Source: Cylindrospermopsis raciborskii Cr2010 (GTDB lineage Bacteria; Cyanobacteriota; Cyanobacteriia; Cyanobacteriales; Nostocaceae). From it: a DNA stretch of 32,000 bases. The notes beneath the pieces were generated by a model. That model saw only the letters and a program-made list of their open reading frames with translations, was not told the origin of the DNA and did no database searches. This document shows, piece by piece, positions 1 through 32,000 of this stretch (position 1 is its first letter; every line of letters starts with the position of its first letter). Both the position numbers and the translations under genes were made by a program. The stretch covers positions 1,020,001-1,052,000 of the forward strand of contig NZ_CP065936.1 of the NCBI RefSeq assembly GCF_003367075.2, read 5' to 3'.

Positions 1-1182
1 ACTGGGAGAATTCGTTTGGTACAAGAAAGACGGGATCAATTTGGATTTTTAGTTTTTTTACCAGTGGATGATCCACAGTCTAAAGAGAAGATGACATTGC
101 CAATTAGGGGAGTTTTAATAGGTGTGTTTCGGTTGTCAGACGTAGTTGAAGAGTCCCTGAAAAACTTGCGATATAGCATTAACTTTATCATCCAAGATCA
201 GGATGCAAAGTCAGGAGAAAAATTTCTGGGTCAGTATGACGCCACCCGTAAAACAGTTGTCAACCAATCCATACCAGTCACCAGAAATATCTATCACTAT
301 TTTTTATGTTCCGATCCTCAAGTGTGTCAGAAAACTCTCAAAATGGGGCAACGAAAATGGAGGATTGAATTTTATCCATCACCAGATTATCCTGTAGAAC
401 AACCCTACACCACTTTTGCCACTCTTATTATAGGATGTTTAATAACCAGTAGCCTGGTATTTTTCTTATATATTTTAAATCGAGATTTAGAAAAAACTAT
501 AACTTTAAGTGAATTGAGATTTCGTTTTTTTTCCATGGCTTCCCATGAATTAAGAACTCCCTTGAGCACCATTTTATTATCTAGTGAAAGCCTGCAAATT
601 AACTATGATCACCTGACAGAAACACAAAAACAATTTAATATTCAGCGTATTAACCTAACTGCTCGACAAATGAGCAGGCACATTAATGATTTATTACTTT
701 TAAACAGATCCGAATTTCAAGAGTTAGAATTTCAACCTGAGATATTTAATTTAAAAGATTTTTGTCAGAAAATCATAGCAGAAATCCAGTTAACTACCGA
801 TCACCCTATTGAGTTAGAATTTTCTCCTAAATTAACCCAAGTATTCTTAGATAAAAAATTGCTTCGTTCTATTCTAATTAATCTTCTAGATAATGCCATT
901 AAATATTCCCCAAGTGCAATTCCAGTCCAACTGAGAATTACCCGAGAGGAAAAAAAAATTATTTGGCAAATTCAAGACTCTGGTATTGGCATTTCTCCCG
1001 ATGATAAACCTCATATCTATAACCCATTTTATCGAGGTAGTAATGTGGGAGAAATTGGGGGTACTGGATTGGGTCTAGCTATTGTCAGAGCTTGTATACA
1101 AAGACATAAGGGTGAATGGAAAATTGAAAGTGAACTAGGTCAAGGAACAGTGGTTATAGTGAAATTACCAATTTTTGAGTAG
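1..1182 (+). CDS. sensor histidine kinase, 5' end probably outside the window
   Basis: Frame 1 is open from nt 1; the track start at 16 is only a TTG. There is a TM segment (TTFATLIIGCLITSSLVFFLYIL) after an N-terminal extracytoplasmic-looking region. Kinase motifs: H-box FFSMASHELRTPL, N-box LINLLDNAIKYS, G-boxes IQDSGIGI and GGTGLGLAIV. Confidence 0.85.
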   Translation, partial: TGRIRLVQERRDQFGFLVFLPVDDPQSKEKMTLPIRGVLIGVFRLSDVVEESLKNLRYSINFIIQDQDAKSGEKFLGQYDATRKTVVNQSIPVTRNIYHYFLCSDPQVCQKTLKMGQRKWRIEFYPSPDYPVEQPYTTFATLIIGCLITSSLVFFLYILNRDLEKTITLSELRFRFFSMASHELRTPLSTILLSSESLQINYDHLTETQKQFNIQRINLTARQMSRHINDLLLLNRSEFQELEFQPEIFNLKDFCQKIIAEIQLTTDHPIELEFSPKLTQVFLDKKLLRSILINLLDNAIKYSPSAIPVQLRITREEKKIIWQIQDSGIGISPDDKPHIYNPFYRGSNVGEIGGTGLGLAIVRACIQRHKGEWKIESELGQGTVVIVKLPIFE

Positions 1183-1187
1183 ATCAC

Positions 1188-1568
1188 TTATTGATGACAT
1201 AATTGATCATACTTTCGCCATCCACCATAAATAGTAATTTCTTTTTGTCCTGCTACTAAAAAAGGCTCTGCTAACACTCCTAAAACTACTTTTTTATCAT
1301 CCAACTCAATTTTACCCACACACAACCCTGGTGGTTCTTGTATTAAAATATCAGCAATTCCCCCTAAAGGAACTTGCCAAATCTCCACACTAATAGATTT
1401 ACCTCCTTCCACATCACGAAGCATTCCCGGATATTGATCCTTAATTGACCATAGACGATAGCAGGGTGCTGTGAAAGATTCTCGGTCAAAAACCGCACCC
1501 ACGTTCAGCAAATTATTATTTAATTTTAGTCCCCTCATTAGAGTACCATTTACAGCAAATTCAATCAT
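1188..1568 (-). CDS. small gamma-glutamylcyclotransferase / AIG2-like protein (resembles the allophanate hydrolase C-terminal domain)
   Basis: N-terminus MIEFAVNGTLMRG...YRLW...YPGM fits the remembered GGCT/AIG2-like pattern. ATG at 1568 lies 1 nt after the permease stop; an alternative GTG at 1580 is the track start. It is the last gene of the ABC operon. Confidence 0.45.
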   Translation of the reverse strand: MIEFAVNGTLMRGLKLNNNLLNVGAVFDRESFTAPCYRLWSIKDQYPGMLRDVEGGKSISVEIWQVPLGGIADILIQEPPGLCVGKIELDDKKVVLGVLAEPFLVAGQKEITIYGGWRKYDQLCHQ

Positions 1569-1569
1569 A

Positions 1570-2379
1570 TTACTTACCACTCCAGTGTATCAGACGCTTT
1601 TCTAGTCCTAAAAATAGCATGTTCAGCAGGTAGCCTAAACTCCCTGTAATTAAAATTGATGCGTACATGTCCCGAACATTTAAAATCTGTTGAGCATCAA
1701 TAATGCGCTTTCCTAATCCTTGTTGACTACCAATAAACATCTCAGAAACAATCACAATCACAAGAGCAATACTAATTCCACTGCGCAGACCAATAAAAGT
1801 TTGTGGTAAACTCTCCAACAATAATACATCCTTGAAAATTTGCCAACGATTTGCTCCCATAACCCTAGCAGCTAAAATTCGAGATTGTTTGGCATGAATT
1901 ACTCCGTAAGCACTATTGAAAACAATTAATAAAAAAGCACTAAATCCAGCAATTACCACCTTAGAAAAATCACTAATGCCAAAAAAGAGAATAAACAAGG
2001 GAATCAATGCACTAGCAGGTGTAGACCTAAAAAACTCAATTAAAAACTCCACACTACGATAGATTTTTTCAGAGCTTCCCAATCCCACACCTAGGGGAAT
2101 GCCAAATAAGGTAGCTAGGAAAAAGGCACTAAATGTTCGTAAAACTGTGGTAGCTAAATCAGAGAACATGGAACCACCAAACAATCCCTCAATCAAGGTT
2201 TGGACTGTTGCTAAAGGAGTTGGTAGCAAAACAGGATTAACAAATCCCGATACAGCAATAAACCACCACAATCCAAAAAACAATAGAACACCAGTTAAAG
2301 GTAAACAACGGTTCAGGATTAAATCCAGGTTTAAAACTTGGTTTGAATTTTTGTTCTTGATGGAAAATGGGAAATTCAT
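1570..2379 (-). CDS. ABC transporter permease, NitT/TauT (SsuC/TauC-like) family
   Basis: Multiple hydrophobic helices and an EAA-type loop (ILAARVMGANRWQIFKDVLLLESLP). The ATG at 2379 forms an ATGA overlap with the upstream ATPase stop (2376-2378), so I prefer it to the track start at 2412. Confidence 0.85.
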   Translation of the reverse strand: MNFPFSIKNKNSNQVLNLDLILNRCLPLTGVLLFFGLWWFIAVSGFVNPVLLPTPLATVQTLIEGLFGGSMFSDLATTVLRTFSAFFLATLFGIPLGVGLGSSEKIYRSVEFLIEFFRSTPASALIPLFILFFGISDFSKVVIAGFSAFLLIVFNSAYGVIHAKQSRILAARVMGANRWQIFKDVLLLESLPQTFIGLRSGISIALVIVIVSEMFIGSQQGLGKRIIDAQQILNVRDMYASILITGSLGYLLNMLFLGLEKRLIHWSGK

Positions 2380-3176
2380 TTTTGCATTTCCTGACGAAAA
2401 ATATCTAAACAATAACGACTGACTTCTACAAATTTATGAGAAGTTAGAGTTTCAGGTGTGCGAGGTCGAGGAGCATCAAAGGTCACCATTTCAACTACCC
2501 GGGTTGGACGTTTACTTAGTAATAAAATCTTATCAGCCAAAAAGATAGCCTCTTCTAGGTTATGTACAACCATCAACATAGGAATGGTGGTGGCCATAAA
2601 AATCTCTTGCAATTTATCCCGTACAAATAACGTAGTTTCAAAGTCTAAAGCTGAAAAGGGTTCATCTAAAAATAGCACCTCCGGTTGAGCAACTAACGCT
2701 CTGAGAATTGAAACTAACTGCTGCTGTCCACCAGAAAAACTATAGGGATATCGTTTTAGATCTAAGCAAATATTGAAAGTCTCAATTAAATGCTCTACAG
2801 AATGACGACACTCCCGTTCAGAAATACCTTTAACACGAAGTGGATAGGCAATATTATCGTAAGCACTCATCCAGGGAAAAAGAGAGTCTCGGTAATTTTG
2901 AAATACATAGCCAATCCGAGTCCGCTGAATGGGTTTACCATGGATTTTGATTTCACCTTGATCCACCGGAATTAAACCACTCATCATATTGATTAAAGTA
3001 GATTTACCACACCCATTAGGACCAAAAATCGAGACTAATTGATGATTGGCTAGGTTGAGATCAAAGTTTTTGTATACAGGTTGCCCAGCAAAGGACTTAC
3101 ACAACCCTTTGACCGTGATAAATTCTTCCGATTTTGCTGTCTTTGTCTGTAGAAGTGAATCCATGATTATCTTCAA
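2376..3176 (-). CDS. ABC transporter ATP-binding protein (NitT/TauT family)
   Basis: Walker A GPNGCGKST, signature FSGGQQQ, Walker B VLFLDEPFSALD, H-loop VVHNL. Confidence 0.9.
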   Translation of the reverse strand: MKIIMDSLLQTKTAKSEEFITVKGLCKSFAGQPVYKNFDLNLANHQLVSIFGPNGCGKSTLINMMSGLIPVDQGEIKIHGKPIQRTRIGYVFQNYRDSLFPWMSAYDNIAYPLRVKGISERECRHSVEHLIETFNICLDLKRYPYSFSGGQQQLVSILRALVAQPEVLFLDEPFSALDFETTLFVRDKLQEIFMATTIPMLMVVHNLEEAIFLADKILLLSKRPTRVVEMVTFDAPRPRTPETLTSHKFVEVSRYCLDIFRQEMQK

Positions 3177-3225
3177 TTATTGCTGAATAATGGCTTTAGC
3201 CAGAATGGGTTGATGGCGTGAATCC

Positions 3226-4230
3226 TTACGAATTTTTATATAACAGATTACTCACATCTACTTTTTTGGAAAAGACTTTTTTATCAGTCATAAAATCGAA
3301 GAATTTTTGGAAGTAGTTAATATCCTCAGCGGTAAATTCATCATACATGGTGTAGGTAATTAGTGGCACTTTTTGTACTAAGTCCCCAGAGATGGCTGTA
3401 TATCCAACTAAGTATTGTCGCACTGCATCCGGTTGGTTTTTAATATCCGCAATAGCTCGACGATAAGCTTGTATATAAGATTGGGTAGACTTGGGATAGG
3501 TTTGCAAAAATTGAGTGCTTAAAACCGCCGCACCACCAAACCAGGGTGCTTTAGGATCTCCTAGGATATATTTCGACACCACACCATTTTCTAAAATTCT
3601 GGTGATACCTTTCATATCCCCAACCGTACCTGTAGGTTCTAAAGTATAAGCAGCATCTATTTGTCCTGATTCAATTGCTGCTACGTGTTGGCGTATCTCT
3701 AACTGTTGGATTTCTGGTTTTTCAACCCCTGCTGCGGCTAAAATAGCTTGAGCAATGGCTAGATTTTGCGCTCCCGGTCCTGTGGCAAACTTTTTATTTT
3801 TTAAATCGGCAACAGATTTAATAGGGCTGTTTTTACCAACCACAACTTGATCTAGTTTATAATCCACATTACTGGGATTAGCTGCAATAATTTTAAACAG
3901 ACCCGGTGAAGTAATTTCAGACAGGCCCAATACACCACTGGCCACTCCATTACCCGTACCCTGTAATCTACTAGCAATTAAAGCCTCAGCTACTTGATTG
4001 GGAGAAGCAAATTGAGCTACTTCCACGTTGAGACCCGCTTCTTTAAAGTAGCCTTTTTTATCCGCTACAAATAAGGGTAACCCAGAAGCTACAGGCCAAA
4101 ACCCAATGGTGATTTTACCAGGATTCTCACTAGTATCCGGGGTGGATTTGGAATTCCCTTGGGTACAACCATGGGTCGCAAGTGCTAAGGTAGCACCACC
4201 ACCCAGATAAAGTAAGTGTCTTCTGCGCAT
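3226..4230 (-). CDS. ABC transporter substrate-binding lipoprotein, NMT1/SsuA-like
   Basis: Signal peptide with lipobox (LALATHGC). The KITIGFWPVASGLPLFVADKKGYFKEAGLNVEV motif is paralogous to the NrtA and NrtC-C-terminal motifs in this same window. It is the first gene of the minus-strand operon. Confidence 0.8.
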   Translation of the reverse strand: MRRRHLLYLGGGATLALATHGCTQGNSKSTPDTSENPGKITIGFWPVASGLPLFVADKKGYFKEAGLNVEVAQFASPNQVAEALIASRLQGTGNGVASGVLGLSEITSPGLFKIIAANPSNVDYKLDQVVVGKNSPIKSVADLKNKKFATGPGAQNLAIAQAILAAAGVEKPEIQQLEIRQHVAAIESGQIDAAYTLEPTGTVGDMKGITRILENGVVSKYILGDPKAPWFGGAAVLSTQFLQTYPKSTQSYIQAYRRAIADIKNQPDAVRQYLVGYTAISGDLVQKVPLITYTMYDEFTAEDINYFQKFFDFMTDKKVFSKKVDVSNLLYKNS

Positions 4231-4588
4231 TGCTTTTGATTTCTATGATGTGTTGATGAAGTCAATATTACAAGGTTAGGGTAAATATTTAGGGGAGATT
4301 TGGTGGAGAAATCGGGGAAAATGTCATCTTTTGGTAACAACATGGTTATTCCGTATTATTATTTATTCTAAACGTTTAGCACTCCTCCAAGATTTCCCAT
4401 AAGCCAAAGGTGAGATAAAGGATACTTTTGGTTGAGTTGAATTAGTTCCGGTGTTAACTCAAGGCGACGAATATTTGTTTGACCATGCTAGAATCATAAG
4501 CAGTCAGTTTATTTTAATTCTAGATGACCAATCAGTTTTATACGATAAAAGACAAGACCAAATAAATAAAGTTACAAGCGCAATTAAT

Positions 4589-4644
4589 TTGTCAACTTGT
4601 ATAGATTAATAATATATACTACACACACAATATTGTGGTATGAT
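4589..4644 (+). promoter_or_regulatory. candidate sigma70-type promoter (TTGTCA-N17/18-TATATA) followed by a perfect 12-bp palindrome, CACAATATTGTG
   Basis: TTGTCA at 4589-4594, TATATA at 4613-4618, palindrome at 4626-4637, about 35 nt upstream of the ATG at 4671. Found by eye only. Confidence 0.3.
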
Positions 4645-4670
4645 CGAAAGGTGAAACCTGGGGGAATATT

Positions 4671-4859
4671 ATGAACAGAGAACTAGAAGCTCAAGAGTCA
4701 AAAATTCAGGATGTACAAGCACCAATTACTGCTGCATCACCGGAAGTAAAACAGATAATAGAAAAAGTGTGTAGATTAGAAAAATCGCGACTGGCCAGAA
4801 AAAGCAAGGGTGCAGTTAATGAAGACATTTTAGCAATAATTAAAGAAGCGGTAAAATAA
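4671..4859 (+). CDS. 62-aa Lys/Glu-rich, probably helical small protein; first gene of the dnd-associated cassette
   Basis: ATG-initiated ORF ending 11 nt before the next start, co-directional with it. No recognisable motif. I vaguely recall a public family named 'DNA modification system-associated small protein' but cannot verify membership. Confidence 0.5.
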   Translation: MNRELEAQESKIQDVQAPITAASPEVKQIIEKVCRLEKSRLARKSKGAVNEDILAIIKEAVK

Positions 4860-4870
4860 GTAGTGTAGCA

Positions 4871-6940
4871 ATGAAACTAACTTCGATTAAATTTTGTAAT
4901 TTTCGTTCCTTTTATGGACAAACACCAGAAATTGCCATAGCAGGTGGAGAGTTTCAGAATACCACCATAATTCATGGTAATAATGGTGCGGGAAAAACCA
5001 GTTTATTAAATGGATTTACCTGGGTGCTATATGAAAAATTTACAGCTGCTTTCGCGGTGACAGAGCAGCTGGTTAATAAACGTGCGATTTCAGAAGTAGG
5101 AGAGGATCAAGCTGTAGAATGTTGGGTAGAAGTAGGTTGGGAACATGAAGGAGTTCGCTACCGGGCAAAACGTAACTGTCGGGTTTATAAAAATCCCACT
5201 AGTATTGATGCTACCAAAACTAAATTAACAATTCAAATTGTGGGGGATGATGGCAAGTGGTATTTTCCCATTGAACAACCGGAGGAAATAATCAATAATA
5301 TATTGCCTGTAAGTTTACATCAATACTTCTTTTTTGATGGAGAAAGAATAGAAGAAATTGTCCGCTCTGATAAAAAAGCTGAAATTGCTGAAGCCACGGA
5401 AATATTTTTAGGTGTTAAGGTAATTGATCTGGCGACAAAACATTTAAAGGAGGCTAAAAAAACTTTAGATAGTGAATTGGCAGCTATTGGAGATGCGGAA
5501 ACTAAACAATTATTAAAACAGCAAAGTAAACTAGAAAAAGAAATTAGTAAAATTTCCCAAAGACAAACGGAAATAGCTGAAGATTTAGAAAGTCAACAAG
5601 TTTTTAAAAAAGATATCAGCGCCAGATTGGTAGAATTAAGTTCAGTTAGGGATTTACAAGAAAGAAGGGAAAGGCTAGAAAATCAAAAACGCAATAATTA
5701 TGATGAATTAAAAAAAACTAAAGAGGGTTTGAAAAAAGCTATTTCCAAACAGGCATACACATTATTATTAAGTGAGACAACAGTTAAATTCAGACAGATT
5801 ATTGTTGCTTTTAAACAGCGCGGGCAATTAAAATCTGGTATTTCCAGAGAATTTGTCAGCGAACTGATGAAAAGTGGTAGGTGTATTTGTGGCGCAGAAT
5901 TAAAAGAAGGAGGGAATGGACATTTTCACGTTAAATCACTGTTGAGAAAAACCGGATCTTCTTCCGTGGAAGAAACTGCAATTAGAATGGGAGCGCAAAT
6001 AGATGATCTGGAAAAACAAGCTCAATTATTTTTAGAGATGATCAATCGAGAACAACAAAGAATCTATCAGTTAAAGACATCACTTTCTGACATAGAGATG
6101 AATTTAGATAGCATTGAGGAGATTTTGCGGAAAGACCCAAATGAAGACATTAGCGGTTTACAAAAGAGATTGGATGAAATAGAAGCAAGAATTGACGATT
6201 TAAATCGGGAGCAAGGAGCAAACCAAAAAGAAATTTCTCACCTCAATACAGAAATTGATATTGTAGTCAAACAAATTGCCAAGCAAAAACAAAATGAAGG
6301 AAGACAGATTTTGGCACAGCGTCGAATTATTGCTACCCAAGATGCTATTGACATATTAACTGAAGTGAAAAATAGACAAGAAAAGCAATTTAGATTGCAA
6401 TTAGAAAAAAGAGTGCAAGAAATATTCTCAGAAATTTCCGTTACACCATATATTCCCAAAATTAGCGAAAAATATGAACTGACCTTAGTAGAGAATACAA
6501 CCGGAATAGAAGCTGCTGTTGCAGCATCTACCGGGGAAAATCAAATTCTGAGTTTATCATTTATCGCCAGTATTATTGATAAAGTAAGGGAATGGAGTGA
6601 AAAGAAAAAAATCATGATGGTTCCCGATAGTAGTACCTTCCCCATAGTAATGGACTCACCCTTTGGCAGTTTAGATGCTAACTCTCGTCGTCATATTGCA
6701 CAAACCATTCCCAAGTTGGCAAATCAGTTAGTAGTGCTGGTGACTAAGACCCAATGGAGAGAGGAAGTTGAGTCCGAGATTATGGAGCGAATTGGTAAGG
6801 AATATGTGTTGACCTATTATTCTTCTAAAACCAACTGTGAAGAGGACTTTTTGCAAATAGGTAGGGAGAAGTATTACCTAACTCGTCAAAGTTCTAATGG
6901 TTTCGAGTACAGTGAAATTGTAGAAGTAGAAAGGAGTTAA
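4871..6940 (+). CDS. SMC/Rad50-like ABC ATPase, paralogue of DndD (second copy in the locus)
   Basis: Walker A HGNNGAGKTS. YFFFDGERIEEI matches DndD LFLFDGEQVKEL. A K/E/Q-rich coiled-coil region spans about aa 190-520. Signature STGENQILSLSF matches DndD SAGEKQLLAIAF. Walker B/D-loop FPIVMDSPFGSLD matches DndD LPVAIDTPLGRLD. Confidence 0.85.
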   Translation: MKLTSIKFCNFRSFYGQTPEIAIAGGEFQNTTIIHGNNGAGKTSLLNGFTWVLYEKFTAAFAVTEQLVNKRAISEVGEDQAVECWVEVGWEHEGVRYRAKRNCRVYKNPTSIDATKTKLTIQIVGDDGKWYFPIEQPEEIINNILPVSLHQYFFFDGERIEEIVRSDKKAEIAEATEIFLGVKVIDLATKHLKEAKKTLDSELAAIGDAETKQLLKQQSKLEKEISKISQRQTEIAEDLESQQVFKKDISARLVELSSVRDLQERRERLENQKRNNYDELKKTKEGLKKAISKQAYTLLLSETTVKFRQIIVAFKQRGQLKSGISREFVSELMKSGRCICGAELKEGGNGHFHVKSLLRKTGSSSVEETAIRMGAQIDDLEKQAQLFLEMINREQQRIYQLKTSLSDIEMNLDSIEEILRKDPNEDISGLQKRLDEIEARIDDLNREQGANQKEISHLNTEIDIVVKQIAKQKQNEGRQILAQRRIIATQDAIDILTEVKNRQEKQFRLQLEKRVQEIFSEISVTPYIPKISEKYELTLVENTTGIEAAVAASTGENQILSLSFIASIIDKVREWSEKKKIMMVPDSSTFPIVMDSPFGSLDANSRRHIAQTIPKLANQLVVLVTKTQWREEVESEIMERIGKEYVLTYYSSKTNCEEDFLQIGREKYYLTRQSSNGFEYSEIVEVERS

Positions 6941-6953
6941 TTTTTTTCTGGTT

Positions 6954-7427
6954 ATGGCTGAAACTAGTAGAATTAGAATTGCTGGGGATAAAGCCGATTT
7001 TGTCAAGGCTTTGGTTGCTAATGATGGGGCCCAGGGTCCCTTTCAGACCTTTGCTGATGTGATTGCTTTTGCTGCTGCTTTAGGTATTAAATATCAGAAG
7101 CGTATTCCATTTGAAGAAATCTCTAAAAGGGATCCTTCTCCCATCAGATTAGAGGTTTTTGCAACATCAGGATATGATGTGTTGATCAAATTACTGGCAA
7201 TTGTAGAAACGGAGAACATTCAACTTTTATCACCTAATAATGACGAAGAAGAAAAACAACGTAATCAAATTTTTGAAGAATATGCTAATGGAGGGTTAGA
7301 GATTTTAGAGACTCAAATCAGAGGATCCGTCGATTATACGGAGAGAATTCTATTGTTTTTACAGCGTGAACATCAAACAATTGATGGGGAAGATGGAGAA
7401 TTTGATCTCTCTAGATTTTTATCCTAG
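6954..7427 (+). CDS. 157-aa dnd-locus-associated protein of unknown function
   Basis: Starts 13 nt after the ATPase stop on the same strand. No catalytic motif is visible. It resembles my memory of the family annotated as 'dnd system-associated protein 4' (FADVIAFAAALG ... IFEEYANGGL), unverified. Confidence 0.55.
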   Translation: MAETSRIRIAGDKADFVKALVANDGAQGPFQTFADVIAFAAALGIKYQKRIPFEEISKRDPSPIRLEVFATSGYDVLIKLLAIVETENIQLLSPNNDEEEKQRNQIFEEYANGGLEILETQIRGSVDYTERILLFLQREHQTIDGEDGEFDLSRFLS

Positions 7428-7440
7428 TCTCCCCCATTTG

Positions 7441-7535
7441 TAATCTAAGTGGGTGATTGGAATTAAATATAAGATGAACGTAGAACGTAGGTTGGGTTGA
7501 AGTATGAAACCCAACACCCCCATGGGTTACCCTAC
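7441..7535. repeat. dispersed ~90-bp repeat, copy 1 (inverted relative to copy 2 at 31861-31945)
   Basis: The reverse complement aligns almost base-for-base with 31861-31945. It contains the hairpin GTTGGGTT-N9-AACCCAAC. Copy 1 carries an extra tandem 7-mer (aacgtag aacgtag). Confidence 0.85.
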
Positions 7536-7571
7536 CGCTAACCCATCCTACAAATAATTACGCCTCCCTAC

Positions 7572-9125
7572 TTATATGGATGGAAGTCCTACCTCTTGAG
7601 CACTAACCCAGTTCCCATCAAAGTCAATAGCACGATCTTCCGTGGTTCTAGCACTTGCTATTGCTTTGCGTAGTTCTGCAATTTCCATCTGGTCTTTGAT
7701 TTCTCCCAATAGATAAATTAATAATTTTACTGCCAATTCTTTTTTAGACACTTGAACCCGCTTTTTATTCGGATCATATAAAACTCCATACCATAGAGAA
7801 TTAGGAAACTCCATTTGACTAAAACCACCCTGAAGATCAAATTTTTGCAACTTTTTAAAAATGTTTTCTAATAAGAGACCATTTTTAAAAACTAAAATTC
7901 CTAAAGCTTCTGCTAAGGCAACTTGTGCCACAGGACGAAATAAAATATTGCCCTCACCACCAACTTTTTCAAAACTGAATCGCCGTAAAACAGTTGTATC
8001 TTCATGATCTAAAATCTTATAACTAGGGAGGGTGGCTAAATGGTCAAATAGCTGTTCAAATTCCCTAATTCCTTCTGCTAACTCGTCAGGGTCTGGACGC
8101 ATGGGAATCAATCCCTTAATTTGGGGTTGCCAATGGGGAAATTTGTATCCTAAATATTTAGTTGACATATCTTGTAAGGCTTGTAATGTGGTCAATACGG
8201 TGGAATTAGCTGCTACTGTGGCGCTGTTCCAGTTAATCCGAGGTTTCCGATTCTCTCTGTGCGCTAACAGGGGATGACTTACTGCTATTTTTCTGGCTAC
8301 AATTGCAAAACCATTATCTTCATTTAATTGGATCAGTTGACCTTTAGTCAAGGGGGTAGCCATTAAATTCACATGCACAAAAATTGATCTGACTCTCTGT
8401 TTGGCTTCTGAGTAGGTTTCTCCACTATTGACTGCACAAATAAATTCAATTCCAATTTTTTCCTGGGGTAATTGTTTGAGATAGTCAATATTAATCCTAT
8501 ATTGGTCTACCAACTCTGACAGATCTATATAACTATCAGTGGGGATTTTATCTCGGTTATATTTTGTTATTCTTCCATTTTCTAACAGTTCTAATAAACC
8601 CTGAACTCCCATTAATCTATGTTGACCGTCTAAAGCATAGATATTTACATCTTTTTCTGCTACATTCAATAAACCAATATGACCATTTGCATCTAAAGGG
8701 GTAAAATCAGTAGTTGCTTTTTTGGCGCGTCCCTCCCCACCCCATAATTCTGATTTTGCATCATTCGCCCAGGGTTGATTGATTACAACTAGTACTGGTG
8801 GAAACTTATGATTTCTATGTATAGTTAGATATTGTAATAATGAAGCTTGACGTGACCAATCTAAAGAACGCTGTTGAATCTGCTCAATACTATCCGCGTC
8901 AATTTCAATGTTGTCTGTAACCGGATTATATTTATTTTGCAATATCGGTAGAGTAGAAGCGAACTCAACCTTTTTTGCAAACCATTCCAAAGTAACTGAG
9001 CCTAGATAAGCGGTAACATCACCCATTTTCGTTTGTTGAACTATAATTTGAGATGGAAGTTGAGGGGGTTGACCTACTGGGTACTGAGGAAAAATGCTAC
9101 GGTTATCTTGAGGTATTTTTGCCAT
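7572..9125 (-). CDS. DGQHR-domain protein (DndB-like, ParB-fold family), 517 aa
   Basis: Literal DGQHR motif (IYALDGQHRLMG, aa 166-170, nt 8616-8630). Upstream QRSLDWSRQASLLQYL...FPPVLVV block, downstream FVHVNLMATPLTKGQLIQL block. Divergent from dndC. Confidence 0.85.
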   Translation of the reverse strand: MAKIPQDNRSIFPQYPVGQPPQLPSQIIVQQTKMGDVTAYLGSVTLEWFAKKVEFASTLPILQNKYNPVTDNIEIDADSIEQIQQRSLDWSRQASLLQYLTIHRNHKFPPVLVVINQPWANDAKSELWGGEGRAKKATTDFTPLDANGHIGLLNVAEKDVNIYALDGQHRLMGVQGLLELLENGRITKYNRDKIPTDSYIDLSELVDQYRINIDYLKQLPQEKIGIEFICAVNSGETYSEAKQRVRSIFVHVNLMATPLTKGQLIQLNEDNGFAIVARKIAVSHPLLAHRENRKPRINWNSATVAANSTVLTTLQALQDMSTKYLGYKFPHWQPQIKGLIPMRPDPDELAEGIREFEQLFDHLATLPSYKILDHEDTTVLRRFSFEKVGGEGNILFRPVAQVALAEALGILVFKNGLLLENIFKKLQKFDLQGGFSQMEFPNSLWYGVLYDPNKKRVQVSKKELAVKLLIYLLGEIKDQMEIAELRKAIASARTTEDRAIDFDGNWVSAQEVGLPSI

Positions 9126-9261
9126 GAAGTTAATTTTTTAAAAACTTAATTGGAGATTAGGTTGTCTATTTTGCCAAAATATTACATACTAGTACGAAAC
9201 TATAGTTGTCAATACTTTCTAGAAATTTCCCTTGTAAAGGTCTGATTTACATTCCCGACCT

Positions 9262-9358
9262 TGAATTCCCACAGAATTCATCGGTGAATTGATAAGATCA
9301 TCAGCAATTGTTTTCCCAATTATCCCTCCTAATTACAACAATTATCCCCAATTACAAC
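9262..9358. promoter_or_regulatory. candidate operator region in the DGQHR/dndC divergent spacer
   Basis: Perfect inverted repeat TGAATTC-ccaca-GAATTCA at 9262-9280, plus a third TGAATT at 9285-9290. Imperfect tandem unit aattatccc(n)aattacaac at 9318-9339 and 9340-9358, ending directly at the dndC ATG. Confidence 0.3.
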
Positions 9359-9359
9359 C

Positions 9360-11015
9360 ATGGTGACATCAGAAAGTAAAACCCCGCCGAATCGAACTGT
9401 AGCTGAGCTGGTGGAGAATATTCTAGTTCTTACGAAAGAAATTCAGCAATTATACTGTTTGGACGACATACCCTGGGTGGTTGGTTATTCTGGAGGAAAA
9501 GACAGTACGGCAATCTTACAACTGATTTGGAATGCTATTTCTGATTTACCACCAGAAAAAAGAACTAAGACCATTCACGTCATTACCACAGACACAGGCG
9601 TAGAGAATCCTTATGTTTCCGCTTGGGTACGTGCTTCTCATGAAAATATCAAAAAAGCTGCCCAAGAACAGCAAGTTCCCATGCAAGCTCACCTTTTACA
9701 ACCAGAAACAAAGGAGACATATTGGGTGGGTCTAATTGGTAAGGGATATCCTGCTCCCCGTCAAAAATTTCGCTGGTGTACTGAACGCCTAAAAATCAGC
9801 CCATCTAACCGTTTTATTCGTGATATGGTTAGGGAAAGTGGAGAAACAATCCTGGTTCTGGGTATTCGCAAGACCGAAAGTAAAAATCGTGCTGCTACCA
9901 TGAAAAAAATGGAGGCTAAAAGACTGCGCGATCGCCTGAGTCCCAATGGCAATTTACCCAATTCCCTGGTTTACAGTCCCATAGAAGATTGGCGGACTGA
10001 TGAAGTTTGGCTATATTTGATGCAGTGGGATAATCCTTGGGGGCACAGTAATAAGGATCTATTTGTGATGTATAGGCAATCAACGGAAGACAATGAATGC
10101 CCATTGGTTGTTGACACATCTACTCCTAGTTGTGGCAGTTCTCGTTTTGGTTGTTGGGTTTGTACCCTAGTTGATCGTGATGTATCCCTGAGTGCAATGA
10201 TTCAAAATGATCAAGAAAAAGAGTGGATGCAACCAATAGTTGAGTTTAGGAAGGAATTAGATATTGAAAATGACAGAGAAAAAAGGGATTTTCGTCGCAT
10301 TTGGGGGGAAGTTCAATTATTTGAACGGAACAGAAATGGGGAAATGTCGGTTGAACCCATACCTGGGCCATATACAAAATATTGGCGAGAATACTGGTTA
10401 AGAAAATTATTAACAGCACAAAAAGAAATGAGAGAGAATGCACCAGAAAACATGGCCAATATCACCCTAATCTCAATGGAAGAACTGAGTGAAATTCGCC
10501 GTATCTGGCTGGAAGAAAAACACGAATTTGACGACAGTTTACCCCAAATATATGAACAAGTGACAGGAGAAAAATTTAAAGATTCTCGACCTGGCGCAGA
10601 TTATAGTCTATTAGGTGGGGATGAGTGGGAGGTGTTAGAACAAATCTGTGCGGGTAACTCTATGGAATTAGAGCTGATGGCAAAGTTACTAGACACGGAA
10701 AGACAATTCAAGAAAAAAACCCGCCGAGTAGGGATTTTTGAAACTTTAGAAAAGTGCTTTGAAACTAGTTCCCGTTCCCAACAAGAGGCTATTGATTATG
10801 CTCATTTTAAAAGAGATCTACGTCTAGCAGCTAGTGAAGGCAATGTAGCAACAATTCGTCAGGCATTTAAACAATTAGATATACCACGGGTGCAAGAGCA
10901 AAATAACACTGAGTATAACACTGAAAATAAGACCGAAGATAAAAAACCCCTAGAGCAACCACTGAGTTTTGCGAGCATGAAATATAGAAAGTATGAATAT
11001 AAGCAAGAAGAATAG
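9360..11015 (+). CDS. dndC: DNA phosphorothioation sulfurtransferase DndC (PAPS-reductase-like, PP-loop)
   Basis: PP-loop SGGKDS (nt 9489-9506). Cys cluster CPLVVDTSTPSCGSSRFGCWVCT typical of the DndC Fe-S site. 551 aa, followed by dndD and dndE. Confidence 0.9.
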   Translation: MVTSESKTPPNRTVAELVENILVLTKEIQQLYCLDDIPWVVGYSGGKDSTAILQLIWNAISDLPPEKRTKTIHVITTDTGVENPYVSAWVRASHENIKKAAQEQQVPMQAHLLQPETKETYWVGLIGKGYPAPRQKFRWCTERLKISPSNRFIRDMVRESGETILVLGIRKTESKNRAATMKKMEAKRLRDRLSPNGNLPNSLVYSPIEDWRTDEVWLYLMQWDNPWGHSNKDLFVMYRQSTEDNECPLVVDTSTPSCGSSRFGCWVCTLVDRDVSLSAMIQNDQEKEWMQPIVEFRKELDIENDREKRDFRRIWGEVQLFERNRNGEMSVEPIPGPYTKYWREYWLRKLLTAQKEMRENAPENMANITLISMEELSEIRRIWLEEKHEFDDSLPQIYEQVTGEKFKDSRPGADYSLLGGDEWEVLEQICAGNSMELELMAKLLDTERQFKKKTRRVGIFETLEKCFETSSRSQQEAIDYAHFKRDLRLAASEGNVATIRQAFKQLDIPRVQEQNNTEYNTENKTEDKKPLEQPLSFASMKYRKYEYKQEE

Positions 11016-11063
11016 ATTCTTAGATTATTAGTTTGCCATCTTGATTTTTGAACTGCTGGAATT

Positions 11064-13118
11064 ATGATTTTTTTAGAACTTGTACTGCAAAACTTTGGTC
11101 CTTATGCTGGTAAGCAAGTGATTAATTTGGATACCAGAATCGATCAGAATAACATTCGTCCAATTATTCTTTTGGGGGGGATGAACGGAGGAGGAAAAAC
11201 CACCCTGATGGATGCTATTCGCTTGGCATTATATGGAGCAAGGGCCCAATGTTCCACCAGGGGAAATTTAAGTTATGGTGACTTTCTCACCCAGTGTGTG
11301 AATAACAAAGCTGACCCGATTAATAAAACCAGAATCGAGTTGGTTTTTGAACACATTGAAGATGATAAACCCGTGAGGTATCGGGTAGTGAGAACTTGGG
11401 AAAAAAACCCCAAGGATGGTAAAGATTCCCTGGGAATTTTGGGGGATGACGAAACCTGGCCCCAGTCTTTAGCCAATATCTGGGACGAATACATAGAAAA
11501 TATATTGCCCTTGGGTATTTCTAATTTATTTTTATTTGATGGTGAGCAGGTCAAGGAACTAGCAGAACAGGAAGTTCCTCCTCCCATAGTGGTGGATGCA
11601 ATTAATGGACTCTTGGGATTGGAGTTAGTAGATAAATTGTCCTTAGATTTGGAAATATTAGTCAATCGCAAAAAAAAGGAAAATGCTGATGATCAGGATT
11701 TGGCTAAGTTGGAAGAATTGGAAACCCGTTTGCATAAACAAATGGAGCAAAAAAATTCTCAAAAATCTCAGTTGCAAGACCTAGAGGAGCAGGTAAAAAA
11801 TTTAAAAGTTAAATATGAGGAAGCCCTAAATAAGTATATATCAGAAGGTGGCAAAATTGCCGGGGAACGCAGTCAACTGGATAGGGAGAGGGAAACTCAG
11901 GTTGGCAAGGTGGAAAATCTACGGAAAACTTTATGCGAATTGGCTGAGGGTGTGTTACCTTTACAGTTAATTAGTAATTTATTATCTCAAGTCCAGATCC
12001 AGGGTGAAAAAGAGTTAAGACTTCAACAAATACAGTTACAAAATCAAGTGGCTAGAGATATTTTAATTACTAGAGATAAAAGATTGGTTTCCTTCCTCCA
12101 TCAATTGAATCTAAAACTGGAAACAATCACCAGTATTGAAAATTTCCTGCTTCAGGATATTGATAGTTTATATATGGATTTATCTACTAAATTGTATGAT
12201 AATAAAACAGTTAAAGCCAATGTGAAAGCCAATAATGCCAATAATTATGAAGGGTCTTTCTTACATGCAGACGAAGAAACTTTAAGTTCTTTAGATCGTC
12301 TGATCTATGGCTTGCCAACAGTCCAAAATAACGCCAAAAACCACCTGCTCGAACTGCGCAATTGTCTAGAATTAATTGTCAGCCTAGATAGGCAAATTCA
12401 AGCTGCTGCTCCACCAGAAGCATACATCAAACTACAAAAAATCCGAGAACTGGCTGAAAAAGAATGGAGTCGAGCAAATACCAATTTGGAAATACTCAAT
12501 CGTCAGTTCATCAATTTAACTACCACCATTGATAAAACCAAACGAGAGTTGAATAGTTATACCGACAAAAATCTTAAATATCAAAGTAATCAACATTTGA
12601 TTGCTTCAGTCCATAGAGTACAAGAAAATTTAAAGTTGTTTAAAGAAAAACTAACTTTAAGGAAATTAAATAAATTAGAAGAAGAAGTAAAAAACTGTTT
12701 TTTGTATTTACTACATAAATCATATTTGGTCTATAGAGTGGGAATTGATGCTAAAAGTTTCCAACTCTCATTGTATGATCTCCACGGTAAATTAGTCCCT
12801 AAACATAGACTATCCGCAGGAGAAAAACAACTCTTGGCGATCGCCTTTTTATGGGGTTTAGCAAAAGTGTCTGGAAAACAACTACCGGTGGCAATTGACA
12901 CCCCCCTAGGAAGACTAGATTCATCCCATAGAAATAACCTACTGGAAAGATATTTCCCCACAGCAAGCCATCAAGTAATTTTACTATCCACAGATACAGA
13001 AATAGCCAGGAAAGAAATAGCAATACTCAGAGAACATCAGGCGATCGCACGAGAATATATTTTAGAGTATGATTCAGGAAAAAGAGAAACAACCATCAAA
13101 GAGGGATATTTTTGGTAA
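11064..13118 (+). CDS. dndD: DNA sulfur modification protein DndD (SMC-like ATPase)
   Basis: Walker A GGMNGGGKTT, LFLFDGEQVKEL, long coiled coil, signature SAGEKQLLAIAFLWGL, Walker B/D-loop LPVAIDTPLGRLD. Lies between dndC and dndE. Confidence 0.9.
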   Translation: MIFLELVLQNFGPYAGKQVINLDTRIDQNNIRPIILLGGMNGGGKTTLMDAIRLALYGARAQCSTRGNLSYGDFLTQCVNNKADPINKTRIELVFEHIEDDKPVRYRVVRTWEKNPKDGKDSLGILGDDETWPQSLANIWDEYIENILPLGISNLFLFDGEQVKELAEQEVPPPIVVDAINGLLGLELVDKLSLDLEILVNRKKKENADDQDLAKLEELETRLHKQMEQKNSQKSQLQDLEEQVKNLKVKYEEALNKYISEGGKIAGERSQLDRERETQVGKVENLRKTLCELAEGVLPLQLISNLLSQVQIQGEKELRLQQIQLQNQVARDILITRDKRLVSFLHQLNLKLETITSIENFLLQDIDSLYMDLSTKLYDNKTVKANVKANNANNYEGSFLHADEETLSSLDRLIYGLPTVQNNAKNHLLELRNCLELIVSLDRQIQAAAPPEAYIKLQKIRELAEKEWSRANTNLEILNRQFINLTTTIDKTKRELNSYTDKNLKYQSNQHLIASVHRVQENLKLFKEKLTLRKLNKLEEEVKNCFLYLLHKSYLVYRVGIDAKSFQLSLYDLHGKLVPKHRLSAGEKQLLAIAFLWGLAKVSGKQLPVAIDTPLGRLDSSHRNNLLERYFPTASHQVILLSTDTEIARKEIAILREHQAIAREYILEYDSGKRETTIKEGYFW

Positions 13119-13148
13119 TTAGGTAAGAGAGTTAATATCATACCAGGT

Positions 13149-13550
13149 ATGAAAATGGAATCACCCATAGAAAGAATTAAACTATCGCAGACGGCCAAGG
13201 ATCAACTGTTGAAATTAAAACGTGTCACCCGTATAGAACAATGGAATATACTATGTCGGTGGGCGTTTTGTCGTTCTCTAGCTGAAACCAGTCCCCCATC
13301 ACCCATACCCATACCCCAAGACAGTAATGTAGAGCTGACGTGGAAAGTATTTGGGGGAGAAATAGCAGATATTTTGCTGTTAGCACTAAAACAACGGTGT
13401 AATAACGACGGTTTAGGAACAGACTCAGAAACCCTAATCACCCAATTTCGCTTGCACCTACATAGAGGTATAGGATATTTAGCAGGGGATCCAAATATTA
13501 AGAGTATTGAAGATTTCATAGATCTGACTAGCAAGAATGTGAAAAGCTAG
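13149..13550 (+). CDS. dndE: DNA sulfur modification protein DndE
   Basis: 133 aa. N-terminal IKLSQTAKDQLLKLKRVTRIEQWNILCRWAFCRSL matches the remembered DndE pattern. It is the terminal gene of dndCDE, 30 nt after dndD. Confidence 0.8.
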   Translation: MKMESPIERIKLSQTAKDQLLKLKRVTRIEQWNILCRWAFCRSLAETSPPSPIPIPQDSNVELTWKVFGGEIADILLLALKQRCNNDGLGTDSETLITQFRLHLHRGIGYLAGDPNIKSIEDFIDLTSKNVKS

Positions 13551-13583
13551 TAATAATCTAGTTGATCAACCATAGCACCAGAG

Positions 13584-15101
13584 ATGATTCAAGAAATCCA
13601 AGCACTAAAACAGGCATTTTATAGTCGCAAGATGGGGAGTTTGCTGTTGCTCGGTTTTGCTTCCGGGTTACCACTGTTTCTCACCACTCGCACCCTGCAA
13701 CTATGGATGAAAGATGCTGATGTAGAGGTTGCCAAAATCACATTATTTAGCCTAGTCAGTCTACCATACTCCTTAAAATTTATTTGGTCTCCCCTAATTG
13801 ATAGATTTTCTCCATCCTTTTTAGGGGGGAGGAGAGGTTGGTTGTTCCTTACTCAATTGGGGTTAGTGCTAGCAATAGTAATCATGGCATTACAGCAACC
13901 AACCCAAAACACCCAAGTGCTAATCACCCTAGCCATTATATCATTTATTATTGCCTTTTTTAGTGCCACCCAAGATATTGCTGGGGATGCCTATAGAACG
14001 GAAATTTTAAAGCCCCTAGAATTGGAAACAGGAGCATCTGTATGGGTTTTAGGTTATCGGGTAGCTCTATTTATTGCCTTTTCTTTAGCAGCATGGTTAG
14101 CAGGATTTCTGTCATGGAATATGGTATACCTACTCATGGCAGGATTTATGACCGTGGGACTCATTACCACTCTTTTGGCTCCACCAGAAACCCAAGAGAA
14201 AAACAACTCACCCAAGACCAACAATAGGTTTTTAAAAACTAAGGATATTATATTTCTCCTGCTGATTATCACCATAACTGCTGCTTTAGTGGGGGGTGTA
14301 ATTTCCCAGGTAATCCCCCTGCAAGTCTTTTATTGGATATTAGGTGGACTACTAATAACTTGGGTTCTGGCCTCAATTATCTTGCCCAAACCCCAACTAA
14401 ATGAACACTCCCAAGACCTGACACCACACACCCTACAAGAAGCAGTCATCTTACCACTACAAATCTTCCTAGAAAAATATGGCATTAGTAAAGCACTAAT
14501 TATCCTCATCTTCATTATACTCTATAAACTGGGTGATTCCCTCGTAGGAATCACAGCCAACCTATTTGCCAAAGAAATTAACTTTAATAACCAGGAACTA
14601 GCAACAGTTTACATTATTGGACTAATAGCCACCACCACAGGGGTCATCCTCGGTGGAATAATAATGTCTAAAATTGGCATCAACCGCGCCCTTTGGATAT
14701 TTGGCATCCTCCAACTACTCAGCAACCTAGGTTATTATACACTAGCTATTGTTGGCAAAGACTACCCTCTCCTGGCGATCGCTATTATGATCGAAAACAG
14801 CAGTGCTGGACTAGTCACCGTAGCTACAGTGGCTTACCTAATGAGCTTATGTAGTCATAACTTTACCACCACACAATTTGCTCTATTTTCTAGCCTTATG
14901 GCATTAAGTCGAGACATACTTTCAGCACCTGCAGGGGACTGGGCAAAAGCTACTGGTTGGCCAAATTTCTTTCTGTTATCTATATTAGCAGCTTTACCTG
15001 GATTAATACTGTTACCTATAGCCGCCCCTTGGAATAATAAATCGTTAACAGTAAACAGACCAGGACTTGAAAAGGAGGATTTATGGAACCACAAGCAGTA
15101 A
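13584..15101 (+). CDS. ampG: AmpG-family MFS muropeptide permease
   Basis: LLGFASGLPLFLTTRTLQLWM ... LPYSLKFIWSPLIDRF...GRRRGWLFLTQL is the characteristic AmpG N-terminal pattern. About 12-14 hydrophobic helices. Confidence 0.8.
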   Translation: MIQEIQALKQAFYSRKMGSLLLLGFASGLPLFLTTRTLQLWMKDADVEVAKITLFSLVSLPYSLKFIWSPLIDRFSPSFLGGRRGWLFLTQLGLVLAIVIMALQQPTQNTQVLITLAIISFIIAFFSATQDIAGDAYRTEILKPLELETGASVWVLGYRVALFIAFSLAAWLAGFLSWNMVYLLMAGFMTVGLITTLLAPPETQEKNNSPKTNNRFLKTKDIIFLLLIITITAALVGGVISQVIPLQVFYWILGGLLITWVLASIILPKPQLNEHSQDLTPHTLQEAVILPLQIFLEKYGISKALIILIFIILYKLGDSLVGITANLFAKEINFNNQELATVYIIGLIATTTGVILGGIIMSKIGINRALWIFGILQLLSNLGYYTLAIVGKDYPLLAIAIMIENSSAGLVTVATVAYLMSLCSHNFTTTQFALFSSLMALSRDILSAPAGDWAKATGWPNFFLLSILAALPGLILLPIAAPWNNKSLTVNRPGLEKEDLWNHKQ

Positions 15102-15481
15102 TTATTCTTGGTACAATCGTATTAATAATTACAGGGTTGTTATTGGGTTATGTAGTTTCACAATTAGTTTTAGGATATTTGGGGTTTAGCCTTCTTACCC
15201 TGCTAGGAACAGTCAGCCTGGTGTTGATTTTTGGTGCCCTCTACTACGTAATATTTTGGCAATTGCGACGACAGTTACAACCAGCAAATTTCGGTTCTGT
15301 CAAACAAGTAGATGAGGAAATAACAGGAAGTTACCTGAAAAACAGACTCATTACCAGACTATCTGGTGATGTAGCTGCTGCGGAAAGATTAATTGAACAG
15401 GCCCAACAAAACTATCCAGGAATGCCAGAAAATTGGTACTGTGAAAAAGTCCTTGATGATTTAGATCGGGATCAACATTAA
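15083..15481 (+). CDS. membrane protein of unknown function (two N-terminal TM helices, soluble C-terminal tail)
   Basis: ATG overlaps the ampG 3' end by 19 nt. Hydrophobic N-terminus. The C-terminal AAAERLIEQAQQNYPGMPENWYCEKVLDDLDRD motif looks like a conserved cyanobacterial motif to me. Confidence 0.6.
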   Translation: MEPQAVIILGTIVLIITGLLLGYVVSQLVLGYLGFSLLTLLGTVSLVLIFGALYYVIFWQLRRQLQPANFGSVKQVDEEITGSYLKNRLITRLSGDVAAAERLIEQAQQNYPGMPENWYCEKVLDDLDRDQH

Positions 15482-15504
15482 AACCACTCAGATTATTACA
15501 GATC

Positions 15505-15681
15505 ATGTCTATTTTTCGTCAGTACATCGCTCCCTTGCTCGTTGTTTTAGTATTTTTAGTTGCCTTGGCTGCTGTCAGTGCGAGGATTTTTCTACCCGCC
15601 GATATGGCTGCACCCGCTCCAGTTGGCACAATCGTTCATCATTTATCAGTTTACACCCTAAGTTACAATTTTAACATTTGA
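15505..15681 (+). CDS. unlisted 58-aa single-TM small ORF (MSIFRQYIAPLLVVLVFLVALAAVSARIF...)
   Basis: Below the ORF-track size cutoff; I translated it by hand with no internal stops. Its TGA (15679-15681) overlaps the TTG start (15678-15680) of the next gene, which has no in-frame ATG start. Confidence 0.35.
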   Translation: MSIFRQYIAPLLVVLVFLVALAAVSARIFLPADMAAPAPVGTIVHHLSVYTLSYNFNI

Positions 15682-16148
15682 CTTTGGAATTTCCTTTGCC
15701 GGACTATTCTCTTCGTCGAGGTTCTATCCTAGACAAGGCCCTCTTGGTCAAGTTTATCCAGCGTACTTACCAAGAAATTTTTCCCTCCCGAGACTTTTCC
15801 CACCTGTCCCGTACTGTGGAGAACTATCTTTCCAATGATACGCCTTTGTGGTGGGTATATAAAAATCAGCAGCCGTCTCCAATAGCTTGTTTGTGGGCTG
15901 GTAATGCCATAGATCAGGTAACAGGTAGTCGTCATACCCACATATTTCTACTTTACGTAGAACCTACCCACCGTAGACAGGGTATTGCCAAAACCCTCAT
16001 GCAACACGTGGAAAACTGGGCTAAACAGAAGGGAGACCCACAAATTGGACTCCAGGTGTTCACCACTAATACCCCTGCTCTAGAGCTTTATAAACAGCTA
16101 GGTTATCAAACCCAATCCCTCTGGATGATAAAATCACTTGAGGGCTGA
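15678..16148 (+). CDS. GNAT-family N-acetyltransferase
   Basis: Acetyl-CoA motif A RRQGIAKTLMQHVENWA and the typical beta-strand pattern LLYVEPTHR. Only TTG starts are available, because an in-frame stop lies at 15672-15674. Confidence 0.8.
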   Translation: MTLEFPLPDYSLRRGSILDKALLVKFIQRTYQEIFPSRDFSHLSRTVENYLSNDTPLWWVYKNQQPSPIACLWAGNAIDQVTGSRHTHIFLLYVEPTHRRQGIAKTLMQHVENWAKQKGDPQIGLQVFTTNTPALELYKQLGYQTQSLWMIKSLEG

Positions 16149-16173
16149 TTTTTAACTAACTGATAAAGATATT

Positions 16174-16932
16174 ATGTATGACAAAGAGAATGTTAGTCTG
16201 CTCGATGATGAAGTAGATCTACAAAGTCCACTAGATAATATAGAACCAATTACCTCGGAATCGGAAATAGTGAAACCCGATCCTGATGTCATGCTAGAAC
16301 TCTTGCAAGCATCCGATTCTAAACAAAGAATGTTGGCTGCCCGTGCTTTTTGTGATATTTCCGATCCACGATCCATCCCCTACCTAATTAAACTATTATC
16401 TGATTATTGTCCTTTAGTTCGAGTTAGTGCGGCATACGCCCTAGGTCGTAATACTGCTATGGAAGCGGTTGACCCCCTAATTAATCAGCTAAATCTTGAT
16501 TTAAATGGTTATGTGAGAAAGGGTGTAGTTTGGGCACTAGGTAATTGCCATGATCATCGTTGTTTAAACCCCCTCACGGATGCTTTAAAAACAGATATTC
16601 CCGCAGTGCGTTTATGGGCAGCCAGTGCCTTAGCGCAAATGGCAAATATAGGTTATGAGGCTATAATTCGTGCTATACCACCTTTAATAGAAGCCTTAGT
16701 TCAAGACCCTACTCCAGGAGTGCGCAGTAACTGCGCCTGGGCCATTGGTCAACTCTGTAAAGAGTTACCTTCTAATATTATTTACGCTACAGCTATAGAC
16801 GCCTTAATTCAAGCCTTTGCTGAAGACCAGGATTTAGGAGTTAAAGAAGATGCCAAAGCTTCACTATTAGGAGTGGGAGATCCTCGTGGGTTACAACTCA
16901 TTGAAACCCTAGAACAGGAAGGTTGGTTTTAG
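16174..16932 (+). CDS. HEAT-repeat protein (PBS-lyase HEAT-like repeats)
   Basis: Repeated VRxxAAxALG units: VRVSAAYALG, VRKGVVWALG, VRLWAASALA, VRSNCAWAIG. Confidence 0.8.
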   Translation: MYDKENVSLLDDEVDLQSPLDNIEPITSESEIVKPDPDVMLELLQASDSKQRMLAARAFCDISDPRSIPYLIKLLSDYCPLVRVSAAYALGRNTAMEAVDPLINQLNLDLNGYVRKGVVWALGNCHDHRCLNPLTDALKTDIPAVRLWAASALAQMANIGYEAIIRAIPPLIEALVQDPTPGVRSNCAWAIGQLCKELPSNIIYATAIDALIQAFAEDQDLGVKEDAKASLLGVGDPRGLQLIETLEQEGWF

Positions 16933-16936
16933 AGAT

Positions 16937-16956
16937 TCCCCACCCTGAGGTGGGGA
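16937..16956. terminator. bidirectional stem-loop between the convergent HEAT-repeat gene and ndhD
   Basis: TCCCCACC-ctga-GGTGGGGA: a perfect 8-bp GC-rich stem with a 4-nt loop, 5 nt after the HEAT gene stop and 11 nt from the ndhD stop. Confidence 0.6.
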
Positions 16957-16967
16957 TGAATCCAGAA

Positions 16968-18542
16968 CTATTGGGCAATTACAGGGGTATTTACGGAAAC
17001 ATGTTGTATTTCTTTTTCCGCAGTTAAGGTGGGGACTGAGTCCCGCAATCTTTGAGTTAATTGTACTGTGGTTGCATCATAAATTTGGGTGAGCAACTTA
17101 GGGTAAAAACCAATACCAATAATGGGGACTAACAAACAGGCAATAATGAATACTTCCCTTGGTTCAGCATCAATTAATGCTTGGTGAGAAACTAACTCGT
17201 CGTTTTCTTGACCATAGAATATTTCCCGCAGCATTGACAGCAAATAAATGGGCGTTAAAATCACACCGACTGCCATCAATAATACTACAATCACCTTAAA
17301 AGTGGGGTTATAAGCATCGCTAGTAGCAAAGCCCACAAACACCATTAATTCCGCTACAAAGCCACTCATTCCCGGTAAAGCTAAAGAAGCCATAGAACAG
17401 GTGGTAAACATAGCGAAAATTTTCTTCATCCGCTTACCAACCCCACCCATTTCATCCAGCATCAGGGTGTGAGTCCGGTCATAAGTAGCACCCACTAAGA
17501 AAAACAAACTCGCACCGATTAAACCATGGGAGACCATTTGTAAAACCGCACCACTTAAACCCAGATCAGTAAACGAGGCAATACCTATAGTGACAAAACC
17601 CATGTGGGATATGGAAGAATAGGCGATTTTCCGTTTCAGGTTGCGCTGAGCAAAAGAGGTTAAAGCCGCATAAATGATGTTTACCACACCCAAAATGACT
17701 AATACGGGAGCAAAATAGGCATGGGCATCAGGTAACATTTGGGCATTCATGCGAATTAGAGCATACCCGCCCATTTTGAGCAAAATACCTGCCAACAACA
17801 TGTGTACTGGTGCGGTAGCTTCTCCGTGAGCATCTGGTAACCAGGTATGGAGGGGAATGATAGGCAATTTAACCGCATAGGCAATTAAAAAGCCGGCATA
17901 TAGTAGCAGTTGTAAGTTGAGAGCATAGTCTTTTAAGGCTAGGGATGACATATCAAAAGTAATATTATCACCATAGAACGCCATAGTTAGAGATCCCAGC
18001 AGAATAAACAGGGAAGCACCAGCAGTATACAAAATAAACTTAGTTGCTGCGTAATGGCGTTTTTTACCACCCCAGATAGCCAGTAAAAGGTAGACAGGAA
18101 TCAATTCCAACTCCCACACCAGGAAAAACAACAACATGTCCTGAACTGCAAATACGGCAATTTGGCCACCGTACATAGCTAAAAGTAAAAAGTAAAATAG
18201 CCTTGGTTTAAAGGTTACAGGCCATGCAGCTAAAGCAGCTAAAGTTGTAATAAAACCCGTCAAAATAATTAGAGGCATGGATAAGCCATCCACACCCACA
18301 GACCACCTCAAATCTATTTGTGGGATCCAGGAATAACTTTCTACCAATTGAAGGTCGGGATTGGAGAAATCATAACCAGTGTAGAAAGCAGCGACAATCA
18401 AGGCAAAATCAATCAGACCCACAATTAAGGCAAACCAACGGACTGTTTTACCCTCCTTATCGGGGATGATAGGAATGAGTAGTGACGCAGCTATTGGAAA
18501 AAGAATAATCGTCGTCAACCAGGGAAAATTAGGCATATTCAT
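16968..18542 (-). CDS. ndhD: NAD(P)H-quinone oxidoreductase (NDH-1) subunit 4, NdhD
   Basis: 524 aa and polytopic. N-terminus [12 protein letters not shown]...[13 protein letters not shown] and conserved blocks ([27 protein letters not shown]) are typical of NdhD/NuoM. Confidence 0.93.
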
Positions 18543-18810
18543 GACAATTTATCTGTAATTAACATGAAGTTGGTACGGGAGCCCCTAATTAGTGACCTTA
18601 TCCACTCCACGACATTTATATTTTCAGCTTTTAATTCTCTAATAAATGCTCAAAATTATCTTAAAGTTGCCTTAATGGACAATTGGAAACATTTAAAGAG
18701 AACAAAAGAAGTGAGGAATTTAGACCAACACCCACATTATTATCATCCATTCCCCCATAAGGACAGGATTTGGATAACAAAGATATAAGATTTTCCTCAC
18801 TTTTTCCTAA

Positions 18811-21800
18811 TTAAGCCGTAAAATACTTAGCTGTCGGATGATAAGCAATAATTGCAGTTGTAGACTGTTCAGGATACAACTGTTCACTTTCATCCATATA
18901 CATACCCATCCTATTAGCATCTAATAATTGTAGCTGCTTGTGTTGATCGGAAATGTTGGGACAAGCTGGGTAGCCAAAACTATATCGAGAACCCTGGTAA
19001 CGTTGAGCTAAAATATCCCGAATATTATCCGGTTCAACATCGCCAAATCCCAGCTCCTGGCGTATTTTAGCGTGAATCCATTCCGCTAATGCCTCAGCAA
19101 CCTGTACTGCTATCCCGTGAAAGTAGAGATAGTCAGTGTATTTATTCTCAGCAAATAAATTTTGGGCAAACTTTGTTGCTACCTCTCCCACAGTTACCGC
19201 TTGCATGGGGAATACATCAATCAATCCTGACTCTTTGGGAGCAAAGAAATCAGCAATACAATATCTTCTCCCGGAGCGTTGGCGAGGAAATTCAAAAGTT
19301 GTGGTAATTACAGGATTTTTACTATTAATGTGGGTAGTTTCGTAAATCAATAAACTATTACCTACTGCTTGACAGGGGAAATATCCATAAATTACCTGGG
19401 GATGCAATAATTTCTCCTGGATTACACGTTGCTTCCAGTTTTCTAAAAGGGGGTAGACCGTATCAATTAAAAACTCCTGGTGTTCCGCTTGAGACTTTTC
19501 TTTGGGTTTGCGAAATTGCCATTGTCCCACTATCAAAGCCTGTAAATCTAAATAGTACAATACTTCCTCTAGAGGAATATCCTGGGGTTGTAAAAATCTA
19601 CTTCCCCAAAAAGGTGGTTGAGGACGTTCAATATTGGCATTCACGGCTTCAGAACTTCGGGTATCTACTTCCGTGGGTTGCTGTTTTACTTCCTCCTTAA
19701 TCCGCTCTTGGGGATTAATCTCTGGAAGATCTCCCTTAACCTCATCCAAAAACCCTTGTAAATCATCCCATTTACCCGCTGCTTTTGCTGGCATTAATTT
19801 ATCCATAAAATTCAAGTCATCAAAAGCATCTTTACCATAGATCACCTTGCCGTGATAAGTGTTTTGACAATCCTGGTTGACAAACTTAGGAGTTAATGCT
19901 GCACCTCCCAAAATTACAGGAACCGTAATGCCTTTTTCATTAAAAACCTCTAAATTCTCCTTCATAAATGCGGTGGATTTAACTAATAAACCACTCATGG
20001 CAATACAATCAGGTTGGTGCTTTTCATAAGCCTGAATGATATTTTCCACCGGTTGCTTAATCCCCAAATTAATCACCTTATAACCATTATTGGATAAGAT
20101 GATATCTACCAGATTTTTACCAATATCATGAACATCGCCCTTAACCGTGGCAATCACAAAAATCCCTTTCCCATTACTACCAGCTCCCGACTTTTCCATA
20201 TATGGTTCCAAATAGGCCACCGCTGCTTTCATGGTTTCTGCTGATTGCAAAACAAAGGGTAGCTGCATTTGGCCAGCACCAAATAATTCACCTACAACCT
20301 TCATCCCATCCAACAAGAAAGTGTTGATAATATCTAAGGGGGGATACTGCTCCAAGGCCTTGGCTAATTGCGCCTCCAAACCTATTCTCTCACCATCAAT
20401 AATATGTAGTTTCAACCGCTCTTCAATGGGCAAACTTTCATCAATTCCCCGATTCTGTTTAGCCTTAACTCCCGCAAATAATCTCGTTAACTCAGCTAAG
20501 GGATCATATACACATACATCCCCATTAAACCTGCGCTGATCATATATTAGTTGTTTACACACTTCCTGATGTTGTGGGTCAATTTTCGCCAAGGGCAAAA
20601 TTTTGCTTGCACTAACAATAGCTGCATCCATCCCAGCTTCCATTGCCTCATGTAAAAACATAGAGTTTAATACAATCCGCGCTGCTGGATTTAAACCAAA
20701 GGATATATTAGACACACCCAAAATTACATGACACTCGGGCAATTCTTCCCTGATCCGGCGAATAGACTCTATGGTCGCACTGCCATTTTTCCGATCCTCT
20801 TCTATGCCAGTAGAAATCGGTAAAGCTAAAGTGTCAAAAAATATTTCTGATGCAGGTATGCCATACTCAACCGCTTGACGATAAGCGCGCTGGGCAATTT
20901 CAAACTTCTTCTGTGCTGTTCTGGCCATTCCCTCCTCATCAATAGTACCAATCACCACACCAGCACCATACTTTTTCCCTAATTCCAACACCTTTAAAAA
21001 ACGTGGTTCTCCATCTTCATAGTTAGTGGAGTTGAGTAAACACTTACCCCCAGCCACTTTTAAACCCGCTTCCATTTTTTCCCATTCGGTGGAATCCAGC
21101 ATTAGGGGGAGAGTTACATTATTCACAACCCGGGAAACTAACTCGTGCATATCATGCACCCCGTCTCTCCCCACATAATCAACATTCACATCTAAAATGT
21201 GAGCCCCCTCCTTAACTTGACTGCGAGCTATGGAAACTAAACCATCCCAGTCCTCAGCATTGAGCAAATCGCGGCATTTTTTGGAACCACTAGCATTGAG
21301 ACGCTCACCAACTATTAAAAACGAATTATCCTGTGTGTAATTTTGTGTGGAATAAATTGATGCAGCAGCAGGTTCCAAACTTGGCTGTCTCACCTTTGGT
21401 TTTAAATCCTTAGCAATTTCCGCCAATTGTTGAATGTGATCTGGTCGTGTCCCACAGCAACCCCCAATCACTTGGACACCAAGATCTTCAACAAAATGCA
21501 TCAACGCCATGCGCAGTTCTAAGGGAGTCAGTTTATAGTGAGCTTGACCACCTATATTTTCCGGTAACCCCGCATTGGGAATGCAAGATACAACAAAAGG
21601 TGAATGTTCTGATAAATACTTAATGTGTGGTTTCATTAAGTCCGGACCAGTGGCACAGTTTAAACCTAGAATATCAATGGAATATGGTGCTAAAATGGTT
21701 AAAACGGCGGCAATTTCTGTGCCAACCAGCATGGTGCCCATACTTTCCATGGTGACGGAAACCATAACCGGTCTTCTTTCACCTTTTTGGCTGAAAACTT

Positions 21801-22338
21801 CCTCTATGCCATTTAATGCAGCTTTAATCTGTAATACATCTTGGCAAGTTTCTACAATAAATAGGTCTACCCCACCATCAAATAGAGCTGTTACCTGTTC
21901 AGCAAAAGCTGATTTCATGGTGTCAAAGTCTATGTGTCCTAAAGTTGGCAGCTTGGTGGTTGGACCTATGGAACCAGCAACAAATCTGGGTTTTTCTGGA
22001 GTGGAAAACTCCGCAGCTACACGTTTAGCCAGCTCGGCGGCGGTCTTACTTAGATAATAAGCTTGATCCGCTAAGTCATACTCTGCTAAAACTATGGAGG
22101 TGCCACCAAAGGTATCAGTTTCAATTACATCTGCGCCAGCTAGTAAAAAGTCCCGGTGAACTTTGGCCACCGCCTCTGGTTTGGTGTGTATTAGGTATTC
22201 ATTACACCCCTCGTATTCGGGACCTCCAAAATCCTCAGCGGTTAGGTTCTGAATTTGTAGGTTTGTCCCCATTGCACCATCAAACACTATAACTGGATGT
22301 TCAGGACTATGTAAACGTTCAAGAAAGGAATGGGTCAT
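18811..22338 (-). CDS. metH: cobalamin-dependent methionine synthase MetH
   Basis: 1175 aa with all modules: Hcy-binding (GGCCGT), pterin-binding, B12-binding DxHxxG (GDVHDIGKN), and a C-terminal AdoMet activation domain. Confidence 0.96.
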
Positions 22339-22406
22339 ATTTTTAAACGCAGCTCAAGATTTATAGGTTAACTTTTAGTAACATTTTAGTAACATTGGCT
22401 AGGAAT

Positions 22407-23381
22407 ATGAAGTGGAAATATTTTAGTTCACTTGTTAGTTCATTTGTGCAAAGGTTAATTTGCCACGAACTGATAGTTAGAGGAGCAAAGCATTGGACAA
22501 CAAGAGTGGGCATTATTTTTTTGATGTTGACAACCCTTATTATAGTAATTTCTACCGGTCTAGCAAGGGAACAGTATGGACAGAACGCCTTGACTAGTTC
22601 TGAAACATCTCAAGCAGTAGTTGTGAATCCATACCCAAAACAATTATTACAGGCACAAGCAAAAACAAAACAACCGAAATCAATACAAATACAAAATTTT
22701 TCTCAGTCACTTATCGAAAGAATTAAACAAAAAAAGGTTGTGAAAAAATACGTCACAACTAATAGCTTTAGTAAGTACCAACCTAAGTTAACAGCAGCAC
22801 AAGTACATCCTAGTAACTATGGGGAAAGATTCAGTCGGGATACCAAGGGTATGGCAGTTAGTAACCAACCAATTATTGTTTTACATGAAACAACATATTC
22901 TGCTAGGAGTGCAATCAATTACTTTCAGAACCATAATGTGGATGAAGATATTCAAGCTAGTTATCATGCCATCATTGCCCGGGATGGAACCGTAATTTAT
23001 TTAGTCCCACCCGATAAAAGAGCATTTGGCGCTGGCAATTCAGTTTTTAAAAATACAGATGGCACAATAGAGACAGTTCAAACTAATCCTAAATTAGCTC
23101 CTTCCGTTAATAATTTTGCCTATCATGTTTCTTTAGAAACACCTCCTGACGGTTGGGGAAAAAGAGATATTAGAGAACATAGTGGTTATACACAGGAGCA
23201 ATACAATTCCCTAGCTTGGTTGATTGCCCAAAGCCAAGTTCCCGACGAAAGAATCACTACTCATCGAGCTGTAGATGTGGCTAATGGTAAAGTTGACCCT
23301 TTGAGCTTTGATTTTGACAGATTCTTTAAAAAATTGCATTCTTTTCGAAAACTTCACAGTATTGCCCAATCACACTCCTAA
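22407..23381 (+). CDS. N-acetylmuramoyl-L-alanine amidase domain (amidase_2/PGRP-like) protein with an N-terminal TM anchor
   Basis: IIVLHETT...[18 protein letters not shown]...AYHVSLE...[19 protein letters not shown] fits the amidase_2 pattern. I prefer the ATG at 22407 to the TTG at 22395. Confidence 0.7.
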
Positions 23382-24689
23382 ATCTTTATGGGTAAACCCT
23401 TTCCTGCGATCGCCTGTATAGGTCTTCACAACGTGTCCATCTCCGATTAGGTGATATTTATAGGTTACCAACCCTTCTAAACCCACAGGTCCCCGAGGTG
23501 GCATTTGCTGGGTACTAATTCCCACTTCTGCACCAAAACCATAACGAAAACCATCAGCAAATCTAGTGGAACAATTGTGATATACTCCTGCTGCATTGAC
23601 TAATGCTTGAAAGGTATTAGCTGCTATCAAGTCTTCCGTAACGATCGCCTCGGTGTGCCGTGAACCATATTCACTGATGTGAGCGATAGCCTCTTCTAAA
23701 GAATCAACTATTTTAATGGACAAAATCAAATCACTATATTCTGTTTGCCAATCTTTTTCCGTAGCCAATTCAATTTTTGGTAATATATCCAAGGTTCGGT
23801 TATCTCCCCTTAGTTCTACATTTTCAGATTCTAAAGCTGATGCAACTTGGGGCAAAAATTCCTGGGCAATACTACTGTGTATTAGTAAGGTTTCAATAGC
23901 ATTACATGCAGCTGTATATTGGGTTTTGGCATCTACAGTAATATCAATTGCCTTATGAATATCTGCTGCTTTATCCACATACAGATGACAAATTCCATCC
24001 GCGTGACCCAATACTGGAATTCGAGTATTTTCTTGCACAAATCTCACAAAAGAATTTGAACCCCTAGGAATGATTAAATCCACATATTTATCTAAATTTA
24101 AAAGTTCTAATATTTCTTCTCGGGTGGTTAATAATTGCACCACATCTTGGTTAACATCAGTCTTAGATAAACCTTGTTTAATCGCACTCACTATAGCTTC
24201 ACAAGAACCTATTGCTTCTTTCCCTCCTTTAAGAATCACCCCATTCCCCGATTTAATTGCCAGGGAAACAATTTGAATAGCAGCTTCTGGTCTAGCTTCA
24301 AAAATAACCCCCAGCACACCCAAGGGACAGGTTATACGCTTGAGAATTAATCCCCTGTCAATTTCTCGATGGATTTGAACTTGACCCACTGGATCCTTTA
24401 GTTTGACTAGATCTCTTACACCAGCGATCGCTTCTTGTAGTTTATTAGAATCTAAATACAATCGTTTATATAATGATTTACTGATACCCTGAGACATTGC
24501 AGTTTGACAGTCAGCTATATTTGCCTGAAGTATTTCTTCTTGAGCAGACTCTAAAGCTAAAGCAATTGTATCAAGAGCATAATCTTTCTGGTTACTGTTT
24601 AATAGGGACAAATTAAGAGCAGCTAAGCGGGTTTTTTGGGCAATCTCTTTTAGGGTAGAGGTATGTTGCAAACTAATTTCTAAACTCAT
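23370..24689 (-). CDS. proA: gamma-glutamyl phosphate reductase ProA
   Basis: [17 protein letters not shown] and an aldehyde-dehydrogenase-type fold pattern. The start is assigned to the ATG at 24689 (MSLEISLQ...). The 45 upstream codons of the track ORF derive from the tnpB relic. Confidence 0.92.
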
Positions 24690-24724
24690 AATCACAAAAA
24701 CCAACTGGTGGTAGTAACTAATAA

Positions 24725-25257
24725 TTTTGGGAGGAGATACATATTGTATACATTTGGGACATGCTTCCAACAACGGATATACAAAAACCTGAGGAGGACG
24801 GTTCAATGGTGACATACTCCACACACTCCCTTACAGGTGAGAGTGGGCTTCTCAACGACTCTTCTTCAAGCCAGCATTCTCGGCTTTGTTTGAAAGTATG
24901 GTGATGAACTGTCCCCCCATCGTTAATACTTTTAGCCAATCTTGTTTTAGCAAGTCCTTTTATATTTAATTTTTCAACAGCTACTACGTCATACTTTTTG
25001 AGTAGATTATTAGCTGTTTTGAATTGGAAATCTTTTCTAGTATCAACAACTTTCTTGTGTAGAATACCCAGTTTTTTAATCGCTTTTTTACGGCGATTAG
25101 AACCTCTCTTCCGACGAGAGACACGACGTTGCGCAGATTTTAACTTGCGTTCAGCTTGGCGTAGAAACTTAGGTGCGGCAATTCTTTCATCTTCATGGAT
25201 GTGACCAGTTAGTACAAGAGTAAGATGGTACTTTTTGCAACTCTTTTTTATCATCAA
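24725..25257 (-). pseudogene. tnpB: decayed IS200/IS605-family tnpB (OrfB) relic
   Basis: [31 protein letters not shown]...[42 protein letters not shown] is the TnpB central/RuvC-II region. After a frameshift at the G-run the +1 frame reads [20 protein letters not shown]-stop. A further remnant, [11 protein letters not shown] (zinc-finger region), lies in a third frame. The N-terminal ~170 aa and the C-terminus are missing. Confidence 0.7.
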
Positions 25258-25263
25258 GCAGTT

Positions 25264-25289
25264 GGTGGTAATGTAATTGAATTACCACC
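25264..25289. terminator. stem-loop GGTGGTAAT-N8-ATTACCACC downstream of the Rieske gene
   Basis: Perfect 9-bp stem about 60 nt after the Rieske stop on the minus strand. No clear U-tract. It could instead belong to the IS relic. Confidence 0.3.
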
Positions 25290-25351
25290 CATGTAAGAGA
25301 GAACTAGTAACTAAGATTGACGTACCATTAGGGTGATTTGCAGTTGGAAAA

Positions 25352-25786
25352 TCAGACCGATTTAACAAAAACAGAACCAGCTTCGATTTTAGCCAAATAG
25401 GTTCTCAAAGGTTTTTCAGCTGGACCGTTATTTACCTTACCTTTATCACTAAATCTTGCTCCATGACAAGGACAAGCAAATTGATTACTTTTCCATTCCA
25501 CGGTACAACCTTGATGAGTACAGTTAGGTCTAACTGCTATTAAGTTCTTTGGTTTTTTAGATGTTCCCACCACTAAAACCGCTCCTATAGGGGAATTCTC
25601 AACTAGTAGTTGGCCATTTTTATCCAATTGGGCAACACTTCCGATTTTCTGCCAGTCTTTAGCCGCTTTGTTTGGTGCTGGTGATGCTAAGGTATCATCA
25701 TCTGATGTCAAAGCGGCAAATGCTATAGGTAAAGAACTAGCTAATAAACTTAAACCCACCCACTGGAAAAACTCGCGTCTTTTCAT
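25352..25786 (-). CDS. small Rieske [2Fe-2S] protein with a Tat-type signal (PetC3-like)
   Basis: Signal MKRREFFQWVGLSLLASSLPIAFA. Rieske boxes CTHQGC and CPCHGA. 144 aa. Confidence 0.85.
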   Translation of the reverse strand: MKRREFFQWVGLSLLASSLPIAFAALTSDDDTLASPAPNKAAKDWQKIGSVAQLDKNGQLLVENSPIGAVLVVGTSKKPKNLIAVRPNCTHQGCTVEWKSNQFACPCHGARFSDKGKVNNGPAEKPLRTYLAKIEAGSVFVKSV

Positions 25787-25861
25787 AAATCATCTCCTAT
25801 GTAATAAATGCCGATAATCAATGCAAAATTTGCACAACAGCCGAGAATTTCTGAGAATTCC

Positions 25862-25903
25862 GTAACTGAGTATACGAATCCTTCCCGAAATTTGCCCTAG
25901 GTT
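25862..25903 (+). promoter_or_regulatory. NtcA-activated class II promoter of nirA (GTA-N8-TAC-N22-TAN3T)
   Basis: GTAactgagtaTAC at 25862-25875, then exactly 22 nt, then TAGGTT at 25898-25903. It lies 120-160 nt upstream of the nirA ATG. Confidence 0.6.
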
Positions 25904-26025
25904 ATCAATATCGAAATTGTTACAACCCCTACCAGAGAACTACGATCAGTTGTTTTTCGGTGGGTAGTTGGCACGATTTAAGAACACGGATCCATAATCA
26001 ACCACATCCTGTTCCCCAAAAACCT

Positions 26026-27597
26026 ATGACAGAAACAGGTAGCGAAAAGCTCAATAAGTTCGAGAAATTAAAAGCTGAAAAGGACGGACTACTAGTCAAA
26101 CAAGAAATCAGCGAATTTGCTCGTCAGGGTTGGGAAGCCATGGAAGAAAACGACCTCAACCACCGCCTAAAATGGTTGGGTGTGTTTTTTCGTCCAGTGA
26201 CTCCCGGTAAGTTTATGATGCGAATGCGGATACCTAATGGTATTCTCACTAGCACTCAAATGTGTGTTTTAGCTAAAGTGATACGGCGTTACGATAGGGA
26301 AGGTAGCGCGGACATCACTACTAGACAAAATATACAACTTCGTGGCATAGATTTTTCAGATATTCCTGATATCTTTAACAAATTTCACAAAGTTGGGCTG
26401 ACCAGTATTCAGTCTGGTATGGATAATGTACGTAATATTACTGGTGATCCCCTGGCGGGTTTAGATGCCAACGAGTTGTATGACACCAGAGAATTGGTAC
26501 AGCAAATACAGGACCTGCTAACTAATGGGGGGGAAGGTAATCCAGAGTTTACCAATCTTCCTCGTAAGTTTAATATTGCAGTGACTGGAGGAAAAGATAA
26601 TTCCATTCATGCAGAAATCAACGATTTGGCATTTGTACCAGCATTTAAAGAAGGATTTGGTTTTAACGTTTTAGTTGGTGGATTTTTCTCGGGTAAACGC
26701 TGTGAAGCTGCTATTCCCTTAAATGTTTGGGTAAAACCAGAAGAAGTAGTTAGCCTATCTAAAGCCATAGTAGAGATATTTCGAGATCACGGGTTACGTT
26801 TGAACCGGCAAAAAGCTCGATTAATGTGGTTAATTGATGAATGGGGGTTAGAAAAATTCCGGGACGAAGTGGAAAAACAATGGGGAAAAAGCTTGCAAAC
26901 CGCAGCGCTCAAAGATGAAATAGATTGGGAAAAACGAGATCACATTGGCGTTTACCCCCAAAAACAACTGGGGTTAAATTATGTGGGATTAAACATTCCC
27001 GTGGGGAGACTAAGTGCGGATGACATGTTTGAACTGGCCAGACTAGCAGAAGTTTATGGTAGTGGAGAAATAAGGTTTACGGTTGAGCAGAATGCCATCA
27101 TTCCCAATATTCACGATTCCGCATTAAACACACTTCTGACCGAACCCATATTGAAAAAATTCAGTGTCAGTCCTGGTTTATTAATGCGATCGGTTGTCTC
27201 CTGCACAGGGGCCCAGTTTTGTAATTTTGCCCTCATAGAAACTAAGAAACGAGCCATAGCCATGACAGAGGCTTTGGAAGAGGAATTAATCCTATCAAAG
27301 CCCGTACGTATTCACTGGACTGGGTGTCCAAACTCCTGTGGACAACCTCAAGTGGCGGATATTGGACTAATGGGAACCAAAGTGCGAAAAAATGGGCAAA
27401 CATTGGAAGGTGTTGACATCTACATGGGTGGAAAAGTTGGTAAGGATGCTAGGTTAGGAACCTGTATTCAGAAAAGTGTTGCTTGTGAAGACCTGCAACC
27501 GATATTAAAAGATATCCTGCTAAAACAGTTTGGGGCAAAAGTGCGCGAACAAACATCAGCTCAAATCAGACCACAGTCACAAGTAGCAAAGAATTAA
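26026..27597 (+). CDS. nirA: ferredoxin-nitrite reductase NirA
   Basis: KLNKFEKLKAEKDGL N-terminus, and the siroheme/4Fe-4S Cys motifs SCTGAQFCNF and TGCPNSCGQ. I prefer the ATG at 26026 to the GTG at 25960. Confidence 0.95.
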   Translation: MTETGSEKLNKFEKLKAEKDGLLVKQEISEFARQGWEAMEENDLNHRLKWLGVFFRPVTPGKFMMRMRIPNGILTSTQMCVLAKVIRRYDREGSADITTRQNIQLRGIDFSDIPDIFNKFHKVGLTSIQSGMDNVRNITGDPLAGLDANELYDTRELVQQIQDLLTNGGEGNPEFTNLPRKFNIAVTGGKDNSIHAEINDLAFVPAFKEGFGFNVLVGGFFSGKRCEAAIPLNVWVKPEEVVSLSKAIVEIFRDHGLRLNRQKARLMWLIDEWGLEKFRDEVEKQWGKSLQTAALKDEIDWEKRDHIGVYPQKQLGLNYVGLNIPVGRLSADDMFELARLAEVYGSGEIRFTVEQNAIIPNIHDSALNTLLTEPILKKFSVSPGLLMRSVVSCTGAQFCNFALIETKKRAIAMTEALEEELILSKPVRIHWTGCPNSCGQPQVADIGLMGTKVRKNGQTLEGVDIYMGGKVGKDARLGTCIQKSVACEDLQPILKDILLKQFGAKVREQTSAQIRPQSQVAKN

Positions 27598-27608
27598 AGA
27601 GAGTTAAA

Positions 27609-28901
27609 ATGAGCAATATTTCCCGCAGAAAATTTCTGATCACATCTAGTGTAACAGCAGCGACAGCAATAGTAGCACATGGTTGTTCATCTGACAACTC
27701 CGGGTCAGGAACAAACTCGTCAACCCAAATTAGTAATACAGCTAAAGTAGAAACCACTAAGGCCAAATTGGGATTTATCGCTCTAACGGATTCAGCTCCC
27801 CTAATTATTGGTAAGGAAAAGGGTTTTTTTGCCAAATATGGCATGACAGATGTGGAGGTTAGCAAGCAAAAATCTTGGCCAGTGACTCGTGACAACCTGA
27901 AAATTGGTTCATCAGGGGGTGGCATTGACGGTGCACACATTCTCAGTCCCATGCCATACTTGATAACCATTAATGATAAAATACCAATGTACATATTGGC
28001 GAGGCTAAATACTAATGGTCAGGCCATTTCTGTGGCTGAAAAATTCAAACAGATAAAACTTGGCTTAGACAACAAAGTCCTTAAGGAAGCAGCAAATCAA
28101 GCAAAATCTGCACAAAAACCCATCAAACTTGCCATTACCTTCCCTGGGGGTACCCACGATTTATGGATGCGATATTGGTTAGCTGCTGGTGGGATTAATC
28201 CTGACCAAGATGTCATATTAGAACCAGTTCCACCACCACAAATGGTAGCTAATATGAAAGTGGGTACGGTGGATGCTTTTTGTGTGGGTGAACCGTGGAA
28301 TGCGCAATTGGTCAGTCAAAAATTGGGTTACTCAGCTTTAGTAACCGGAGAATTGTGGAAGGATCATCCAGAAAAAGCCTTCACCATGAGGAAAGATTGG
28401 GTTGATCAAAATCCCAATGCAGCACAAGCATTATTAATGGGCGTTTTGGAAGCACAACAATGGTGTGAAAAAGATGAAAATAAAGCAGAAATGTGTGAAA
28501 TATGTGCTGATAGAAAATACTTTAATGTTGCAGTTGGTGATATTTTAGAACGGTCTAAGGGAAATATTGACTATGGAGACGGTCGCAAGGTAGAAAATTT
28601 TCCCTATCGAATGAAATTCTGGGCTGATAATGCTTCCTACCCCTATAAGAGCCATGATATTTGGTTTTTGACCGAGGATATTCGTTGGGGTTATTTACCC
28701 CGGGATACGGATGTTAAAACCATTGTTGATCAGGTAAATCGAGAAGATTTGTGGAAAAAAGCGGCCACAGCTTTAGGAGTTCCTGCAGCGGAAATTCCTA
28801 CTAGTTCATCGCGAGGGGTAGAAACATTTTTTGATGGGGTGAAGTTTGACCCAGAAAAACCAGAAGAATATTTAAACAGTTTACCCATTAAAAAGGTCTA
28901 G
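27609..28901 (+). CDS. nrtA: nitrate/nitrite ABC transporter substrate-binding lipoprotein NrtA
   Basis: Signal with lipobox AHGCSS, KLGFIALTDSAPLIIGKEKGFFAKYG, and position right after nirA. Confidence 0.92.
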   Translation: MSNISRRKFLITSSVTAATAIVAHGCSSDNSGSGTNSSTQISNTAKVETTKAKLGFIALTDSAPLIIGKEKGFFAKYGMTDVEVSKQKSWPVTRDNLKIGSSGGGIDGAHILSPMPYLITINDKIPMYILARLNTNGQAISVAEKFKQIKLGLDNKVLKEAANQAKSAQKPIKLAITFPGGTHDLWMRYWLAAGGINPDQDVILEPVPPPQMVANMKVGTVDAFCVGEPWNAQLVSQKLGYSALVTGELWKDHPEKAFTMRKDWVDQNPNAAQALLMGVLEAQQWCEKDENKAEMCEICADRKYFNVAVGDILERSKGNIDYGDGRKVENFPYRMKFWADNASYPYKSHDIWFLTEDIRWGYLPRDTDVKTIVDQVNREDLWKKAATALGVPAAEIPTSSSRGVETFFDGVKFDPEKPEEYLNSLPIKKV

Positions 28902-28988
28902 TCCGCGAGCAATTCTGATATGGGGTGGGGGAGTTATGGGAGACACAAAATCACAAGACCAATTTCCACAATAAGGAGCAAGAAGAAG

Positions 28989-29840
28989 ATGGCCGTGGGG
29001 GTAACAAATCAGAAAATTAGCACTAAACGACAAAAAGCAATTAAAACAATTAACAAATTTTTAGTGCATAAGGTATTACCACCACTATGTGGACTAGTTA
29101 TATTTTTGATGTTGTGGCAATTACTCTGTTCCATTCCCGGATTTCAATTACCAGGTCCTTTAGAAACTTTTGTTGAAACCTGGGATCCCTTTATCATTAA
29201 GCCATTTTTTGACAATGGTGATAGCGATAAGGGCTTGGGTTGGCAGATTTTGACCAGTCTAGGGAGAGTGGGCTTGGGGTTTTCTCTAGCTACCATTGTG
29301 GGTGTTTTTCTGGGCATATTAATTGGTGCCAATAGGTTTTTATATAATGCGGTAGACCCTATTTTCCAGGTACTAAGAACTATCCCACCCCTAGCTTGGT
29401 TACCTATTTCCTTAGCAGCTTTTCAACAAGCCAATCCTTCGGCGATCTTTGTGATTTTTATCACTTCAATTTGGCCAATTTTAATCAATACAACCGTGGG
29501 AGTACAAAATATTCCCCAAGACTATGTCAATGTGGCTCGTGTTTTACGGTTACGTCAGGCCAAATATTTTTTAAAAATAGTTTTCCCAGCCACGGTTCCC
29601 TATATTTTTACCGGACTGAGAATTGGTATTGGGTTATCTTGGTTGGCTATTGTAGCTGCAGAAATGTTGGTAGGTGGTGTGGGTATAGGTTCATTTATTT
29701 GGGATGCCTATAATACTACCACGGATACCAATTTGAGCGAAATTATTATTGCCCTAATCTATGTGGGAATAGTGGGACTGATGTTAGATAGAACAGTGGC
29801 TTTTATAGCTGAGAAGATTGTACAAAAAGAACAAAAATAA
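28989..29840 (+). CDS. nrtB: nitrate/nitrite ABC transporter permease NrtB
   Basis: Polytopic, with EAA-type loop [26 protein letters not shown] prefer the ATG at 28989 (MAVGVTNQ...) to the track start at 28920. Confidence 0.9.
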
Positions 29841-29865
29841 CTTTTACCATAATCACCAGGAGACC

Positions 29866-31839
29866 ATGAATACCTTTGTAGAAATTGACCATGTAGATAA
29901 AATATTTAACCTCCCTTATGGTGGTAAATATATTGCTTTGAAAAATATTGAGTTAAAGGTTAGTCAAGGAGAATTTATTTCTCTCATCGGTCATTCTGGC
30001 TGTGGTAAATCCACTCTATTGAATATTATTGCTGGTCTAGATCAAGCCACTATTGGTGGAGTGACCTTAGAAGGTCGAGAAGTGAGAGAACCTGGTCCAG
30101 ATAGAATGGTAATTTTTCAAAATTACTCCTTACTTCCCTGGTTAACAGTTGAGGGAAATATTGCTTTAGCAGTAGATGAGGTCCATCAGGATCTATCTCT
30201 AGGAGAACGCCAGAAAATCATTGCAGAACATATTGACTTAGTAGGGTTACGTCGTGCTGCTAAAAAACTTCCCGGTCAATTATCTGGGGGGATGAAACAA
30301 CGAGTGGCCATTGCTCGTGCTTTAGCTACCAGACCAAAATTGTTATTGTTGGATGAACCTTTTGGTGCTTTGGATGCTCTAACCAGGGGTAATTTGCAAG
30401 AGCAATTAATGAAAATTTGTAATGAATATAAAATTACCTGTGTGATGGTAACACATGACGTAGATGAAGCACTATTATTAAGTGACCGAATTGTGATGTT
30501 AACCAATGGACCAGAAGCACACATTGGACAAATTTTAGAAGTACCCATTCCCCGTCCCCGACAAAGATTAGAGGTAGTTGAACATCCCAGTTATTACAAT
30601 CTGCGGAATCAAATGATCTACTTCCTCAACCAACAGAAACTGGCAAAACAGCGTCAAAAACAAACCATATCACCAGTTCTGATTTCCACCAATCAACCAG
30701 AAAAAGTTCACTTACAAATCGGTTATCTTCCTATCACCCAAGCTGCACCTTTAATCATTGCCCAAGAAAAAGGTTTTTTTGCAGAATGTGGTTTACAAGT
30801 GAACCTAATACCTGAAAAAAATTGGCAAGATATTGCCCAAAGTGTAGCTAGTGGTAAGCTGGATGCTGCTCAAATGGTTGCTGGTATGCCATTAGCCATG
30901 ACTCTAGGTGCTATGGGAAAAACACCGACTCCCATGGTAACAGCAATGACTCTATCTCGCAACGGTAGTGCTATTACTTTAAGCCAAGAACTACGGGCAA
31001 ATGGTGTAAGGAATGCTGCAGATCTAGAAAAAACAGTCAACACTGATCTTGACAAAACTTACACTTTGGGAGTTGTTCATCCAGCATCAATGCAAAATTT
31101 GTTATTGCGTTATTGGTTAGCAGCAAGTGGTATTGAACCAGATAAGGATGTCAAATTAATAGTAATTCCACCGGATGAAATGGTTGATTTTATCCAGGAA
31201 AGAAAAGTAGATGGTTATTGTGTTAGTGAACCCTGGAATACCTGTGCTGTTGAGCAAAATCTGGGGTTTATTATGTTGCCCACTTCAGATATTTGGCAGG
31301 GACATGTAGATAAAATACTAGGAGTCACAGAAGATTGGTCTCAACAATATCCTCAAACACATTTAGCCTTAGTTAAATCGCTCCTAGCAGCTTGTGAATA
31401 TTGTGATGATATTCGTAATGAGTCAGAAATTGTCAGTCTAATTTCTCAACCTCAATATATAGGTGATCATCATGTAAATTTACGCTCTGAATTATTAGAA
31501 AGTTATCAAAGTAACTATCATCGACATTCCCAAACTTCCCATCAGTTTTATCTGCACCAAGCCAACTATCCCAACCGTCATGAAATGCTCTGGATCCTTA
31601 CCCAATTAGCTCGGTGGGGTTTTATTGCTTTCCCTAAAAACTGGGTAGAAATAATTGACCGAGTTTGTCGTCCAGATATTTTTGGTGTAGCTGCAAGAGA
31701 AGTGGGCATTTTGGATATTGGTAGGGAAGAATCCATTCAGTTATTTGATGGTAAAACATTTAATCCCTCTCAACCCCTAGAATATCTCACAGGTTTAGCC
31801 ATTAAATCTCGGGTGCGAGTTGAAGAAGCTCTGGTTTAA
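29866..31839 (+). CDS. nrtC: nitrate/nitrite ABC transporter ATPase NrtC with a C-terminal NrtA-like regulatory domain
   Basis: Walker [10 protein letters not shown], signature LSGGMKQR, Walker [13 protein letters not shown]. The C-terminal ~380 aa are paralogous to NrtA ([27 protein letters not shown]). ATG at 29866 is preceded by AGGAG. Confidence 0.93.
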
Positions 31840-31860
31840 ATAGGGAGGCACAATTATTTA

Positions 31861-31945
31861 TAGGTACCCGTGCGGGCGTTGGGTTTCATACTTCAACCCA
31901 ACCTACGTTCATCTTATATTTAACTCCACCCACCCACTTAAGACT
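31861..31945. repeat. dispersed ~90-bp repeat, copy 2, in the nrtC-nrtD spacer
   Basis: Near-identical to the reverse complement of 7441-7535. Contains the hairpin GTTGGGTT-tcatacttc-AACCCAAC. Confidence 0.85.
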
Positions 31946-31970
31946 GAATTAACTAAATTAAAATTAAAGG

Positions 31971-32000
31971 ATGAAAGTCATGACCACATTGAATCTCCCC
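31971..32000 (+). CDS. nrtD: probable 5' end of nrtD (nitrate ABC transporter ATPase), truncated by the window edge
   Basis: ATG at 31971 (MKVMTTLNLP...; alternative ATG at 31980), open to the end of the window. The call rests only on the expected nirA-nrtABCD gene order. Confidence 0.35.
   Translation, partial: MKVMTTLNLP

What the first reader, a model, noticed from the sequence alone, without database searches (positions are those of the whole stretch)
4671..13550. Atypical dnd locus: dndCDE with four accessory genes and no dndA, dndFGH or canonical dndB
Seen in sequence: dndC (PP-loop plus Cys cluster), dndD and dndE run in a row on the + strand. Upstream sit a divergent 517-aa DGQHR protein and a convergent 3-gene cassette (62 aa, 689-aa DndD-like ATPase, 157 aa). 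The window has no cysteine desulfurase (dndA) and no large DndH-like helicase/nuclease or DndF/G-like genes. Established knowledge: classical systems are dndABCDE plus dndFGH. dndA can be replaced by a housekeeping IscS-type desulfurase. A dndB-less dndCDEA paired with a four-gene pbeABCD module has been described from archaea, with bacterial homologues reported. Inference: four accessory genes plus a missing canonical dndB fit that second layout better than the classical one, but I cannot align to Pbe proteins from memory. The locus has no integrase, tRNA or flanking direct repeat. dndE ends only 33 nt before ampG, so it looks like an old, embedded island rather than a recent insertion.
Basis: partly seen in the sequence, partly recalled or inferred. 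Interest (0 to 1): 0.75.

Follow-up and report, generated by a model that had tools for sequence, protein, structure and literature searches.

The report
Reduced cyanobacterial Dnd–Pbe phosphorothioation locus
This is a trimmed-down copy of an old DNA-sulfur-modification and virus-defence gene cluster shared by heterocyst-forming cyanobacteria; it keeps the modification genes and three of the four partner genes intact, but lacks the helicase and nuclease genes that its relatives carry at the same place.

Summary
The seven ORFs are real and lie at the stated coordinates. dndC, dndD and dndE pass their equivalog HMMs.

The three-gene cassette is pbeB (62 aa), pbeC (a CxC-type ABC ATPase; PADLOC PbeC 1097 bits) and pbeD (TIGR04062). 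The 517-aa DGQHR protein is not PbeA, which is a ResIII helicase (TIGR04095). It is not an orthologue of DndB either. It belongs to a separate, unnamed "long DGQHR" family of about 530 aa with a ParB/GmrS-like fold, found next to dnd genes in several phyla.

In 83 Nostocales genomes the layout is syntenic: argF-lexA-pbeA-pbeB-pbeC-[variable]-pbeD-[variable nuclease or DndB]-DGQHR<>dndC-dndD-dndE-ampG. The window comes from a relative of Raphidiopsis or Cylindrospermopsis. It is the most compact version: no pbeA anywhere in 32 kb, and both variable slots empty. All seven genes are under purifying selection (dN/dS 0.04-0.19).

The "Pbe-type" reading is therefore right for the family and wrong in gene assignment. 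"Old embedded island" is right. pbeA may be lost or moved elsewhere in the genome, as it is in Dolichospermum. Phosphorothioation itself was not tested. I rate this a new variant of a known kind, of moderate interest.

The parts
4671..4859 (+). pbeB: 62-aa small protein, 11 nt upstream of pbeC
   Evidence: No HMM hit; PADLOC has no PbeB model. A small ORF occupies the same position upstream of pbeC in 58 of 83 Nostocales loci and in the Pseudanabaena, Ruegeria, Natrinema and Psychromonas loci. They share the motif PEVxQIIExVxxxEKxRL...INxDILxIIKEAVK (alignment A6). dN/dS is 0.135 against Raphidiopsis.
4871..6940 (+). pbeC: 689-aa CxC-type ABC ATPase (DndD paralogue)
   Evidence: PADLOC PbeC PDLC02753, 1097 bits over the full length. 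TIGR03185 DndD scores only 144 bits, below its 246-bit cutoff. The CxC motif lies at C338-I-C340, and Walker A, signature and Walker B motifs are intact. It is 51% identical to the Pseudanabaena PbeC and 28-29% to the Ruegeria and Natrinema PbeC, each of which sits next to a PbeA.
6954..7427 (+). pbeD: 157-aa 'DNA phosphorothioation-associated protein 4'
   Evidence: TIGR04062, 188 bits against a cutoff of 74. It aligns with the gene downstream of pbeC in Ruegeria, Pseudanabaena and Natrinema, sharing an invariant YAxGGLE motif (A3). dN/dS is 0.042.
7428..7571 (.). Empty 'slot 1' between the convergent pbeD and DGQHR genes; it holds only a short dispersed repeat that can form a hairpin
   Evidence: In other Nostocales this gap is 1-2.9 kb and carries SBD-HNH, a DndB-family gene, GIY-YIG, AIPR, GmrSD or other DGQHR genes. 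Here it is 144 bp. The 29-mer at 7487-7515 recurs exactly at 31878-31906. The predicted fold has a z-score of -1.9.
7572..9125 (-). Long DGQHR protein (517 aa): ParB/GmrS-like N-terminal part plus a helical C-terminal part. It belongs to a distinct dnd-linked family and is transcribed divergently from dndC.
   Evidence: TIGR03187 DGQHR domain, 170 bits. PF14072, 35 bits against a gathering score of 29. No hit to TIGR03233 (DndB) or TIGR04172, and no PADLOC hit. The family has 146 clusters (at 50% identity) with E<=1e-30, all about 520-580 aa and matching over the full length. AlphaFold model pLDDT is 92.6. Fold neighbours are DUF262/GmrSD-N/ParB-like proteins. It lies divergent from and adjacent to dndC in 81 of 83 loci.
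9126..9359 (.). Divergent intergenic region (presumed promoter or operator) between the DGQHR gene and dndC
   Evidence: A GTTTTTAAAAA palindrome immediately upstream of the DGQHR start codon and a TAGTAT..ATATTTTGG element are conserved across Nostocales loci. Their function was not tested.
9360..11015 (+). dndC: PP-loop ATP pyrophosphatase / [4Fe-4S] sulfurtransferase, 551 aa
   Evidence: TIGR03183, 699 bits; PADLOC DndC, 656 bits. SGGKDS motif and Cys cluster present. There is a weak C-terminal hit to PF20306 Sp-DndD.
11064..13118 (+). dndD: ABC ATPase of the modification complex, 684 aa
   Evidence: TIGR03185, 651 bits over the full length.
13149..13550 (+). dndE, 133 aa
   Evidence: PF08870, 149 bits; TIGR03184, 132 bits.

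Best explanation
Region 4671-13550 is the version of an ancient, chromosomally fixed Nostocales Dnd-Pbe locus carried by a relative of Raphidiopsis or Cylindrospermopsis.

**Shown**
- It encodes the phosphorothioate (PT) writer core DndC-DndD-DndE.
- It encodes a divergently transcribed member of a distinct, dnd-linked long-DGQHR family with a ParB/GmrS-like fold.
- It encodes three of the four Pbe genes: PbeB (small protein), PbeC (CxC ABC ATPase) and PbeD (TIGR04062).
- Compared with the layout seen in most relatives (argF-lexA-pbeA-pbeB-pbeC-[slot 2]-pbeD-[slot 1: nuclease or DndB]-DGQHR<>dndCDE-ampG), this copy has no pbeA and both variable slots are empty. The seven remaining genes are intact and under purifying selection.

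**Inferred mechanism**
- DndCDE, supplied with sulfur by a housekeeping cysteine desulfurase encoded elsewhere, places PT at a short sequence motif in the host's own DNA.
- PbeC with PbeD and PbeB forms a second DNA-scanning complex, driven by an ABC ATPase, that tells PT-marked DNA from unmarked DNA and hinders replication of unmarked phage DNA.
- Without a linked helicase or nuclease, its action here is either weaker (the published pbeA deletion kept low-level protection), or is completed by an unlinked pbeA, or is completed by the long DGQHR protein.
- The DGQHR protein most likely acts as an NTP-dependent DNA-binding regulator or sensor of the Dnd machinery, working from the shared divergent promoter region.
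For: **Gene identities.**

**Definition of the Pbe genes.** From Xiong 2019 (PMC6459918) and the 2024 reappraisal (PMC10853773): PbeA is a PLD/HKD plus SF2 helicase protein, PbeB a small protein, PbeC a CxC ABC ATPase, and PbeD about 150 aa. The order PbeA-PbeB-PbeC-PbeD is seen directly in Pseudanabaena, Ruegeria and Natrinema.

**Counts in 83 Nostocales loci.**
- dndC in 82, of which 81 are divergent from and adjacent to the DGQHR gene.
- pbeD in 78, pbeC in 59, pbeB in 58, pbeA in 41.
- All eight genes within +/-10 kb in 32 loci.

**Full layouts.** Sphaerospermopsis torques-reginae and a contig carrying the PbeA protein of Anabaena sp. FACHB-709.

**Co-inheritance.** Spearman rho of pairwise identities: DGQHR-PbeC 0.91, DndE-PbeC 0.88, DndD-PbeC 0.85. 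The right flank is syntenic.

**Absence of pbeA here.**. It is also absent within 7 kb beyond pbeB in Raphidiopsis.

**Selection.** dN/dS is 0.04-0.19 for all seven genes.

**Published clue.** The pbeA deletion mutant retains low-level resistance.

**The long DGQHR family tracks dnd genes outside cyanobacteria.**
Against: - No chemical evidence that this organism's DNA carries PT.
- The sulfur donor gene (dndA/iscS type) is not in the window.
- pbeA may exist elsewhere in the genome. In Dolichospermum sp. DL01 it stays beside lexA while its downstream neighbours are unrelated genes, so "PbeA-less" holds only for the locus.
- The published claim that PbeD is a DndE cognate was not reproduced with my shallow profiles (hhalign probability 0.6%).
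- The role of the long DGQHR protein is inference only. The protein is unusually conserved for a defence effector (mean pairwise identity 0.86).
- Vertical inheritance and the lack of any nuclease here also fit a non-defence role, either epigenetic or antioxidant (Jian 2021).
Confidence: 0.75

Rival explanations
1. One reading: the four accessory genes together are a complete pbeABCD-type module, with the DGQHR protein as one of the four.
For: There are four genes beside dndCDE, and three of them are true Pbe genes.
Against: PbeA is a ResIII/Helicase_C protein (TIGR04095). The 517-aa protein has no helicase or PLD match and no PADLOC PbeA hit. In 41 relatives a real pbeA is present in addition to the DGQHR gene.
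Confidence: 0.03
2. The 517-aa protein is simply this lineage's DndB, the negative transcriptional regulator of dndCDE, so the locus is dndBCDE plus pbeBCD.
For: PF14072 (DndB) scores 35 bits, above its gathering score of 29, and the DGQHR motif is present. The gene is always adjacent to dndC. Palindromic boxes are conserved in the shared intergenic region, which recalls the two palindromes bound by Salmonella DndB (PMC4507180).
Against: - No hit to the DndB equivalog TIGR03233.
- hhalign against the DndB-family genes of slot 1 aligns only 79 columns around the motif, with probability 27%.
- About 28 of the Nostocales loci carry both proteins, as do Psychromonas marina and a metagenome contig.
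- It is 517 aa against about 360-400 aa for DndB, and it is divergent from dndC, not co-directional with it.
Confidence: 0.25
3. pbeA has been moved, not lost. The genome still carries lexA-pbeA elsewhere, and a complete PbeABCD works in trans.
For: - In Dolichospermum sp. DL01, pbeA remains beside argF-lexA while its downstream neighbours are unrelated genes.
- Anabaena minutissima has pbeA on the same contig as its locus, but not within the 3.2 kb fetched beyond pbeB.
- PbeA is 84-95% identical across Nostocales, which indicates strong retention.
- The left flank of the window is not syntenic with other genera.
Against: No Raphidiopsis or Cylindrospermopsis PbeA appears among the best 120 hits. 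This is weak evidence, because proteins of this lineage sit on a long branch and would rank low. From memory, Raphidiopsis and Cylindrospermopsis have the smallest genomes among Nostocales, which would favour real loss.
Confidence: 0.4
4. The locus no longer works as a defence system. It is a modification-only system with an epigenetic or antioxidant role, and pbeBCD and the DGQHR protein serve the modification process itself.
For: - Jian 2021 (PMC8569181) argues that cyanobacterial dnd genes are vertically inherited, lack restriction partners and may be antioxidant or epigenetic.
- Conservation is high and synteny is strict.
- No nuclease or helicase is present in this window.
Against: In relatives, the slot next to pbeD is filled by fast-changing nucleases: SBD-HNH, GIY-YIG, GmrSD and AIPR. 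pbeD variants track the type of slot content. This is the pattern of a defence locus. The archaeal homologues give about 10^4-fold protection.
Confidence: 0.2
5. A recently acquired mobile genomic island.
For: dnd clusters elsewhere are often on islands. In Deinococcus yavapaiensis the locus is flanked by integrases.
Against: No integrase, tRNA gene or direct repeats. GC content is about the same as in the flanks. The locus is at the same chromosomal position across the order.
Confidence: 0.02

Closest known systems
DndCDEA-PbeABCD of Haloterrigena jeotgali (Xiong et al. 2019, PMC6459918)
   Same: dndC-dndD-dndE lie next to a small protein, a DndD-like ABC ATPase (PbeC) and a protein of about 150 aa (PbeD). 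There is no dndB and no dndFGH.
   Different: There is no pbeA and no linked dndA in the window. An extra long DGQHR gene is present. pbeBCD lie upstream and converge on the DGQHR gene, instead of following dndA. PbeC is only about 28% identical to a haloarchaeal (Natrinema) PbeC.
CxC-type ABC ATPase / DndE-cognate / small-protein systems (2024 reappraisal of the Dnd machinery, PMC10853773, and the earlier work it cites)
   Same: The CxC motif sits at the coiled-coil apex of the 689-aa ATPase. A small protein lies upstream. The system is in tandem with a DndD-DndE system.
   Different: [quoted passage not shown] Here there is none. In Nostocales relatives the helicase has no HKD/PLD domain. 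No methylase or MTaX1 gene is present.
Nostocales dnd clusters described by Jian et al. 2021 (PMC8569181)
   Same: The lineage is the same: dnd genes enriched and vertically inherited, dndFGH absent, and "various configurations".
   Different: That paper does not mention pbe genes, the long DGQHR family or the variable nuclease slot. It treats cyanobacteria as lacking restriction partners.
Classical dndBCDE(-dndFGH) of Salmonella and Streptomyces
   Same: dndCDE orthologues, with a gene of the DGQHR superfamily next to dndC.
   Different: The DGQHR protein is not the DndB equivalog. Its gene is divergent from dndC. There is no dndFGH and no dndA.
DndI and SspE (DUF262 ParB-like NTPase fused to a DUF1524 HNH nickase; PMC11662687)
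   Same: Both have a ParB/GmrS-like N-terminal NTPase fold and are encoded beside PT writers. They are a plausible model for sensing PT.
   Different: Their motif is DGQQR, not DGQHR. The 517-aa protein has no HNH/DUF1524 domain and no significant sequence or fold match to them.
TIGR04172 'DNA phosphorothioation-associated DGQHR protein 1' (Haft laboratory ProPhylo paper, 2011, PMC3226654)
   Same: It is a dnd satellite protein with a DGQHR domain. In Ruegeria it lies just downstream of pbeABCD.
   Different: There is no significant pairwise similarity to the 517-aa protein. It is 410 aa and forms a separate family.

Membership tests
DndCDE phosphorothioate modification core | DndC, DndD and DndE each match their equivalog HMM above the curated cutoff, in one co-directional row | tested here: met
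   TIGR03183 699 bits (cutoff 290), TIGR03185 651 bits (cutoff 246), TIGR03184 132 bits (cutoff 72). Gene order is dndC-dndD-dndE on the + strand.
DndCDE phosphorothioate modification core | DndC PP-loop and [4Fe-4S] cysteines; DndD Walker A, signature and Walker B motifs | tested here: met
   SGGKDS at residues 44-49, C247/C258/C265/C268, and the DndD motifs were read from the translations.
DndCDE phosphorothioate modification core | A cysteine desulfurase (DndA or IscS) is available | not testable with these tools
   No Aminotran_5 gene in the 32 kb. The rest of the genome is not available.
DndCDE phosphorothioate modification core | Phosphorothioate linkages present in genomic DNA | not testable with these tools
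   Needs LC-MS/MS or an iodine-cleavage assay.
PbeABCD module | PbeA: ResIII/SF2 helicase, with or without a PLD/HKD domain (TIGR04095; PADLOC PbeA) | tested here: not met
   No ORF or six-frame trace in the window. It is present in 41 of the 58 relatives that have pbeB and enough flanking sequence to judge.
PbeABCD module | PbeB: ORF of about 50-66 aa immediately upstream of pbeC | tested here: met
   62 aa, 11 nt upstream of pbeC. It aligns with the equivalent ORFs from cyanobacteria, Ruegeria, Natrinema and Psychromonas.
PbeABCD module | PbeC: DndD-like ABC ATPase with a CxC motif | tested here: met
   PADLOC PbeC, 1097 bits. C338-x-C340 present.
PbeABCD module | PbeD: protein of about 150 aa downstream of pbeC (TIGR04062) | tested here: met
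   TIGR04062, 188 bits against a cutoff of 74; alignment A3.
PbeABCD module | PT-dependent block of virus replication | not testable with these tools
   Experimental only.
CxC ABC ATPase - DndE cognate systems | The partner of the CxC ATPase is a DndE homologue | tested here: inconclusive
   hhalign of PbeD (8 sequences) against DndE (5 sequences) gave probability 0.6%. No PDB sequence hit. The alignments were shallow, so the claim rests on PMC10853773.
DndB (TIGR03233 / PF14072) | Match to the DndB equivalog model over its full length, for a protein of about 360-400 aa | tested here: not met
   No TIGR03233 hit at E<=0.01. PF14072 gives only a partial match (profile positions 30-214 of 338), 35 bits. 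The protein is 517 aa.
DndB (TIGR03233 / PF14072) | It is the single DGQHR partner of dndC in the locus | tested here: not met
   It coexists with a full-length PF14072 protein (302 bits) in about 28 Nostocales loci, and with DndB-family genes in Psychromonas marina and a metagenome contig.
Long DGQHR family (unnamed; about 520-580 aa) | Full-length homology plus invariant R86, R92, Y99, D166, G167, H169, R170, R244, R493 and P515, and adjacency to dnd genes | tested here: met
   146 clusters (at 50% identity) with E<=1e-30, matching over the full length. Invariant columns across 74 diverse members. dnd gene context in cyanobacteria, Psychromonas (Gammaproteobacteria), Deinococcus and a metagenome contig.
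Classical dndFGH restriction module | DndF, DndG and DndH genes near dndCDE | tested here: not met
   No matching ORFs in the 32 kb, and none among the genes called in the relatives' loci that were inspected gene by gene.

The most novel reading that the evidence does not exclude
The long DGQHR protein is the constant, so far unrecognised core partner of the Nostocales Dnd-Pbe system. On this reading it is a PT-sensing ParB/GmrS-like NTPase that works with PbeB, PbeC and PbeD to block replication of unmodified phage DNA without any helicase or nuclease. The gap next to pbeD would then be a plug-in site where lineages add or swap extra effectors (SBD-HNH, GIY-YIG, GmrSD, AIPR, DndB). The window would be the natural minimal form of such a system.
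Probability: 0.15. Interest if true: 0.7.

Novelty: new variant of a known kind. Interest (0 to 1): 0.45.

Why it matters
Phosphorothioate-based defence is understood mainly from dndFGH, SspE, DndI and a single archaeal PbeABCD study. How Pbe stops viruses without cutting DNA remains disputed.

Nostocales offer many natural variants of one orthologous Dnd-Pbe locus, fixed at one chromosomal site:
- with or without the helicase at the locus;
- with many alternative nucleases in one slot;
- always with a conserved long DGQHR protein that no database names.

This window is the minimal form. It is a natural test of what DndCDE, PbeBCD and the DGQHR protein can do on their own. The organism is a bloom-forming, toxin-producing cyanobacterium, so its resistance to cyanophage has ecological interest.

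The analysis also corrects the published view that cyanobacterial dnd systems have no restriction partners.

Tried and rejected
Adding the Pseudanabaena PbeA showed it in 41 loci, and I rewrote the conclusion.
2. The lack of PADLOC hits for the 62-aa and 157-aa proteins looked like evidence against Pbe membership. It is uninformative: PADLOC-DB also fails on the equivalent small proteins of loci that do have a PbeA, so it appears to hold only PbeA and PbeC models.
3. An AlphaFold run on a shallow alignment of 23 sequences gave pLDDT 57 and was discarded. A 74-sequence alignment with diverse family members gave 92.6.
5. hhalign of PbeD against DndE was negative.
6. BLASTP of the 517-aa protein against a TIGR04172 member was negative.
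7. The sigma-70 promoter and terminator scan was close to chance level and was not used.
8. The 22-nt inverted repeat (9171-9192 and 15241-15262) was considered as a boundary of a mobile unit. Its second arm lies inside the conserved coding sequence of ORF 15083-15481, and in other genera the two elements are much less alike. It is probably a coincidence.
9. I could not establish whether Raphidiopsis carries pbeA elsewhere. Only the best 120 hits of a homologue search are listed, and all of them are at least 84% identical to the query.


Full report
**1. Checking the observation**

The seven ORFs are at the stated coordinates and strands. dndC, dndD and dndE pass their NCBIfam equivalog cutoffs by wide margins: 699 bits (cutoff 290), 651 (cutoff 246) and 132 (cutoff 72). 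They also match Pfam and PADLOC models.

The translations show the DndC PP-loop SGGKDS and the cysteine cluster C247/C258/C265/C268. DndD and the 689-aa protein have intact ABC ATPase motifs. The 517-aa protein has DGQHR at residues 166-170.

Pfam scans of every sizeable ORF in the 32 kb show housekeeping genes on both sides:
- upstream, a sensor kinase and an NMT1-type ABC transporter operon;
- downstream, an MFS transporter, GNAT, a HEAT-repeat protein, an NdhD-like subunit, MetH, an amidase, NirA and nitrate-transporter-like (NMT1-type) ABC transporter genes.

There is no cysteine desulfurase, no DndF/G/H, no integrase and no large helicase. There are no tRNA genes and no flanking direct repeats. 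GC content is close to that of the flanks. The gene that starts 33 nt after dndE is an AmpG-family transporter (TIGR00901, 473 bits).

**2. What the Pbe genes are**

According to Xiong et al. 2019 (PMC6459918):
- PbeA is a large protein with a PLD domain, a type III Res domain and a helicase domain.
- PbeB and PbeD are small proteins of 66 and 152 aa.
- PbeC is an SMC/DndD-like ATPase.
- All four are needed for full protection, but a pbeA deletion keeps low-level resistance.

The 2024 reappraisal (PMC10853773) re-describes them. PbeA is an HKD nuclease fused to an SF2 helicase. PbeB is a fast-evolving small protein. PbeC is a CxC-type ABC ATPase. PbeD is a DndE cognate.

The Haft laboratory had already built TIGR04062 (an uncharacterised dnd-dependent protein) and TIGR04095 (a Res-subunit subfamily) in 2011 (PMC3226654).

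I checked these equivalences on annotated plasmids found with the 689-aa protein:
- Ruegeria pTHAF33_d carries dndD-dndE-dndA ... TIGR04095 (646 bits; PADLOC PbeA 776 bits), then a 63-aa ORF, PbeC, TIGR04062, a 180-aa ORF and TIGR04172.
- Pseudanabaena pPg_01 and a Natrinema plasmid have the same helicase, small ORF, ATPase and roughly 150-aa gene series, with a few unrelated genes between the ATPase and pbeD in Pseudanabaena.

**3. The three-gene cassette is pbeB, pbeC and pbeD**

- The 689-aa protein scores 1097 bits on a PADLOC PbeC model but only 144 bits on the DndD equivalog, below its cutoff. It has the CxC motif (GRCICGAE, residues 336-343).
- The 157-aa protein is TIGR04062 (188 bits). 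It aligns with the Ruegeria, Pseudanabaena and Natrinema proteins and shares an invariant YAxGGLE motif.
- The 62-aa ORF has no HMM hit. It does align with the small ORFs that sit in the same position in Nostocales, Pseudanabaena, Ruegeria, Natrinema and Psychromonas.

PADLOC gave no hit for PbeB or PbeD. That is uninformative, because PADLOC also gave none for the equivalent proteins of loci that do have a PbeA.

**4. The 517-aa protein is neither PbeA nor DndB**

It has no helicase or PLD match. It matches the general DGQHR domain model TIGR03187 (170 bits) and, partially, Pfam DndB (35 bits against a gathering score of 29). It does not match the DndB equivalog TIGR03233, TIGR04172 or any PADLOC model.

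Its homologues form a full-length family of about 520-580 aa:
- more than 120 clusters at 64-93% identity in Nostocales;
- 146 clusters (at 50% identity) with E<=1e-30 across all public proteins;
- ten residues invariant across 74 diverse members, including D166, G167, H169 and R170.

Named members come from Psychromonas marina and Deinococcus yavapaiensis. NCBIfam covers them only through the domain model.

Outside cyanobacteria the family again lies inside dnd loci:
- Psychromonas: pbeA-pbeB-pbeC-pbeD ... DGQHR ... dndE-dndD-dndC-dndB.
- Deinococcus: dndC-dndD-dndE-dndA-DGQHR, followed by a second dndC and dndD.
- A metagenome contig: DGQHR, a RelA/SpoT-domain gene, dndB-dndC-dndD-dndE, a methyltransferase-like gene and an SBD-HNH gene.

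A profile comparison with the DndB-family genes found in relatives aligns only 79 columns around the motif, with probability 27%.

With a deep alignment, AlphaFold gives a confident model (pLDDT 92.6, pTM 0.89). Foldseek finds only DUF262/GmrSD-N/ParB-like proteins: among viral models at E 1.5e-6 to 3.4e-4, and BrxU, not significantly, in the PDB. No solved structure is detectable by sequence.

So the protein has a ParB/GmrS-like N-terminal part and a helical C-terminal part, with no recognisable HNH or HEPN motif.

**5. Comparative genomics**

A scan of one genome per species found at least 521 relatives. The best 80 loci are all Nostocales. Together with three loci fetched earlier, this gives 83 non-redundant loci:

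| Gene | Loci with it |
|---|---|
| dndC | 82 (81 divergent from and adjacent to the DGQHR gene) |
| dndD | 67 |
| dndE | 55 |
| pbeD | 78 |
| pbeC | 59 |
| pbeB | 58 |

The series dndE-ampG-o132-GNAT-HEAT is syntenic throughout.

After I added PbeA to the queries, a 493-aa ResIII plus Helicase_C protein appeared 0.3-0.6 kb upstream of pbeB in most of them (TIGR04095, 667 bits; no PLD domain). It is present in 41 of the 58 loci that have pbeB and enough flanking sequence to judge. Where examined (L044), lexA and argF lie next to it, as they also do. All eight genes lie within +/-10 kb in 32 loci.

Complete examples are Sphaerospermopsis torques-reginae and the contig carrying the PbeA of Anabaena sp. 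FACHB-709.

Two gaps vary between genomes:
- **Slot 1**, between pbeD and the DGQHR gene, holds different genes in different lineages: an SBD-HNH nuclease (29 loci), a full-length Pfam DndB-family protein (about 28 loci), other DGQHR proteins with GIY-YIG or HNH partners, AIPR, or GmrSD.
- **Slot 2**, between pbeD and pbeC, holds Uma2-like ORFs and unrelated genes.

Pairwise identities of DGQHR, DndD, DndE and PbeC co-vary strongly across genomes (rho 0.81-0.91). PbeD does not (about 0.3). PbeD sequence clusters instead track the content of slot 1; for example, 20 of 21 members of one cluster sit next to SBD-HNH. This suggests that pbeD and its neighbouring effector are exchanged together.

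**6. What is special about this window**

The DGQHR protein is 100% identical to a metagenomic cluster and 93% identical to that of Raphidiopsis sp. BLCC-F218. The Raphidiopsis locus has the same compact layout.

- Slot 1 is 144 bp here and contains only a dispersed 29-nt repeat.
- Slot 2 is 13 nt.
- tblastn with cyanobacterial, Ruegeria and Natrinema PbeA sequences finds nothing in the window, or within 7 kb beyond pbeB in Raphidiopsis, even at E<=100.
- The left flank is not syntenic with other genera.

Loss and relocation of pbeA cannot be told apart. In Dolichospermum sp. DL01, pbeA stays beside argF-lexA while the genes downstream of it are unrelated.

All seven genes are intact, with dN/dS of 0.04-0.19 against Raphidiopsis. 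pbeBCD and the DGQHR gene are therefore being kept by selection even without a linked helicase or nuclease.

**7. How it most likely works (inference)**

- DndCDE writes PT using a desulfurase encoded elsewhere. IscS substituting for DndA is established.
- PbeC, PbeD and PbeB form a second ATP-driven DNA-scanning complex that hinders unmodified invading DNA. The published residual activity of the pbeA deletion makes a helicase-independent function plausible.
- The long DGQHR protein tracks dndC, not the pbe genes. Its intergenic region with dndC has a conserved GTTTTTAAAAA palindrome. I therefore favour a regulator or sensor role on the Dnd side, with an effector role as the more novel alternative.

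None of this was tested.

**8. Known or new**

Jian et al. 2021 already reported that dnd genes are enriched and vertically inherited in Nostocales and that dndFGH is absent. They do not mention pbe. The 2024 reappraisal reports DndD and CxC systems in tandem across many taxa, but does not mention cyanobacteria, and says that most of these systems carry an HKD-helicase. I found no paper in the held library on PT in Nostoc, Anabaena or Raphidiopsis.

The window is therefore a reduced variant of a known kind of system. Three aspects appear undescribed: the long DGQHR family as a constant component, the variable effector slot, and pbeBCD retained without a linked pbeA.

**9. Limits**

- Only 32 kb of this genome was available.
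- PT chemistry, the sulfur donor, an unlinked pbeA and every functional statement remain untested.
- The PbeD-DndE relationship rests on the literature; my own test was negative.

Noticed in passing
window 9126-9359; aligned with L005-L054: The DGQHR<>dndC intergenic region carries a conserved palindrome, GTTTTTAAAAA(C/T), directly upstream of the DGQHR start codon. Most Nostocales have a second copy about 70 nt further on, but the window and Raphidiopsis do not. A conserved TAGTAT..ATATTTTGG element is also present. These could be an operator or promoter.
   Followed up: partly
window 9171-9192 and 15241-15262: A 22-nt inverted repeat (20 of 22 bases match; none expected by chance) brackets dndCDE and ampG. 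The second arm lies inside the conserved ORF 15083-15481, and in other genera the two elements are much less alike, so it is probably a coincidence.
   Followed up: partly
window 7487-7515 and 31878-31906: An exact 29-nt dispersed repeat, GTAGGTTGGGTTGAAGTATGAAACCCAAC, which can form a hairpin. One copy lies in the empty slot between pbeD and the DGQHR gene, the other after the last ABC transporter gene. It may mark the site of a deletion or act as a terminator.
   Followed up: partly
L001-L085, gap between the DGQHR gene and pbeD: This slot is hypervariable. It holds an SBD-HNH gene (ScoMcrA-like PT-binding nuclease), a DndB-family gene, GIY-YIG, HNH_5, AIPR, GmrSD or further DGQHR proteins. 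A nuclease that binds PT, encoded inside a PT-writing locus, is paradoxical and unexplained.
   Followed up: partly
L001-L085 (pbeD): PbeD evolves out of step with the rest of the locus (rho about 0.3, against 0.8-0.9 for the other genes). Its sequence clusters follow the type of neighbouring slot-1 gene, as if pbeD and that gene were swapped together.
   Followed up: partly
L044 16018-17499; L092-L094: The Nostocales PbeA is a 493-aa helicase-only protein with no PLD/HKD domain. It is 84-95% identical across the order and always sits beside lexA and argF. Its position next to the SOS regulator lexA may be meaningful.
   Followed up: no
window 15083-15481 (+): A 132-aa ORF overlaps the end of ampG by 19 nt. 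It has no family match but is conserved at 53-95% identity at the same position across Nostocales.
   Followed up: no
window 24718-25257 (-): A fragment of an IS605 OrfB (TnpB-like) gene, 179 aa, lies next to or overlaps an aldehyde-dehydrogenase-like ORF at 23370-24824. It is probably a decayed insertion.
   Followed up: no
window 9360-11015 (DndC residues 424-468): The C-terminal extension of DndC has a weak match to PF20306, 'small protein found in certain Dnd systems' (18.5 bits, below its cutoff). The same domain is called on the Deinococcus DndC.
   Followed up: no
L005 14455-17161 compared with window 1188-4230: In Raphidiopsis sp. the ABC transporter genes upstream of pbeB are fragmented and interrupted by AAA_21 ATPase ORFs, whereas in the window they are intact. 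The left boundary of the locus is a rearrangement hotspot.
   Followed up: no

What the first reader, a model, noticed from the sequence alone, without database searches (positions are those of the whole stretch)
4671..7427. Tightly coupled three-gene cassette as a candidate PT-linked defence or sensing module with no obvious nuclease
Seen in sequence: three co-directional ORFs are separated by only 11 and 13 nt, behind a 440-bp AT-rich spacer with a promoter-like element. The ATPase has complete Walker A, signature and Walker B/D-loop motifs and a long coiled coil. None of the three proteins shows an HNH, PD-(D/E)xK, PLD, helicase or methyltransferase motif that I can recognise. Inference: if this is the restriction or effector arm of the PT system, it probably works non-nucleolytically, or recruits a nuclease encoded elsewhere. 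Alternatively it is a second modification-type complex. The 62-aa and 157-aa proteins resemble families I recall only as dnd-associated with unknown function, so this part of the locus is functionally undescribed.
Basis: partly seen in the sequence, partly recalled or inferred. Interest (0 to 1): 0.85.

Follow-up and report, generated by a model that had tools for sequence, protein, structure and literature searches.

The report
Known PbeBCD phosphorothioate defence core
The three tightly packed genes are the cyanobacterial copy of an already described phosphorothioate-linked antiviral module (PbeB-PbeC-PbeD), so the finding is real but not new.

Summary
Three co-directional ORFs of 62, 689 and 157 aa lie at 4671-7427, separated by 11 and 13 nt, behind a 440-bp spacer. 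No nuclease, helicase or methylase domain was found in any of them.

The reading "functionally undescribed" does not hold. The 689-aa protein matches the PADLOC PbeC model over its full length (1097 bits) and has the CxC motif at the tip of its coiled coil. The 157-aa protein is TIGR04062, "DNA phosphorothioation-associated protein 4"; it occupies the PbeD / clade-2 DndE position. The 62-aa protein sits in the PbeB position and is conserved in 38 relatives.

The window comes from Cylindrospermopsis raciborskii. The supplementary tables of Xiong et al. 2019 already list PbeC at this locus in C. raciborskii strains, with a PbeA-type hit about 22 kb upstream, outside the window.

Next door are a large DGQHR (DndB-type) gene and dndCDE. 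Relatives usually carry a helicase-only PbeA beside the trio. Several lineages have unlinked that helicase but kept it. The trio is under purifying selection (dN/dS about 0.1), including within the species.

Verdict: an ordinary member of a known system. The only unusual points are its compactness and the absence of an adjacent helicase or nuclease.

The parts
4231..4670 (+). 440-nt spacer upstream of the trio, the likely promoter region. Strain-variable DNA begins at about 4334.
   Evidence: GC is 0.332. TGG-TATGAT at 4636-4644 is conserved in R. brookii D9 while the rest of the spacer is full of indels. Homology to a strain that lacks the island (L094) ends at window 4333. The consensus promoter scan is not above chance.
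4671..4859 (+). 62-aa small protein: PbeB position, the 'SP' of CxC-anchored systems
   Evidence: No hit in Pfam, NCBIfam or PADLOC. Orthologues sit immediately upstream of the CxC ATPase in 38 distinct cyanobacterial loci, with a conserved core of about 50 aa. dN/dS is 0.12-0.15. PbeB is 66 aa in H. jeotgali (PMC6459918).
4871..6940 (+). 689-aa CxC-type coiled-coil ABC ATPase (PbeC)
   Evidence: PADLOC PbeC PDLC02753 scores 1097 bits over the full length, plus more than 20 other PbeC models. TIGR03185 DndD scores only 144 bits against a cutoff of 245.85. CxC lies at 338-340, in the break between helices 182-317 and 366-521. ATPase motifs are invariant. dN/dS is 0.08-0.10.
6954..7427 (+). 157-aa DNA phosphorothioation-associated protein 4 (PbeD position; clade-2 DndE-like)
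   Evidence: TIGR04062 scores 187.8 bits against a cutoff of 74.25. Precomputed Pfam is PF27807. There are 446 representative clusters. The model shows two strand-helix-helix units plus long C-terminal helices. The only geometrically sensible PDB match is DndE 4LRV, with target-normalised TM-score 0.59-0.62. 3 of 90 family members hit PADLOC PbeD.
7441..7571 (.). Dispersed repeat of about 100-130 nt, inserted between the convergent ends of the 157-aa gene and the DGQHR gene. It is not part of the system.
   Evidence: Absent at this site in R. brookii D9. Other copies are at window 31866-31940 and three places in L094.
7572..9125 (-). 517-aa DGQHR-domain protein, the large cyanobacterial DndB-type protein, divergent from dndC
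   Evidence: TIGR03187 scores 170 bits and Pfam DndB 35 bits. Orthologues of about 530 aa lie next to dndC in 40 of 51 loci.
9360..11015 (+). DndC
   Evidence: TIGR03183 scores 699 bits.
11064..13118 (+). DndD, the canonical paralogue of the 689-aa ATPase; it has no CxC
   Evidence: TIGR03185 scores 650.7 bits. No CxC motif.
13149..13550 (+). DndE (clade 1)
   Evidence: TIGR03184 scores 132 bits and Pfam DndE 149 bits.

Best explanation
The cassette is the PbeB-PbeC-PbeD core of the phosphorothioate-associated Pbe system, also called the CxC-ABC-ATPase/DndE-anchored system. In Cylindrospermopsis raciborskii it sits beside its PT-writing partner: a DGQHR/DndB-type gene plus dndCDE.

Shown here:
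- The identity of PbeC.
- Family membership of the 157-aa protein (TIGR04062).
- Conserved synteny of the three genes with the small protein.
- Linkage to dnd genes in most relatives.
- Purifying selection on all three genes.

Inferred from the literature and from the anatomy:
- Two PbeC molecules join through the CxC zinc hook and through their ATPase heads, forming a Rad50/SMC-like DNA clamp.
- The DndE-like 157-aa protein gives the clamp its DNA contact.
- The 62-aa protein is a regulatory subunit.
- The complex tells host DNA (PT-marked by DndCDE plus a cysteine desulfurase encoded elsewhere) from unmarked invading DNA, and blocks replication of the latter.

The usual fourth component, the SF2 helicase PbeA, is not in the window. 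In Nostocales it is a helicase-only protein with no HKD nuclease part. It is often unlinked from the trio yet retained. A published table places a PbeA-type hit about 22 kb upstream in this species. The action is therefore most likely non-nucleolytic, with the helicase supplied in trans.
For: Identity of the three proteins:
- PbeC: full-length PADLOC match at 1097 bits, below the DndD cutoff.
- CxC at 338-340, between the two coiled-coil arms.
- 157-aa protein: TIGR04062 and PF27807.
- Its model shows two strand-helix-helix units, and DndE 4LRV is the only sensible PDB match.
- The family touches PADLOC PbeD.

Context in relatives:
- Of 51 loci with at least 5 kb downstream, 40 carry the large DGQHR gene and 38 carry dndC.
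- Of 40 loci with at least 2 kb upstream, 25 carry a PbeA-like helicase. It matches PADLOC PbeA at 552 bits but only over model positions 241-681, and Pfam finds only ResIII and Helicase_C.
- The helicase is kept next to lexA but unlinked from the trio in Dolichospermum DL01, in S. kisseleviana NIES-73 (about 63 kb away) and in Sphaerospermopsis SIO1G1 (on another contig).

Selection:
- dN/dS is 0.08-0.27.
- Within C. raciborskii, PbeC has 17 non-synonymous against 40 synonymous differences.

Literature:
- All four pbe genes are needed; the pbeA deletion retains low-level resistance; activity depends on PT; viral DNA is not degraded (PMC6459918).
- Reassignment of the proteins as SP, CxC ATPase and DndE cognate (PMC10853773).
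- C. raciborskii strains are listed with PbeC and a PbeA hit.
Against: - No PbeA anywhere in the 32-kb window.
- I could not read the place where the published table puts the PbeA hit, about 17.5-18.2 kb left of the window. The furthest locus fetched reaches only about -8.8 kb.
- No Cylindrospermopsis or Raphidiopsis helicase appears among the best 120 relatives (all at least 81% identical), nor in 10 clusters inspected. The helicase may therefore be divergent, broken or a different protein.
- The 157-aa and 62-aa proteins do not themselves hit PADLOC PbeD or any PbeB model.
- The DndE relationship is weak in my tests: hhalign P = 0.03 with probability 1.7%, and Foldseek E above 1.
- PMC10853773 argues that Pbe systems do cleave DNA, through the HKD domain of PbeA.
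- No experiment exists for any cyanobacterial Pbe system.
Confidence: 0.8

Rival explanations
1. It is a second modification-type complex. The CxC ATPase and its DndE-like partner are paralogues of DndD/DndE. They would work with DndC to set the site choice or frequency of PT, rather than acting in defence.
For: The pair is paralogous to DndD/DndE. dndCDE is adjacent here and in 38 of 51 loci. No nuclease is present. PMC10853773 proposes functional cooperation between DndDE-centred and CxC-DndE-centred systems.
Against: In H. jeotgali, constructs with each pbe gene deleted were still described as expressing PT modification, while virus protection was lost (PMC6459918). The trio stands without dnd or DGQHR genes within the flank in 11 of 51 loci, such as L006, L016 and L024. 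Xiong et al. found 320 of 553 PbeAC pairs without dndCD nearby.
Confidence: 0.1
2. It is a decaying remnant. After losing the adjacent helicase, the HNH genes and the second DndB, the trio is no longer functional in this small-genome lineage.
For: This is the most stripped-down version among 40 comparable loci: no helicase, HNH, Uma2 or second DndB. One strain whose flanks are 99.5% identical lacks the whole island (L094). R. brookii D9 shows 1-nt indels that split the DGQHR gene and dndD and shorten PbeC.
Against: dN/dS is about 0.1 for PbeC and 0.03 for PbeD within C. raciborskii. Full-length 689-aa proteins occur in at least 15 sequence variants from many strains. The D9 indels lie in or next to short homopolymer runs and could be sequencing errors.
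Confidence: 0.07
3. It is an abortive-infection or toxin-like module. The small protein holds the ATPase complex in check until a phage factor removes it, and the complex then harms the host's own DNA transactions.
For: PMC10853773 proposes the small protein as a negative regulator released by viral triggers. The small protein's gene is tightly coupled to the ATPase gene: a 4-nt overlap in most relatives and an 11-nt gap here.
Against: There is no toxic effector domain in the window. The small protein is strongly conserved across Nostocales rather than fast-evolving. In H. jeotgali, protection depended on PT, and PT-modified virus escaped; that points to self/non-self discrimination.
Confidence: 0.03

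Closest known systems
PbeABCD of Haloterrigena jeotgali A29 (Xiong et al. 2019, PMC6459918); the PADLOC 'pbe' system
   Same: The gene order is the same: small protein, coiled-coil ATPase, then a protein of about 150 aa. Sizes are 62/689/157 aa here; PbeB is 66 aa and PbeD 152 aa there. PbeC gives a full-length model match. The cassette lies next to dndCDE. No nuclease motif is recognisable in the three proteins.
   Different: No PbeA is adjacent here. In Nostocales relatives PbeA is helicase-only: it aligns to positions 241-681 of the PADLOC model. The dnd module here has a large DGQHR (DndB-type) gene and no dndA. No experimental data exist for cyanobacteria.
CxC-type ABC ATPase / clade-2 DndE / small-protein systems (PMC10853773 and that group's earlier work)
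   Same: The CxC motif is at the coiled-coil apex and is absent from the neighbouring DndD. A cognate protein of about 150 aa has two strand-helix-helix units and a long C-terminal helix. A small upstream protein is present. The system sits in tandem with a DndD-DndE system.
   Different: [quoted passage not shown] The small protein is well conserved in cyanobacteria, not rapidly evolving. There is no cytosine methylase or MTaX1 gene.
DndD-DndE of the PT modification machinery (TIGR03185 / TIGR03184)
   Same: Both pair a coiled-coil ABC ATPase with a small DNA-binding partner. The 689-aa protein aligns end to end with the DndD model.
   Different: The score (144 bits) is below the DndD cutoff (245.85). 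The CxC hook is present only in the 689-aa protein. The 157-aa protein does not hit DndE models at sequence level.
DndFGH and SspE/SspFGH PT-sensing restriction modules
   Same: All are PT-dependent discrimination of self from invader DNA, encoded next to PT-writing genes.
   Different: The proteins are unrelated. DndFGH and SspE nick or cleave DNA. No dndFGH-like gene is in the window, and Jian et al. report dndFGH as absent from Nostocales (PMC8569181).

Membership tests
PbeABCD (Xiong 2019 / PADLOC pbe) | PbeC: a full-length homologue of the coiled-coil ATPase | tested here: met
   PADLOC PDLC02753 scores 1097 bits over residues 1-649 against model positions 1-648. More than 20 further PbeC models also match.
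PbeABCD (Xiong 2019 / PADLOC pbe) | PbeD: a protein of about 150 aa encoded directly downstream of PbeC | tested here: inconclusive
   Position and size fit: 157 aa, 13 nt downstream. The window protein itself has no PADLOC hit. 3 of 90 members of its family hit PADLOC PbeD PDLC02758, with best E-value 8.6e-4. I could not obtain the H. jeotgali sequence for a direct comparison.
PbeABCD (Xiong 2019 / PADLOC pbe) | PbeB: a protein of about 60 aa encoded directly upstream of PbeC | tested here: met
   A 62-aa ORF lies 11 nt upstream. It is conserved in this position in 38 cyanobacterial loci with dN/dS 0.12-0.15. This is a positional and size criterion only; no sequence model exists.
PbeABCD (Xiong 2019 / PADLOC pbe) | PbeA: an SF2 helicase (with HKD domain in most systems) in the same cassette | tested here: not met
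   There is no helicase or HKD ORF, and no remnant of one, in the window. The published table lists a PbeA-type hit 22.4-23.1 kb upstream of PbeC in C. raciborskii strains. That place lies outside the window and I could not read it.
PbeABCD (Xiong 2019 / PADLOC pbe) | Neighbouring PT modification genes dndCDE(A) | tested here: met
   DndC, DndD and DndE score above the NCBIfam cutoffs at 9360-13550. No dndA/iscS is in the window.
PbeABCD (Xiong 2019 / PADLOC pbe) | PT-dependent inhibition of virus replication without DNA degradation | not testable with these tools
   This is an experimental property, shown only for H. jeotgali genes expressed in Natrinema (PMC6459918).
CxC-type ABC ATPase / clade-2 DndE system (PMC10853773) | ABC ATPase head motifs flanking a coiled-coil insert of about 400 residues | tested here: met
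   Walker A at 36-44, signature at 553-558, Walker B/D-loop at 590-602. Helical arms span 182-317 and 366-521 with pLDDT mostly 65-92.
CxC-type ABC ATPase / clade-2 DndE system (PMC10853773) | CxC motif (Zn hook) at the coiled-coil apex, absent from DndD | tested here: met
   C338-I-C340 is invariant in 33 homologues. It lies in the non-helical break between the two arms. There is no CxC in the window's DndD. Zinc binding itself was not tested.
CxC-type ABC ATPase / clade-2 DndE system (PMC10853773) | Cognate DndE-fold partner: two RHH (ribbon-helix-helix) repeats and a C-terminal helix of at least 19 residues | tested here: inconclusive
   The model (pLDDT 74.8) has E6-9/H11-20/H33-46 and E62-65/H66-71/H75-86, then H97-122. 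Foldseek gives DndE 4LRV with target-normalised TM-score 0.59-0.62, but E above 1. hhalign against DndE is collinear, but P = 0.03. There are no sequence-level hits to Pfam DndE.
CxC-type ABC ATPase / clade-2 DndE system (PMC10853773) | Small, mostly disordered, rapidly evolving protein encoded upstream | tested here: inconclusive
   A small protein is present. In Nostocales it is not fast-evolving: about 50 aa are conserved across 38 orthologues, at 52-80% identity to the window's protein outside Cylindrospermopsis/Raphidiopsis. Disorder was not modelled.
DndD (TIGR03185) | Score above the curated equivalog cutoff | tested here: not met
   144 bits against a cutoff of 245.85. The neighbouring true DndD scores 650.7 bits.
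SMC / Rad50 / SbcC | Full-length match above the family cutoff, with a hinge or CxxC hook | tested here: not met
   Only partial matches of 18-36 bits, against cutoffs of about 480-1090.

The most novel reading that the evidence does not exclude
Nostocales would carry a nuclease-free variant of the Pbe system. Its PbeA is a bare SF2 helicase that can be separated from PbeBCD by tens of kilobases and still be retained. In C. raciborskii, PbeBCD would work with no dedicated nuclease at all, having also lost the HNH / SBD-HNH genes and the second DndB. If so, the conserved SP-CxC-DndE core would itself be the PT-sensing, replication-blocking machine, and nucleases would be optional add-ons.
Probability: 0.25. 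Interest if true: 0.5.

Novelty: already known. Interest (0 to 1): 0.2.

Why it matters
It matters little as a discovery. The system, its components and even this species' PbeC are already in the literature and in annotation resources.

Three modest points have some value:

- **A natural minimal version.** This locus has only PbeB, PbeC and PbeD next to DndB-type and DndCDE genes. There is no helicase or nuclease in the neighbourhood, it is still under purifying selection, and sister strains lack the island. That makes C. raciborskii a convenient natural comparison for an open question: does Pbe act by cleavage (PMC10853773) or without it (PMC6459918)?
- **A gap in a published claim.** Jian et al. 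(PMC8569181) state that PT restriction systems are absent from cyanobacteria, but they looked only for dndFGH. That statement overlooks the widespread Pbe module in Nostocales.
- **Bloom ecology.** Phage defence in this bloom-forming, toxin-producing cyanobacterium is ecologically relevant.

Tried and rejected
- **Helicase remnant in the spacer or window.** tblastn with the Funiculus PbeA-like helicase found nothing.
- **Reaching the reported PbeA hit about 18 kb left of the window.** The first look-up failed because I chose the wrong start codon. The second reached only about -8.8 kb.
- **Looking for a C. raciborskii helicase by name.** None appears among the best 120 relatives or in 10 clusters. 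This is not conclusive.
- **Sequence-level link of the 157-aa family to DndE.** A profile search of PDB sequences gave only a chance hit to shikimate dehydrogenase. A Pfam scan of 90 members gave no DndE hit. Profile-profile comparison was marginal.
- **AlphaFold model of PbeC.** The ATPase heads came out poorly (pLDDT 53), so only the coiled-coil arms were used.
- **Readings rejected.** SMC/Rad50/SbcC and true DndD fail on score cutoffs. DndFGH is rejected because no such genes are present.
- **Promoter claim.** The consensus scan is not above chance.
Full report
**Observation**

They are separated by 11 and 13 nt. A 440-nt spacer (4231-4670) lies upstream, with GC 0.332 against 0.392 for the window.

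The 689-aa protein has:
- Walker A G36NNGAGKTS;
- signature S553TGENQ;
- Walker B/D-loop ending in D595 and D602, all invariant in 33 homologues;
- two long helical arms, 182-317 and 366-521.

Pfam, NCBIfam and PADLOC find no nuclease, helicase or methyltransferase domain in any of the three proteins. The generic promoter scan is not above chance: 25 sites against 17.9 +/- 4.4 expected. A TGG-TATGAT motif at 4636-4644 is nevertheless conserved in Raphidiopsis brookii while the rest of the spacer is riddled with indels.

**Source organism and setting**

The 689-aa protein is 100% identical to proteins of Cylindrospermopsis (Raphidiopsis) raciborskii.

The cassette is the left part of an island that runs from about 4334 to 13550. 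Downstream of the cassette lie:
- a convergent 517-aa DGQHR-domain gene (7572-9125, minus strand; TIGR03187);
- dndC (9360-11015), dndD (11064-13118) and dndE (13149-13550), all above NCBIfam cutoffs.

Everything else in the window is housekeeping: an ABC transporter, ampG, metH, nirA, nrt genes and so on.

A strain whose flanks are 99.5% identical (L094, GCA_036409495.1) lacks the whole island and carries STAND-type NTPase genes there instead. Homology ends at window 4333.

**Identity of the three proteins**

The 689-aa protein:
- It matches PADLOC PbeC PDLC02753 at 1097 bits over the full model, and more than 20 other PbeC models.
- It reaches only 144 bits on TIGR03185 DndD, whose cutoff is 245.85. 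The neighbouring DndD scores 650.7 bits.
- It carries C338-I-C340, invariant in homologues, in the non-helical break between the two coiled-coil arms. The window's DndD has no CxC.
- This is the signature of the 'CxC-type ABC ATPase', which PMC10853773 equates with PbeC.

The 157-aa protein:
- It is TIGR04062, 'DNA phosphorothioation-associated protein 4' (187.8 bits, cutoff 74.25). It carries precomputed Pfam PF27807.
- The family has 446 representative clusters at 50% identity, nearly all about 150 aa long.
- PMC10853773 calls the partner of the CxC ATPase a clade-2 DndE, and says this is PbeD.
- My own tests of the DndE relationship are concordant but weak. The AlphaFold model (pLDDT 74.8, pTM 0.76) shows two strand-helix-helix units followed by a 26-residue helix.
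- The only PDB matches with a sensible superposition are DndE 4LRV chains (target-normalised TM-score 0.59-0.62, rmsd about 5 Å), but with E above 1.
- hhalign against a cyanobacterial DndE alignment is collinear over 131 columns with P = 0.03.
- 3 of 90 family members touch PADLOC PbeD.
- Plain profile searches find nothing.

The 62-aa protein:
- It has no family hit.
- It occupies the PbeB / 'small protein' position.
- It has orthologues directly upstream of the ATPase in 38 cyanobacterial loci, with a conserved core of about 50 residues.
- It is under purifying selection, with dN/dS 0.12-0.15.

**What is known about the system**

Xiong et al. (PMC6459918) showed the following for H. jeotgali dndCDEA-pbeABCD:
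- It gives about 10^4-fold protection against virus SNJ1.
- Deleting any of the four pbe genes impairs protection. Deleting pbeB (66 aa) or pbeD (152 aa) abolishes it; the pbeA deletion leaves low-level resistance.
- Protection depends on PT.
- Viral DNA is not degraded, but its replication is blocked.

PMC10853773 re-annotated the components and argued that the HKD nuclease domain of PbeA implies cleavage.

Xiong et al.'s Supplementary Data list C. raciborskii C03, C04, C07 and CS-505 with PbeC 'existing'. In C03, PbeC is at 140081-142027 and dndC at 144520-145965, a spacing of 4.44 kb against 4.49 kb between the gene starts here. The same table lists a PbeA hit at 117006-117677, which is 22.4-23.1 kb upstream of PbeC. 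The locus was therefore already catalogued.

**Comparative survey**

I annotated 98 loci from genomes and metagenomes by BLAST against the window's proteins and a few references. The usual Nostocales layout is:

lexA - PbeA-like helicase (about 490 aa) - small protein - CxC ATPase - (inserted Uma2 or SLH genes) - 157-aa protein, then on the opposite strand (a second DndB of about 400 aa and/or an HNH gene) and the large DGQHR gene, then dndC-dndD-dndE.

The helicase:
- NCBI names it 'DNA phosphorothioation system restriction enzyme'.
- It matches PADLOC PbeA at 552 bits, but only over model positions 241-681.
- Pfam finds only ResIII and Helicase_C, so it lacks the N-terminal (HKD) part.

Counts:
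- Of 40 loci with at least 2 kb upstream of the small protein, 25 have the helicase and 15 do not.
- Of 51 loci with at least 5 kb downstream, 40 have the large DGQHR gene and 38 have dndC.

Where the helicase is missing from the locus, it is still in the genome:
- next to lexA in Dolichospermum DL01;
- about 63 kb away and inverted in S. kisseleviana NIES-73;
- on another contig in Sphaerospermopsis SIO1G1.

For C. raciborskii I could not read the reported site. No Cylindrospermopsis helicase showed up among the best 120 relatives or in ten clusters. Its presence therefore rests on the published table alone.

**What is particular here**

The window's version is the most compact found:
- The gap from the ATPase to the 157-aa gene is 13 nt, against 70-4900 nt in other genera.
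- It has no helicase, no HNH or SBD-HNH, no Uma2 and no second DndB.

It is not decaying. dN/dS is 0.08-0.10 for PbeC and 0.03-0.27 for the 157-aa protein. Within the species, PbeC has 17 non-synonymous against 40 synonymous differences. Full-length proteins occur in many strains.

**Mechanism**

The identity and context are shown. The rest is inference from the family assignments and from the haloarchaeal genetics:
- a Zn-hook-linked PbeC dimer forms an ATP-driven DNA clamp;
- the DndE-like protein supplies DNA binding;
- the small protein regulates the complex;
- the complex distinguishes PT-marked host DNA from unmarked invader DNA and halts replication of the latter;
- the helicase is probably supplied in trans, and no dedicated nuclease takes part.

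Rivals are ranked lower, for the reasons given in their entries: a second modification complex, a decaying remnant, and an abortive-infection module.

**Verdict**

This is an ordinary, already catalogued member of the Pbe / CxC-DndE system.

Noticed in passing
window 4334-13550; L094 1-7235: The whole pbe-dnd island is strain-variable. A genome whose flanks are 99.5% identical (GCA_036409495.1) lacks it and has large AAA_16/NACHT/TPR (STAND-type) genes at that place instead. Homology to the window ends at 4333.
   Followed up: partly
window 7441-7571 and 31866-31940; L094 5121-5214, 6849-6968, 14526-14580: A dispersed repeat of about 100-130 nt with a predicted hairpin (-24 kcal/mol) sits between the convergent ends of the 157-aa gene and the DGQHR gene. 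It is absent at this site in R. brookii D9. It looks like a small MITE-type element.
   Followed up: partly
L002 (Raphidiopsis brookii D9); window-equivalent positions 6868, 8456, 11791: Single-base indels shorten PbeC to 669 aa and split the DGQHR gene and dndD in two. They lie in or beside short homopolymer runs, so they may be real decay or sequencing errors.
   Followed up: partly
L090 13672-14595 (Sphaerospermopsis torques-reginae); also L004, L065, L066 and others: In several relatives a 307-aa protein with a ScoMcrA-type sulfur-binding domain fused to HNH (PF26340 + HNH_2) sits between the 157-aa gene and the DGQHR gene. That is a PT-reading nuclease embedded in the Pbe-Dnd locus. It is absent in C. 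raciborskii.
   Followed up: no
L037, L040, L046, L064, L069-L072 and others: 16 of 55 loci with at least 5 kb upstream have the 157-aa gene but no CxC ATPase within that flank. Either there are very large insertions between the two genes, or the 157-aa gene can occur without its ATPase.
   Followed up: no
L090, L092, L097, L098: The PbeA-like helicase is consistently encoded right after lexA (argF-lexA-helicase), whether or not the rest of the Pbe genes follow. This hints at SOS-linked expression.
   Followed up: no
window 24718-25257 (-): A 179-aa ORF has only a partial OrfB_IS605 (TnpB-type) domain, and it overlaps the end of the aldehyde-dehydrogenase-like ORF. It is probably a transposase fragment.
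   Followed up: no
PMC8569181: Jian et al. state that PT restriction systems are absent from cyanobacteria, but only dndFGH was considered. The Pbe module is widespread in Nostocales. One of their 'DndD clades' may in fact be PbeC.
   Followed up: no
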